A DNA stretch of 32,000 bases. It comes from Candidatus Saccharimonadota bacterium (GTDB taxonomy: Bacteria; Patescibacteriota; Microgenomatia; UBA1406; GWC2-37-13). The notes below the pieces were generated by a model, which was not told the origin of the DNA, ran no database searches, and saw only the letters and a list, made by a program, of their open reading frames with translations. Location of the stretch: positions 600,001 to 632,000 of the forward strand of contig MGBH01000001.1 in assembly GCA_001790095.1 (NCBI GenBank). The letters run 5' to 3'. The position numbers and the translations under genes are program-made. Shown piece by piece: positions 1 through 32,000 of the stretch (position 1 is the first letter of the stretch; each line of letters starts with the position of its first letter).

Positions 1-433
1 GCACCCATAGTCCATATATTAACCAAGTGAGAAGATTGCCGAACCAGTTGCCTATTTTTTTGGCTATTGGAATATGTTTTTGGGTAAAATTTCGTTTTCC
101 TAAGACTACATCGTATGAATCTAGGAGTTTAATCATGTTTTTTATGTCTTTTGGTTCGTGTTGGCCGTCTCCATCAAAAGTAATAACCCCCCTCGCACCA
201 AGGAGTTTTGCAGCCTCAATCCCTGTCTTGATAGAGGCACCTTTGCCTCGGTTAAGTATGTGGCGCAGAACCGTCGCACCGCCTTCTTTTGCTTTGATAA
301 AAGTATCATCGGTTGAACCATCATCTACCACAATGCAACGATCAAAACCATATCGATGAAGCTCCGCCAAGACTTGACCTATCACTTTTGATTCATTGTA
401 AGTAGGTATAACGATATACATTTCTTTGTCCAT
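1..433 (-). CDS. Family-2 glycosyltransferase (GT-A fold); C-terminus runs off the window start
   Basis: Absent from the ORF track because it is open at the edge. My reverse-strand translation from the ATG at 433-431 reads MDKEMYIVIPTYNESKVIGQVLAELHRYGFDRCIVVDDGSTDDT... It carries the PTYNE and DDGSTD signatures of GT2 enzymes. The + strand ORF 27..359 is its antisense shadow. Confidence 0.8.
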   Translation of the reverse strand, partial: MDKEMYIVIPTYNESKVIGQVLAELHRYGFDRCIVVDDGSTDDTFIKAKEGGATVLRHILNRGKGASIKTGIEAAKLLGARGVITFDGDGQHEPKDIKNMIKLLDSYDVVLGKRNFTQKHIPIAKKIGNWFGNLLTWLIYGLWV

Positions 434-449
434 ACAGTTTTTCGGTATG

Positions 450-1427
450 TTATTTTTTTTGTAGCCTTTTAAGATCTGCTTTGACCATCATCTTTATAAG
501 CTCTTTAAAAGTTACCTTTGGTTGCCATCCAAGTTTGTTCTTTGCCTTATCAATGCGCGCTCGAAGATGTGGTACCTCTGCAGGTCTTTTATAGCGGGGA
601 TCAATAACAACGTATTTTTTCCAGTCACTCACTCCAATTTCCTTAAAGGCAAGATCAACAACGTCTTTTACGCTGTGATATGCGCCTGTACCTATCACAT
701 AATCATCAGGTTCTTTTTCTTGAAGCATCAGATACATCGCTTCAACATAATCACCCGCAAATCCCCAGTCTCGTTTTGCGTCAAGGTTACCAAGTGAGAT
801 GCTTTTTGTTAATCCCAGTTTAATCCTTGCAACACCGTCTGTAATCTTTCGCGTAACAAACTGTATGCCGCGAAGGGGTGATTCGTGATTAAAAAGGATA
901 CCGTTAGCTGCAAATAAGCCATATGATTCACGAAAATTAACCGTCATCCAATAAGCGTAAACTTTTGAAATCCCATAAGGAGATCGTGGATGAAAAGAGG
1001 TTTTTTCGTCCTGATATCCTCCGTCGTTGCCAAGTCCAAACATTTCACTCGTTGATGCCTGATAAAATTTAGATGTTGGAGAGTTAAACTTGATCGTATT
1101 GAGAAGTGAAAGCACTCCAAGGGCGTTTATCTCTGTTGTTAACTTTGCCTGCTCCCAAGAAGATCCAACAAACGACTGTGCGGCTAGGTTGTATACCTCA
1201 GTTGGCCTTACATTTTTAATTATGTTGATAAGAGAAGACTCATCGGTCAGATCTCCCTCAACAAACTCAATTTTATCCATGATCCCCAAGAAGTTTAGAT
1301 TATCATAGTGTGGGGAAGAGTAACGGCGCATTAGTCCATATACCTTATATCCTTTTCCAAGAAGAAGCTCTGCGAGATAAGGACCATCTTGACCTAAAAT
1401 ACCCGTTATGAGTGCTGATTTTTGCAT
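450..1427 (-). CDS. gmd: GDP-mannose 4,6-dehydratase
   Basis: 325 aa. N-terminal Rossmann motif ALITGILGQDGPYLAELLL is present. Family-typical segments are FYQASTSEMFG, SPYGISKVYAYW, GILFNHESPLRG and RDWGFAGDYVEAM. ATG start verified. Confidence 0.9.
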   Translation of the reverse strand: MQKSALITGILGQDGPYLAELLLGKGYKVYGLMRRYSSPHYDNLNFLGIMDKIEFVEGDLTDESSLINIIKNVRPTEVYNLAAQSFVGSSWEQAKLTTEINALGVLSLLNTIKFNSPTSKFYQASTSEMFGLGNDGGYQDEKTSFHPRSPYGISKVYAYWMTVNFRESYGLFAANGILFNHESPLRGIQFVTRKITDGVARIKLGLTKSISLGNLDAKRDWGFAGDYVEAMYLMLQEKEPDDYVIGTGAYHSVKDVVDLAFKEIGVSDWKKYVVIDPRYKRPAEVPHLRARIDKAKNKLGWQPKVTFKELIKMMVKADLKRLQKK

Positions 1428-1472
1428 ATAGTTTTACAACTCGTTAATAATTATTAGATTATACACTAATTA

Positions 1473-1481
1473 TGATACAAT
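1473..1481 (+). promoter_or_regulatory. Extended -10 element (TGaTACAAT) six nt upstream of the flippase ATG; possible leaderless transcript
   Basis: tgatacaat occurs twice in tandem (1473-1481 and 1481-1489). The first hexamer TACAAT ends at 1481 and the ATG is at 1488. No Shine-Dalgarno sequence is visible. Confidence 0.35.
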
Positions 1482-1487
1482 GATACA

Positions 1488-2765
1488 ATGATCCGTCGGA
1501 TTAAGTCCTTTGTAGCGCGCCCAACGAGCCGCGACATCATTATAAATACACTCGGCAATTATTTAAATGTTTTTTTCTCTGCTTTTTTTGTATATCTTCT
1601 TGTCCGGATTCTTGATCCAAATCAATATGGGGTGTTAAGCGTACTTTTTGGCATCGCATACGTGTTGGCAAACATTTTAGATTTTGGTACAACTGCAACG
1701 ATTTATTCATTTTTGCCCCCGCTTATAGATGAACGCAAACCGACCTTGTACAGATTTATTAAAAGCACTTTTTTCTATCAAACATTTTTTGCTCTTATCG
1801 TTATATCAACACTGTTTGTCACATTTCCCTATCTTGATAAGATTTTTTTCAAAACAGGCGCCCCAGTGCATGAACTATATATTACGGCCATCTGTGTTCT
1901 TTTTTTTATTTGGCAAAATTTTTTGGGGAACTGTCTCTATGCGGCAAAAAGAGTACTCCAGAATAATATTTATAATAATATAGCCAATGTCGTCAAGACC
2001 AGCGTCATTATCATCCTTGTTCTTACCCATACGGTGACTGTTGGAGCGGTCATTTTTACATTCGGTATCATAGGACCAATCATCTTTTTTATCCTTGTCT
2101 ATCTGAATAAAAAAAACCATATATCATCGGTACTTGCCGCCCCCATCGCAAAGGAAGATTTTCGTTTCAATTACACATTGACTTATTTTGTCGCTTCGCA
2201 GTTTTTTAACTTAGGACTTCGTATGGATCTTTTTCTTTTGTCGTATTTTCGACCTAAAGACGAGGTGGGCTATTATGGTTTAGCACAAAAAATTATACTG
2301 ACTATTATCGCAACGGTCATAAGTATTACGCAAGTAATATCTCCCGCTTTTTCGAAAATAAAATTTAAACGAGACTTTTTTTCACATGTAAAATCCGGGG
2401 TTTTATATATGCTTTTACCCACTGCTCTTTTTCTTCTTTTAGCTATCACTCCTAACTGGATATTTTTTCTTGTCTTTACTAAAAAATTTGTTCAAACAGC
2501 AACTATTACCAGGGCGCTTGCAATCCCGTTTGTCCTGTATCCCATCATGAGTCTGGCACATCTTTTTCTCCTTTACACAGTTAAAAAACCCATCCATATC
2601 TTGACGACAAACGTCGTACTTTTTACTACGATATCTTTTGGATGCTACTTATTTATCCCACGGTATGGTATAACAGCTGCAGTATATTCTATAGGGATAG
2701 CTTTTTTACTCTCGGGCGGTCTTTTGATTACCCTTGCTGGATATGAGTACAGGAAGATGAAATAA
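1488..2765 (+). CDS. Polysaccharide/oligosaccharide flippase, MOP (Wzx/MurJ-like) superfamily membrane protein
   Basis: 425 aa and highly hydrophobic, with about 12 predicted helices. It has the usual two-halved organisation of Wzx-type exporters and sits among glycan genes. The family call rests on architecture and context only. Confidence 0.6.
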   Translation: MIRRIKSFVARPTSRDIIINTLGNYLNVFFSAFFVYLLVRILDPNQYGVLSVLFGIAYVLANILDFGTTATIYSFLPPLIDERKPTLYRFIKSTFFYQTFFALIVISTLFVTFPYLDKIFFKTGAPVHELYITAICVLFFIWQNFLGNCLYAAKRVLQNNIYNNIANVVKTSVIIILVLTHTVTVGAVIFTFGIIGPIIFFILVYLNKKNHISSVLAAPIAKEDFRFNYTLTYFVASQFFNLGLRMDLFLLSYFRPKDEVGYYGLAQKIILTIIATVISITQVISPAFSKIKFKRDFFSHVKSGVLYMLLPTALFLLLAITPNWIFFLVFTKKFVQTATITRALAIPFVLYPIMSLAHLFLLYTVKKPIHILTTNVVLFTTISFGCYLFIPRYGITAAVYSIGIAFLLSGGLLITLAGYEYRKMK

Positions 2766-4296
2766 AACCACACACCCATCTTTCAAAAAAGACTTGATGG
2801 AATACGCGTTTCTCTTTACGATAACAGCCTTTATTATGAAGTTTTCCCTCGTAGTCAAATCCATAGATGGGAACGGTATAGGGGATAATGTAAATTTCCT
2901 TTTCAAATATCCATTCGGTCTCAATGTTGCGAAGCTCCTTTACGGGTAAACCTCGATAATAGAGAAGCGGATCAGATGAAGGGAGGATCATATATATGGT
3001 TTTATTGAGGGGAAGAACCTGCGCCATACTTTTCCAATCTTCGCGGTGATGTAGAGGGAAAAAAAGATATATCAAAGAAAGAAAAAGAAATATACCGATA
3101 AGTATCTCCATAATTGCATTCTCTCGTATCTGATGAATAAGCTTTTTTTCTTGGTTCTTTTTGAAAAAATGCAGGAAATGGAGAAATCCTTTCTTTTTCT
3201 TGATAGACAGATAATGTTCTACTCCTTCAGCTATCAAAATACTCATAATAGGCAATAGATATAAGAATCGAAAATACTGCATGAGCGGGGAAAAAAAAGA
3301 AAAAATAAATCCTAGTAAAAGCGGGAGGGAAAAAATAAACGCTAATCTTTTTGCTTTAAATGCTCCAAGGATTACATATGAAAATACAAAAGAAGTCCAT
3401 AAACCAGCGATTACATAATATAGAAATTTTGGGTAGAAGCTGATTCTACCAAATGCAAATTTTATCGGTATAAGAAGAAGGTTCTTAATGGTGGCGGGAC
3501 CTAAGACCAAAGCCCAGTTTTGAGCCTCTTTTTGGAGCACCTGTGCATTATGAAGTTGTGTAATCAAAAGGGGAAGCTGCAATGCAAAAGATACAGATAA
3601 TACGACCACCGTTATCCCCACCTCTTTATATCTTTTTTTGGTAAGTAGAAGCAATAAGAAGCTTGCGACAAAAAATATACTTCCATAAAAGGTCCATAAA
3701 GCAAGTATAAGAAACAGATTAAAAAACAAGAGCAAAATTCTTTTTTCTTTAATGTCAAATATACTCACCACGCTGTCTCTTCGGATTAGCTTTTGGCGGA
3801 TAAAATCGATAAGAGAATATATATGGCCATTGAGGCGGTGTTTGTGGGTATTTTCATGTAGCCGCAAAAGTTCAAAACCGAAATATGCGGCAAAGGCAAG
3901 CAAGAAAGTGACAAGAGAATACATCCGTGCCTCCTGAGAATAATAGACCGCAAGAGGATTAAATAAGTACAACGCAGCTGCCCATAGTCCAAACTTTTGA
4001 TTTCTTATACGCGTTGCTATGAGAAAGACAGCATGTCCGGTCAAAAGCGAGAAGATTACTGAAGGAAGACGAAGCGCGATTTCGCCTACACCAAAAAGGG
4101 TGCTCCATAACTTCATAAAGAGATAATAAAGAGGTGGATGAAAATCAGTTGGCGAAAAAAGCGAGGAGATTTGAAAAAGGGTAAATTGCTTTATCACTTT
4201 GGCTGTGATCGCTTCATCCAACCATAAGGACTGATTGAGGGAGATGAGTCGAATGATAAATGCCAAACCAAAAACAAGCATGAACTTCTTTCTCAT
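2728..4296 (-). CDS. GT-C fold membrane glycosyltransferase (ArnT/PMT-like, family 39/83 type)
   Basis: 522 aa and multi-pass. The first periplasmic loop reads NQSLWLDEAITAKV, which contains the DE(A) motif. FHPPLYYLFMKLW follows, as is typical of ArnT/PMT_2-type enzymes. A C-terminal soluble domain is present. Confidence 0.7.
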   Translation of the reverse strand: MRKKFMLVFGLAFIIRLISLNQSLWLDEAITAKVIKQFTLFQISSLFSPTDFHPPLYYLFMKLWSTLFGVGEIALRLPSVIFSLLTGHAVFLIATRIRNQKFGLWAAALYLFNPLAVYYSQEARMYSLVTFLLAFAAYFGFELLRLHENTHKHRLNGHIYSLIDFIRQKLIRRDSVVSIFDIKEKRILLLFFNLFLILALWTFYGSIFFVASFLLLLLTKKRYKEVGITVVVLSVSFALQLPLLITQLHNAQVLQKEAQNWALVLGPATIKNLLLIPIKFAFGRISFYPKFLYYVIAGLWTSFVFSYVILGAFKAKRLAFIFSLPLLLGFIFSFFSPLMQYFRFLYLLPIMSILIAEGVEHYLSIKKKKGFLHFLHFFKKNQEKKLIHQIRENAIMEILIGIFLFLSLIYLFFPLHHREDWKSMAQVLPLNKTIYMILPSSDPLLYYRGLPVKELRNIETEWIFEKEIYIIPYTVPIYGFDYEGKLHNKGCYRKEKRVFHQVFFERWVCGFISSSCTHIQQG

Positions 4297-4314
4297 ACGT
4301 TTATTATACTTCCT

Positions 4315-5523
4315 TTATCTCTTTATTTTCAAAGCAGTTGGGGTTACTTTTTTAGTGGGGGATAGACTTGGAGTAGGAGTGATCTCCAGAATGCCGTTCG
4401 CTATCATAGAGTGCAGCTCTCCCCATCTATCCATACCTAGGCGTGGTATAAGAATATATCCGCCATAATCAGAATAAGAGCTTTTCAAATAATCAGTGTC
4501 GCTTACGTTAATATTGATCACTTTATATTTACCTGAGTCTTTTGCCTCACCAACTAATTTTTTCATATCATCAACTGAGATATCTGTCTTAATATGATTT
4601 TTCAACTCATCAAGAAGAGGGATAACTTTAGTAACCATACCTAAAGATATAACTTTTTCTTTTATAGATTTTACAAATTGTTGTTGTCTGGCCCCCCTGG
4701 CAAAGTCATTACCGTCTTGTGCGCTGTGCCGCGAACGGACATATTTTAAAGCTGTCTCACCGTTCATAAAAACTTTTCCTTTATCAAAGTGCAGATGTTC
4801 ATACCGGCAGGGAAATGCCTCTTTTGGATCCTCAGTAATATCCTTTAAAAACTTTTCAAGTTCGGGTTTGTCTTTTAACGTATCCTTTTTTTCATCTTCG
4901 CTAAACCCTGGCTTGAGAAATTTTTCGATCTTGGCAAAGTCTTCGTCTTTACCACACAAATCTTTTTCTTTTCCATCTATTGGATACTCATAATCATCAA
5001 ATGTTTTTTGTACGTCCACAACCACCCCACCCAGTATATCAATCCCTTTTGTGAATCCGGTAAAGTCTATAGTCACATAATTATCAATTGTGAGACCGGT
5101 GATATCTGAAACCGCTTTTTTTACTAATGTTGTATCCGGATATTTTTGGGTATCCACATCAGGAAATTCTGTCGGAAAAAGCCCAAGCTGATATATTGAG
5201 TTTATCTTCGCGTGAAAATCCGCCTTTGACTTGGTTGGAAGCTTTATCCATAGATCTCTTGGCAAAGATAAAAGAGCTGTTTTATTGGTTTTTAAATCTA
5301 TATGGGCTACCATCATACTATCGGTGAGATATGGACCATCATGCCCCGGTCCGCCATATCCAAGTAGTAGAATGTTGTACTGTGTCTTTTCTTTGGGAAG
5401 CACAAATCCTTTCTGGTTTGGTTTTTTATTAAATATTGCCTTGTAAAAATCAGCTCCGCTTTTAATAACATAGGCTACCAACACGATAAGAAACAGCCCA
5501 ATGACAAGTAATGCTTTTTTCAT
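4315..5523 (-). CDS. LytR-CpsA-Psr (LCP) family glycopolymer ligase
   Basis: It has an N-terminal membrane anchor followed by NILLLGYGGPGHDGPYLTDSMMVAHIDLKTNKTALLSLPRDLWIKLP, which is the LCP core. RSRHSAQDGNDFARGARQQQF is also characteristic. The track start at 5532 is a TTG, so I prefer the ATG at 5523. Confidence 0.85.
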   Translation of the reverse strand: MKKALLVIGLFLIVLVAYVIKSGADFYKAIFNKKPNQKGFVLPKEKTQYNILLLGYGGPGHDGPYLTDSMMVAHIDLKTNKTALLSLPRDLWIKLPTKSKADFHAKINSIYQLGLFPTEFPDVDTQKYPDTTLVKKAVSDITGLTIDNYVTIDFTGFTKGIDILGGVVVDVQKTFDDYEYPIDGKEKDLCGKDEDFAKIEKFLKPGFSEDEKKDTLKDKPELEKFLKDITEDPKEAFPCRYEHLHFDKGKVFMNGETALKYVRSRHSAQDGNDFARGARQQQFVKSIKEKVISLGMVTKVIPLLDELKNHIKTDISVDDMKKLVGEAKDSGKYKVININVSDTDYLKSSYSDYGGYILIPRLGMDRWGELHSMIANGILEITPTPSLSPTKKVTPTALKIKR

Positions 5524-5594
5524 AATGGTCAAAATCTAATTATACAATAGCATAGAAGATGTAATAGATATTTTTTGCATAATCTACTATGGGC

Positions 5595-5603
5595 TGTTAT
5601 AAT
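5595..5603 (+). promoter_or_regulatory. Extended -10 element TGtTATAAT upstream of the ROK-like gene
   Basis: The motif tgttataat was read directly. It lies 17 nt before the ATG at 5621, in a divergent intergenic region. Confidence 0.3.
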
Positions 5604-5620
5604 AACGTAATCCGATTAAT

Positions 5621-6715
5621 ATGTCAAGAGAAATTGTTAACCTTCTAACAAAACTTCCTGTCCCAGATCTAGTACCTTCTCAGCTTGCTGAATTCAACCC
5701 ACAAACTTTACGAGCACGGCACACAGAAAGATTTTTCGTAAATCACGCACTTGAATGTCTCAGAGATGCAAATGGACGGACTGGTTGGGCACTAGATATC
5801 GGTGGCACTGCGCTTAAAGCACAGCGCTTCACCATCCAAAACGGAGTTGTTGTCTTTTCACCAGATGATAAAGTAATCATGCAGGTTGAAGGAGAAAACG
5901 AAAAAAAGGGAAAAAATTATTTGGCGGCATTAATGCAATTAAGCGAAACTATAGAAGCGGATGATCTCATTGGAGTTTCTGTTGCAGGACTCGTAGAAAA
6001 TGGAAAACTAAAAGATAGCCCCAATCTTCCATCTTTTATACATGACTTGGAATCAGTCGGCGGACTTGATGCTATATTTAGAAGAAAAATAAGTGTGGCA
6101 AACGACGCCGTAGCCGGCCTTAAGGCTAGTATAGTTGGAGCATCGCAACATGGATTAGCTCATAAAAATGTACTCTATCTTATACATGGAGGAGGTATTG
6201 GGGGAGCTGCAAAAGATGGGGAAGATATGATGATATCCCTTGAACCTGGACATATAAGGGCAAGTCGGGAATTAAATCCAAGGGAAATAACTACACCATG
6301 TGGGATGGAGGAACAAACCTTTACCTGTCTTGAGCGTATTGGTTCCATGGGAGCAATAGAGGCTATCTGGAAAAATGTTATAACTGCATGGCAAGAACTA
6401 AATGGAAGACAGATTGCAGAACTTATGTATAGCGGGGACAAAAAAGCACTTGACTTATTTAACAATAGTGCAAATATTTTAGCTCACACTATTGAAGGAA
6501 TATGTATGTCTCTTGGGTTCTCCCCAAACGAAACTCTTGTTGTCATGCACGGAGGAGGAACAAAGGTCGAGGGTATGATGCAAAGAATTTCAAGTATTTT
6601 AGCCAAGCATCATACAGAACGCGGGCAGCAATACAAACTTGTACCTACCTCAGATTTTGGAATTGACAATGCCTGTCTTATGGGCGCTGCCATAAGTGCA
6701 GTAATAGGATCATAA
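5621..6715 (+). CDS. ROK-family / ASKHA-fold sugar kinase-like protein
   Basis: LDIGGTALK is a phosphate-1 type motif. VANDAVAG, HGGGIGGA and EPGH are also present. They are followed by a degenerate Cys motif, PCGMEEQTFTCLE. The gene looks somewhat more GC-rich than its neighbours by eye. Confidence 0.55.
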   Translation: MSREIVNLLTKLPVPDLVPSQLAEFNPQTLRARHTERFFVNHALECLRDANGRTGWALDIGGTALKAQRFTIQNGVVVFSPDDKVIMQVEGENEKKGKNYLAALMQLSETIEADDLIGVSVAGLVENGKLKDSPNLPSFIHDLESVGGLDAIFRRKISVANDAVAGLKASIVGASQHGLAHKNVLYLIHGGGIGGAAKDGEDMMISLEPGHIRASRELNPREITTPCGMEEQTFTCLERIGSMGAIEAIWKNVITAWQELNGRQIAELMYSGDKKALDLFNNSANILAHTIEGICMSLGFSPNETLVVMHGGGTKVEGMMQRISSILAKHHTERGQQYKLVPTSDFGIDNACLMGAAISAVIGS

Positions 6716-6766
6716 TACTTGAGATACAAAATGTCCCATGTTATACTTGAAAGATCGTTGTCTTAT

Positions 6767-6837
6767 GCGGGATTAGTTTAATGGCAGAACGAAAGATTTC
6801 CAATCTTTCGGCAGGGGTTCGATTCCCCTATCCCGCT
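6767..6837 (+). tRNA. tRNA-Gly (anticodon UCC)
   Basis: I folded the cloverleaf by hand. The acceptor stem is GCGGGAT/ATCCCGC and the D stem is GTTT/GAAC. The anticodon stem is AAAGA/TCTTT with loop TTTCCAA, giving anticodon TCC. The T arm is AGGGG-TTCGATT-CCCCT. The discriminator is T and CCA is not encoded. Confidence 0.9.
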
Positions 6838-6949
6838 CAAAATTGCTTTAAAGAGAAACGTAACAAAAATGGCATCTAGCCGTTAAAAATAGAGTAGTAT
6901 ATTAATTTACTCTTTCTTTAACCCTACACACATGGTTTTCTTTTCTTGG

Positions 6950-6976
6950 GTCATCCCTGCGTAGGCAGGGATCCAG
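6950..6976. repeat. GC-rich palindromic (REP-like) hairpin, copy 1
   Basis: The sequence is gtcatccctgcgtaggcagggatccag, with stem ATCCCTGC/GCAGGGAT. It is related to the reverse complement of the 7013-7038 copy. Confidence 0.6.
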
Positions 6977-7012
6977 TCTAAAATAACAAACTATAACAAG
7001 GTAATTATTCAT

Positions 7013-7038
7013 TGGATTCCCGCGTCCGCGGGAATGAC
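7013..7038. repeat. GC-rich palindromic (REP-like) hairpin, copy 2, inverted relative to copy 1
   Basis: The sequence is tggattcccgcgtccgcgggaatgac, with stem ATTCCCGCG/CGCGGGAAT. Its reverse complement, GTCATTCCCGCGGACGCGGGAATCCA, aligns with copy 1 (GTCATCCCTGCGTAGGCAGGGATCCA). Confidence 0.6.
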
Positions 7039-7064
7039 AATTACAATTTTAAGCAAGACACTTC

Positions 7065-9245
7065 TTACTCTTTTCTAAACACCTCTATCAGGTGTCTAAG
7101 AGGGGAGTAGAAGACAGTCAATCTTCCAATTTGAGTAGGTTGGATTATCATCTCAAAGTCTCCTTTTTCAATTGGTATTTCTTTCCCGTTTTGGAAAGCC
7201 ACAAATCCTTTAGGATTCATGATGAGTACAAGTTTCTTTGAGATTTCTTTTTTTGATATTGCAAACTCCACTCTGTTTGGATTAACATATGTCGGCACTG
7301 CCACTGTCTCCTTATCTGTTCCTTCGATGTATCGATATATTGGAGGAGCTGATTCGATTTCATAGTAATAAGTCCCTCCTTCTTTCAAAAGAAGTTCGTA
7401 TTTTTTTAATGGTCGGTCAGATATGATATATCTGATTCCAAGTCGCCCCCAGCGGTCATCGTTCATCGTCACTCTTGAAGTATCTAGTGCGTTGATGTGG
7501 GATGTTTTAGTGGTCTTTGCGAACTCCTCATTCCGTGAGATTATATAGCTATACTCTGATTGATAATTATGTGAGAAGTTTGAAAAATATGTTGCAAGCT
7601 TTTTTGGGACAAATGTGTTATATCCCTGGACAGCATATGTATTGGCAACAGCCGCCCATGAGGTGGGAATAGTCACAAGTGTTTTTTTTAATTTGTCATA
7701 AGATTGCTCTTCATAAAGATCGATCATGGACTTTTCTTTTGAAAAGGGAGGACGAAACATTATGCTGCTCATATAGGTATGAAAACCCGTATAGGGAATC
7801 ACGTCTGAAGTAGATTGTATACGATATGTCTTTGCATCAATTGATTTGGGAAAGCTTGTCTTTACCGAAAGAGCAGAGGCAGGTATAAAATATCCGTGAA
7901 AATAATTTACCAGAAGTCCCTCAATAAATACAAATAGCAGTAAAAAATATATACCGTATTTTTTGTTCATACTCCCGGCATACATCATAAACCCCAACAA
8001 GCCCATAGGTATAAAGCTCAACCCCATAAGTCTTCCGATTGCGCGCACCGTATCAAGAGTAAAAAAGAGGCTAACCGCGCCGTGTTTGAGCATCGCATAT
8101 CCGTTTTGAAAAAGGAGAGGAAATAGAGGAGAGACAAAAAAAACAAAAGCAGTAATTGAAAAAAATATAAGTAACAAATAGCTTTTTCTCCATCTTTCTT
8201 CCACTAATAGAGCAATGCTGTCTTTATATGAGGCAACAATAATCAATATTATTATATGTATGATCACCCATATCTGCCCGGCTCCTCTAAAAAAAGGAAT
8301 ATTTAGTATTCCCAAAGAAAGAAAAATACAGATAGATAAAATAATGACGTAGTATGACGCAATTTTTCTTTTATATATCGTACGGATAAAAAGGAAAACT
8401 AATAATAAAGAAGACAGGATGACTGTGGTAGGTCCGGCATTCCAGCTTGAACCGTTTTGAATCATCCCAAGGTAAAAAGGCAGTATCAGCTGCAGATGCT
8501 GTAGCGGTCGAATCGACCCAATATCAGCATATTCCTTTCCCGCACCAAGTCGGGTCGAGTCCATAACCAAAGGTAGAGAAAAGATATAATACCAGCTCGT
8601 TGAAAAAGCAAGAAGAATAAAAAACAAAACCGTCTTTTTAAGAGATATCTTGTAATGAAAAATAGCTACGAGAAAGCCAAGGATATACCCATACACTACA
8701 AACTGCAAATGTCCCGATATCGTCATAAAAAACCCAACGATAAGTGGCAGCACATATCCGCCTTTTTTTTCTCTTAAAAAGGAAAGAGAGTATAAAAATA
8801 TCCCGTAGTGGGCAATCGTCACAAATATGGTGGGGTTGTTGAGTCTTACAAATCCGCTTCCTGAGAAAAAAAGGATAAAAGTATAAAGTAGCGCAAGCGT
8901 TTTATCTTTAGTTATAGAGCAAAAAAACAAATAAAATCCATATAAGAATATAAATACCGTAATACCCACCCAAACAGCAAACGATAGAGGATAAGGTAGC
9001 GCAAAAAAAAGATTGAACGGGTGGATATTGCCCATCCCCACATCAAATGCAAAAGGTACTCCAAGAAATATATGAGGGTTAAAAAGAGGAAGTATTCCAC
9101 CCGCTAGCCATTTACCCAAAAATATTTTCTGAGCAAGAAATAGGATTATGGTATCTGTTGAAAGATTTACAAAATGATAGTAAAAGCAAGACAGTAGAAT
9201 AGAAAATAATATAAAAGCTATTAAATGGATGTGTTTTCTAGTCAT
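7065..9245 (-). CDS. Large polytopic membrane protein with a C-terminal extracytoplasmic domain, YfhO-like / GT-C-type glycosyltransferase candidate
   Basis: 726 aa. About 460 aa of transmembrane helices are followed by about 260 aa of soluble domain. It overlaps the upstream GT-C gene by 8 nt and follows a soluble GT2. The family call rests on architecture and context. Confidence 0.5.
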   Translation of the reverse strand: MTRKHIHLIAFILFSILLSCFYYHFVNLSTDTIILFLAQKIFLGKWLAGGILPLFNPHIFLGVPFAFDVGMGNIHPFNLFFALPYPLSFAVWVGITVFIFLYGFYLFFCSITKDKTLALLYTFILFFSGSGFVRLNNPTIFVTIAHYGIFLYSLSFLREKKGGYVLPLIVGFFMTISGHLQFVVYGYILGFLVAIFHYKISLKKTVLFFILLAFSTSWYYIFSLPLVMDSTRLGAGKEYADIGSIRPLQHLQLILPFYLGMIQNGSSWNAGPTTVILSSLLLVFLFIRTIYKRKIASYYVIILSICIFLSLGILNIPFFRGAGQIWVIIHIIILIIVASYKDSIALLVEERWRKSYLLLIFFSITAFVFFVSPLFPLLFQNGYAMLKHGAVSLFFTLDTVRAIGRLMGLSFIPMGLLGFMMYAGSMNKKYGIYFLLLFVFIEGLLVNYFHGYFIPASALSVKTSFPKSIDAKTYRIQSTSDVIPYTGFHTYMSSIMFRPPFSKEKSMIDLYEEQSYDKLKKTLVTIPTSWAAVANTYAVQGYNTFVPKKLATYFSNFSHNYQSEYSYIISRNEEFAKTTKTSHINALDTSRVTMNDDRWGRLGIRYIISDRPLKKYELLLKEGGTYYYEIESAPPIYRYIEGTDKETVAVPTYVNPNRVEFAISKKEISKKLVLIMNPKGFVAFQNGKEIPIEKGDFEMIIQPTQIGRLTVFYSPLRHLIEVFRKE

Positions 9246-10755
9246 GATTTATTTTATATACATTTACTAAAGAGACACCGTCTCTTTTAACTTGATATAT
9301 GATCTTTCCGTTCACCCCCCTATTATCCTGAAATCTATCCCAACATATGACATAATCAGCGCCCTTCTTGTTATCAGCCAATCTCATTTTGTTACTGAAA
9401 TGATAGGATGCTGAATACGAGGTTCCACACACATTGATCGTAACAGCTTGAGATGATTTGTTCGCAATATTGTCACGTATCCATAAGGTGGCCTCCCTGT
9501 TTGCAGCACCCCAATAATCAGTTTCAAACTTTCCACTGGCTCCCCTTACCCCTCCAATTAATTCATTAAAGTATACATACTCAAAAGGATGTAGGCGCAC
9601 ATAGCTCATAGCAATCAAAATAAAATTTGCAATCACAATTATTCCAAAAAATAACCCCACTCTTTTATGTTTTTTCAATAGATATATGAGTCCGGTGACA
9701 GAAAGCAGTATAAGCTGCGGGAGAAAATAAAGAAAGTGACGTATCCCGTCATAGATCACTGGTTTTATTAAAATAAACATGAGGATATTTACTCCTAAAG
9801 AAATAAGGAGTAGCTGAACAAGTCTTTCTTTGTGACCTTTTACTATTCCGATGGGAATAAGGGGAATGATGACACAAGGCAAGGTGATCAGAAACCAAAC
9901 AGGAAGATAAAGCCAGGGCAGCTGTTTGGGCAGGAAAAGATTTCCGAAAAATAAAATACTTTTATCCCATCCGTTGTTGCTTGTCATTTTTATAAGATCA
10001 ATAAAATGATTGATCGGATCAGCTCCAAGATAGGGGACTGAAAATACATGGATAAGTAGTCCGATGCATAGGATCAAAAACGTTTCAAAAAACATGTCAA
10101 CCAATATCTTTTTTTTATACCTGATGTTTTTCTGATTAAATATGGACAATAAACTAAAAATAAGAAATACAGGATATATAGTATAACCAACCAATCGGGC
10201 AGATTGTGTCAGCCCAAATGAAATACCAAGTATAAGTATTCTCGCCTTGTCGTTCCACTCTTGAGAAAGAAAAATAAGAGAAAGAGAGAGAAAATACAGG
10301 ACTGCAAACGGTATATCTTTTGGATTAGAGGGGATATCCCCAAAAAACCGAGGAGTAAAAACTAAAAATATGGGTCCTAATAAAGCATAATATATATTCT
10401 TTGTTTCGCTAAGCAACACTTCATAAAGTGCGATAAAGATAAGAGAAACAAATATAAAATTAAGGAGATGATACCGTTCAAAACTTTCCCCGCTGTTAAG
10501 TTGATAAAGAAAAGCGGGATACGTATTGTTGTAATAGATCATTTCATTGCTCCCTCTAGGTATCACAAAATCCTTTTGAAGAGTTTGATCGTTGCCGCGG
10601 ACTTTTATATAGAGAAGCTTTCCTCGTAAATACACATCTCTCTCATCAAACGTAATACCGTATTGTTTATAGGTAAGTAGAGCGAAGATAAAGTAACATA
10701 TGAGAAATATAAAAAGAGGAATCCTTAGTTTTAAGAGAGAGATTGTTCTCTTCAT
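9238..10755 (-). CDS. GT-C fold membrane glycosyltransferase (PMT_2/ArnT-like)
   Basis: 505 aa and polytopic. The first loop, YGITFDERDVYLRG, carries a DE-type acidic motif. A C-terminal soluble domain is present. The start overlaps the GT2 stop by 4 nt. Confidence 0.6.
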   Translation of the reverse strand: MKRTISLLKLRIPLFIFLICYFIFALLTYKQYGITFDERDVYLRGKLLYIKVRGNDQTLQKDFVIPRGSNEMIYYNNTYPAFLYQLNSGESFERYHLLNFIFVSLIFIALYEVLLSETKNIYYALLGPIFLVFTPRFFGDIPSNPKDIPFAVLYFLSLSLIFLSQEWNDKARILILGISFGLTQSARLVGYTIYPVFLIFSLLSIFNQKNIRYKKKILVDMFFETFLILCIGLLIHVFSVPYLGADPINHFIDLIKMTSNNGWDKSILFFGNLFLPKQLPWLYLPVWFLITLPCVIIPLIPIGIVKGHKERLVQLLLISLGVNILMFILIKPVIYDGIRHFLYFLPQLILLSVTGLIYLLKKHKRVGLFFGIIVIANFILIAMSYVRLHPFEYVYFNELIGGVRGASGKFETDYWGAANREATLWIRDNIANKSSQAVTINVCGTSYSASYHFSNKMRLADNKKGADYVICWDRFQDNRGVNGKIIYQVKRDGVSLVNVYKINHD

Positions 10756-11486
10756 CTTGCAAACAGATTAAAATATACTATCTCCCATAGTGCCCGCACT
10801 CCATCACGCCACCCAATCTTTTTACCTTCAGAGTAGGTGCGCCCCGCATAAGAAATACCAACTTCATAGATCTTTACCTCCTTAATCTTTGAGATTCGTG
10901 CAGTTATCTCTGGTTCAAAACCAAACCGCTGAGTTATAAGATGGGGGGCAATCTTACGGATAAGGGTGCCTTTAAAAACCTTAAACCCTGTCTCCATATC
11001 AGTCAGATTAAGATTGGTGAACATATTTGAGAGCATGGTTAAAAATTTGTTTATCACCGAGTGCCAGAAATACAAGACTCTGTGTGGTCGATCAGAGATA
11101 AACCGTGAACCATATACCACATCCGCCTCCCTGTTTAGAAAAGGTCCAATCAGGGTCGGATAATCTGACGGATCATATTCAAGGTCAGCATCCTGTACCA
11201 AAACAATGTCTCCCGTTGTTTTTCTAAACCCATTCTTAAGCGCCGCTCCTTTTCCTTCATTGTTCTTTTTGAAAATAGTATAGATAACATAGTTTTGCTT
11301 TATCTTTATACTTGCTACTTTCTTCTTTATACTTTCTACTGTCTTATCCGTTGAGCCATCATCAACTACTATAATCTCTTTTTTTAAGCCAAGAGTGTCA
11401 GCAGAGATTACTTTTGTGATGGTTTGAGTAATAAGTTTCTCTTCGTTATAGACGGGGATGATGATGGAGATCGTTTTGTAGCCCAT
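10752..11486 (-). CDS. GT2 polyprenol-phosphate glycosyltransferase (Dpm1/CsbB-like, no C-terminal TM helices)
   Basis: Motifs present are ISIIIPVYNEEKLI, VVDDGSTDKT and VQDADLEYDP (DxD). The protein is 244 aa. Confidence 0.8.
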   Translation of the reverse strand: MGYKTISIIIPVYNEEKLITQTITKVISADTLGLKKEIIVVDDGSTDKTVESIKKKVASIKIKQNYVIYTIFKKNNEGKGAALKNGFRKTTGDIVLVQDADLEYDPSDYPTLIGPFLNREADVVYGSRFISDRPHRVLYFWHSVINKFLTMLSNMFTNLNLTDMETGFKVFKGTLIRKIAPHLITQRFGFEPEITARISKIKEVKIYEVGISYAGRTYSEGKKIGWRDGVRALWEIVYFNLFAR

Positions 11487-11495
11487 AATTCACCC

Positions 11496-11504
11496 ATTAT
11501 AACA
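11496..11504 (-). promoter_or_regulatory. Extended -10 element (TGtTATAAT on the minus strand) between the MFS stop and the GT2 start
   Basis: The reverse complement of 11496-11504 reads tgttataat. It lies 9 nt upstream of the GT2 ATG at 11486. Confidence 0.3.
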
Positions 11505-11506
11505 AA

Positions 11507-12667
11507 TTAGGTCTTTTTTAGTTTCACCTGCAGATAAAAAAATACTATCGCAAAGACTCCTGAGGCCAAGAAAAAAGGCATGTCCTTTCCCATTCGAAAA
11601 AAAACTTCTCCTCCTATAATGGGACCAAATATACGACCCAAGCCTCCGGCAGACTGCAAAAATCCAAGTGTTCCGCCATATTCTTCTTTGGGTATATTTT
11701 CCGAAGCAAGAGCTTGTATAGCGGGATTTGCCATACTATTGCCAAGCACAATTAAAAACTGAGTAACAAATAAAAAAGACGCAATCGGGATAAGAGGCAT
11801 CAAGAATAAACCAAAAAATAGAAAGAGACATGAATATTTCAAAAGTTTTTTTTCATGGAACCGTTTTATCAAAATAGGAAGTAGTTGTAACTGGAAAATA
11901 ACCGCAAGTATACCAATATAGGCAAAGAAAAAACCATTTTCCGTTGGACCAAAACCAAATTTCGCCTGTGTCCACAGTGCAAAGTTACCCTGGAGTATTG
12001 AAAAAGCACTGTTGAGAAGAAAGAACACAATAATAAGATATCCAATCGTCTCGCTCATCAGTATTTTCTTCATTTCAACAAACGTAAAGGCAGTTCTTTT
12101 GGTATGGGCAGCTTTTACTACGTTTATCGTCTCCGGCAGAAAAAAATAGGTACACAGGACCGTAACAAGCGATACAAAGACTGCAAAATAAGCAGGGTAA
12201 CTATATCCAAACCGTGCTAAAAATCCGCCCAATGCCGGGCCGAATATAAATCCCATTCCGAAAGCGGCTCCGATCATGCCCATTCCCTTTGCTCTATTTT
12301 CTTTTGTGGTTACATCTGCAATATAGGCCTGAGCTATTGAAATATTCCCACCTGTCAATCCGTCGATAATGCGGGATAAAAAAAGAATAGGTAAACTTGT
12401 TGCCCAACCCAACAGAAGATAACCGACAGCACTACCAAGTTGCGATATAATAAGAAGTTTTTTTCTGCCGAAACGATCAGAAAGCCTGCCTAAAACAGGA
12501 GCGGCCAAAAGCTGGAACAACGAGTAGGTCGCACTAAGAAATCCAATTTGCGCAGGATTAGCAGAAAAGCGCTCGGCTATAAAGGGAAGAAGAGGTAGTA
12601 TGATACCAAAACCTAGTAAGTCGACAAAAACGATAAGAAAAATGGCCAATAGCGGTTTGTTTTTCAT
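11507..12667 (-). CDS. MFS transporter (TetA/multidrug-efflux-like)
   Basis: 386 aa with about 12 helices. MFS motif A, GRLSDRFGRKKLL, sits between TM2 and TM3. Confidence 0.8.
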   Translation of the reverse strand: MKNKPLLAIFLIVFVDLLGFGIILPLLPFIAERFSANPAQIGFLSATYSLFQLLAAPVLGRLSDRFGRKKLLIISQLGSAVGYLLLGWATSLPILFLSRIIDGLTGGNISIAQAYIADVTTKENRAKGMGMIGAAFGMGFIFGPALGGFLARFGYSYPAYFAVFVSLVTVLCTYFFLPETINVVKAAHTKRTAFTFVEMKKILMSETIGYLIIVFFLLNSAFSILQGNFALWTQAKFGFGPTENGFFFAYIGILAVIFQLQLLPILIKRFHEKKLLKYSCLFLFFGLFLMPLIPIASFLFVTQFLIVLGNSMANPAIQALASENIPKEEYGGTLGFLQSAGGLGRIFGPIIGGEVFFRMGKDMPFFLASGVFAIVFFYLQVKLKKT

Positions 12668-14061
12668 AGAGGAAATATCAGTGTAACAGATGTTCCATCT
12701 TCAGGTTTTGAATCTACGATTATCTTAACCTCATACTCATCACAAATCTGCTTAATAAGGCTTAAGCCCAAACCGTATCCTTTTATGGTATTGTGAGTCT
12801 TTTTACCACGGTAGAATCTTTCAAACATCTTGCTCTTTTCTTCTTCCGTCATGCCAATTCCGTGATCTTGAATCGTGATCTGCCGTTTTGCTTCGTTGAT
12901 CTTTATATAGATGGTTGAATCATTTGAAGAATATTTCACTGCATTGGACATAAGATTTGCGAATATCATAATCGCATATTCCTTTGGAACTGGAATTATA
13001 AACCTCGATGATGTCTCATGATGAAGCTCGATTCTTTTTTTGTGCAAACTGTCAATGTATTTATCCATAACAAAACTTAATACATTCTGAAGTATTACTG
13101 ATCCCTGCGGCATCGCTCCTTCTTTAATCCTTGCCAAAAGCAACAATTTTTCAATAAGGTTATTTATCTCCAGAAGATCCTGTTTGATGAGATGAAGATC
13201 GTCTTTGGGCAATGCTCGATCTGTCATCATAACGTCAAGAGAAGTGATCGCGCGGGTAAGCGGAGTTTTGAGCTCATGAGATGCATTACCGATAAACTCC
13301 TTTTGCCGCAATGACATATCGTTAAGTCGTTCCAACATATCGTTAAATTTGTCAGCCAACAATACAAACTCATCGTCAGGATGACCATCAAGGTGAACCT
13401 TTTTTTCCAATCGATTTAAATCTGTTGCTTCAAAAGCACGAACAATCTTTAGAATTGGTTTAAAGGAAGAATTTATCGCGATATATCCTAAGAAAAAACT
13501 TCCCAAAAGCCCGACACCTCCAAGCACGGCAAGAACTACAAATACATTTGTCATCATCGTATCCAATCCCACAAGCGACTTCGCAAGTACAACTGATCCG
13601 ACACGCTGACCCCTAGATTTAAGGGGAGTTATAAAGGATAAATACTGAATATTATTCCAATAAAAATTCTCTTCGTTTACCTTTTCTATTTTGTTGGCGT
13701 TTGCAATGAGCGTATTTAAATTTTCAACTTCTTTGTTATTTTTTATCTGAGATTCAAATGCACCATATGCCCGCATAACTTTGTTTTCTTTGTCTAAAAA
13801 AAGGGCGCTGACTGAATCACTAAAGAGATTTAAGCGTAATGTATCGCCAGCTTTATCCTTTTTAAAAAAAATTCCCGCCTGATCGATACCAATATGTTCT
13901 TCAACTACCTCACCAAGCTCATGAATAAGGTCCTGTCTTAATTGATATACGTATACGTATCTGAAAACACTAATAAAAAGGGTAGCCAATACCACAAGAA
14001 AGAGAAAAAAATACAAAGTAAAAATAAAGATCAGTTTGTGTTTTGCCTTTATGTTTCGCAT
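12664..14061 (-). CDS. Sensor histidine kinase (two TM helices, extracytoplasmic sensor, HAMP, HisKA, HATPase_c)
   Basis: The H-box is NASHELKTPLT and the N-box is NLMSNAVKYS. The G-boxes are QDHGIGM and GYGLGLSL. An approximately 130 aa loop lies between the two hydrophobic segments. Confidence 0.9.
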   Translation of the reverse strand: MRNIKAKHKLIFIFTLYFFLFLVVLATLFISVFRYVYVYQLRQDLIHELGEVVEEHIGIDQAGIFFKKDKAGDTLRLNLFSDSVSALFLDKENKVMRAYGAFESQIKNNKEVENLNTLIANANKIEKVNEENFYWNNIQYLSFITPLKSRGQRVGSVVLAKSLVGLDTMMTNVFVVLAVLGGVGLLGSFFLGYIAINSSFKPILKIVRAFEATDLNRLEKKVHLDGHPDDEFVLLADKFNDMLERLNDMSLRQKEFIGNASHELKTPLTRAITSLDVMMTDRALPKDDLHLIKQDLLEINNLIEKLLLLARIKEGAMPQGSVILQNVLSFVMDKYIDSLHKKRIELHHETSSRFIIPVPKEYAIMIFANLMSNAVKYSSNDSTIYIKINEAKRQITIQDHGIGMTEEEKSKMFERFYRGKKTHNTIKGYGLGLSLIKQICDEYEVKIIVDSKPEDGTSVTLIFPL

Positions 14062-14723
14062 AACATGTATCCTTTATTTATGACGGTTTTTATAAGAGTG
14101 GTTTTATAGGGAACATCTATCTTCATCCTCAAATATCGTATGTGTACATCGACCGTATTTGACAATTCATCAACCCTCTCTCCCCAAACATGTTCAAGTA
14201 GCTCCATCCTGTCAATAACTCTGCATTTGTGTATTATAAGATACTCTAGCAAATCGTATTCCTTTGGTGCTAAACGAACGATATTACCTCTTTGTGTTAC
14301 TGTTCTTTTATTGGTATCAAGGACCAAGTCTTTTACTTCTAAAATGGGTGATGATACGATTCTTGCACTTCGTTTAATAAGTGCCCTTATCCTTGCCAAA
14401 AGTACATCCATCGAAAAGGGTTTAGCAAGATAGTCGTCTGCTCCCTTTTCAAGACCTTCAACAATATCTTCATTCTGACTCTTTGCGGTTAACATGATTA
14501 TGGGAAAGTATTTTTTTTTCATTCTAAGCTCATAACACACTTCAATCCCTTGCTTGTCAGGAAGCATCCAGTCAAGAATAATAAGATCATATACCTGTAT
14601 ATCTACCTGAGAAAGACCATTCTCTGCAGAATGCTCTAAATCTACTACATAATGGTTCTCCTCAAGAATTTTTTTGATGTTTGTAGCTATGCGTACATCA
14701 TCTTCTATGATGAGAATCCTCAT
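14049..14723 (-). CDS. OmpR/PhoB-family response regulator
   Basis: The receiver domain reads MRILIIEDD...DLIILDWMLPD...LTAK. The winged-helix C-terminus reads LAPKEYDLLEYL...VDVHIRYLRMKI. It overlaps the kinase start by 13 nt. Confidence 0.9.
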   Translation of the reverse strand: MRILIIEDDVRIATNIKKILEENHYVVDLEHSAENGLSQVDIQVYDLIILDWMLPDKQGIEVCYELRMKKKYFPIIMLTAKSQNEDIVEGLEKGADDYLAKPFSMDVLLARIRALIKRSARIVSSPILEVKDLVLDTNKRTVTQRGNIVRLAPKEYDLLEYLIIHKCRVIDRMELLEHVWGERVDELSNTVDVHIRYLRMKIDVPYKTTLIKTVINKGYMLCET

Positions 14724-14726
14724 GGG

Positions 14727-15110
14727 TTATTGTATCAAAAACTGTTGTAATTGAGCATAGGCATCGGGTGAGTGGTCTTTACCTTGATCGTCTTGTGTTT
14801 GAAAGGCTTGAGTTGCATCTTTCCCGCAATATTTCTCCAACTCCTGATCGCCACCCGGATGAGATCCAAAGTACGTAGAAACATTATAGATATGCCCCTC
14901 TAAAGCTATCCAACAGTCAGACCTCATATTGTGCATATGCAACTCTCCGAATATGTCCCTTATGGTTGGTACAGTTACCTGCCTCACTTTTCTCTTTACT
15001 ATTGGTGCTTGTTTATTTTGTACCGTCGCAAGTATCAGCAAAACCAAGAAAAAAACAGCAAAGTTAATAATGCTAATTTGAGATAGCTGTCTGAGATAGC
15101 GATTACTCAT
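14727..15110 (-). CDS. Membrane-anchored cytochrome b5-like haem-binding domain protein
   Basis: An N-terminal basic stretch and a hydrophobic helix come first. Then comes DCWIALEGHIYNVSTYFGSHPGGDQELEKYCGKDATQAF...GKDHSPDAY. Both the HPGG histidine and the distal HS histidine of cytochrome b5 are present. The start overlaps the NOX-like stop by 4 nt. Confidence 0.8.
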   Translation of the reverse strand: MSNRYLRQLSQISIINFAVFFLVLLILATVQNKQAPIVKRKVRQVTVPTIRDIFGELHMHNMRSDCWIALEGHIYNVSTYFGSHPGGDQELEKYCGKDATQAFQTQDDQGKDHSPDAYAQLQQFLIQ

Positions 15111-16444
15111 ACCATTTGAAACCTTTCAAATAACACCCTGTTTTCATCAACATCTATCTCCCTAAATTGGTTCTGAAGATTATCGATCATAGTCCCTGGT
15201 CCACATATCTGCACATCATAATTATGATACTTTTCCAAAATTTCAAGCACTTTGTTAACACTGAACCTTCCCTTTTCTGCCGAACACCATTCATAGGCCT
15301 CAATTGATTTCTTTTCACTGATTAATCGTTTTATTTCATCAGAAAAAATGGCTTCTTCTTTTGTGCTAAAGCAATAGAAAAGCAATATCTTTCTTTCTTC
15401 AATAAGCTGTGAGTGGTGCCGTAACATACTTAAAAATGGAGTAACTCCTATACCTCCCACTATCCATACTAATGGCTTTTTCCCCTCAATATATACATCC
15501 CCAAACTTGCCATAAGGTCCTTTCAAATACATTCTGTCTCCAACTCTTAAAAAGGGGAGCTTTACCGTATAGTCCCCAAACATCTTAGCCGTAATCCTTA
15601 TCTCCTTTTCCTCCGGAGCAGAGGAAAAACTGTAAGGATGCTGCTCACTTCCTAACTTTTCATTTGAAAAACTGATATAGGCAAACTGTCCTGGGACAAA
15701 CTCAATTTTTTTGCGAATGGGTTTTGCATAAATATTCACAACATCTAGCACTCGATCTAGTTTTGTAATCTCGTATGTAAAAAGCGGACCGATTATGTCA
15801 TAAAATATTAATATATAGATAAATCCTAAAAAACCCAATATAATCCAACCGATCATCCAAACCCTTAAGGGTAGAAAAACTGCAATATCGCTTGTAATAA
15901 GAAGGGCATGTGTAGCCCCCATAATACCTGCAAACCCCATCGTCGTATGTAGCCCTTTCCACACATGATAGGGGAGTCGGATAAAAACAATAAATAATAA
16001 GCCCGTAATCATGACATATAAAGCAAAAATGCCAAGATTATAGGGTAGAAAACTACCCGGGATCATGTATTGAAGAGCTAAAGATATGTTGGGTAATGCT
16101 TTAACAGCTAAGAGAAGCGGGTGATTGATTAGGAGCACAAATGATACGCTGCCAATGATATGATGCATTCCGTACACCCTATCTAACCCTCCAAAAAAAT
16201 CCTCAACCTTCCTAATACGAGTTGTAAGTATTAAAGATGTCATCATAAGAAGCAGACCTATGAGAGAAAAGATTTGACTCAATGATAAAAGGGGATTATC
16301 TAAAATTTCAGAAAAGGATGTCTTTGAAAAGAACCATAGAATTATAGTTATAAAAACCGAGGCAAAGATGATGTTTTTACCTTTATTAGTTTTCATAAGT
16401 GAATATGCAGCGTCTTGAATGTTTATACTATTAAGACGCTGCAT
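15107..16444 (-). CDS. NOX/FRE-family flavocytochrome: ferric-reductase transmembrane domain fused to an FAD/NAD(P)H-binding dehydrogenase domain
   Basis: His pairs sit in two helices: MHHIIGSVSFVLLINH and LHTTMGFAGIMGATH. By my count they have 13 and 12 intervening residues, the spacing I recall for gp91phox-type bis-haem sites. The FAD motif is HPYSFSS, the NAD(P)H motif is GGIGVTPF and the C-terminal motif is ICGPGTM. Confidence 0.85.
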   Translation of the reverse strand: MQRLNSINIQDAAYSLMKTNKGKNIIFASVFITIILWFFSKTSFSEILDNPLLSLSQIFSLIGLLLMMTSLILTTRIRKVEDFFGGLDRVYGMHHIIGSVSFVLLINHPLLLAVKALPNISLALQYMIPGSFLPYNLGIFALYVMITGLLFIVFIRLPYHVWKGLHTTMGFAGIMGATHALLITSDIAVFLPLRVWMIGWIILGFLGFIYILIFYDIIGPLFTYEITKLDRVLDVVNIYAKPIRKKIEFVPGQFAYISFSNEKLGSEQHPYSFSSAPEEKEIRITAKMFGDYTVKLPFLRVGDRMYLKGPYGKFGDVYIEGKKPLVWIVGGIGVTPFLSMLRHHSQLIEERKILLFYCFSTKEEAIFSDEIKRLISEKKSIEAYEWCSAEKGRFSVNKVLEILEKYHNYDVQICGPGTMIDNLQNQFREIDVDENRVLFERFQMV

Positions 16445-16465
16445 ATATAAGTTTTACGAATTAAT

Positions 16466-17071
16466 TTATGAGATGCTTAACTGTATAATATTCCTCATAA
16501 ATGATTCCATACGTTCTTTTTCTTCTTCATTATGATCTTCATCTCTTTCTTCATCGCGGTCTTTCTCATGTTCCTCATCATCCCTCTTATCATTTTTTTT
16601 AGAAGAAGATGAGTTTGTACTTGAACTACTACTCGTCGTCCCCCCTGATGTAACTAGATACTGTTGCATGCGATTAAGATTTGTACCATGTTTACCTTGA
16701 TAGTCTGTAGTCATATCGATCCCGCAGGTAAAAATATCCCCACCTGAATGATTGCCTTTAAGCGATGTCACATCATACTGATTACCAAACAATGTGACAA
16801 TACACCTTGTATCGGTATCTCTTGATATACTACTGACTGAGGAGCTTGAGCTTTGTATACTTGAAGACACTGAACTTGAGCCTTCTGATTTTGAAACCTC
16901 CTCTTCTTCGATGTCTTGCCTAATCTCAGGTACCTTAAGGCTACCTGTATTTAGATTATTTGCTACCTTAGCCATACCTAGAGCGGTGGTTGAAACCGTT
17001 GCTCCGGTAAGCACAGTAACTCCTATCACCGAAATGAGATTTTTAGTTAAAAAAGCTAAAAGTTTTTGCAT
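16466..17071 (-). CDS. Membrane-anchored cytochrome b5-like domain protein with Ser-rich linkers and an acidic/His-rich tail
   Basis: It has an N-terminal hydrophobic anchor. The b5-like core reads CIVTLFGNQYDVTSLKGNHSGGDIFTCGIDMTTDYQGKHG, with HSGG in place of HPGG. The core is flanked by poly-Ser tracts. The tail reads KKNDKRDDEEHEKDRDEERDEDHNEEEKER. Confidence 0.65.
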   Translation of the reverse strand: MQKLLAFLTKNLISVIGVTVLTGATVSTTALGMAKVANNLNTGSLKVPEIRQDIEEEEVSKSEGSSSVSSSIQSSSSSVSSISRDTDTRCIVTLFGNQYDVTSLKGNHSGGDIFTCGIDMTTDYQGKHGTNLNRMQQYLVTSGGTTSSSSSTNSSSSKKNDKRDDEEHEKDRDEERDEDHNEEEKERMESFMRNIIQLSIS

Positions 17072-17133
17072 ATTTATAAAGGAATAGAAAATGATAATAT
17101 AATCATTTTATAGACCAATAGATTAAGAACAGG

Positions 17134-17589
17134 TTAAGAAACAGACAAAAGATCTATATCTCTTAATACTTCCTCTGCATGATTCAATACGTTTACGTGT
17201 TGATACTCTTTTTTTATCGTTCCATCAGGCCCTATGATATATGTTTTGCGAAGAACACCCTCAAAACCTTTACCCAACACCGTTTTTATTCCCCATGCAT
17301 CATATGCCTTTATCGTCTCCTTTGATTCATCACTTAAAAGAGGAAAAGTTATCACGTGTTTTTTCGCAAATTCTCTGTGCGAATCAACAGAATCCTTTGA
17401 TATGCCAAGCACAACAACGTTTCTTTTCTTTAGTTCTTCACTTTTATCTCTAAATCCGCATGCTTCAGCGATACATCCCGGCGTGTTGTCTTTGGGATAA
17501 AAATAGAGAACAATCCATTTGCCTTTATAATCTGAAAGGGTATGAACCTTACCCATTTGATCTGGTAAAGAAAAGGTGGGAGCCTTCAT
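17134..17589 (-). CDS. bcp: Peroxiredoxin, Bcp/PrxQ type (AhpC/TSA family)
   Basis: 151 aa. WIVLYFYPKDNTPGCIAEACGFRD contains the peroxidatic Cys in a PxxxTxxC-like context, plus a second Cys five residues later. Confidence 0.85.
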   Translation of the reverse strand: MKAPTFSLPDQMGKVHTLSDYKGKWIVLYFYPKDNTPGCIAEACGFRDKSEELKKRNVVVLGISKDSVDSHREFAKKHVITFPLLSDESKETIKAYDAWGIKTVLGKGFEGVLRKTYIIGPDGTIKKEYQHVNVLNHAEEVLRDIDLLSVS

Positions 17590-17616
17590 ATATATTACAA
17601 AATTAGTAATAGTTTA

Positions 17617-17643
17617 AGTATATCATACTACGAAGTATGTCAA
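17617..17643 (-). promoter_or_regulatory. Candidate sigma-70 promoter for the bcp-led gene string (TTGACA-N15-TATACT on the minus strand)
   Basis: The reverse complement of 17638-17643 is TTGACA and that of 17617-17622 is TATACT. The spacer is 15 nt and the site is about 27 nt upstream of the bcp ATG. Confidence 0.35.
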
Positions 17644-17656
17644 GGATAAAAAAATC

Positions 17657-17665
17657 TGCTATAGT
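17657..17665 (+). promoter_or_regulatory. Extended -10 element TGcTATAGT six nt upstream of the mntP ATG; possible leaderless transcript
   Basis: tgctatagt was read directly. The hexamer ends at 17665 and the ATG is at 17672. No SD sequence is visible. Confidence 0.35.
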
Positions 17666-17671
17666 AATGTG

Positions 17672-18235
17672 ATGTTAACAAACATCTTATTGGGAATTGG
17701 CCTATCTATGGACTGTGTCGCAGTCACTCTTAGTCTACATGTGGCAGATCAAAGAAAAAAATCCCTTATTCATTTTGTGTTACCGGTTGCATTTGCCGTT
17801 GCGCATACCATTCAACCTATAATCGGTTGGGGATTGGGAACAGGTCTAAGACAGATCATCTCCCAATATGACCATTGGATTTCTTTTATATTATTATTCT
17901 TCCTTGGAGCAAGGATGGTCCATTCATCACTTACCCAAAAAAAACTTACTGATGCAGAGGTACTTCGTTATACTTCTCCCAAATCGCTTCTTCTTTTGGT
18001 CTTTGCAACAAGTATTGATTCCGTGCTGGTAGGTATGACCTTTGCGTTTTTGGATCAACCGGTACTTATGGCCTCCCTCATAATCGGAGTAACTACTCTC
18101 TTTATGTCTCTTACTGCTGATATCATCGGAGATCATATAGGTCAGCTTTTCAAAAACAGTAAGCATGGAATATTTGGAGGGCTGGTACTTATGGGAATTG
18201 GAACCAAGATATTGATCGAGCACCTGTTTTTTTAA
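17672..18235 (+). CDS. mntP: Manganese efflux pump MntP (DUF204 family)
   Basis: LGIGLSMDCVAVTLS at the N-terminus and the repeat-half TSIDSVLVGMTFAF match the duplicated SxD motif architecture of MntP. The protein has six helices and about 187 aa. The track start at 17669 is a GTG, and the ATG at 17672 fits the promoter geometry better. Confidence 0.75.
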   Translation: MLTNILLGIGLSMDCVAVTLSLHVADQRKKSLIHFVLPVAFAVAHTIQPIIGWGLGTGLRQIISQYDHWISFILLFFLGARMVHSSLTQKKLTDAEVLRYTSPKSLLLLVFATSIDSVLVGMTFAFLDQPVLMASLIIGVTTLFMSLTADIIGDHIGQLFKNSKHGIFGGLVLMGIGTKILIEHLFF

Positions 18236-19242
18236 CTCTGCCAACCATGAGGATGTGCTTTATACCAAGTGACAAGTGACTTTACACTATCGGAGATTGT
18301 TTTTTTTGGCTCCCATCCAAGAATATCTTTTGCTTTGTCAATGTTGGCTATTTTTTTTGCATCATCTCCTTCTCGAGGTATTGTCTTGCCGATATCAAAC
18401 TTCACACCGGTTACCGACTGCACTTCTTTCACAATCTCAAGCACAGAATTACCGGTACCCGTACCAAGATTGATTATATTGCTCTCTGCTCCTTTTATAA
18501 GTAGTTCTATTGCTTTCATATGAGCGTCGTTTAAATCCACTACATTTATATAGTCTCTAATCGGCGTCCGATCAGGTGTTGGCACTTCAGGACAAGTCAG
18601 CTTAAATGGCTCAATGCCCAAAGCACCCCTCACCGCATTTTGCACCAACAAAGTAGAGGGTTTTTTTGAGTCTCCTATAAGTCCATCGTCTGAGGCGCCA
18701 CACACATTAAAATATCGAAGTACCATATATCGTAATCCTTTACGCTTTTTATACCAGTCGATTATTTCTTCAACCATTTTTTTGGATGCTCCGTAAGGTG
18801 TGGTTGGATTAAGAGGATGTTTTTCGTCTAGGGGCATATATTGCGCCTCTCCATATACTGCGCACGTTGAAGAGAAAACGATATTTTTCACTCCGGCATA
18901 AGCCATAGCAGAAAGCAGGTTGTTGGTCCCTCCTACATTATTTGAAAAGTATTTTCCCGGATTTTTCATCGACTCATCCACAATACATGAGGCAGCATAG
19001 TGTACCACCGCTTCAATATTTTCTTCTTCTTTGAAAACATCATCTATTTTATTAGTTTTTAGATCGATTTCATAATATTTGAATCTTCCCTTAAAGCGTT
19101 CTGTAAAAAAAGCAAGTGGTTGGCGATAACCTGTACAAAAGTCATCAACAGCAACAACTTCATATCCACTTTGAAGAAACAAATAAACCGCAACTGAGCC
19201 TATATATCCACCTGCTCCGGTAACTAGAATTTTGTGTGCCAT
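18232..19242 (-). CDS. galE: UDP-glucose 4-epimerase
   Basis: Motifs present are ILVTGAGGYIGS, the catalytic-region segment STCAVYG, the YxxxK segment PYGASKKMVE, and LRYFNVCGA. The protein is 336 aa. Confidence 0.85.
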   Translation of the reverse strand: MAHKILVTGAGGYIGSVAVYLFLQSGYEVVAVDDFCTGYRQPLAFFTERFKGRFKYYEIDLKTNKIDDVFKEEENIEAVVHYAASCIVDESMKNPGKYFSNNVGGTNNLLSAMAYAGVKNIVFSSTCAVYGEAQYMPLDEKHPLNPTTPYGASKKMVEEIIDWYKKRKGLRYMVLRYFNVCGASDDGLIGDSKKPSTLLVQNAVRGALGIEPFKLTCPEVPTPDRTPIRDYINVVDLNDAHMKAIELLIKGAESNIINLGTGTGNSVLEIVKEVQSVTGVKFDIGKTIPREGDDAKKIANIDKAKDILGWEPKKTISDSVKSLVTWYKAHPHGWQS

Positions 19243-19256
19243 AAGCTATATTATAA

Positions 19257-19284
19257 CTCAAATATCAAATCTCAAATTTCAAAT
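19257..19284. repeat. Four tandem heptamers NTCAAAT in the EamA-galE intergenic region
   Basis: The sequence reads ctcaaat atcaaat ctcaaat ttcaaat. The inverse motif ATTTG(A/C)N recurs three times in tandem at 19364-19390, inside the EamA 3' end. Confidence 0.6.
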
Positions 19285-19295
19285 CTACATAGTAA

Positions 19296-19320
19296 ATATC
19301 AAATATTTTAAATTTGATAT
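19296..19320 (-). terminator. Perfect 9-bp AT hairpin immediately after the EamA stop (weak terminator or operator)
   Basis: atatcaaat (19296-19304) pairs with atttgatat (19312-19320) across a 7-nt loop. The stem is all A/T and there is no clear U-tract, so terminator function is uncertain. Confidence 0.3.
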
Positions 19321-19322
19321 GT

Positions 19323-20291
19323 CTATTTGCCTCGCACATCGAAGCCCTTGGGCGAAGTTGGGACATTTGCCATTTGAGATTTGACATTTCTTAGTCTGTG
19401 TATCGGGTGCCAATGTATACGTCCTTCAGCCAGCAAAATACCAACAAAAACAAAAAAGGTACCAATATAAAAAGAAAGGGTCGGATACTCATGCACAAGC
19501 GGAATCGCAAGAAGTATAGCTATCACCGGATCAATATAACTAAAAATACCGACTTCCTGAGCATCAATCTTTGACACTCCGTAGTTGAAACATCCATAAG
19601 CGATGGCTGAGGAAAAAACAACACCGAAGATGATACCCATCCAACCTCTATAGTCAATCATGGCAAAACTCCACCTCTGAACCTCCCCATGCATGAGGGG
19701 AAAAAAGGTAAAAGCCCCAAAAAGAAAACTGATAAATGTCACTTGGTAGAAATTCACCTGTTTTAAAACTCTCTTAAAAATGATCGCATTCAAGACCGAA
19801 CCGAATGTGGCGATGACAAGATAAAGATTGCCCTCAAGAGCCGCTTCTTTTGCTGCCGCTGAAACTGTACCGTTGGTAAAGAGTGGAGAAAGGATAATAA
19901 CAAGAACTCCGATAAAAGATATAAGTATGCCGCGGAAAACTTTTTTATTCGGTTTTTCCTTCAAAAAAAAGATGGACAGAAAAAAAAGGAAAATAGGCTG
20001 CGAAGAAGCGATTATGGGGGCATTTATACTAGCTGTTTTGGGAAGAGCTAGAAAATAAAATCCAATATTGACCGTAACCGCAAAAAATGCGCCAAAACAA
20101 ATCATAAAAAACTGCCTCCACGTTATCTTTTGCCAATGAAGCAGGGCAAAGTATGTAAATAGAAGACCGGCAAAAAAGAAACGGATAAACGCAAGAGTAA
20201 AGGGAGGAATATTTTGAAGTGACAGTTTAAAAATAGGCGAGGCTGCCCCCCAGATAAAATTTGTGATGATGAGTGCAAGTACTGGATTCAT
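19323..20291 (-). CDS. EamA/DMT-superfamily transporter
   Basis: It has ten hydrophobic helices in two EamA-like halves. The track start at 20312 is a TTG. The ATG at 20291 (MNPVLALIITNFIWGAASP) is the more likely start. Confidence 0.75.
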   Translation of the reverse strand: MNPVLALIITNFIWGAASPIFKLSLQNIPPFTLAFIRFFFAGLLFTYFALLHWQKITWRQFFMICFGAFFAVTVNIGFYFLALPKTASINAPIIASSQPIFLFFLSIFFLKEKPNKKVFRGILISFIGVLVIILSPLFTNGTVSAAAKEAALEGNLYLVIATFGSVLNAIIFKRVLKQVNFYQVTFISFLFGAFTFFPLMHGEVQRWSFAMIDYRGWMGIIFGVVFSSAIAYGCFNYGVSKIDAQEVGIFSYIDPVIAILLAIPLVHEYPTLSFYIGTFFVFVGILLAEGRIHWHPIHRLRNVKSQMANVPTSPKGFDVRGK

Positions 20292-20317
20292 TGGATATGA
20301 CTGAAATTTCAAATTTC

Positions 20318-21217
20318 TTATTTATTTCCTTTCTTATTCAAATAAACAATCAGTTCACCTATGATACCGGTCATACCAATCTGTATGCCTACTATTATCA
20401 TAAGAATTCCGAAAAGGAGTGCGGGTCTACGATAAAGCAGTACATTGAAGAAAATCCGCTCAAATGAAAGGTATAGCGATACAAGAAAACCAATGATAAA
20501 AAAAACTCCCCCAATCACTCCAAAAAAATGAAGCGGTCTTTCTGCAAAACGAAATAAAAAATAGGCAGTAACCATATCGAGCATTCCGATGAGAAGTTTT
20601 TTCATCCCATACTTTGTTTTCCCATATTTTCTTTGCCTATTATGAACCGGAATCTCTGAGACCTTATAACCTTTAAGATATACCGCAAGAGGAAAAAAGC
20701 GGAAACTGTTTCCATAAAAAGGAATGTCCTTGGTTATCTCTTTTTTAAATATCTTAAATCCGCAGTTAATATCAGTAAAAGGGGAATGGAGAAACCGATG
20801 AAGAACAATATTTGCAATATGCGAATATATCTTAATTACTGAGTTATCTTTTCTTTTTGTACGTATTCCATTTATGAGGTCGTTCCCCTCATGTAGCTTT
20901 TGAATAAGCGCAGGGATATCTCCCGGATCATCCTGAAGATCACCATCCATAAATACCAGCTCATCTCCCTTTGAGTGCTGCAATCCTGTCTGCAAGGCCT
21001 GACCTTTTCCAAACTGTTTTTTATGAACATGGAGAAATATGTGATGATCTTTTTCCATGATTTCCTTCACTTTTTCTTTACTCTCATCTGTTGATCCATC
21101 ATCAATGAAAAGAATCTCATAATCATATCTATACGCCTCAAACATACCTCTTATCTCCTCATAAAGAGGTTTGATACTTTCCTCTTCGTTGTGAAAGGGA
21201 ATGATAATGCTTATCAT
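20318..21217 (-). CDS. GT2 polyprenol-phosphate glycosyltransferase with C-terminal TM helices (GtrB/CsbB/ArnC-like)
   Basis: Motifs present are ISIIIPFHNEEESI, FIDDGSTDES and MDGDLQDDP. Two C-terminal helices follow, including FFGVIGGVFFIIGFLVSLYL. Confidence 0.85.
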   Translation of the reverse strand: MISIIIPFHNEEESIKPLYEEIRGMFEAYRYDYEILFIDDGSTDESKEKVKEIMEKDHHIFLHVHKKQFGKGQALQTGLQHSKGDELVFMDGDLQDDPGDIPALIQKLHEGNDLINGIRTKRKDNSVIKIYSHIANIVLHRFLHSPFTDINCGFKIFKKEITKDIPFYGNSFRFFPLAVYLKGYKVSEIPVHNRQRKYGKTKYGMKKLLIGMLDMVTAYFLFRFAERPLHFFGVIGGVFFIIGFLVSLYLSFERIFFNVLLYRRPALLFGILMIIVGIQIGMTGIIGELIVYLNKKGNK

Positions 21218-21232
21218 AGTTTAAAACAAATA

Positions 21233-22843
21233 TTATTCTTGCAATTTGATAATTTTTTTATACACCTCAAGGTCATTGTGTTTGTACACCAAGAAAAAGT
21301 CTTGGTCAGATCTAAGCTTGTCGTATGCGGTTGCCATGATCTCTTTTTGCCACCCCTTTTTTGCCTCGTTAATAGATACTATAACATAATCCGCTTGTAC
21401 ATAATAATCAGAAAAATTGTAAAAATACCGGCGTGATGTAAAATAAGGAGCAAAGTGGCCGGTTGATGAGATCTTTATATATTCATCGCTTAGTTCCTTA
21501 CTCAATTTTTTTATAGCAGGTAATGTTTGAGGTACGTGCGTAAAAGCATATATGTCTTTTTTTTTCGCATACGGCAAGGGTCCTTCAAGATATGATACAA
21601 AAAGCAAACCTATTAAAAATAGAGTGCTCAATATAACAAAAATTCTATCTTTACCAAACTTTATTTGTATATTTTTTTGGGAAGAAATAAATGAATATAT
21701 AGAATGAAATCCATGTATGGCAGAAATAAATACAAAAGGAGTGATGACAGCAGTGTAGTGATAAATTATGTTTCTCATATTAAAACTTGTTGAAAGGAGA
21801 TTTATTGCAAATTCAGGAAATACAATCAACAAATGTGGCAAAGAAAAAACCGACAAAAATCCAACCGGACTTAAAAGCTGATAAAAATAAATAAGTGTGT
21901 CTTTGCGATATATGTATCTTAAAAAGTGAGTAAGATCGCTGTAATAATCTAGGGCAAAATGCCCACCCTGTGGTCGGGCAAGCGGAATAATGATCTTCAT
22001 CGAGATAAAAAACCATACTACGCTTACTCCAATCACGATGAGCGGAAACCACGCCTTAAGATGTTTTTTCTTCAGTGAGACAATATACTCTGATATTTCT
22101 TTCTTCTTTGGTAAAAATAAATCTGAATTTATGGTCTTATAAAGTATAAAAAAACCAAAGAAACTAGTAGTAAGACCCATATGCTCCTTGGTTAAAAGAC
22201 TTAAAAAAAGAAAGAATAAACTCCATGCATATTTTTTTTTACTCCAGAAATAATACATGAAAAGAAGAAATGAGGTAGAAAGAGTAACCGCATGAAACTC
22301 ATAAATGACAGCCCTTTGAAGCGGAGGATAAAAAAGATAGGAGAAGGCAAAAATGACACTTATCAATCTCTGCTGACTATTTTTTTCAAATACTTTTAAC
22401 GAGATATTAAAAACTGCCCATGCACCAAGTCCTACCACTACTGCCTGAAGGACTAAAAGAGTAGATGGCCCATCATGCAAAAAATAAAGCGGGGAAATGA
22501 GCGCAAGAAACAAATCATTATGGATTGCCATACGCTTTACCTGCTCAAATCCATGAGGGTTTGTCATCTCGAGAAACCGTGAAAAATCAAATGTCTGAAT
22601 AGCTCTATAGGTGTTATATACCGTCTGATGCATGATGCCCAGATCAAAATATGAAGCAACCAGTCTTTGATAACGCAGTACGGTATAAACCGAAAAATAA
22701 ATACTAAATATCAAAATACCCGCCCAAACTAGTATATTTGATACCTGTTTTCCTGTTTTTTTTTGTCTAATCATTCTCTTGTTTTTTACTTCTAAGTTAT
22801 TTGTTTGCTCTTTTTTATTTGTTTCCCGAATGGTATTTCTCAT
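21233..22843 (-). CDS. DUF2079-family polytopic membrane protein (GT-C-like candidate)
   Basis: 536 aa. SYFDLGIMHQTVYNTY follows the first helix, which I recall as the DUF2079 signature region. Many helices follow. The alternative start M24 at 22774 would remove the 29-nt overlap with xer. Confidence 0.6.
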   Translation of the reverse strand: MRNTIRETNKKEQTNNLEVKNKRMIRQKKTGKQVSNILVWAGILIFSIYFSVYTVLRYQRLVASYFDLGIMHQTVYNTYRAIQTFDFSRFLEMTNPHGFEQVKRMAIHNDLFLALISPLYFLHDGPSTLLVLQAVVVGLGAWAVFNISLKVFEKNSQQRLISVIFAFSYLFYPPLQRAVIYEFHAVTLSTSFLLFMYYFWSKKKYAWSLFFLFLSLLTKEHMGLTTSFFGFFILYKTINSDLFLPKKKEISEYIVSLKKKHLKAWFPLIVIGVSVVWFFISMKIIIPLARPQGGHFALDYYSDLTHFLRYIYRKDTLIYFYQLLSPVGFLSVFSLPHLLIVFPEFAINLLSTSFNMRNIIYHYTAVITPFVFISAIHGFHSIYSFISSQKNIQIKFGKDRIFVILSTLFLIGLLFVSYLEGPLPYAKKKDIYAFTHVPQTLPAIKKLSKELSDEYIKISSTGHFAPYFTSRRYFYNFSDYYVQADYVIVSINEAKKGWQKEIMATAYDKLRSDQDFFLVYKHNDLEVYKKIIKLQE

Positions 22844-23750
22844 GAACCTCTCTTAATCTGGCGTTTGTCACATGGGTATAGATTTGGGTCGTTGCAATGT
22901 TTTTGTGCCCAAGCATCTCCTGGACACTTCGCAGATCTGCTCCGTGTGATAACAAGTCCGTAGCAAAACTGTGACGCAAAGCATGAGGTCCTATCTTATC
23001 TAAAATCCCTGATTTTTTTCTGTATTTATCTACCATCCGTTCGATCGAACGCACTGAAAGCCGTCTTTTTTGATCCGTAAGATTGTCATCACTTGGTCCG
23101 CTGTAGCGGATAAAAAGAGATGCGTATGGATCTTTGCGCATCGAAAGATATTTTGTTAACCATTCCTTTGCTTTTTGCGATATGAATACAACCCGCATCT
23201 TACCTCCTTTTCCCAATACCCCAAACTCTCCCGCATCCAAATTTACTTTTTCGCGGTTTAATGCGGCAAGTTCTGAGACACGAAGACCGGTTGAGAATAG
23301 TACTTCAAGTATGGTGCGATCACGTACCCCTGGTTCATCTGTTGTATCAACACTCCTAAATAATCTCTCCAGATCATTTTCAGACAAAAATTTGATATTA
23401 CGATCGCGCAGTTTTCCAAGCTCAATCATGTCAGGGGAGAGAACAGGAAGTTTTTGTTTGACAAGATAGCGAAAAAAAGAACGAAGCGCCACCAAAAAAT
23501 AGTTCTGAGTCTGCCGTTTGAGATTGCCCTTAAATGGATTTTTGTAGCTGTGTGAAAGATAGAGCCGGAAGTTTCGGATCATGTTTTCATCGATTTTTTC
23601 TACGTCATAGTCCTGCAGGTTAGTCTGTGCAAGAACCCACGATTGAAAAAATTGCAAGTAATACCCGTACATCTTGACAGTCTTGAGAGAAAGGTTGCGA
23701 TCAAGCTCACTATACTCAAGAAAGCGTAAGATTCCCTCTTTTATTCCCAT
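22815..23750 (-). CDS. xerC: Tyrosine recombinase, XerC/XerD type
   Basis: 311 aa with an N-terminal SAM-like domain. The catalytic region reads GLRVSELAAL...HALRHSFATDLLSHGADLRSVQEMLGHKNIATTQIYTHV, giving the R..HxxR..H..Y residues. Confidence 0.85.
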   Translation of the reverse strand: MGIKEGILRFLEYSELDRNLSLKTVKMYGYYLQFFQSWVLAQTNLQDYDVEKIDENMIRNFRLYLSHSYKNPFKGNLKRQTQNYFLVALRSFFRYLVKQKLPVLSPDMIELGKLRDRNIKFLSENDLERLFRSVDTTDEPGVRDRTILEVLFSTGLRVSELAALNREKVNLDAGEFGVLGKGGKMRVVFISQKAKEWLTKYLSMRKDPYASLFIRYSGPSDDNLTDQKRRLSVRSIERMVDKYRKKSGILDKIGPHALRHSFATDLLSHGADLRSVQEMLGHKNIATTQIYTHVTNARLREVHEKYHSGNK

Positions 23751-23837
23751 ATATCCATATTAAACGACGTTGAAGAAAAAAACAAGTTAATTGAGGCGTT
23801 TACACTGTAGAAGTAAATCAAAAACTTTTATTTTCAG

Positions 23838-23920
23838 TGCCGGGGAGAGGACTTGAACCTCCACGATCTCACGATCACAGGTTCCTAAAACCTGCGTGTA
23901 TGCCATTTCACCACCCCGGC
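23838..23920 (-). tRNA. tRNA-Leu (anticodon UAG), class II with long variable arm
   Basis: The reverse complement is GCCGGGGTGGTGAAATGGCATACACGCAGGTTTTAGGAACCTGTGATCGTGAGATCGTGGAGGTTCAAGTCCTCTCCCCGGCA. The anticodon stem is CAGGT/ACCTG with loop TTTAGGA. Confidence 0.9.
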
Positions 23921-23921
23921 A

Positions 23922-23968
23922 TTACCCGCTCAGATCCAGTTATAAAATAAGTGGACTTGAGCGGGTTA
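23922..23968. other. Long imperfect hairpin abutting the tRNA-Leu 5' end
   Basis: The arms are ttacccgctcagatccag and gtggacttgagcgggtta. There are 9 perfect base pairs (ACCCGCTCA/TGAGCGGGT), then a G-T wobble and an A-C mismatch, then 4 more base pairs. The loop is about 11 nt. Confidence 0.5.
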
Positions 23969-24094
23969 TGTCTTCCAATAAACGCCCTTTGAGACGACGA
24001 GTGAATAACGTTGAGTTAAGTCTCAAAGTAAGTTATGGAGGACTCAATGTTAATTATAACATTTAGCTTCAATTTTTACCCACCACTTACTATC

Positions 24095-24123
24095 TTGACT
24101 AAGTGGATGAAATAATGTATGCT
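24095..24123 (+). promoter_or_regulatory. Candidate sigma-70 promoter TTGACT-N17-TATGCT
   Basis: ttgact is at 24095-24100, followed by a 17-nt spacer and tatgct at 24118-24123. It lies inside the 494-bp non-coding gap. Confidence 0.3.
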
Positions 24124-24129
24124 ATAGGC

Positions 24130-24192
24130 CATTCAAAGTGGTTTCTTTGAAGTGATGTTGGATACACCTCCTACAAGCTTGGAGGTTTTATT
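24130..24192 (+). ncRNA. Candidate small RNA of about 60-65 nt (promoter, 5' hairpin, terminator-like hairpin)
   Basis: Hairpin 1 is ttcaaag-tggttt-ctttgaa (24132-24151). Hairpin 2 is acctcc-tacaagctt-ggaggt (24166-24186), followed by tttatt. No ORF of meaningful length is present. Confidence 0.25.
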
Positions 24193-24414
24193 GTAGCCAT
24201 TATCGCTCTTTGAAAATTCGGTTGTATTTAATATAAACAGTTATTGGTACTGCACTATGAGGATATATTTATTGTCTTCAAGGTGCAGTATCAAAACTGC
24301 GGAAAGGAAAGGGAAAACAAAAACAGGTGTACATTCTCCATCTGTTCCAAGCCTAAAAAGCTCTGGATAAACCCATGAGGGAGAGAAGAAAACAAAAAAA
24401 GAAAAGAGGAAAAA

Positions 24415-25095
24415 ATGAAAATGAAAAGAGAAAGGCTGTTTATGGCAGGATTGGGTTTTATTATTGGCATTGTTCTGCTACTGATAGGAGGCATCGCTAG
24501 CTGGTTTCTTAAGCCATGTGCTTCCCCAAAAGTAGAGTACGCAACACTAAGGCCGCTTGCTACACAGGCGCACGCCACAGCGACGCTTGCTCCAACCGCA
24601 ACCAACACCCCCACGGCCGCCTATACTGATACGCCTGAGCCGACGCAAACCGCCACTCCCGAGCCGACCCTAACGGCCACGACAAGCTTCACCGAAACGT
24701 TTCCGCTTCAGAAACAGCTCGTGAAGATCTCTTCTATCCAAGCTAACGGCTCGATGAGTTACATCTTCTTGACCATTATTTGGAGAAAAGACGATCCGAC
24801 CAGGGCTGAGGTATGGTTATCGTTTTTGCAGAATCTATCCTCAGAAACTCCGATACCCATCGGAGTAGGGTTTGATGGAGTTTCGAACCACGCGCTCGTT
24901 GCTTGGGAAGTGAATGCACAAACGTGGCCAGCCGACTATTGTGAAATAGCGGTATGGTTACGCAATGGTGGACTCGCGCCTCAGACATACGTCCACTACT
25001 ACACTGTGGACGGGGTAGAAACGACCGATGCGGCCGATGCGCAAACTCTCTGTTTATTCCCGTCAACGCCAACCCCGACGCTGGCTGTTCCATAA
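24415..25095 (+). CDS. Hypothetical membrane-anchored protein with a Pro/Thr-rich linker; compositionally foreign (GC-rich)
   Basis: 226 aa with an SD-like AGAGGA upstream and an N-terminal helix, GLGFIIGIVLLLIGGIASWF. A PT-rich linker follows (TATLAPTATNTPTAAYTDTPEPTQTATPEPTLTAT), then a globular domain of about 130 aa. I counted 39/60 G+C for 24601-24660 and 34/60 for 24961-25020. The first 60 nt of the ORF count 20/60. Confidence 0.6.
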   Translation: MKMKRERLFMAGLGFIIGIVLLLIGGIASWFLKPCASPKVEYATLRPLATQAHATATLAPTATNTPTAAYTDTPEPTQTATPEPTLTATTSFTETFPLQKQLVKISSIQANGSMSYIFLTIIWRKDDPTRAEVWLSFLQNLSSETPIPIGVGFDGVSNHALVAWEVNAQTWPADYCEIAVWLRNGGLAPQTYVHYYTVDGVETTDAADAQTLCLFPSTPTPTLAVP

Positions 25096-25324
25096 GAACC
25101 AAAAAAAGAAACCGCCTGGCGTGCTCGAAAAGCTTGAGCACAAAATGATGTCTAAATGACATCGACGGTTTTAAAAATACAACCGAAAGCAAAGAAGAAA
25201 TCCTGGTCTGGGGATAATACCAGAGGCAGCATGCGGCTGCGTATTGCATAGTTTGTTACCCTTACGGATTCATCCGAAAGGGAGCCGAAACCGGCTTTAA
25301 ACAACTCATATCAATACATTTCTT

Positions 25325-25362
25325 CTCAACCTAAGAAAATAATATTATTTTCTAAGGCTGAG
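25325..25362. terminator. Bidirectional hairpin between convergent genes
   Basis: The sequence is ctcaacctaagaaaataatattattttctaaggctgag. It has a 10-bp perfect core, AGAAAATAAT/ATTATTTTCT. The stem is extended by CCT/AGG and CTCA/TGAG around single mismatches. It sits 5 nt from the stop of the minus-strand gene. Confidence 0.5.
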
Positions 25363-25367
25363 AATTG

Positions 25368-26324
25368 TCAAAGAAGAGTTAAACTTTCAAGTATTATTTT
25401 TTCAAACTCAGATTCGGGCATAGATGAGTTGTATAATAATATGGTTTTGTCTTTAAGGGACAATCCATACCCATAGTTCTTTCCGATGATGATCGCGCAC
25501 TCTGGTAGTTGACATATGGCATATGACATTTTTACAAACGTATTGTTGTGCAATGTTATATCCGTAGTATTAAGTTCTTGGGCTGCCTGAGGTTGCTGAT
25601 AAAGTACCATAAGGTTTTTTGTATTTATTCCAACAGACTTCTCATGTGAGATTTCTCGCAACCAAAAAGCTTCTTTATCCGTGGCATAGAATCTAAGATC
25701 AATTTCGGCAGAATCGCTTGATATCGACTTAATTTCATAATCTACAGGGTATGTAAATATATATCCGTCTCCATTATAGGTAAGCAAATTTTCCCTTGAT
25801 AGAGTTGGAATAGGAGTAGGGGATAGGTCGTTTTTCAAGATAGACACGCCTCCGCATAGCACCTGATCTATGCTAACAGTATCTTTTATTGTCTCAAGAT
25901 AAGAAATAAGTGACTGAGTGTCTTTGACTTCAAATTCCAAACTTGCAGGAAGGACCCCTTCTCCAATCAATGAATTATCTATATCTGGATTCATCTTGGT
26001 AAAAATTGACAAAGCTTCGCTCTCACTTACGTAGGTAACAGAATTACTTATATGTTTATCAAGAATGTTTTTTTTAAGCTCAAAAATCTGATCTTCGCGA
26101 GCTTCGTTGGTAAAAAAAATAGTGCACTTTCTTGAGTATTGCTCTTTAAGCTGCAGTGCTTTTTCAATCGGCTGTCCAAGCAGAGACTCTATTTTAGCTT
26201 GTTTTCCTTTCATCTCATTATACTTCCGTTCAATCTCTTGATACTTCTTGATACCCGTATAAAAAGCAGCTCCTACTAAAAAAATGAGAAGAACGATGAA
26301 GATAGCTTTAAATAATTTTCTCAT
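25368..26324 (-). CDS. Single-pass membrane protein with an FtsX-extracellular-domain-like module and a C-terminal domain of unknown function
   Basis: It has an N-terminal anchor, IFIVLLIFLVGAAFYTGI, and a coiled-coil stretch. IFFTNEAREDQIFELKKNILDKHISNSVTYVSESEALSIFTKMNPDIDNSLIGEGVLPASLEFEVKD resembles the FtsX ECD consensus (V.YvSkeeAl...NPLPasfev). The other FtsX helices are absent. Confidence 0.45.
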   Translation of the reverse strand: MRKLFKAIFIVLLIFLVGAAFYTGIKKYQEIERKYNEMKGKQAKIESLLGQPIEKALQLKEQYSRKCTIFFTNEAREDQIFELKKNILDKHISNSVTYVSESEALSIFTKMNPDIDNSLIGEGVLPASLEFEVKDTQSLISYLETIKDTVSIDQVLCGGVSILKNDLSPTPIPTLSRENLLTYNGDGYIFTYPVDYEIKSISSDSAEIDLRFYATDKEAFWLREISHEKSVGINTKNLMVLYQQPQAAQELNTTDITLHNNTFVKMSYAICQLPECAIIIGKNYGYGLSLKDKTILLYNSSMPESEFEKIILESLTLL

Positions 26325-26369
26325 AATAATTATGCTGACCTGATCTAGTTTGATACTATTATATCATAT

Positions 26370-26399
26370 TTGAATAATGTGGGTAGTCCAGAGTATAAT
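26370..26399 (+). promoter_or_regulatory. Candidate sigma-70 promoter TTGAAT-N18-TATAAT driving the tRNA-Ser / GIY-YIG locus
   Basis: ttgaat is at 26370-26375, followed by an 18-nt spacer and tataat at 26394-26399. It lies about 20 nt upstream of the tRNA-5'-like fragment at 26421. Confidence 0.4.
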
Positions 26400-26418
26400 T
26401 TGATATACTGGGAACCTA

Positions 26419-26434
26419 TTGGAGAAATCGCCTA
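26419..26434 (+). repeat. Duplicate of the tRNA-Ser 5' end (acceptor 5' strand and D stem), 15/16 identical to 26775-26790
   Basis: ttggagaaatcgccta compares with ttggagaagtcgccta. A second piece, gttggtttat (26500-26509), is 10/10 identical to 26791-26800, the D loop of the intact tRNA. Confidence 0.8.
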
Positions 26435-26499
26435 CCCTCTCAAGATTTTTGCAAAAAAATCTGAGCGGGCCCGCTCGCAAGCGAAACGCGCCGAGCGGG
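26435..26499 (+). repeat. 65-nt GC-rich palindromic insertion that splits the duplicated tRNA 5' fragment
   Basis: An A/T hairpin is present (ctcaagattttt / aaaaaaatctgag). GAGCGGG (26463-69), CCCGCTC (26470-76) and GAGCGGG (26493-99) follow. The central CCCGCTC can pair with either flanking copy. The 8-bp stem CCCGCTCG/CGAGCGGG encloses GCG-AAA-CGC. Confidence 0.6.
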
Positions 26500-26524
26500 G
26501 TTGGTTTATAATGAATCAATCGAT

Positions 26525-26791
26525 ATGTATTATGTTTATGTACTTGAAAGCAAAAAAGACCGCAAACATTATATTGGATTCACTGAAGACCTCAATCGAA
26601 GAATAATAGAACATACAAAGGGTGAGGTTGAAAGTACAAAAAAAAGAAGGCCATTAGAGTTAGTTTATTATGAGGCATATAAATATGAAAAAGACGCAAG
26701 GAGACAAGAATTGTTATATAAAACTGGCCAAGGAAGAAGAATATTGCAAAAAAGATTAAGAAATAAATTCGATCTTGGAGAAGTCGCCTAG
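26525..26791 (+). CDS. Small stand-alone GIY-YIG nuclease-domain protein (UPF0213/COG2827-like)
   Basis: MYYVYVLESKKDRKHYIGFTEDLNRRIIEH carries the GIY and YIG beta-hairpin motifs. Conserved R and E residues follow downstream. The track start at 26501 is a TTG inside the repeat, and the domain begins at the ATG at 26525. The last five codons and the TAG stop lie inside the tRNA-Ser gene. Confidence 0.8.
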   Translation: MYYVYVLESKKDRKHYIGFTEDLNRRIIEHTKGEVESTKKRRPLELVYYEAYKYEKDARRQELLYKTGQGRRILQKRLRNKFDLGEVA

Positions 26792-26864
26792 TTGGTTTAT
26801 GGCGCAGACCTGGAAAGTCTGTATGGGCGCAAGCCTATCGCGAGTTCGAATCTCGCCTTCTCCG
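26777..26864 (+). tRNA. tRNA-Ser (anticodon GGA), class II
   Basis: I folded it by hand. The acceptor stem is GGAGAAG/CTTCTCC. The anticodon stem is CAGAC/GTCTG with loop CTGGAAA. The variable arm TATGGGCGCAAGCCTATC is 18 nt. The T arm is GCGAG-TTCGAAT-CTCGC. The discriminator is G and the length is 88 nt. Confidence 0.9.
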
Positions 26865-27111
26865 CATTTTGATCGAAAGTTCTACTAGTCCCTTCTACCC
26901 TCTCACTTTGGCCCTTCAGGACTTGCTGAAAAATCGTAAGAAACATTAATACTCCTCAAACAGTCCTGTAGAATGAAAAACAGTCTAAAAAGCCCTCAAG
27001 GTAAATGCTCTTGGTTCTAACCTTTTTGCGTTATTTAGGTTGTTGGAGTCTTCTTTGGCACTTATGAGGTTTCGTTCGAATCCTTCTTCCTATTCTCTTA
27101 ATGTATTGAGG

Positions 27112-27948
27112 TTACAAAGGATTTTGTTTTGCTCTTTTAATCGTTCCAGATTTCAAATCCTCTTCAACCCAATCTCCATTTTGATCAATATATTGTTTCC
27201 TAATATCACCCTCCATAAACATCACTGGTTTTACCCCTTCTTTTGAAATTATGAAGGTTTGAATTGTTCCACCTATTGTTTGATTATTCGCAGATTTAAG
27301 ATAACTCTTACATGTCTCACAAAGTATTATGCCTTTATTTTGAGCACCAGGAACAAAAAATAATTTGGGATACATCTCTGTAATATCTTTTTCAAAATCT
27401 TTTCCTGATCCAGTAGCTGTATAGTCCCATCCGACCGTTGAAGAAATACGCCCGTCAGGAAAGTGCTGTTTTATTAATAATGGTGTTGGGGCAGGAATTT
27501 TAGTTTTTTTATTCTTTGGAGTTATTTTTATTGTCTTGATTTTTTCTGGAATAAAAGAATTATTTTTATGTAAATTCAACATTTGGATTAACTTATTAGT
27601 CCTAACAACATATGGTTCATTTATCATTGCTGAGTATATAAATATTATTTCAGGCTTTGATGAAATTAAAAGTTTATTGTAAGCCTCAATTGCATATGAA
27701 GTTATGTCTTTCAAAAATTTTGAAGTGTTTTTGTCTTGTCTTGATGAGGCAAATATGGTTATTTTCTCAATCAATTTACAGGTAAAAACAACATCGTTTG
27801 TTGTAAATGAGATTAGCGAATGTGATGATAATTGATATATCTTCTTTAATTCATCCTTAGGAGGTTTTATATTATTTTGGTAGGATATTCTACTATCACT
27901 AAAAACAATCACCTCATCTGCAAATCCGACCGATGCAATCAGTGTCAT
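27112..27948 (-). CDS. Proteasome beta-subunit / HslV-like N-terminal nucleophile (Ntn) hydrolase homologue
   Basis: MTLIASVGFADEVIVFSDSRISYQNNIKPPKDELKKIYQL places Thr at position 1 after Met removal. It also places Asp at 17 and Lys-Lys at 34-35. From memory, Thermoplasma beta reads TTTVGI...ATERR...KNGKKLFQI and HslV has T1/D17/K33. Later, YTATGSGKDF matches the (A/S)TGSG loop. An insert of about 45 aa and a C-terminal extension of about 60 aa are extra. Confidence 0.55.
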   Translation of the reverse strand: MTLIASVGFADEVIVFSDSRISYQNNIKPPKDELKKIYQLSSHSLISFTTNDVVFTCKLIEKITIFASSRQDKNTSKFLKDITSYAIEAYNKLLISSKPEIIFIYSAMINEPYVVRTNKLIQMLNLHKNNSFIPEKIKTIKITPKNKKTKIPAPTPLLIKQHFPDGRISSTVGWDYTATGSGKDFEKDITEMYPKLFFVPGAQNKGIILCETCKSYLKSANNQTIGGTIQTFIISKEGVKPVMFMEGDIRKQYIDQNGDWVEEDLKSGTIKRAKQNPL

Positions 27949-27967
27949 GCAGATATTTTATCACTAG

Positions 27968-29284
27968 TTATACCAGTATTAATCGTCTTTGAATTAGCTC
28001 AAATTTTGAGTAGATCCCTCCTAGAATTTTAAGCCTCTCTTCCGGTGTTCCATACTGAAGTACGTGAAGTAGATAATCCTTGAGCATCTGTATTTGTTCT
28101 TCCTTTGGCTGAATATCTATATTTAATCCATCATTGTATTTGGTTAATTCAAGTTTTGAATTTTTTTCTTTGAGAACAGTGTTTTTTATATGCTGAAGTC
28201 TTGTTATTTCGTTTTGGAACTCAGAGAGAAGAAGTGAGGTTTTGAGTTTAATATTTGGAAGATGGACGACAAGCTGTTTTATTAATTCTGTTTCGGTAAT
28301 ATACGGTTCCTTACATGTATAGTCTTTTTTACGATTACAGTGGTAATAGATATGAGAATGAACTCGATTGTTTATTAAATGTTTATATTTAATCTCTGCA
28401 GTCACACTTCCTCCACAGGTTCCGCACTTACATATCTTTTTGAAAGGGAATAATTGCTTGTTCCATTGTTTTGGCGCAACCTCTAATTGTATCTGTACTT
28501 TTTCAAATATCTGCTTTGAAATTATCGGTTCATAATTACCTTTGTATCTTTTATTACCATAGACAAACTCTCCATAATAAAAAGGATTACGAAGGGCAAC
28601 ATATACTTTACTCAAATGCATTAGGCAATTATTTTTTGTCCTATATCCAATATCATCCAACCACTTCTTTACCATTCGTCCTGAAAACCCTTGGTTAGCC
28701 ACCTTAAGAAACATCTCTCGAACAATCGGAGCTCGTTCTTCGTCAATACAAACGGTTGATATTCTATTTGCCCTAAGGACATTTTTATAACCAATTGGTG
28801 CAAGTCCCGGTCGAATACCAAATTCACATTTATTCCGCAATCCTCTTTTTACATTGACGCCTCGATTATCGTTTTCTAATTTTGCTTGGCTACATAAAAT
28901 CATAAGAAGAAATTTTTCATTTGGATTGTTTGAAAATGACTGAGAATATGTCCGAATGGTTTGTAGTTTTCCCTGATCCATGAGATCAACAATCCTACCA
29001 AGATCACCTGCATTTCTACTCAACCTATCAGGAGCCCACGTGAGAATTGCATTATATCTATCGTCAATTAAACCTTGAAGTAAGTTGTTAAACTCAGGTC
29101 GTTGACCAGATTCTTTTGCAGAATGGCTTTCAGTTATTACTTCAGTCACAAACAGCTTCTCTTTCTTTGCCATCGCCTTCATTTCGCTCAGTTGTCCATC
29201 AATACTCATTGCTTGGCGCTCATCAGATTCTGACGATTTCCTTGCATAAAGACAATATTTTAGATTGTTTTGAAGCTCTCCCAT
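27968..29284 (-). CDS. Large serine recombinase (integrase)
   Basis: The resolvase-type N-terminus reads CLYARKSSESDERQAMSIDGQ (catalytic Ser), followed by LTWAPDRLSRN. A recombinase domain follows, then a zinc-ribbon CKCGTCGG...YYHC and a C-terminal coiled-coil. The track start is a TTG. The ATG at 29284 has GAGG four nt upstream. Confidence 0.85.
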   Translation of the reverse strand: MGELQNNLKYCLYARKSSESDERQAMSIDGQLSEMKAMAKKEKLFVTEVITESHSAKESGQRPEFNNLLQGLIDDRYNAILTWAPDRLSRNAGDLGRIVDLMDQGKLQTIRTYSQSFSNNPNEKFLLMILCSQAKLENDNRGVNVKRGLRNKCEFGIRPGLAPIGYKNVLRANRISTVCIDEERAPIVREMFLKVANQGFSGRMVKKWLDDIGYRTKNNCLMHLSKVYVALRNPFYYGEFVYGNKRYKGNYEPIISKQIFEKVQIQLEVAPKQWNKQLFPFKKICKCGTCGGSVTAEIKYKHLINNRVHSHIYYHCNRKKDYTCKEPYITETELIKQLVVHLPNIKLKTSLLLSEFQNEITRLQHIKNTVLKEKNSKLELTKYNDGLNIDIQPKEEQIQMLKDYLLHVLQYGTPEERLKILGGIYSKFELIQRRLILV

Positions 29285-29331
29285 ATACCTCAAAGGTATC
29301 AGTATGGTTGTGTAAGTCAAGGCAATATTAA

Positions 29332-30789
29332 TTAAAGTCGATGAAAGAATCTATAAGCATCAGAATCGACCCCAAATGCCCGAGCTTTCCTTGGATTATG
29401 TTTTATGATTTGTAGAATAAGCATTGAGAAGGCATCGGCCAAATCGTCATGTCTTTCAACTCCAAAACTTACTAACTGGCTAATAAGTTGATCTGCTCCT
29501 TTTCTTGGAAAGAGCACTTTTCCATTTTGAATCCAACTGGTCGTTTGTGAGATTCGGGCCCGCTTATCAGCTCCAAGTAGTTTTACTCCTTGGACTTGGA
29601 GCCCTTGCTGATTAAGTTCTTGAATGACAGCTGCTTGATACGCAACATCTTCTACAAACCACTTACGCACTATCTCATTTTGTTTTTCATTCTCTTTGAG
29701 TATTGTTTGGATTGTTTTTGGGAAATCCATTCTTCGATTAATCGGGAAAGGACTTATATATATCTTTGTATCCTTATCAATACCAAAGACATATCCTGAA
29801 ACAATTGCGGTGAAATCTGCTGTTTGTTTTTCAGATATTGCTAAATCAACAGAAAATGCAAAATATCGAAAGTTGTTGCTTTGGGTTAAACTCGGTAATT
29901 CGTCATAATAACAAATCCACTCAGGTCTTACAACGATATCGTTATCAGGGACAATGGTTAATAAATATTCTCTTTGAAATGCAATGTGTCCAACTCGACT
30001 TCTCTCTTGATCTATCGACTCTCTATCTGGATATTTGCCCGGCCAAATGATCACATCCTCATTTGTCAAAAGTGGGTAAGCTTTAAAAATTCGTTTTTTA
30101 TTTTCTTTATTCCCTTGTTCTTTTAATCGCATGATAAGAGAGTCTTCGTGTAACAAGTTACCAATAACGACAACTTTTGTATTAATGTCACCCATAGGAA
30201 TGAGTTCTCCTGTGAACCATTGATATGTTTTATCTCTTCCTTCTTGGGTTTTGACTGTGTTTATATCCTCTACATCGTCACAAATAATTAAATCTGGTCG
30301 ATATGCGCCGTGACGAAGTCCACGTATTGATTCGTTCGCAGAAATAGCAAGAATTCGTGTCCCATAGGGACCGATTATAAGTGAGTCTGCTCTCCATGCA
30401 TCATTCTCTTCGGCAAACGGGCCAAAGTCTTCAATTAACAAACTATTTGATTCAAGTTCATTTTTGATCTGATACAACAATGTTTTGCTTTGATTTTGTG
30501 TCAAGCTCGCAACAACAATACATTTCTTTTGAGGTGTTCCAAGCATAGCCCACAAAGGATAGGAAAGAGTCATTATGGTTGACTTCGCAGACCCTCGAAA
30601 AGATACTATCACAGCGTCTTTTATGTTTTCATTCTCGGTTATGTTGAATATTTCTTTATGAAAATCTGCTGTCTTAAATTTGACGTAATGACTGAGGTAT
30701 ATGTGGAAAAACCAATAATGGCTTTTCATTGCAAGGTTTTTTCGAACTCCTCGATTGTGAATAATCTTCTGTAAAACATCATGATCCAT
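29332..30789 (-). CDS. Phage terminase large subunit (ATPase plus RNase H-like nuclease)
   Basis: The Walker A-like motif is SFRGSAKST and Walker B is PDLIICDDVED. The C-terminal nuclease acidic motif is HDDLADAFSM. The track start is a TTG, and the ATG at 30789 overlaps the upstream stop. Confidence 0.8.
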   Translation of the reverse strand: MDHDVLQKIIHNRGVRKNLAMKSHYWFFHIYLSHYVKFKTADFHKEIFNITENENIKDAVIVSFRGSAKSTIMTLSYPLWAMLGTPQKKCIVVASLTQNQSKTLLYQIKNELESNSLLIEDFGPFAEENDAWRADSLIIGPYGTRILAISANESIRGLRHGAYRPDLIICDDVEDINTVKTQEGRDKTYQWFTGELIPMGDINTKVVVIGNLLHEDSLIMRLKEQGNKENKKRIFKAYPLLTNEDVIIWPGKYPDRESIDQERSRVGHIAFQREYLLTIVPDNDIVVRPEWICYYDELPSLTQSNNFRYFAFSVDLAISEKQTADFTAIVSGYVFGIDKDTKIYISPFPINRRMDFPKTIQTILKENEKQNEIVRKWFVEDVAYQAAVIQELNQQGLQVQGVKLLGADKRARISQTTSWIQNGKVLFPRKGADQLISQLVSFGVERHDDLADAFSMLILQIIKHNPRKARAFGVDSDAYRFFHRL

Positions 30790-31213
30790 TATTTTCCACT
30801 TTTTCAACTTCTAACGACGGCGAAAATGATGCGAGTTCTAAAGCTTTATTTATAAGTAATTCTTGTTCTTGAGTAAGAGGAATATTCTCATTTTTTACTT
30901 TTGCAGTAAGTTCAATCCTATTTCCATATTGTCTGTGATTATGTTTTAACCAAAAGATTATTGCTGTTAAATCATTATTTTGAATTGCCTTTAAAAGTTG
31001 CGATTCGGCAAGATCATTTATGAAGTTACGACCAGTCGCAATAGATTCATCAGCCTTACGAACAAACTCTTCATCTTCATTTCGCCAACGATAGTATGTA
31101 GAGCGTCCAACCCCCGTCTTTTCACACGCAATTTGAACAATTGGCACTCTCTTTAGTTGTTCAATGAGAAGTTCTTTATTCTTTTCAATTCGTTCAGTAA
31201 TTGAATTACTCAT
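30779..31213 (-). CDS. HTH protein, terminase small-subunit-like
   Basis: 144 aa. The N-terminal helix-turn-helix reads IACEKTGVGRSTYYRWRNEDEEF. The gene lies immediately upstream of the large terminase and overlaps it. Confidence 0.55.
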   Translation of the reverse strand: MSNSITERIEKNKELLIEQLKRVPIVQIACEKTGVGRSTYYRWRNEDEEFVRKADESIATGRNFINDLAESQLLKAIQNNDLTAIIFWLKHNHRQYGNRIELTAKVKNENIPLTQEQELLINKALELASFSPSLEVEKVENNGS

Positions 31214-32000
31214 ATAGTTTAATAGCTTTTTTGCCGGTCAGTTTTTGCCAGCGATTTCTAATCACTTCTGCATAAATTGGTGATTTTTCCATGAGGAAAC
31301 AGCGACGTTTCATTCTTTCACAAGCTATAAGAGTACTTCCTGATCCGCCAAATGGTTCGGCGACTAAATCTCCTCTTTTGGTAAGTACTTTTATGTAAGG
31401 AATCAATATTTCAATTGGCTTTGTGCCAAAGATAATACCTTGTCCTGAGCTTTTTTCATCTGCAGCATGGTACTCTATAAAATCTGTCGGTTGATATTTT
31501 TTCCCCTTCTTATATCCTTCCCATTGAGGTTTTCCTGCGATTGCATAAAGTGCAGTTTCATATTCATTTTGTAATCCGTCACCTTCGCTTTCATAATTGA
31601 ATTCAACATCAACAGTCTTACTAGCTCCCACCATTGCAATATCGTGTTTACTGAAAAACTTATACTTTGCTGCAAAACCTTGATTCCGGTTTGGCAAATG
31701 CCACACAATCATATTCTTTACCTTCCAATACTTCTCCATGACGCCCCATATTGTTCGTATATTTTTCCAATTCTCATAGACAATTATTGAAAAATGTTCC
31801 CCTTGGATTTTGGCAATGCTTCCCATCCATTTTTCAGTAAAGTCAGGAGGAAGTAGATCCGTTTCTAGGTATCTTCGATCTCTCTTTGCTCCAAAACCCG
31901 TTACTGCAGTTCCATGTTTTTTCTTTCCATTAAGGTAGTCGAGAATATAGGGAGGATCTGTAAAACACATATCTGCCTTTTCACTTCCGAAAAGTTTTAG
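31206..32000 (-). CDS. DNA methyltransferase (N6-adenine/N4-cytosine class, DPPY motif); N-terminus outside the window
   Basis: KADMCFTDPPY is catalytic motif IV. EPFGGSGST near the C-terminus is the AdoMet motif I. The reading frame stays open from 31970 to 32000 (LKLFGSEKAD), so the listed ATG is probably internal. Confidence 0.8.
   Translation of the reverse strand, partial: LKLFGSEKADMCFTDPPYILDYLNGKKKHGTAVTGFGAKRDRRYLETDLLPPDFTEKWMGSIAKIQGEHFSIIVYENWKNIRTIWGVMEKYWKVKNMIVWHLPNRNQGFAAKYKFFSKHDIAMVGASKTVDVEFNYESEGDGLQNEYETALYAIAGKPQWEGYKKGKKYQPTDFIEYHAADEKSSGQGIIFGTKPIEILIPYIKVLTKRGDLVAEPFGGSGSTLIACERMKRRCFLMEKSPIYAEVIRNRWQKLTGKKAIKLYE

What the first reader, a model, noticed from the sequence alone, without database searches (positions are those of the whole stretch)
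14727..17589. NOX/FRE-type flavocytochrome sandwiched between two membrane-anchored cytochrome b5-like proteins, led by a peroxiredoxin: a candidate trans-membrane electron-export module
Seen in sequence: four consecutive minus-strand genes are separated by gaps of 62 nt and 21 nt, and the last pair overlaps by 4 nt.
- bcp runs 17589-17134.
- b5-like A runs 17071-16466.
- The six-helix ferric-reductase domain fused to an FAD/NAD(P)H domain runs 16444-15107.
- b5-like B runs 15110-14727.
The string continues directly into an OmpR-type regulator, a histidine kinase and an MFS transporter.

The reductase keeps two His pairs, with 13 and 12 intervening residues by my count. It also keeps HPYSFSS, GGIGVTPF and CGPG. 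Both small proteins have an N-terminal anchor helix followed by a b5 fold with both axial His positions (HPGG...DHS and HSGG...KHG). The positive-inside rule would therefore place the b5 domains outside the cell.

Established knowledge: NOX/FRE enzymes move electrons from cytoplasmic NAD(P)H across the membrane. Bacterial NOX homologues such as SpNOX are stand-alone enzymes as I recall them.

Inference: the b5 proteins are dedicated extracytoplasmic electron acceptors or donors. Possible roles are Fe(III) or other metal reduction, repair of oxidised envelope components, or controlled ROS production with Bcp as self-protection. I know of no characterised bacterial NOX-b5 pairing.
Basis: partly seen in the sequence, partly recalled or inferred. 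Interest (0 to 1): 0.8.

Follow-up and report, generated by a model that had tools for sequence, protein, structure and literature searches.

The report
NOX-like reductase with tethered b5 partners
A tiny symbiotic (CPR) bacterium encodes a membrane enzyme of the NADPH-oxidase type flanked by two small membrane-anchored haem (cytochrome b5-like) proteins. The set most likely carries electrons from cell-internal NAD(P)H to the outside; it is widespread in these bacteria, was noted in a 2021 preprint and has never been tested.

Summary
In detail: gene coordinates, spacings and motifs are all as stated. The window comes from Candidatus Roizmanbacteria RIFOXYB2_FULL_38_10.

**What the proteins are**
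- The 445-aa protein is an SpNOX-type flavocytochrome (full-length match to SpNOX, E 2.5e-32; AF2 model TM 0.83). All four haem-ligand His are conserved and the outer loops are short.
- b5B is a classic cytochrome b5.
- b5A misses the Pfam cut-off, but it belongs to a large truncated b5 subfamily and models as a b5 fold.

**Conservation**
- A b5-like gene sits next to the NOX-like gene in 37 of 80 species-level loci, often with a 4-nt overlap.
- Nearly all are CPR bacteria. One is a verified DPANN archaeon.
- The response regulator and histidine kinase recur. bcp, MntP and MFS do not.

**Prior art:** Tamarit et al. (bioRxiv 2021) already described this CPR "pFre / cytb5-like / two-component" operon, with function unknown.

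**Best reading (about 0.6):** NAD(P)H→FAD→two haems→tethered extracytoplasmic b5 domains→unknown acceptor. An almost invariant Cys pair supports the outside location. The positive-inside rule does not support it for b5B here.

Verdict: a new member of a known but uncharacterised kind, of moderate interest.

The parts
15107..16444 (-). SpNOX-type flavocytochrome (the 'pFre' of Tamarit et al.). It has six TM helices with two bis-His haem sites (H94/H166 inner, H108/H179 outer, by alignment to SpNOX H69/H129 and H82/H142) and a cytoplasmic FAD/NAD(P)H dehydrogenase domain (HPYSFSS, GGIGVTPF, CGPG, C-terminal F442).
   Evidence: - phmmer against PDB: SpNOX 8qt6/8qq7, E 2.5e-32, query residues 17-442.
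- Pfam: FAD_binding_8, NAD_binding_1, NAD_binding_6.
- Family invariants.
- AF2 pLDDT 87; TM helices 21-40, 51-73, 87-116, 133-154, 159-182, 191-218.
- Foldseek top hits are SpNOX (TMt 0.83), then DUOX1, NOX2 and NOX5.
14727..15110 (-). b5B, a classic cytochrome b5 domain (residues about 56-124; HPGG and DHS axial His; Cys66/Cys95 pair) behind an N-terminal TM helix (about 12-30). Its start overlaps the NOX stop by 4 nt.
   Evidence: - Pfam Cyt-b5 5.2e-18.
- PDB hits 3lf5 (1.4e-12) and E. vacuolata b558 1cxy (6e-11).
- The downstream slot is filled by a b5-like gene in 36 of 80 loci.
- Flank charges are 2+ on the N side and 5+ on the C side.
16466..17071 (-). b5A, built in this order: N-terminal TM anchor, Ser-rich linker, N-terminally truncated 'mini' b5 domain (residues about 88-140; RC...YDVT...HSGGDIFTCG...KHG), Ser-rich linker, strongly acidic C-terminal tail. 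It probably corresponds to one of the 'cytb5-like' (CBLA/CBLB) types of Tamarit et al.
   Evidence: - Pfam Cyt-b5 is only 14.5-17.3 bits, below the cut-off.
- 112 of 120 subfamily members hit PF00173.
- Cys13, His31 and Cys39 (alignment numbering) are invariant and His51 is at least 90% conserved.
- AF2 pLDDT 84; every listed (top-50) PDB hit is a b5-fold domain, mostly cytochrome b5 itself (probability 0.96-1.0, TMq about 0.66).
- Orthologues sit upstream of NOX in L001, L081, L082, L007, L008 and L085.
14049..14723 (-). OmpR/PhoB-family response regulator, 3 nt after b5B. It is a recurrent member of the module.
   Evidence: - Pfam Response_reg 1.5e-28 and Trans_reg_C 3.4e-23.
- Orthologues (E 1e-60 to 1e-91) lie directly downstream of the NOX-b5 genes in L001, L002, L007, L008, L081 and L085.
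- Also reported by Tamarit et al..
12664..14061 (-). Membrane sensor histidine kinase (two TM segments, HAMP, HisKA, HATPase). It overlaps the RR gene by 13 nt.
   Evidence: - Pfam HisKA, HATPase_c and HAMP.
- Orthologues follow the RR in L002, L007, L008, L081 and L085.
17134..17589 (-). Bcp/PrxQ-type thiol peroxidase with no signal sequence. It is a co-directional upstream neighbour (62-nt gap) and not a conserved module member.
   Evidence: - Pfam AhpC-TSA 6.4e-41; NCBIfam PRK09437 144.4 bits against a cut-off of 140.
- Found next to the module only in the syntenic relative L082/L083.
11507..12667 (-). Tet(A)-like MFS transporter. It overlaps the HK stop by 4 nt, so it is probably co-transcribed here, but it is not a conserved module member.
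   Evidence: - Pfam MFS_1 2.5e-74.
- The only orthologue among 85 loci is in L082, where it directly follows b5B and there is no two-component system.

Best explanation
This is a conserved CPR/DPANN membrane redox module built around an SpNOX-type flavocytochrome.

**Proposed electron path**
1. Cytoplasmic NAD(P)H reduces FAD in the C-terminal dehydrogenase domain.
2. Electrons pass one at a time through the inner haem (H94/H166) and the outer haem (H108/H179) across the membrane.
3. They leave from the exposed outer haem to cytochrome b5 haem domains. These are held at the outer face by single N-terminal anchor helices and flexible Ser/Thr/Pro-rich tethers. They are b5B (classic b5) and b5A (a truncated b5 with an acidic tail).
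4. The b5 domains pass the electrons to a terminal acceptor that is not identified. Candidates are Fe(III) or another metal, O2, or a host or envelope component.

This would give a non-respiring fermenter an outlet for NAD(P)H. Expression is probably controlled by the adjacent OmpR-type two-component system.

**Status of each step**
- Shown: the identities, folds, ligand conservation and gene linkage.
- Inferred by homology: the direction and path inside the NOX-like protein.
- Inferred and unproven: the outside location of the b5 domains and electron transfer from NOX to b5.
- Unknown: the terminal acceptor.
For: **NOX identity and orientation**
- Full-length SpNOX homology, invariant haem-ligand His and an AF2/Foldseek match to SpNOX at TMt 0.83.
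- The outer loops are only about 10, 16 and 8 residues, so there is no cap over the distal haem. This is the feature that lets SpNOX reduce cytochrome c directly and that led its authors to suggest acceptors other than O2 (PMC5676040; PMC11031084).

**b5 identity**.

**Functional linkage**
- A b5-like gene lies immediately downstream in 36 of 80 species-level loci and adjacent in 37. At least 15 show a 4-nt ATGA overlap, across many CPR phyla.
- The pair also occurs in a verified archaeal contig, L032.
- The relatives L081, L082, L084 and L085 keep b5-NOX-b5.

**Outside location**
- Among 61 NOX-linked b5 domains the Cys pair is present in 60 and 59. That is better than the haem ligands (52 and 58).
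- The pair is present in the E. vacuolata b558 sequence (1cxy; I recall this protein as periplasmic) and absent from bovine microsomal (cytoplasm-facing) b5.
- N-termini are short, MK(K)-type and signal-anchor-like, followed by low-complexity linkers.
- Classic b5 partners have net charge N>C in 24 of 30 cases.
- In DPANN loci the same downstream slot holds a small anchored peptide ending in ...TGAS or ...TRAS, with ApbE upstream (Pfam 1.8e-43). This fits the known extracytosolic flavinylation logic (PMC8238504).

**Possible docking site**: the outer-loop motif H179-x3-I-x-S-D-x-S has D186 in 43 of 43 b5-linked NOX proteins against 8 of 13 CPR-like NOX proteins without an adjacent b5.

**Thermodynamics (general knowledge)**: NOX haems are low-potential, about -225 to -265 mV in NOX2, and b5 is near 0 mV. 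Transfer from NOX to b5 is therefore downhill.
Against: - There is no experimental datum for any member.
- In this window b5B has 5 K/R just after its helix and 2 before it. Taken alone, the positive-inside rule would put its haem domain in the cytoplasm.
- The charge rule is uninformative for the b5A type, at 5 against 5.
- The disulfide is inferred from conservation plus my recollection of the 1CXY paper. It is not measured, and the models gave no coordinates.
- I could not run a complex prediction.
- About half of the NOX-like loci, including some 13 CPR or CPR-like ones, have no adjacent b5. The enzyme therefore does not strictly need one nearby.
- One upstream b5A-type protein (L085) has lost both His, so some paralogues cannot be haem relays.
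- The loop-E correlation is confounded by phylogeny.
- CPR bacteria are thought to lack haem synthesis (my knowledge), so haem loading is unexplained.
Confidence: 0.6

Rival explanations
1. Haem or iron acquisition device. The tethered b5-like proteins act mainly as extracellular haem binders or chaperones for a haem-auxotrophic symbiont. The NOX-like protein reduces the bound Fe(III)-haem, or Fe(III) captured by the acidic tail of b5A, to trigger release and uptake. This is a one-shot use rather than catalytic relay.
For: - Tamarit et al. speculate along these lines for the Tyr-ligated cytb5MY paralogue.
- Related operons carry cytb5MY immediately upstream of NOX.
- Metal or porphyrin genes lie nearby in single loci: ZIP in L084 and L064, TspO in L085.
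- The conserved poly-acidic tail on upstream b5A-type proteins could bind cations.
- Méheust et al. link some NOX-like 'MsrQ-like' systems to iron assimilation through VIT1.
Against: - This window has no cytb5MY (tblastn best E 0.52).
- No haem or iron transporter lies in the operon.
- Both b5 proteins keep bis-His ligation, which holds haem in both redox states and is typical of electron carriers.
- The ZIP and TspO associations occur in only one or two loci each.
Confidence: 0.15
2. Stand-alone O2-reducing NADPH oxidase, as SpNOX behaves in vitro. It would consume O2 or make superoxide at the cell surface. The b5 proteins would be accessory (stabilising, modulating or scavenging), and Bcp or SOD would give self-protection.
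For: - SpNOX makes superoxide constitutively in vitro (PMC5676040).
- A thiol peroxidase lies upstream here and in L082, and an Fe/Mn-SOD lies upstream in L084.
- From my own knowledge of the Rifle sample naming, not a tool result: the source MAG's name (RIFOXY...) points to oxygen-amended groundwater.
Against: - Antioxidant neighbours are not conserved. Bcp occurs in none of the 80 scanned loci, and SOD in 1 of 85.
- The eukaryotic O2-site His and Arg are not conserved in SpNOX. This protein has Leu at H108+4, by direct reading of the sequence.
- This idea does not explain why haem-ligand-competent b5 genes are translationally coupled to NOX in dozens of lineages.
- It is not exclusive of the main model, because O2 could be the final acceptor after b5.
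Confidence: 0.12
3. Cytoplasm-facing b5, at least for b5B. The dehydrogenase domain would act like a cytochrome b5 reductase and feed a membrane-anchored cytoplasmic b5, which would serve some lipid- or sterol-modifying enzyme as in eukaryotes.
For: - b5B here and its Roizmanbacteria orthologues have more K/R after the anchor helix than before it: 5 against 2, 4 against 2 and 3 against 2.
- FNR-type domains reduce b5 in eukaryotes (established knowledge; weak PDB hits to b5 reductases).
Against: - The near-invariant Cys pair is more conserved than the haem ligands.
- The N-termini look like signal anchors, and the charge bias across the family points the other way, 24 against 3.
- No desaturase or P450 appears in any of the 85 neighbourhoods.
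- It leaves the strictly conserved two-haem transmembrane domain without a role.
Confidence: 0.08

Closest known systems
CPR 'cytb5MY / pFre / cytb5-like (CBLA, CBLB) / two-component' operon (Tamarit, ..., Ettema, Cahill; bioRxiv 10.1101/2021.11.17.468889)
   Same: - It has the same gene set logic: a ferric-reductase-domain flavoprotein flanked by TM-anchored cytb5-like genes and followed by an OmpR-type RR and an HK, in CPR bacteria.
- The authors counted PF01794 in 1427 of 7645 CPR genomes, 185 of them with PF00173 within 10 kb.
- The loci I recovered (L002, L006, L007, L008, L084, L085) match their 'ancestral' layout.
   Different: - This window lacks the Tyr-ligated cytb5MY gene and has a classic b5 in the downstream slot.
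- The preprint treats pFre as a flavin-reductase-like 'ferric reductase'. It gives no topology, disulfide or SpNOX comparison and leaves the function unknown.
- It reports the pairing as CPR-only, whereas I find it in a verified DPANN archaeal contig (L032).
SpNOX (Streptococcus pneumoniae NADPH oxidase; PDB 8qq7, 8qt6)
   Same: - Same full-length architecture, haem ligands, FAD and NAD(P)H motifs, short outer loops and exposed distal haem.
- It lacks the eukaryotic O2-site residues.
   Different: - Only about 25% identity.
- No partner protein is reported for SpNOX and its physiological acceptor is unknown. Here, candidate acceptors are encoded on both sides.
'MsrQ-like' flavinylation-associated systems (Méheust et al. 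2021, eLife, PMC8238504) and E. coli MsrPQ
   Same: A ferric-reductase-domain membrane protein, often fused to an NAD-binding domain, passes cytosolic electrons to a dedicated extracytosolic redox protein encoded next door. The DPANN loci with ApbE are of this type.
   Different: - The carrier here is a non-covalent haem b5 domain. It is not an ApbE-flavinylated FMN-binding protein or a molybdoenzyme.
- No ApbE was found among the window's ORFs of at least 110 aa.
Ectothiorhodospira vacuolata cytochrome b558 (PDB 1cxy), a bacterial soluble b5 that I recall as periplasmic
   Same: It has the b5 fold with bis-His ligation and the same two Cys positions (DCW and xCG) as the CPR b5 domains.
   Different: - It is soluble rather than membrane-tethered, and it is not linked to a NOX-like gene.
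- That the two Cys form a disulfide is my recollection of the 1999 paper. I could not verify it here.
Eukaryotic NADH-cytochrome b5 reductase / cytochrome b5 and Ncb5or
   Same: An FNR-superfamily flavoprotein is paired with a b5 haem domain. b5B's best PDB hit is the Ncb5or b5 domain (3lf5).
   Different: The eukaryotic systems work entirely on the cytoplasmic side and have no transmembrane di-haem domain.

Membership tests
NOX/FRE flavocytochromes (ferric-reductase domain + FNR-type dehydrogenase; SpNOX-like) | Six transmembrane helices followed by a cytoplasmic FAD/NAD(P)H domain in one chain | tested here: met
   The AF2 model has six long helices between residues 21 and 218, then a β/α domain. 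Foldseek matches full-length SpNOX at TMt 0.83-0.84.
NOX/FRE flavocytochromes (ferric-reductase domain + FNR-type dehydrogenase; SpNOX-like) | Two His pairs on TM3 and TM5, with 13 and 12 intervening residues | tested here: met
   The pairs are H94/H108 and H166/H179. They are invariant or at least 90% conserved in alignment A1 and align to the SpNOX ligand positions.
NOX/FRE flavocytochromes (ferric-reductase domain + FNR-type dehydrogenase; SpNOX-like) | FAD motif HPF[ST]-like, NAD(P)H motifs GGIG[VI]TP and CGP, and a C-terminal aromatic residue | tested here: met
   HPYSFSS, GGIGVTPF and CGPG are present, and F442 is invariant. Pfam gives FAD_binding_8, NAD_binding_1 and NAD_binding_6.
NOX/FRE flavocytochromes (ferric-reductase domain + FNR-type dehydrogenase; SpNOX-like) | Match to the Pfam Ferric_reduct model (PF01794) | tested here: not met
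   There is no hit at E<=0.1 for this protein. Most homologues from 64% identity downwards do carry PF01794, so this is a sensitivity failure of the model on this sequence.
NOX/FRE flavocytochromes (ferric-reductase domain + FNR-type dehydrogenase; SpNOX-like) | NAD(P)H-dependent reduction of O2 or Fe(III) across the membrane | not testable with these tools
   This needs purified or reconstituted protein.
Cytochrome b5 (Pfam PF00173) | Profile match above the gathering score | tested here: met
   b5B scores 65.3 bits against a cut-off of 23.7.
Cytochrome b5 (Pfam PF00173) | Profile match above the gathering score (b5A) | tested here: not met
   b5A scores 14.5 bits as the whole protein and 17.3 bits as the domain alone, against 23.7. 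Even so, 112 of 120 subfamily members match at E<=0.01, with a best value of 1.4e-10.
Cytochrome b5 (Pfam PF00173) | b5 fold with both axial His in place | tested here: met
   - b5A: AF2 pLDDT 84, and every listed (top-50) Foldseek hit is a b5-fold domain, mostly cytochrome b5 itself.
- His31 is invariant and His51 is at least 90% conserved.
- b5A lacks the N-terminal strand and helix of the canonical fold.
Cytochrome b5 (Pfam PF00173) | Binds haem b | not testable with these tools
   This needs spectroscopy on expressed protein.
CPR pFre/cytb5-like/two-component operon (Tamarit et al. 2021) | A ferric-reductase-domain gene adjacent to TM-anchored cytb5-like genes in a CPR genome | tested here: met
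   (source is Candidatus Roizmanbacteria).
CPR pFre/cytb5-like/two-component operon (Tamarit et al. 2021) | An adjacent two-component system | tested here: met
   The RR and HK follow directly. Their orthologues hold the same position in six other loci.
CPR pFre/cytb5-like/two-component operon (Tamarit et al. 2021) | Presence of the Tyr-ligated MAPR-like cytb5MY gene | tested here: not met
   tblastn of three cytb5MY proteins against the window gives a best E of 0.52. The preprint itself counts 164 further genomes with pFre and PF00173 that lie outside the cytb5MY-containing set it described.
MsrQ-like flavinylation-associated extracytosolic electron-transfer systems (Méheust et al. 2021) | ApbE and an FMN-binding or flavinylated substrate gene in the cluster | tested here: not met
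   No ApbE or FMN_bind was found among the window ORFs of at least 110 aa. The feature is met in the DPANN relatives L010, L039, L048 and L057.
Bcp/PrxQ thiol peroxidase | NCBIfam equivalog score above the cut-off | tested here: met
   PRK09437 scores 144.4 bits against 140, and AhpC-TSA gives 6.4e-41.

The most novel reading that the evidence does not exclude
SpNOX-type enzymes in CPR bacteria and DPANN archaea may be the core of a lineage-wide, NAD(P)H-driven extracellular electron-export system. Its physiological acceptors would be dedicated carriers tethered to the cell surface: b5 haem domains in CPR and some DPANN, and an ApbE-flavinylated peptide in other DPANN. This would give these non-respiring episymbionts their main route to reoxidise NAD(P)H or to reduce metals or host-surface substrates. 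It would also provide the first natural protein partner for a bacterial NOX.
Probability: 0.4. Interest if true: 0.75.

Novelty: new member of a known kind. Interest (0 to 1): 0.47.

Why it matters
**For the NOX field.** The physiological acceptor of prokaryotic NOX enzymes such as SpNOX and CsNOX is an open question. The authors of the SpNOX structure explicitly suggest acceptors other than O2. A partner encoded next door and translationally coupled gives a directly testable candidate.

**For CPR/DPANN biology.** These organisms lack respiratory chains, and how they balance redox is unclear (PMC8080830). A conserved, regulated transmembrane NAD(P)H-to-surface electron path would be a real piece of their physiology. 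It may also bear on how they interact with their hosts.

**Limit on novelty.** The gene association itself has been in a preprint since 2021, so the value lies in the mechanistic reading and its testability rather than in discovery of the locus.

Tried and rejected
- **Searching with the b5A domain alone.** A 69-aa query found nothing because of the word index, and one capped search was lost. Searching with a nine-sequence alignment worked.
- **Promoter and terminator scans** across 11.3-18.4 kb gave counts at shuffle level. They say nothing about operon boundaries.
- **The positive-inside rule as a topology test** is inconclusive. It points the wrong way for b5B here and is balanced for the b5A type.
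- **bcp, MntP and MFS as module members:** rejected, because they recur only in one syntenic relative.
- **SOD, ZIP, TspO and cupin as recurrent neighbours:** rejected, with one or two loci each.
- **Confirming the E. vacuolata b558 disulfide from the literature:** the paper is not held and the searches were empty or irrelevant. That point remains my recollection.
- **Pfam on the large Saccharibacteria proteins with C-terminal b5-like domains** gave no informative extracellular domains. The only finding was DUF4352 neighbours.
- **Complex modelling of NOX with b5** was not possible.
- **The loop-E motif comparison** is kept only as suggestive, because it is confounded by phylogeny.
- **Chance adjacency:** rejected outright on the conservation data.

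Full report
**1. Observation**

| Gene | Coordinates | Length |
|---|---|---|
| bcp | 17134-17589 | 151 aa |
| b5A | 16466-17071 | 201 aa |
| NOX-like | 15107-16444 | 445 aa |
| b5B | 14727-15110 | 127 aa |

- The gaps are 62 nt and 21 nt, and the last pair overlaps by 4 nt.
- The string continues just as tightly. A response regulator (14049-14723) follows after a 3-nt gap. A histidine kinase (12664-14061) overlaps it by 13 nt. An MFS transporter (11507-12667) overlaps the kinase by 4 nt.
- All quoted motifs are present.
- An identical protein in the database is named as coming from Candidatus Roizmanbacteria bacterium RIFOXYB2_FULL_38_10, a CPR/Patescibacteria MAG.

**2. The central protein**

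- Pfam finds FAD_binding_8, NAD_binding_1 and NAD_binding_6 but, unexpectedly, not Ferric_reduct.
- phmmer against PDB sequences aligns residues 17-442 to full-length SpNOX (8qt6, 8qq7) at E 2.5e-32, including the membrane domain.
- Most homologues from 64% identity downwards carry PF01794.
- In a 21-sequence alignment H94, H108 and H179 are invariant and H166 is at least 90% conserved. So are the FAD and NAD(P)H motifs and the C-terminal F442.
- An AF2 model (pLDDT 87, pTM 0.81) has six long helices and outer loops of only about 10, 16 and 8 residues.
- Its best structural matches are the three SpNOX entries (TMt 0.83-0.84), followed by DUOX1, NOX2 and NOX5.
- It is therefore an SpNOX-type flavocytochrome with an uncapped distal haem.
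- The SpNOX literature reports that the enzyme reduces cytochrome c directly and lacks the eukaryotic O2-site His and Arg. [quoted passage not shown]

**3. The two small proteins**

b5B:
- It is a textbook cytochrome b5 domain (Pfam 5e-18).
- Its PDB hits include the Ncb5or b5 domain and E. vacuolata b558.

b5A:
- It falls below the Pfam threshold.
- An alignment of b5A-type domains from related loci shows two invariant Cys and two invariant His.
- A profile search returned 216 relatives, nearly all unnamed small CPR proteins.
- Of 120 relatives, 112 hit PF00173 individually.
- An AF2 model of the domain (pLDDT 84, core above 90) returns only b5-fold domains, mostly cytochrome b5 itself, as its listed PDB matches.
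- b5A is therefore a truncated b5 that lacks the first strand and helix.
- It has a Ser-rich tether and, in the upstream-type proteins of several lineages, a strongly acidic C-terminal tail whose role is unexplained.

**4. Conservation of the neighbourhood**

I scanned one genome per GTDB species with the family alignment and obtained 80 loci. I then searched their ORFs with an iteratively built b5 HMM.

- A b5-like gene lies immediately downstream of the NOX-like gene in 36 loci and adjacent in 37. At least 15 have a 4-nt overlap.
- These span Roizman-, Wirth-, Collier-, Magasanikii-, Peri-, Azam-, Nomura-, Buchanan- and Staskawiczbacteria, Paceibacterota and many Saccharibacteria. Some records labelled 'uncultured Gammaproteobacteria' or 'Pseudomonadales' have CPR-like gene content, and I do not trust those labels.
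- None was found next to the homologues in Thermoplasmatales, Desulfovibrionales, Rhodobacterales, Bacteroidota or Actinomycetota.
- Two Pacearchaeota loci have the pair. L032 is certainly archaeal, with ribosomal protein S6e and an aIF5B-like gene within 5 kb.

Close relatives looked up individually give these layouts:

| Locus | Gene order |
|---|---|
| L081 | b5A-NOX-b5B-RR-HK |
| L082 | MntP/Bcp/b5A-NOX-b5B-MFS |
| L084 | SOD/cytb5MY-NOX-b5A-type |
| L085 | TspO/cupin/cytb5MY/b5A-type-NOX-b5A-type-RR-HK |

- Orthologous RR/HK pairs recur directly downstream in six loci.
- Bcp, MntP and MFS recur only in L082/L083, which is syntenic with the window over the whole region.
- bcp is therefore a neighbour, not a module component.

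**5. Prior art**

Tamarit et al. (bioRxiv 2021) described this cluster in CPR.
- It consists of a putative ferric reductase (pFre), the MAPR-like Tyr-ligated cytb5MY, two 'cytb5-like' types (CBLA and CBLB) and a two-component system.
- The authors state that PF01794 occurs in 1427 of 7645 CPR genomes, 185 of them with PF00173 within 10 kb.
- They did not see the pairing outside CPR.
- They describe the function as an "unknown CPR-specific function".
- They did not recognise the SpNOX relationship, and they did not discuss topology or a disulfide.

The window is a member of this kind. It lacks cytb5MY and has a classic b5 in the downstream slot.

Méheust et al. 2021 describe the conceptually closest characterised logic. 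In their 'MsrQ-like' systems a ferric-reductase-domain protein, often fused to an NAD-binding domain, feeds an extracytosolic ApbE-flavinylated protein.

**6. Where are the b5 domains?**

It has 2 K/R before the helix and 5 after it (KxxxxxKRKxR), and the Roizmanbacteria orthologues are similar.

Across the family the charge rule is only moderately helpful:
- classic b5 partners have net charge N>C in 24 of 30 cases and the reverse in 3;
- b5A-type partners split 5 against 5.

Stronger evidence comes from elsewhere.
- Among 61 NOX-linked b5 domains, the two Cys are present in 60 and 59. The two axial His are present in only 52 and 58.
- The same Cys pair occurs in the E. vacuolata b558 sequence, a protein I recall as periplasmic, and is absent from bovine microsomal b5.
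- A structural disulfide implies an extracytoplasmic location. That b558 has this disulfide is my recollection and could not be verified here.
- The N-termini are short, MK(K)-type and signal-anchor-like, followed by S/T/P-rich linkers.
- In four DPANN loci the same downstream slot holds a small anchored peptide ending in ...TGAS or ...TRAS, with an ApbE gene (Pfam 1.8e-43) overlapping the NOX start. ApbE-dependent flavinylation is known as an extracytosolic process.
- An outer-loop motif next to the distal haem ligand (H179-x3-I-x-S-D-x-S) has D186 in 43 of 43 b5-linked NOX proteins, against 8 of 13 CPR-like NOX proteins without an adjacent b5. This is suggestive of a docking site but is confounded by phylogeny.

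**7. Mechanism**

The best-supported model, at about 0.6, runs as follows.
1. Cytoplasmic NAD(P)H reduces FAD.
2. Electrons pass through the inner and outer haems of the NOX-like protein.
3. They move on to the tethered extracytoplasmic b5A and b5B haems. This step is downhill by general knowledge of NOX and b5 potentials.
4. They reach an unidentified terminal acceptor.

The module would be under two-component control. Identities, folds, ligands and linkage are shown. The intramolecular path is inferred by homology. The b5 location and the NOX→b5 transfer are inferred. The acceptor is unknown.

Rivals:
- a haem or iron acquisition device (0.15);
- a plain O2-reducing NOX with accessory b5 proteins (0.12, and not exclusive of the main model);
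- a cytoplasm-facing b5 served by the dehydrogenase domain (0.08).

Chance adjacency is excluded.

**8. Verdict**

The core idea is right and the conservation test is passed. The bcp link and the charge argument fail, and the pairing is not unreported.
- Novelty: a new member of a known, uncharacterised kind.
- Interest is moderate at about 0.47. The module offers a concrete candidate for the unknown physiological acceptor of bacterial NOX enzymes and a possible redox outlet for non-respiring CPR/DPANN symbionts. However, the locus type is already in the literature and nothing here is experimentally anchored.

Noticed in passing
L010:5037-7415, L039:5028-7607, L048:5132-7658, L057:5159-7652: In four DPANN archaeal loci the NOX-like gene is preceded by an ApbE gene that overlaps its start (Pfam ApbE 1.8e-43 for L010). 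It is followed, with a 4-nt overlap, by a small membrane-anchored P/T/A-rich protein (84-139 aa) whose extreme C-terminus is ...RTTGAS or ...RRTRAS, which resembles a flavinylation motif. A different tethered redox carrier appears to occupy the slot that b5 fills in CPR.
   Followed up: partly
window 16466-16600 (b5A C-terminus); L001:5245-5979, L081:6264-6974, L007:4731-5609, L008:4949-5608, L085:5319-5984: Upstream-type b5A proteins in several lineages end in a conserved poly-acidic tail, with 12-30 D/E in the last 70 residues. In Roizmanbacteria this is followed by a short amphipathic segment. Downstream-type b5A proteins have no tail. The function is unknown; possibilities are cation capture or docking to the basic juxtamembrane patch of b5B.
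   Followed up: partly
L085:5319-5984: One upstream b5A-type protein has lost both axial His (...TTPNGQGKNGDLF...KYGTN) but keeps the Cys pair and the acidic tail. Some paralogues are therefore probably not haem carriers.
   Followed up: no
L002:337-699, L006:5645-6004, L007:5610-5975, L008:5611-6000, L084:5666-6004, L085:4929-5261: A third, MAPR-like b5 type (FYxxGGxYHxLAGRDSS, with Tyr instead of His; the 'cytb5MY' of Tamarit et al.) sits immediately upstream of NOX in seven loci. It is absent from this window.
   Followed up: yes
L035:7296-8210, L037:7182-8231, L070:7179-8264, L007:4731-5609: Some NOX-linked partners carry two tandem b5 domains on one anchored chain. Saccharibacteria also have proteins of about 820 aa that end in a divergent b5-like domain lacking HPGG, followed by DUF4352 genes (for example L054:9136-11625 and 8137-8682).
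   Followed up: partly
L032:5884-7661: An SpNOX-like gene and a classic b5 gene, overlapping by 4 nt, lie on a 486-kb Pacearchaeota contig with archaeal markers nearby (ribosomal protein S6e, aIF5B-like). The pairing is therefore not restricted to CPR bacteria as previously stated.
   Followed up: yes
window 26777-32000: A prophage-like or integrated-element block lies next to tRNA-Ser (26777-26865). It contains a serine recombinase (27968-29320), a terminase large subunit-like gene (29332-30807), an HTH protein (30779-31213) and a DNA methylase (31206-31970). GC dips to 0.31-0.34 at 27-29 kb.
   Followed up: partly
window 22815-23920: A XerC/phage-integrase-family tyrosine recombinase (22815-23750) lies directly beside tRNA-Leu (23837-23920, minus strand).
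   Followed up: no
window 7065-10755: Two large multi-pass membrane proteins (726 and 505 aa) have no Pfam match. They are embedded in envelope-glycan genes (GT2, PMT_2, DUF2079, EamA, LytR, epimerases). Proteins of matching size and position, also without a Pfam match, occur in relative L082 (513 and 724 aa).
   Followed up: no
window 15107-16444: Pfam's Ferric_reduct model (PF01794) misses this clearly NOX-type membrane domain, and it misses several close homologues too (P0001, P0005, P0014, P0065). Censuses based on PF01794 will undercount this family.
   Followed up: partly

Follow-up and report, generated by a model that had tools for sequence, protein, structure and literature searches.

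Background

Mobile endonuclease ORFs (mORFs) of fungal mitochondria carry a duplicate of the terminus of their host gene, with examples in atp6 of Allomyces and in atp6, atp9, cox2 and nad3 of Glomus (PMC3630166 and work cited there). Single-domain GIY-YIG nucleases of the Ssn family (SsnA of Neisseria meningitidis, CDD cd10448) are site-specific nucleases of single-stranded DNA (ssDNA) that bind hairpin repeats, termed NTS/SRM, flanking their own gene (PMC11893778). Phage T4 encodes SegB, a free-standing GIY-YIG homing endonuclease located in a tRNA gene cluster (PMC2330249). GIY-YIG ORFs have also been described in non-intron (IVS-like) insertions of CPR rRNA genes, in a report in which tRNA genes are unmentioned (PMC11270868). 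Our literature search for GIY-YIG genes adjoining tRNA 5' ends in CPR bacteria found no description of them.

Here we analyzed a tRNA-Ser(GGA) locus within a 32-kb stretch of DNA (the window), in which a small GIY-YIG ORF is placed between a split copy of the tRNA 5' end and the complete tRNA. We consider it probable (roughly 0.7) that this locus belongs to a large Patescibacteria (CPR) family of hairpin-associated, tRNA-targeting selfish GIY-YIG elements. As with mORFs, a free-standing endonuclease ORF brings a duplicate terminal segment, leaving the gene intact and its native terminus displaced; in the window and across the family, the ORF lies between two copies of a terminal segment of its host, and one copy makes the host gene complete. 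Native and inserted copies may differ through horizontal transfer in both systems (compare locus L012 below). The arrangement is, however, a mirror image, since the cassette duplicates the 5' end of a bacterial tRNA gene and mORFs the 3' end of a mitochondrial protein gene. The cassette nuclease is moreover a bare domain of 80–90 aa, the displaced copy contains a conserved hairpin module that splits it in two, and this copy is conserved in cassettes whereas it decays in mORFs.

The resemblance to Ssn nucleases lies in a single-domain GIY-YIG protein of ~90 aa, GC-rich hairpins flanking its own gene, and hairpin sequences that co-vary with the protein. The cassette hairpins nevertheless differ from the Ssn repeats in sequence and are confined to tRNA 5' regions, whereas Ssn repeats are dispersed in hundreds of copies. 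The SRM motif HGTCWY..YYVSBRH..WNVSBRG..RNCYNB had no match in the window and none within 250 nt of the ORF in the 43 tRNA-type cassettes. The nearest solved structures of the cassette protein are UPF0213 members rather than Ssn, and neither tRNA association nor gene-fragment duplication has been reported for Ssn. SegB, like the cassette, is a GIY-YIG gene among tRNA genes; it cleaves tRNA-gene DNA and promotes the inheritance of its own region. It is, however, larger, includes a DNA-binding part, lies between intact phage genes, and has no tRNA 5' duplication, hairpin module or overlap of ORF and tRNA.

The CPR rRNA insertions share with the cassettes the host group, the general protein family and a location in stable-RNA genes, and one locus in our data (L052) is exactly of that type. 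They differ in lying inside the rRNA, bracketed in the present data by inverted repeats, whereas tRNA-type cassettes duplicate the 5' part of the gene; rRNA tolerates fragmentation, and the tRNA type uses the 5' duplication instead. Finally, IS200/IS605 and REP/RAYT systems, with their hairpin-recognizing HUH enzymes, likewise combine a small element, an enzyme with subterminal or nearby hairpins, and hairpin derivatives lacking an ORF. Their fold and chemistry are different, GIY-YIG cleavage being hydrolytic and without a covalent intermediate, and the cassette has a single, one-sided hairpin module and a long target duplication.

Organization of the tRNA-Ser locus

All features of the locus lie on the forward strand. 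The complete, functional tRNA-Ser(GGA) spans 26777–26865 (ARAGORN; Rfam RF00005, 56.7 bits), and its 5' 24 nt constitute the second copy of a split repeat. The first part of this repeat, comprising 2 leader nt and tRNA-Ser positions 1–14, is found as TTGGAGAAATCGCCTA (26419–26434) and TTGGAGAAGTCGCCTA (26775–26790), 15/16 identical, and is the sole match with at most two mismatches in 32 kb when both strands are searched. The second part, GTTGGTTTAT, is identical (10/10) between 26500–26509 and 26791–26800 (tRNA-Ser positions 15–24), and this 10-mer has just one other exact copy in the window. The original prediction that tRNA-Ser 5' pieces are duplicated, at 15/16 and 10/10, was thus borne out, each match being unique in 32 kb.

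The two upstream tRNA-Ser pieces are 65 nt apart (26435–26499). Stub A (26421–26434) copies tRNA-Ser positions 1–14 and is 13/14 identical, with leader nt 26419–26420 also common to both copies; stub B (26500–26509) copies positions 15–24 (10/10), so that tRNA numbering resumes right after the hairpins described below. The intervening 65 nt have a GC content of 58%, vs ~37% in the surrounding region. A spacer of 15 nt (26510–26524) leads from the stub to the start codon.

A promoter-like TTGAAT-N18-TATAAT, predicted to precede the stub, was located at 26370–26399, 21 nt 5' of it, with a 10/12 consensus match. It is presumably the original tRNA-Ser promoter and would now drive stub, ORF and tRNA. 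Weaker promoter-like sites also occur within the GIY-YIG ORF.

An Rfam search of the inserted segment returned the tRNA alone, both at the gathering threshold and at E up to 1. With no covariance model match in this segment, a group I intron or other catalogued RNA element within the tRNA was rejected; because a complete, uninterrupted tRNA-Ser is present, splicing is also needless. An 11-nt repeat, CTACCCTCTCA (26432–26442 and 26895–26905), was considered as a candidate degenerate hairpin or stub copy 3' of the tRNA and set aside as not significant (z = 1.6).

The GIY-YIG protein

The gene for the single-domain GIY-YIG nuclease (26525–26791, 88 aa) matches Pfam PF01541 over residues 1–67 (E = 6.1e-14; 52.5 bits vs a cut-off of 22.6). 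Comparison with homologues places its real start at ATG 26525. The stop codon TAG (26789–26791) falls on tRNA-Ser positions 13–15 and the last codons, G-E-V-A, are therefore tRNA sequence, in line with the predicted ending of the ORF inside the tRNA.

We found ~400 homologues. Residues Y5, Y16, G18, R26, H30, E50 and E62 are invariant in 32 of them and, by analogy, may correspond to the GIY-YIG active-site Tyr...Tyr-x-Gly, Arg, His/Tyr and Glu with their catalytic roles. In a profile search, the nearest solved structures were UPF0213 proteins 1zg2 (BH0048; 2.3e-12) and 1ywl (EF2693; 6.6e-9), followed by SLX1. The protein resembles UPF0213/YhbQ-like proteins in consisting of a single domain in the range of ~80–110 aa and in having UPF0213 members as its most similar relatives. 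It has no separate DNA-binding module, the 88 aa representing the catalytic domain alone. Cassette ORFs have dN/dS values of 0.03–0.16 with dS >1, indicating strong purifying selection, and the protein family comprises 24,203 cluster representatives.

A hairpin module at the tRNA 5' end

The 65-nt element had been predicted to be a GC-rich palindrome. Its length and GC content (58%) agree with this description; its structure does not, as it consists of two adjoining hairpins, at 26435–26469 and 26470–26499, rather than one palindrome (RNAfold, −33.3 kcal/mol). Hairpin 1, of the CTCA type, reads CCCTCTCA-AGATTTTTGCAAAAAAATC-TGAGCGGG. Hairpin 2, of the CTCG type, reads CCCGCTCG-CAAGCGAAACGCGC-CGAGCGGG and falls in the S-type CCGCTC/GAGCGG family, which is restricted to loci whose protein is of the tRNA-Ser clade. 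A solo hairpin with the same stem (CCCGCTCA...TGAGCGGG) is present on the reverse strand at 23925–23965, 4 nt upstream of tRNA-Leu(TAG) (23837–23920, reverse strand), with neither ORF nor stub accompanying it; within the window, no second GIY-YIG copy or pseudogene was found near it. Two such hairpins were observed in the 32 kb against an expectation of 0, both at tRNA 5' ends.

The association extends to related loci. In nearly all loci of the tRNA type, a hairpin module is located 3' of the start of the tRNA stub and 5' of the ATG, and upstream regions folding at ≤ −30 kcal/mol were found in 89% of them vs 11% of controls (median folding energy −41 vs −20 kcal/mol, p = 2e-19). Stem positions co-vary (C-G vs T-A, A-T vs G-C). 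The protein clade marked by QEL.YKTGQG has CCGCTC hairpins and tRNA-Ser in 15/15 loci; the clade marked by REKYFKTGFG has CCCGCCCGC hairpins in 13/16 and is found at many different tRNAs. Taken over these two clades, hairpin type fits protein clade in 28 of 31 loci. A dispersed MITE- or REP-like palindrome was rejected as the identity of these hairpins: across ~0.5 Mb of fetched loci, they are nearly confined to GIY-YIG/tRNA stubs, and 2 of the 66 tRNAs there carry such a hairpin upstream without an adjoining GIY-YIG ORF. The hairpin nevertheless appears partly independent of the ORF, as indicated by the solo hairpins and by two loci, L019 and L026, whose hairpins are identical (38/38) and whose ORFs are 79% identical. 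In these loci, the 38-nt hairpin follows position 11 of tRNA-Thr and position 21 of tRNA-Ala, respectively.

A family of tRNA-adjoining cassettes

Related loci were gathered by a search with an alignment of 10 homologous sequences. Of the 103 related ORFs, 43 (39 non-redundant) directly adjoin a tRNA in the same orientation whose start lies −20 to +60 nt from the ORF stop; these tRNAs represent 17 anticodon classes. In at least 24 of these 43, positions 1 to 9–36 of the adjoining tRNA recur 50–130 nt 5' of the ATG. The original prediction described a GIY-YIG unit, measured here at ~356 bp, in the tRNA 5' part with a replacement 5' segment, and envisaged other GIY-YIG genes at tRNA 5' ends with the duplication; both are supported, the first by the same architecture at the 39 non-redundant loci and 17 anticodon classes, the second by the stubs just described. 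The general layout runs from tRNA positions 1..N through the hairpin, tRNA positions N+1..M, 0–20 nt and the ORF to the tRNA, with N = 6–35 and M = 14–43; the hairpin position in the stub, from 6 to 35, has no fixed relation to tRNA structure.

Stubs match their own tRNA at 34–35 of 35 positions, whereas tRNAs differ between genomes at 16–30 of 35. In particular, a single protein clade occurs at no fewer than 12 tRNA identities with every stub matching its own tRNA, which requires repeated new insertions. Several loci depart from the common layout. These include a 378-bp unit repeated perfectly in tandem within a contig of 328 kb (L095), a stub that has three hairpin modules but no ORF (L090), an ORF flanked on both sides by the hairpin-stub module (L092), a decayed or deleted stub (L014) and piled-up paralogues (L025, L049, L066). 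At L012, 7 of 30 positions differ between stub and functional tRNA, as expected if incoming DNA had replaced the tRNA.

All-against-all blastn of the cassette regions yielded no pairs of ≥85% identity outside the same or syntenic loci. Since no near-identical pair occurs in different contexts, recent mobility is not demonstrated. Hexamers resembling a −10 box are equally common just 5' of functional tRNAs and 5' of stubs, so co-transcription may not be general.

Within the same protein family, the sister lineages clearly behave as insertions. Their ORFs split 23S_rRNA_IVP genes, and in one case (L052) the ORF lies within a 23S rRNA gene. Co-varying inverted repeats bracket 38 of 57 non-tRNA ORFs vs 2 of 42 tRNA-type ORFs, and the repeats at these two tRNA-type loci are AT-only.

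Conservation in the closest relative

The closest relative of the locus (L103) shares the collinear split repeat, with order and junctions unchanged (14/14 and 10/10). Together with the analogous repeats in dozens of loci, this shows that the split repeat is not due to chance. Between the window and L103, the stub is 23/24 identical (stub A 13/14, stub B 10/10), hairpin 2 is 29/30 identical, and hairpin 1 retains its stem with an indel in the loop. Stub and hairpins are thus 93–100% identical and about as conserved as the tRNA, vs 53/84 (63%) at third codon positions, 10/15 in the 15-nt spacer and ~30–36% in the flanks. Downstream, L103 has a DUF218 gene in place of the prophage.

Empty sites in related genomes, also envisaged in the original prediction, were not found. 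A search of the JGI metagenomes for the exact empty junction, in which the promoter flank runs directly into an intact tRNA, gave 0 matches for this sparsely sampled organism, and no syntenic relative emerged when the window flanks were compared by tblastx with all the loci fetched. The FtsX-like protein encoded upstream had no homologue besides itself among 5.8 billion proteins. Of three further contigs, one of the same organism (L100) ends inside the hairpins, and two (L101, L102) diverge inside the ORF.

Discussion

Under the selfish-element reading, the cassette would consist of a minimal single-domain GIY-YIG gene and its cognate GC-rich hairpin module, and would colonize the 5' half of tRNA genes. 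Insertion would leave the native tRNA 5' end beside the promoter as a stub and place the ORF behind it; here, the stub corresponds to tRNA-Ser positions 1–24, with the two hairpins after position 14. Because the tRNA 5' part is duplicated, a complete tRNA would be regenerated directly downstream. The nuclease may nick or cleave tRNA-gene DNA, probably by way of a hairpin or cloverleaf structure, such recognition being probable because it has no separate DNA-binding domain. Insertion would then create or propagate a 20–45-bp duplication of the target's own 5' part. By analogy with the NTS/SRM repeats of Ssn and the inverted repeats of the sister lineages, the hairpins could be cis-acting binding or cleavage sites of the nuclease. 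The window ORF and tRNA would be transcribed from the old tRNA promoter, with RNase P freeing the tRNA; an element sharing its transcript with the tRNA in this way could therefore not be silenced without loss of the tRNA.

The identity of stub and tRNA may be upheld by ongoing recombination or re-insertion between the two copies. Since the module is recurrent, clade-linked and conserved relative to L103, stub and hairpins represent a maintained part of the system rather than debris. Against this reading, the hairpin lies inside the duplicated segment at variable positions, which the single-step insertion models that we devised fail to explain. Purifying selection and saturated dS are also equally compatible with a long, possibly host-beneficial residence and with a homing cycle. 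The failure to find an empty allele in the JGI metagenomes, the lack of near-identical cassettes in different contexts, the partial independence of hairpin and ORF, the −10-like hexamers at functional tRNAs and the missing SRM motif likewise weigh against it.

A more far-reaching possibility, which we put forward tentatively, is that these loci represent an unrecognized class of mobile elements parasitizing stable-RNA genes. A bare GIY-YIG nuclease would read its own hairpins and those of the tRNA cloverleaf as ssDNA, and would insert in tRNA genes with an unusually long duplication (20–45 bp) of the 5' half. This duplication would rebuild the tRNA and thereby lock the element between an essential gene and its promoter. 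Stub and hairpins would serve as homology arm and enzyme site, with ongoing recombination keeping them matched to the tRNA, and the sister lineages with inverted repeats would be the equivalent in rRNA and IVP genes.

If the selfish-element reading is true, CPR tRNA genes host a widespread selfish element whose protein family numbers thousands of cluster representatives, and duplication of the 5' half allows it to invade a 75-nt gene that the cell cannot do without. It would link Ssn-type nucleases and their hairpins, mitochondrial ORFs carrying gene termini, and the abundance of insertions in CPR stable-RNA genes, which have so far been described apart from one another. It would also suggest a testable function for the many unannotated "GIY-YIG nuclease family proteins", which form a very large family, and provide candidates for small nucleases directed by structure or hairpins. 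Gene annotation would be affected as well, as the architecture systematically gives rise to tRNA 5' fragments, to ORFs that extend into tRNAs and to gene calls with over-extended N-termini.

Among the alternatives, the best surviving, though in our judgment unlikely, is that the GIY-YIG gene is now a host gene (e.g., a repair, DNA-uptake or tRNA-locus nuclease) in a domesticated operon, stably co-transcribed with tRNAs, with stub and hairpins as a conserved leader for expression or processing at the RNA or DNA level and any mobility being ancient. The low dN/dS (0.03–0.16) with saturated dS agrees with this, as do the tRNA-like degree of conservation of stub and hairpins when the window is compared with L103, the absence of near-identical copies in different contexts and of an empty site in the JGI metagenome search, and the very large size of the family (24,203 cluster representatives). 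A stable host operon is, however, at odds with one clade residing at ≥12 tRNA identities with own-tRNA stubs and with a hairpin position that varies from 6 to 35 in the stub with no set tie to tRNA structure. The decayed or deleted stub (L014), ORF-less stub (L090), tandem (L095) and paralogue pile-ups (L025, L049, L066) point the same way, as does the disruption of IVP genes by sister lineages.

The original prediction held that the 5' stub displaced by a GIY-YIG cassette was later hit by a palindromic element; in this version, a simple homing cassette would have left a dead stub, struck by chance by an unrelated MITE- or REP-like palindrome. The autonomy of the hairpin lends this some support, in that L019 and L026 share an identical 38-nt hairpin with ORFs 79% identical, the ORF-less stub of L090 holds three hairpin modules, and the window has a solo hairpin next to tRNA-Leu. 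An accidental strike is nonetheless improbable, and we abandon this part of the prediction: the hairpins are recurrent and linked to clade and tRNA (type fitting protein clade in 28/31 loci), almost restricted to the interval from stub start to ATG (2/66 tRNAs being exceptions), and at tRNA 5' ends in both instances within the window. In L103, moreover, the junctions are the same and the hairpins near-identical (93–100%), although neutral sites are saturated.

tRNA genes are classical integration sites, and a prophage-like block, with a large serine recombinase (27968–29320), a terminase (29332–30807) and a methylase, lies directly 3' of tRNA-Ser. An attL/attR-type duplication by an integrase element using tRNA-Ser, with this prophage as the candidate, is effectively refuted: the 356 bp bracketed by the direct repeats contain no recombinase, the GIY-YIG ORF being the only gene there, the prophage flanks the tRNA on its opposite (3') side, L103 has the repeat with a DUF218 gene instead of the prophage, and dozens of other loci have no integrase nearby. 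To our knowledge, serine recombinases also make no long duplications.

Chance similarity or an assembly chimera, suggested by the chance occurrence of short repeats in AT-rich DNA and by the contigs that end in the hairpins (L100) or diverge in the ORF (L101, L102), is refuted by the identical arrangement in the independent assemblies L101, L102 and L103, by the collinear 16-mer and 10-mer that each have a unique second copy in 32 kb, and by the tandem version within a 328-kb contig (L095).

The tRNA-Ser locus

We confirmed that the complete tRNA-Ser(GGA) gene (26777-26865; ARAGORN, Rfam) is preceded by a split repeat of its own 5′ end, exactly as the original prediction described it. The segment 26419-26434 matches 26775-26790 at 15/16 positions, comprising two leader nucleotides and tRNA positions 1-14 (stub A), and 26500-26509 is identical to 26791-26800, tRNA positions 15-24 (stub B). 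The upstream pieces are collinear, and each is the sole additional copy within the 32 kb. The 65 nt separating them (26435-26499), previously taken for a single palindrome, are in fact two adjacent hairpins at 26435-26469 (CCCTCTCA...TGAGCGGG) and 26470-26499 (CCCGCTCG...CGAGCGGG). This double hairpin folds as RNA at -33.3 kcal/mol, and the stub region folded as DNA gives z = -3.9 against shuffles. An 88-aa ORF whose product consists of a GIY-YIG domain alone (Pfam E = 6e-14) starts at the ATG at 26525, 15 nt past stub B, and its stop codon TAG occupies tRNA positions 13-15. A promoter-like TTGAAT-N18-TATAAT ends 21 nt 5′ of the stub; upstream, the next gene is FtsX-like and on the opposite strand. 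Directly 3′ of the tRNA lies a prophage-like block of minus-strand genes (27112-32000), encoding an ORF with a weak proteasome-like match (27112-27948), a large serine recombinase (27968-29320), a terminase large subunit (29332-30807), an HTH small-terminase-like ORF (30779-31213) and a DNA methylase (31206-31970).

The hairpin motif occurs twice in the window against zero copies expected, once in the stub and once alone. Only 4 nt separate the solo hairpin (23925-23965) from tRNA-Leu(TAG) downstream of it (23837-23920, minus strand). Its stem, CCCGCTCA/TGAGCGGG, is shared with the cassette, that is, the stub, hairpins and ORF ahead of a complete tRNA. It has neither ORF nor stub, and could be what remains of a cassette or a hairpin inserted independently into a tRNA leader. 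A gene for a XerC/D-like tyrosine recombinase (22815-23750, minus strand) lies just 3′ of this tRNA-Leu.

A GIY-YIG family at tRNA 5′ ends

The window protein has about 400 word-index homologues, the named ones being Patescibacteria/CPR "GIY-YIG nuclease family protein" entries, and 24,203 cluster representatives came up in a full profile search (E up to 1e-3). Among solved structures, UPF0213 proteins are the closest. We compared 80 genomic loci (close-relative alignment), 19 metagenomic loci (hairpin pattern) and one Logan contig. In this sample, biased to close relatives and to one hairpin pattern, 43 of 103 expected-strand ORFs (39 non-redundant) had a co-oriented tRNA -20 to +60 nt after the stop; chance adjacency is roughly estimated at ~0.2% per ORF for a ~1 Mb genome with ~45 tRNAs. 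These tRNAs span 17 anticodon classes, including Ser-GGA/CGA, Thr, Asn, Lys, Ile, Ala, Gln, Met, Gly, Val, Phe, Trp and Pro. The duplication recurs as well: at least 24 tRNA-type loci repeat the first 9-36 nt of their own tRNA upstream of the ATG, and the copy begins either precisely at tRNA position 1 or one to two nucleotides ahead of it. No empty site was found.

Gapped alignment gave a common layout: tRNA positions 1 to N, a GC-rich hairpin of 28-79 nt, positions N+1 to M, 0-20 nt, the ORF and the complete tRNA, where N is 6-35 and M is 14-43. With N = 14 and M = 24, the window locus is typical. Usually the tRNA sequence resumes at the next position beyond the hairpin, with no target duplication. 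Regions upstream of tRNA-type ORFs had a median folding energy of -41 kcal/mol, compared with -20 in same-locus control windows (p = 2e-19). Eight ORFs, like that of the window, extend into the tRNA and have their stop codon in its D-arm, which is why several database proteins end in "GEVA". The tRNA behind one cassette, in a Paceibacterota MAG (L013 3267-3340), was called "tRNA-Stop" with anticodon TTA by ARAGORN, and may be suppressor-like or mis-assigned.

Sister lineages away from tRNA genes

Among non-tRNA relatives, 38/57 carry co-varying inverted repeats of 10-28 nt immediately 5′ of the ATG and 3′ of the stop codon, compared with 2/42 tRNA-type ORFs, both with AT-only repeats. In non-CPR relatives (Chlorobi, Cloacimonadota, Deltaproteobacteria and others) the ORF lies between 12-nt co-varying inverted repeats, CCCYGTNRARTA / TAYTYNACRGGG (L018, L037, L042, L074, L035, L044, L045, L056, L057, L062, L073 and others). 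In four loci (L018 1769-2059; L037 2979-3275; L042 390-672; L074) the ORF splits a 23S_rRNA_IVP (four-helix-bundle) gene at a conserved ...SIPSN|IAEG... site; for L042 and L074, the joined halves each give a full PF05635 domain in a Pfam scan. Another ORF (3001-3237) lies inside a 23S rRNA gene (L052 2295-3670) as an IVS-like insertion with CCCCCACACC-type inverted repeats, and one (L075 3001-3186) lies 260 nt downstream of an RNase P RNA (2403-2738). The family therefore enters or adjoins stable-RNA-related genes, always tied to palindromic DNA.

Selection, arrays and derivatives

The ORFs are under strong purifying selection (dN/dS 0.03-0.16), which fits a domesticated nuclease-leader operon. 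Such an operon does not fit the many targets, the insertional sisters, the decayed and ORF-less variants, and the arrays. In one locus, within a 328-kb contig, a 378-bp unit of tRNA-Ser 1-35, double hairpin and ORF is perfectly tandem before the complete tRNA (L095 3760-4604), and another contig starts with the matching ORF-end/stub/hairpin junction (L009 1-455); these arrangements indicate that recombination between repeats happens. An ORF-less tRNA-Ser stub (L090 2180-2480, the same as L091) is interrupted by hairpin modules at three points (after positions 9, 25 and 35), with an intact tRNA-Ser behind. Elsewhere, hairpin-stub modules flank the ORF on both sides, with the window's N = 14 junction (L092), two stub units precede one tRNA (L034), two different GIY-YIG ORFs are stacked ahead of one tRNA (L025), or ORFs lie on either side of the tRNA (L007, L066).

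Hairpins and stubs as parts of the cassette

The 8-bp outer stems of the hairpins co-vary, the first/last pair being C-G in 18 and T-A in 30 cases and the eighth A-T in 33 and G-C in 20. The protein clade with QEL(F/L/Y)YKTGQG, which includes the window, carries S-type hairpins (CCGCTC/GAGCGG) at tRNA-Ser only (15/15), and the REKYFKTGFG clade carries P-type hairpins (CCCGCCCGC/GCGGGCGGG) at many tRNA identities (13/16). The type of hairpin is linked to the protein clade and to the target, and the hairpins are part of the system. In JGI metagenomes, 16 of 19 loci with the S-type double hairpin were at tRNA-Ser and/or a GIY-YIG ORF; at two others (L088, L094) a nearby contig end hides most of the context, and the last (L099), without an adjacent tRNA-Ser or GIY-YIG ORF, sits beside opposite-strand tRNA-Pro and tRNA-Ala genes. 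A 38-nt hairpin, CCCGCCCGCCTCGCATACGCGAGAGCGTTGCGGGCGGG, is identical at 38/38 positions in two different MAGs, at 11|12 of a tRNA-Thr (L019 2942-2979) and at 21|22 of a tRNA-Ala (L026 2951-2988), next to ORFs only 79% identical (dS 1.4), and hence the hairpin appears partly autonomous from the ORF.

The closest relative, L103, encodes a protein 77% identical to the window's and has exactly the same junctions amid different flanking genes. Identity was 4/11 in the leader, 13/14 in stub A, 32/39 in hairpin 1 (with a loop indel), 29/30 in hairpin 2, 10/10 in stub B, 53/84 at ORF third codon positions, 87/89 in the tRNA and 36/120 downstream. This conservation of stub and hairpins, together with the hairpin/clade/target linkage, contradicts an accidental MITE hit, and with it the earlier proposal that a palindrome struck the displaced stub later by chance. 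Duplication of an att site by the neighbouring prophage is excluded by its wrong geometry and by L103, and chance similarity or a chimera by the recurrence of the layout in independent assemblies. L103 has a DUF218 gene where the window has the prophage-like block.

In six loci with hairpins after anticodon position 34, the stub is identical to its own tRNA at 34-35/35 positions, although between genomes the tRNAs vary at 16-30/35 positions and synonymous sites in the ORFs have reached saturation; stub and tRNA are thus kept alike. Continuing recombination, repeated re-insertion or selection on the stub could account for this likeness. Judged from these alignments, the stub is not debris. L012 has as its stub the 5′ half of a different, well-formed tRNA-Ser, 23/30 identical to the functional tRNA, the pattern that replacement of the resident tRNA by incoming DNA would be expected to leave.

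Proposed mechanism

Lacking a DNA-binding domain, the nuclease is likely to recognise either its cognate hairpin or DNA structure; single-stranded tRNA genes are hairpin-rich. A single protein clade is found at many tRNA identities, and every stub copies the tRNA of its own locus, so the 5′ duplication would have to arise at insertion. Its source could be staggered cuts or recombination with a donor that carries a tRNA; gene conversion alone would be unable to make the first stub. Once there, a stub could act as the left arm of homology by which the element spreads to uninterrupted alleles, by the same logic as in fungal mitochondrial mobile endonuclease ORFs, which bring a replacement gene terminus (PMC3630166). 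In the simplest view, the nuclease would use the hairpins as its cis site, in analogy to the sister elements' inverted repeats and the NTS/SRM hairpins associated with Ssn nucleases (PMC11893778). Membership in the Ssn family is unsupported as far as testable, the SRM motif being absent. We could not account in a single step for the hairpin's variable position inside the upstream copy. As there is no good promoter close to the functional tRNA in the window, ORF and tRNA probably form one transcript from the old promoter, from which RNase P would free the tRNA.

The literature, incompletely covered, yielded no account of CPR bacteria in which GIY-YIG genes abut tRNA 5′ ends or in which tRNA 5′ parts are duplicated; a study of CPR rRNA insertions reports GIY-YIG ORFs in non-intron insertions and leaves tRNAs unmentioned (PMC11270868). 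The cassette seems to be a variation on kinds already known: a selfish, free-standing GIY-YIG ORF that comes with a duplicated gene terminus, and a minimal nuclease associated with hairpins.

Database annotation and a structural variant

Taxon labels of several MAG contigs appear unreliable. Eight (L001, L004, L006, L008, L025, L063, L066, L069) are titled "uncultured Gammaproteobacteria bacterium", have CPR-type gene content and cassette, and are probably mislabelled bins. Two homologues (P0004, P0010) and many profile-search representatives have 20-40 extra N-terminal residues, e.g. "...KNLSGSAHLL...". Gene callers often run these ORFs upstream through the hairpin module, and the window hairpins translated likewise read "QKNLSGPARKRNAPSGVGL"; the extensions are likely artefacts.

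In ENA, two independent assemblies from an almost identical organism (L101 1-1348, L102 1-673) align to window 25317-26693 and retain GIY-YIG codons 1-57 together with the promoter, the stub and the hairpins. Past the breakpoint after 26693, they lack the ORF 3′ end, tRNA-Ser and prophage and carry an Ice_binding-like ORF (>429 aa) absent from the window. The junction has ATGAAAAAG in common with window 26686-26694, and the variant could be a microhomology deletion or an alternative arrangement.

Follow-up and report, generated by a model that had tools for sequence, protein, structure and literature searches.

A predicted stand-alone hydrolase of the proteasome beta type encoded at the end of a composite island in Candidatus Roizmanbacteria

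The stretch of DNA analysed here (32,000 nucleotides; referred to as the window) is from an uncultured groundwater bacterium (Candidatus Roizmanbacteria) and raises the question of what a gene resembling that of a proteasome subunit is doing next to a phage-type integrase. The 278-aa product, which databases list as a 'hypothetical protein' (OGK62585.1 and others), had been predicted from its sequence to be a proteasome-beta/HslV-like N-terminal-nucleophile (Ntn) hydrolase, carried as terminal cargo behind a phage integrase at the edge of a phage-like element. The open reading frame and the motifs claimed for it are present, and the positions of these and of the surrounding features are given in Table 1. 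The reading that we favour, with a probability of about 0.7, is that the gene is an accessory one and codes for a stand-alone, catalytically competent hydrolase of the proteasome beta type; this estimate leaves out any guess about a role in conflicts between mobile elements and their hosts.

Table 1. Features of the Ntn hydrolase gene and its surroundings, in coordinates of the window
Feature	Coordinates	Strand	Evidence or remark
tRNA-Ser(GGA)	26777..26865	+	ARAGORN; Rfam tRNA, 56.7 bits
Ntn hydrolase ORF, 278 aa	27112..27948	-	ATG start, TAA stop; ORF listing
C-terminal beta-strand extension, residues 244-278	27115..27219	-	strands 244-246, 250-254, 260-264, 270-274 (model)
Thr224-Ile-Gly-Gly-Thr-Ile-Gln230 = Ser169-Gly-Gly loop	27259..27279	-	aligned to beta1 'SGG', beta3 'TFGG'
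Thr179-Gly-Ser-Gly182 = Gly128-Ser129-Gly130 loop	27403..27414	-	aligned to GSGS of beta1
Family-specific insert, ~35 aa, residues 117-151	27496..27600	-	model secondary structure, pLDDT 84-96
Lys35-Lys36; Lys36 = catalytic Lys33	27841..27846	-	K36 aligns to Lys33
Asp18-Ser19-Arg20 = proteasome Asp17/Arg19, D-S/T-R signature	27889..27897	-	aligns to beta-subunit DSR
Met1-Thr2 (predicted N-terminal nucleophile, no propeptide)	27943..27948	-	aligns on Thr1 of mature beta1 subunit
Promoter-like site TTAATA, 16-nt spacer, TG-extended TAAAAT	27955..27982	-	consensus scan, pattern match only
Large serine recombinase (Resolvase + Recombinase + Zn-ribbon)	27968..29320	-	Pfam; PHROG integrase family 95, E = 3e-60
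Large terminase subunit (TerL), full length	29332..30807	-	PHROG 38, E = 4e-81
Small terminase-like HTH protein (TerS)	30779..31213	-	PHROG 309 and others; Pfam HTH_Tnp_1_2
ParB_N-fused N6/N4 DNA methyltransferase	31206..32000	-	extends past window; full protein 444 aa in L010

The relationship to proteasomes is seen in both sequence profiles and predicted structure. A profile of the family matches the Plasmodium beta1 subunit in the PDB (E = 3.4e-7), and in this alignment Ser/Thr at position 2, DSR, K36, GSG and xGG are all in register with the catalytic residues. The 278-aa protein alone scores 18.5 bits against Pfam Proteasome (PF00227; gathering threshold 22.4), and the distant relatives P0046, P0062, P0085 and P0132 exceed that threshold. 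An AF2 model of high confidence (pLDDT 92, pTM 0.90) has strands and helices in the order that fits the alpha-beta-beta-alpha proteasome fold, and a Foldseek comparison with the PDB returned 901 chains at E ≤ 1e-3, of which the best 50 are all 20S subunits (E ~1e-8, probability 1.00, TM 0.70-0.75 on the target length). The check by AlphaFold and Foldseek proposed with the original prediction thus yielded the Ntn sandwich, and the call is borne out by the fold together with the profile match. The ORF is confirmed to code for an Ntn hydrolase of the proteasome beta type, belonging to a divergent and uncharacterised subfamily, and we regard the fold and the homology as virtually certain.

Residue conservation was counted over an alignment of 56 diverse relatives. 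D18, R20, K36, G180, G226 and G227 are invariant (56/56), S181 is present in 51/56 and G182 in 55/56, residue 224 is Ser or Thr in 48/56, and residue 2 is either Ser (31/56) or Thr (25/56). There are two departures, the first being K35, which is variable (Q, K, R or L), and the second the equivalent of the oxyanion-hole Gly47, which is Gly in 44/56 relatives and Ser in the 278-aa protein. An MT or MS start is present in 132 of 149 relatives, and no propeptide-type N-terminus is seen in the 278-aa ORF. A motif set of this kind lies far outside what chance would produce. The Thr1/Asp17/Lys33/GSG pattern recognised in the original prediction is therefore a conserved property of the family, and of the lysine pair that it had offered as catalytic it is K36 that is kept. 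None of the observations named in advance as able to overturn the call (a model lacking the Ntn sandwich, loss of Thr2, Asp18 and Lys35/36 among homologues, or homologues without any link to mobile elements) was made outright.

The product is predicted to be an active enzyme, very probably so, and a plausible mechanism follows that of mature beta subunits. Because methionine aminopeptidase is known to act on Met before Thr, Met1 would be removed and Thr2 exposed, and its hydroxyl and free alpha-amine would then work with Lys36 (equivalent to Lys33) and Asp18/Arg20 (Asp17/Arg19), the GSG loop (Ser129) and the T-I-G-G loop (Ser169-Gly-Gly) completing the active site. The observed residue set suggests a chemistry in which peptide or amide bonds would be cleaved, or possibly transferred. 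Neither the annotated ORFs of the window nor the following 20 kb include an AAA+ unfoldase or an alpha-type subunit, and the earlier remark that the window holds no HslU-like ATPase or alpha subunit agrees with this. Since no propeptide is present and these partners are lacking nearby, the enzyme would be ATP-independent, with peptides, unfolded proteins or a single specific target as its substrates. If it is active, the small protein-turnover repertoire of the ultra-small CPR bacteria would gain a compact hydrolase of the proteasome type for which no ATPase partner is found nearby. A mutable catalytic set and a high-confidence model would also make this gene an experimental handle on orphan proteasome homologues.

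The helices of the model are H1 (53-69), H2 (75-93), H3 (185-197) and H4 (202-219), with H3 and H4 only four residues apart, and to this core are added the Lys-rich insert and the C-terminal extension that had been proposed from the sequence, both of which are present and conserved. The insert as modelled consists of a pair of short helices, a linker rich in Lys and one short strand, and is located between core strands 113-116 and 155-163, before the GSG loop; residues 117-157 include nine Lys and no Arg. Close relatives keep P134 and the adjoining T155-P156 without exception, and Trp260 in the C-terminal extension is present in 53/56 relatives. Comparison with an 80%-identical homologue gives a dN/dS of 0.12 overall, 0.11 for the insert and 0.08 for residues 231-278, and the insert and the extension are under constraint equal to that on the rest of the protein. 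They probably shape either assembly or the choice of substrate.

The Ntn gene is terminal in a composite island that borders on the 3′ end of tRNA-Ser(GGA), the island boundary being marked by this tRNA; the 3′ ends of the tRNA and the Ntn gene face each other and are 246 nt apart. At its other end the spacing between the recombinase stop codon (TAA) and the Ntn ATG is 19 nt (spacer CTAGTGATAAAATATCTGC), exactly as reported in the original prediction. A promoter-like site closely precedes the Ntn start codon and overlaps the terminal part of the recombinase gene, and the count of such sites in the region shows no excess over the shuffled expectation. The recombinase, TerL (23-28% identical to Mu-like and siphovirus TerL proteins), TerS and the ParB-methylase form a phage-derived block of ~5.5 kb, and the 20 kb past this block contains defence genes and unassigned ORFs. 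The defence genes include a Type IIG restriction enzyme (E = 2e-227) and an HKD-Snf2 helicase, and there are further genes for an Old/GajA ATPase and for Cas4-like and Mrr-like nucleases. The ORFs tested in this 20 kb segment match no virion family in PHROGs, a search that very divergent CPR-phage proteins could escape. The surroundings of the Ntn gene are a mosaic of defence genes with remnants of phage and not a working prophage. The description of a phage-like element thus holds for the block of four genes but not for the next 20 kb, and that of terminal cargo holds for the position behind the recombinase and at the tRNA. A PD-(D/E)XK gene was considered as the core-genome boundary of the island and dropped, as its neighbours differ between strains. 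The segment at 27065-27100 was also considered, as a tRNA 3′ fragment left from an att site, and was set aside, with only a 9-mer and an imperfect tail in common with tRNA-Ser. We note that this segment lacks a paired T-stem and that neither ARAGORN nor Rfam calls it.

A more specific form of the prophage interpretation is that the Ntn gene is a moron of a functional temperate phage, placed between integrase and attachment site, expressed in the lysogen and of benefit to the phage. Its arrangement is what would be expected of such a gene, being on the same strand as and close behind a recombinase that itself follows TerS and TerL, and being terminal and facing a tRNA-Ser 3′ end, as it also is in the 80%-identical homologue. 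Large serine recombinases are present within 10 kb of the gene at two other loci (L001 and L099), a distant relative is located in a satellite-like module, and phages are known to encode proteins of the proteasome fold (PMC8665760; BFVD matches, see below). However, TerL leads directly to the recombinase, the ORFs tested within 20 kb match no virion family, and defence genes occupy the stretch past the phage-derived block. The GC content of the Ntn gene is 0.306, compared to 0.35-0.37 in the neighbouring genes including the phage-derived block, and the recombinases that lie near it share only 23-31% identity from locus to locus. In the 80%-identical homologue (on a short contig of 2.4 kb) the gene immediately upstream codes for a membrane protein and not for a recombinase. 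A tblastn search of 50,697 GenBank phage genomes gave no match to the Ntn gene, and scans of IMG/VR gave no close relative for the Ntn family and nothing for TerL. Neither virion and lysis genes alongside nor the same phage/integrase module in relatives, as a prophage moron would have, are found among the ORFs tested and the loci compared. We therefore consider a moron of this kind improbable. The expected linkage of homologues to integrases is seen in the recombinases at L001 and L099, but no neighbour is conserved across 11 independent loci.

The favoured reading, that of a stand-alone accessory hydrolase, says nothing of the process that the enzyme serves, and the neighbourhoods suggest one tentative answer. 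Other loci adjoin AbiV, an ImmA peptidase, serine-recombinase islands or an AlpA/primase/TerS satellite-like module, and the immediate neighbours of the Ntn gene across loci are mostly unassigned ORFs. Possibly, and as the likeliest guess at its role, the hydrolase acts in conflict between mobile element and host, either as a defence effector or as a counter-defence protease. A PADLOC 2.0 search with the Ntn protein and eight relatives matched no family at E ≤ 0.1 other than at noise level, so it is the neighbourhood that points to defence. A bolder proposal, which we think unlikely, is that the family is an unrecognised single-gene conflict module that spreads horizontally into defence islands and the ends of mobile elements. 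Were it so, the protease would work against phage, as an abortive-infection effector, or else in counter-defence, with the conserved Lys-rich insert and the C-terminal beta domain serving to recognise the target or to build a new type of assembly. The recurrent position of the gene in defence and mobile-element islands points to phage challenge as an informative experiment.

Among characterised systems, 20S beta subunits give both the best structural and the best sequence-profile matches (E ~1e-8 and 3.4e-7), and the common alpha-beta-beta-alpha Ntn fold brings Thr1, Asp17/Arg19, Lys33, Gly-Ser129-Gly and Ser169-Gly-Gly all into alignment. The identity is only 12-18%, however, and the Ntn protein is longer by ~80 residues (an insert of 35 aa plus the C-terminal extension, whose beta strands replace helix H5 of 20S beta) and has no propeptide, and no alpha partner or AAA+ regulator nearby. 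It scores 13.1 bits against the NCBIfam equivalog (TIGR03634 or TIGR03690), far below the cut-off of 224, and with no alpha gene nearby and no propeptide a canonical 20S beta subunit is ruled out. HslV is bacterial and has the same catalytic residues, and the Thr of E. coli HslV is exposed by removal of Met alone. It is, though, ~175 aa in length compared to 278 aa, hslU is absent beside the Ntn gene, and the profile match is weaker (E = 1.7e-3 as against 3.4e-7); the size, the lack of a nearby AAA+ unfoldase and the weaker match exclude HslV. Anbu and BPH are likewise bacterial proteasome homologues that stand alone, with no unfoldase dedicated to them, and neither is among the best 60 profile matches listed. 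The Anbu operon includes ATP-grasp, transglutaminase-like and alpha-E proteins, none of which is near the Ntn gene with its recombinase and tRNA neighbours, and the C-terminus of Anbu is a long coiled-coil helix where that of the Ntn protein is modelled as beta strands; these differences in neighbours and C-terminus exclude Anbu.

The statement made with the original prediction that no described system fits is not sustained, because 22 families of orphan proteasome homologues without AAA+ partners were catalogued in 2021 (Fuchs, Alva and Lupas 2021; PMC8665760), several of them phage-borne (PPH, AAH, CPH, PMI-4 and DAH). The full set comprises PPH, AAH, CPH, RPC, DPH, WPH, PHI, PMI-1 to PMI-6, PHD, ACC, FC1 to FC5, DAH and GPH (PMC8665760). 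As compared through their published descriptions, these orphans resemble the Ntn protein in being prokaryotic or phage-encoded, divergent and conserved at the active site, in having no propeptide and diverse insertions and C-terminal domains, and in having no AAA+ partner and an uninformative gene context (PMC8665760). The family profile matches beta (3.4e-7) and archaeal alpha (1e-6) subunits about equally, which by the criterion of Fuchs et al. is one indication of a resemblance to WPH or group II. Other families can be distinguished from it. PPH proteins are ~140 residues long and are encoded by tailed phages or have phage genes as neighbours, and both PPH and RPC are without helix H2 (PMC8665760); PPH is ruled out by the 278-aa length, by the presence of H1 and H2, and by the lack of a match in the 50,697 phage genomes. 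PMI-2 to PMI-6 have an insertion between H3 and H4 (PMC8665760) and are ruled out by the four-residue separation of these helices in the Ntn model. The site of the insert is not among the insertion sites given by Fuchs et al., who make no mention of CPR lineages (PMC8665760), and we found no mention in the literature of DUF6941 or of proteasome homologues of CPR bacteria. Phage proteins in BFVD (e.g. Siphoviridae sp. A0A8S5LJV3 and Gordonia phage Nymphadora A0A142KAQ6) have the same fold (Foldseek probability 1.0, E = 4e-6 to 3e-5) at only 12-14% identity, and show that proteasome-fold enzymes are carried by mobile elements. With orphan and phage-borne homologues already described, and with a phage linkage consisting of a remnant and not a working prophage, the importance of the locus is below that first estimated.

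One stand-alone homologue, the archaeal connectase, is monomeric and acts as a ligase (PMC7980362, PMC8665760), a precedent for the alternative that the Ntn protein is a sequence-specific ligase/transpeptidase, or else an amidohydrolase with a non-protein substrate, using the same Thr1 chemistry. Like connectase, whose insertions confer specificity, it has family-specific insertions near the core, and there is no unfoldase nearby. But connectase has lost the first helix pair and carries a two-helix insertion between S3 and S4 (PMC8665760), and the model has neither character, with H1 and H2 present and the insert elsewhere. The best matches in both sequence and structure are moreover to truly proteolytic beta subunits, and we assign the ligase or amidohydrolase alternative a low probability.

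The family is sparsely distributed. Nine close relatives were found among 5.8 billion proteins, and relatives more generally form 141 clusters among 1.84 billion proteins; by cluster names the family occurs in several Microgenomates lineages, and its known members come from CPR bacteria and at least one Nitrospirae MAG. A scan of GTDB species representatives, in which only close relatives are detectable, gave no homologue and a single weak archaeal match. This sparsity bears on the view that the protein is a housekeeping, self-compartmentalising protease that replaces HslV or the 20S proteasome in CPR bacteria. Purifying selection on the gene, its presence in several Microgenomates lineages and the housekeeping genes flanking it at some loci all fit with that, but the rarity, the different context at every locus, and the low GC content relative to surroundings in most hosts examined make it very unlikely. 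The sharpest example is at locus L100, where the ORF sits between transketolase and epimerase genes with purely housekeeping flanks, and a trough of 46-49% GC coincides exactly with the ORF between flanking genes of 63-74% GC.

These patterns make it probable that the Ntn gene is accessory and horizontally acquired, and the best interpretation is an accessory peptidase that travels between hosts as one gene. Two further possibilities were considered and rejected. One is a conserved partner, an ORF of ~175 aa upstream in several loci, the copies of which show no relationship by all-against-all BLASTP and Pfam; the second is a transposon-like unit, there being no terminal inverted or direct repeats common to three independent insertions. 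DNA similarity to L007 ends at the ends of the ORF, and was dropped as proof of solo movement because at a dS of ~1 any neutral flanks would in any case be saturated; in that comparison only the differing content of neighbouring genes counts as evidence. A final reading, that the ORF is decaying, non-functional or a pseudo-enzyme, could draw on the low GC, the sub-threshold Pfam score and the Ser at the Gly47 position, but is effectively refuted on conservation grounds by a dN/dS of 0.12 along the whole length and the invariant catalytic set; against it there are also the high-confidence fold model and contigs from at least 49 data blocks that code for the identical protein.

The open reading frame of the Ntn (N-terminal-nucleophile) hydrolase gene and all of the motifs quoted in the original prediction are confirmed by coordinates (M1-T2, D18-S19-R20 within FSDSR, K35-K36 within KKIYQL, and T179-G-S-G182), as is the 19 nt spacing from the large serine recombinase gene; the Lys-rich stretch has nine lysines and no arginine in residues 117–157. 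The single protein scores below the gathering threshold of Pfam Proteasome (E = 0.0017, 18.5 bits; gathering score 22.4), a PDB sequence search with it returns no match, and PHROGs, PADLOC and NCBIfam return nothing useful. A profile of the family alignment matches PDB entries for Plasmodium beta1 (E = 3.4e-7), an archaeal alpha subunit (1e-6), M. tuberculosis PrcB (2e-4) and HslV (1.7e-3), and in its alignment S/T2 coincides with the mature Thr1, DSR with Asp17/Arg19, K36 with Lys33, GSG with the Ser129 loop, and S/T-V-G-G with the Ser169-Gly-Gly loop. The first AF2 model, from nine sequences, has a pLDDT of 70.5 and is mediocre in helices H3 and H4; with 56 sequences the pLDDT is 92 and the pTM 0.90, with no segment below 50. 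Foldseek with the model finds 901 PDB chains at E ≤ 1e-3, and the best 50 matches are all 20S subunits (probability 1.00, TM 0.70–0.75 on target length), upholding the Ntn sandwich. The order of elements in the AF2 model is canonical (S1-S2, S3-S4, H1-H2, strands, GSG, H3-H4, strands), with a family-specific insert preceding the strands running into the GSG loop, and a C-terminal extension (see table).

Homologues of the protein are rare, with nine close ones among 5.8 billion proteins; an exhaustive profile search of 1.84 billion yielded 141 cluster representatives. The N-terminus is MT or MS in 132 of 149 retrieved family sequences. In an alignment of 56 sequences the expected conservation of Thr2, Asp18 and the lysine holds, with position 2 being Ser (31/56) or Thr (25/56), and D18 and K36 invariant together with R20, G180, G226 and G227; conservation reaches 90% or more at S181, G182, D32, P164, G238 and W260. 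Comparison with the 80%-identical homologue gives a dN/dS of 0.12 over the full length, with 0.11 for the insert and 0.08 for the C-terminal region; purifying selection therefore acts on the entire architecture. The catalytic set is complete and invariant and the fold is proteasome-type, and the call of a proteasome-beta/HslV-like Ntn hydrolase is correct on fold, aligned catalytic residues and selection. Database entries for the identical protein (OGK62585.1 and others; locus tag A2334_03580) carry the name ‘hypothetical protein’ and come from Candidatus Roizmanbacteria, which are CPR/Microgenomates MAGs with contigs of up to 1.2 Mb, and there is a 30%-identical relative in Candidatus Levybacteria. 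Also in the wider family are a protein from a Nitrospirae MAG and numerous unnamed metagenomic proteins, of which a few bear the automatic label ‘Proteasome subunit’; some more distant members clear the Pfam Proteasome threshold individually. We note a second architecture in the superfamily, in which proteins of about 580 aa (P0046, P0051, P0062 and P0132) have an N-terminal proteasome-like domain that clears the Pfam threshold and a C-terminal DUF6941 domain; no mention of DUF6941 was found in the literature searched.

The suggestion that such an enzyme fits no described system is wrong. Fuchs, Alva and Lupas (Bioinformatics 2021, PMC8665760) reported 22 new families of proteasome homologues in which the active site is conserved, propeptides are absent, and the insertions and C-terminal domains vary; AAA+ partners are lacking and the gene context is uninformative. 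Phages carry several of these orphan families (PPH, AAH, CPH, PMI-4 and DAH), and a stand-alone, mobile-element-associated proteasome-like enzyme is therefore of a described kind; CPR lineages are not mentioned in that paper. By its descriptions, helix H2 sets the present family apart from PPH and RPC, and lack of an H3/H4 insertion sets it apart from PMI-2 to PMI-6. The insert is located elsewhere than the insertion sites listed there, and the family profile matches alpha and beta subunits almost equally well, a pattern reminiscent of WPH/group II. Membership of the canonical 20S beta, HslV or Anbu groups was rejected, as the family fails at least one defining feature of each. It is best placed among the orphan proteasome-like Ntn hydrolases known from prokaryotes and from their mobile elements, possibly as a new subfamily; it is well defined, confidently modelled and directly testable, and would not greatly surprise a specialist.

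On the host side (window 1–26,800) the genes are ordinary chromosomal ones, including envelope polysaccharide genes, a two-component system, an MFS transporter and a XerC/D-like recombinase. Reading away from tRNA-Ser(GGA), a single strand carries the Ntn hydrolase, serine recombinase, TerL, TerS, ParB-N6/N4 methylase and a 149-aa ORF, followed on the opposite strand by an HKD-Snf2 helicase and a Type IIG restriction-methylase (PADLOC E = 2e-227, scored on its 89% orthologue). Farther out are an Old/GajA-type ATPase-TOPRIM (E = 6e-43), a Cas4-like PD-(D/E)XK nuclease, a faint HEPN protein, an Mrr-like nuclease and unassigned ORFs; together with the helicase and the restriction-methylase they make up a dense defence island (L103 1690–16639). 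TerL is full length, with 23–28% identity to Mu-like and siphovirus terminases, and is followed directly by the serine recombinase with no portal gene between them; none of ten ORFs tested from the 20 kb beyond the block matches a virion PHROG, although very divergent CPR-phage virion proteins could escape PHROGs, and a complete prophage is not demonstrable at this locus. The predicted phage-like element thus reduces to about 5.5 kb of phage-derived genes, set in a composite island of defence and mobile-element genes which abuts the tRNA-Ser 3′ end. The packaging module, which lacks portal, capsid and tail genes, spans window 27968–32000 and continues in locus L010 (4892–9981); its genes (149-aa ORF, ParB_N-methylase, TerS, TerL and recombinase) could be what remains of a prophage, or a satellite-like element, in a CPR bacterium. 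The Ntn gene is indeed the last gene behind the recombinase, but its reading as the terminal cargo of a prophage is overstated and holds only in part.

Features of the Ntn gene, its surroundings and its homologous loci
Feature	Position	Strand	Identity to query	Remarks
tRNA-Ser(GGA)	26777–26865			island abuts tRNA 3′ end
Ntn hydrolase ORF	27112–27948	−		ATG start, 278 codons, TAA stop
Large serine recombinase ORF	27968–29320	same as Ntn gene		ends 19 nt upstream of Ntn gene
Dense defence island, same genome	L103 1690–16639			1–16 kb beyond window's right end; several unassigned ORFs of 200–550 aa
Family-specific insert (about 35 aa)	residues 117–151			two short helices, Lys-rich linker, short strand (AF2 model)
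Beta-strand C-terminal extension	residues 244–278			near-invariant Trp260 (AF2 model)
Locus L007			80%	also faces tRNA-Ser 3′ end, but CGA isoacceptor at a different locus; membrane protein upstream, no recombinase
Locus L001			49%	among UvrA, UvrC, SecG; serine recombinase 9 kb away
Locus L098			41%	between Ku/LigD and ImmA-type peptidase
Locus L099			32%	last gene of island with HTH_17 gene and serine recombinase; island abuts ribosomal protein L19 and PyrG
Locus L012			30%	junction of housekeeping genes and AbiV/SNase/HTH island
Locus L100	10001–10909	opposite	26%	between transketolase and ribulose-phosphate 3-epimerase; spacers 34 and 4 nt
Locus L016	595–8984		21%	327-aa relative in satellite-like module: AlpA, AAA_25 primase-helicase, TSCPD protein, small terminase

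Linkage of the homologues to mobile elements, also predicted, is only partly seen among 11 independent loci, three of which (L004, L005 and L006) lie on short contigs whose ORFs are mostly unassigned. There are islands at L099 and L012 and a satellite-like module at L016 (in host DNA of about 58% GC), but no neighbour recurs between loci, and at L007 the gene upstream is not a recombinase. Recombinases near the Ntn genes of different loci share only 23–31% identity. GC of the Ntn gene in the window is below that of all the genes around it (0.306 vs 0.35–0.37), and at L100 a trough of 46–49% GC coincides exactly with the Ntn ORF inside DNA of 63–74% GC; there are no flanking repeats there. A tblastn search of 50,697 GenBank phage genomes gave no match and IMG/VR no close relative; BFVD contains phage proteins of the same fold at 12–14% identity. 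Given the lack of a common neighbour, the divergent recombinases, the low GC and the absence of a phage match, the Ntn gene behaves as a horizontally moving single-gene accessory unit, often but not always landing in variable islands.

Neither an alpha subunit nor an AAA+ gene is present within about 50 kb (the window and 20 kb beyond), and the protein has no propeptide. As Thr is a permissive second residue, methionine aminopeptidase would remove Met1, and the free Thr2 would then act as nucleophile and general base in the manner of proteasome beta subunits and HslV, with Lys36 and Asp18/Arg20 assisting. Peptides, unfolded proteins or one specific target would presumably be the substrates, acted on with no need of ATP, and the insert and C-terminal domain may shape its assembly or specificity. 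Because the island context recurs, a conflict-related role is our best guess, with a probability of about 0.35. A connectase-like activity, in which the protein would act as a ligase, is conceivable, but the connectase signature (as defined in PMC8665760) is absent from the model.

Several other features of the region are of note. The Cas4-like PD-(D/E)XK protein (P0166, A2334_03535; L103 10001–10753) has more than 8,000 homologues at roughly 77–80% identity across Patescibacteria, conservation that is unusually high for CPR, and its gene neighbours differ between closely related strains (L018 vs L101). Between the tRNA and the Ntn stop codon, the stretch GAGGTTTCGTTCGAATCCTTCTTCC at 27065–27100 (+) matches the 3′ end of the intact tRNA-Ser, which lies 200 nt upstream, in the T-loop 9-mer GTTCGAATC and a following CTTCT(T)CC; the stretch is not called by ARAGORN or Rfam, and may be a decayed tRNA or att fragment, or a chance likeness. 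A small GIY-YIG ORF at 26501–26791 (+) overlaps the tRNA-Ser 5′ end by 15 nt, and a 42%-identical gene is present at L004 4752–5006, 3.7 kb from the Ntn homologue. A high-GC patch at 24415–25095 (+; about 53% vs a background of about 36%), between tRNA-Leu and an FtsX-ECD-like gene, encodes a 226-aa product with no family match, one N-terminal transmembrane segment and a Thr/Pro/Ala-rich linker. The XerC/D-type tyrosine recombinase gene at 22815–23750 (−) adjoins tRNA-Leu(TAG) (23837–23920, −), about 3 kb from the tRNA-Ser island boundary.
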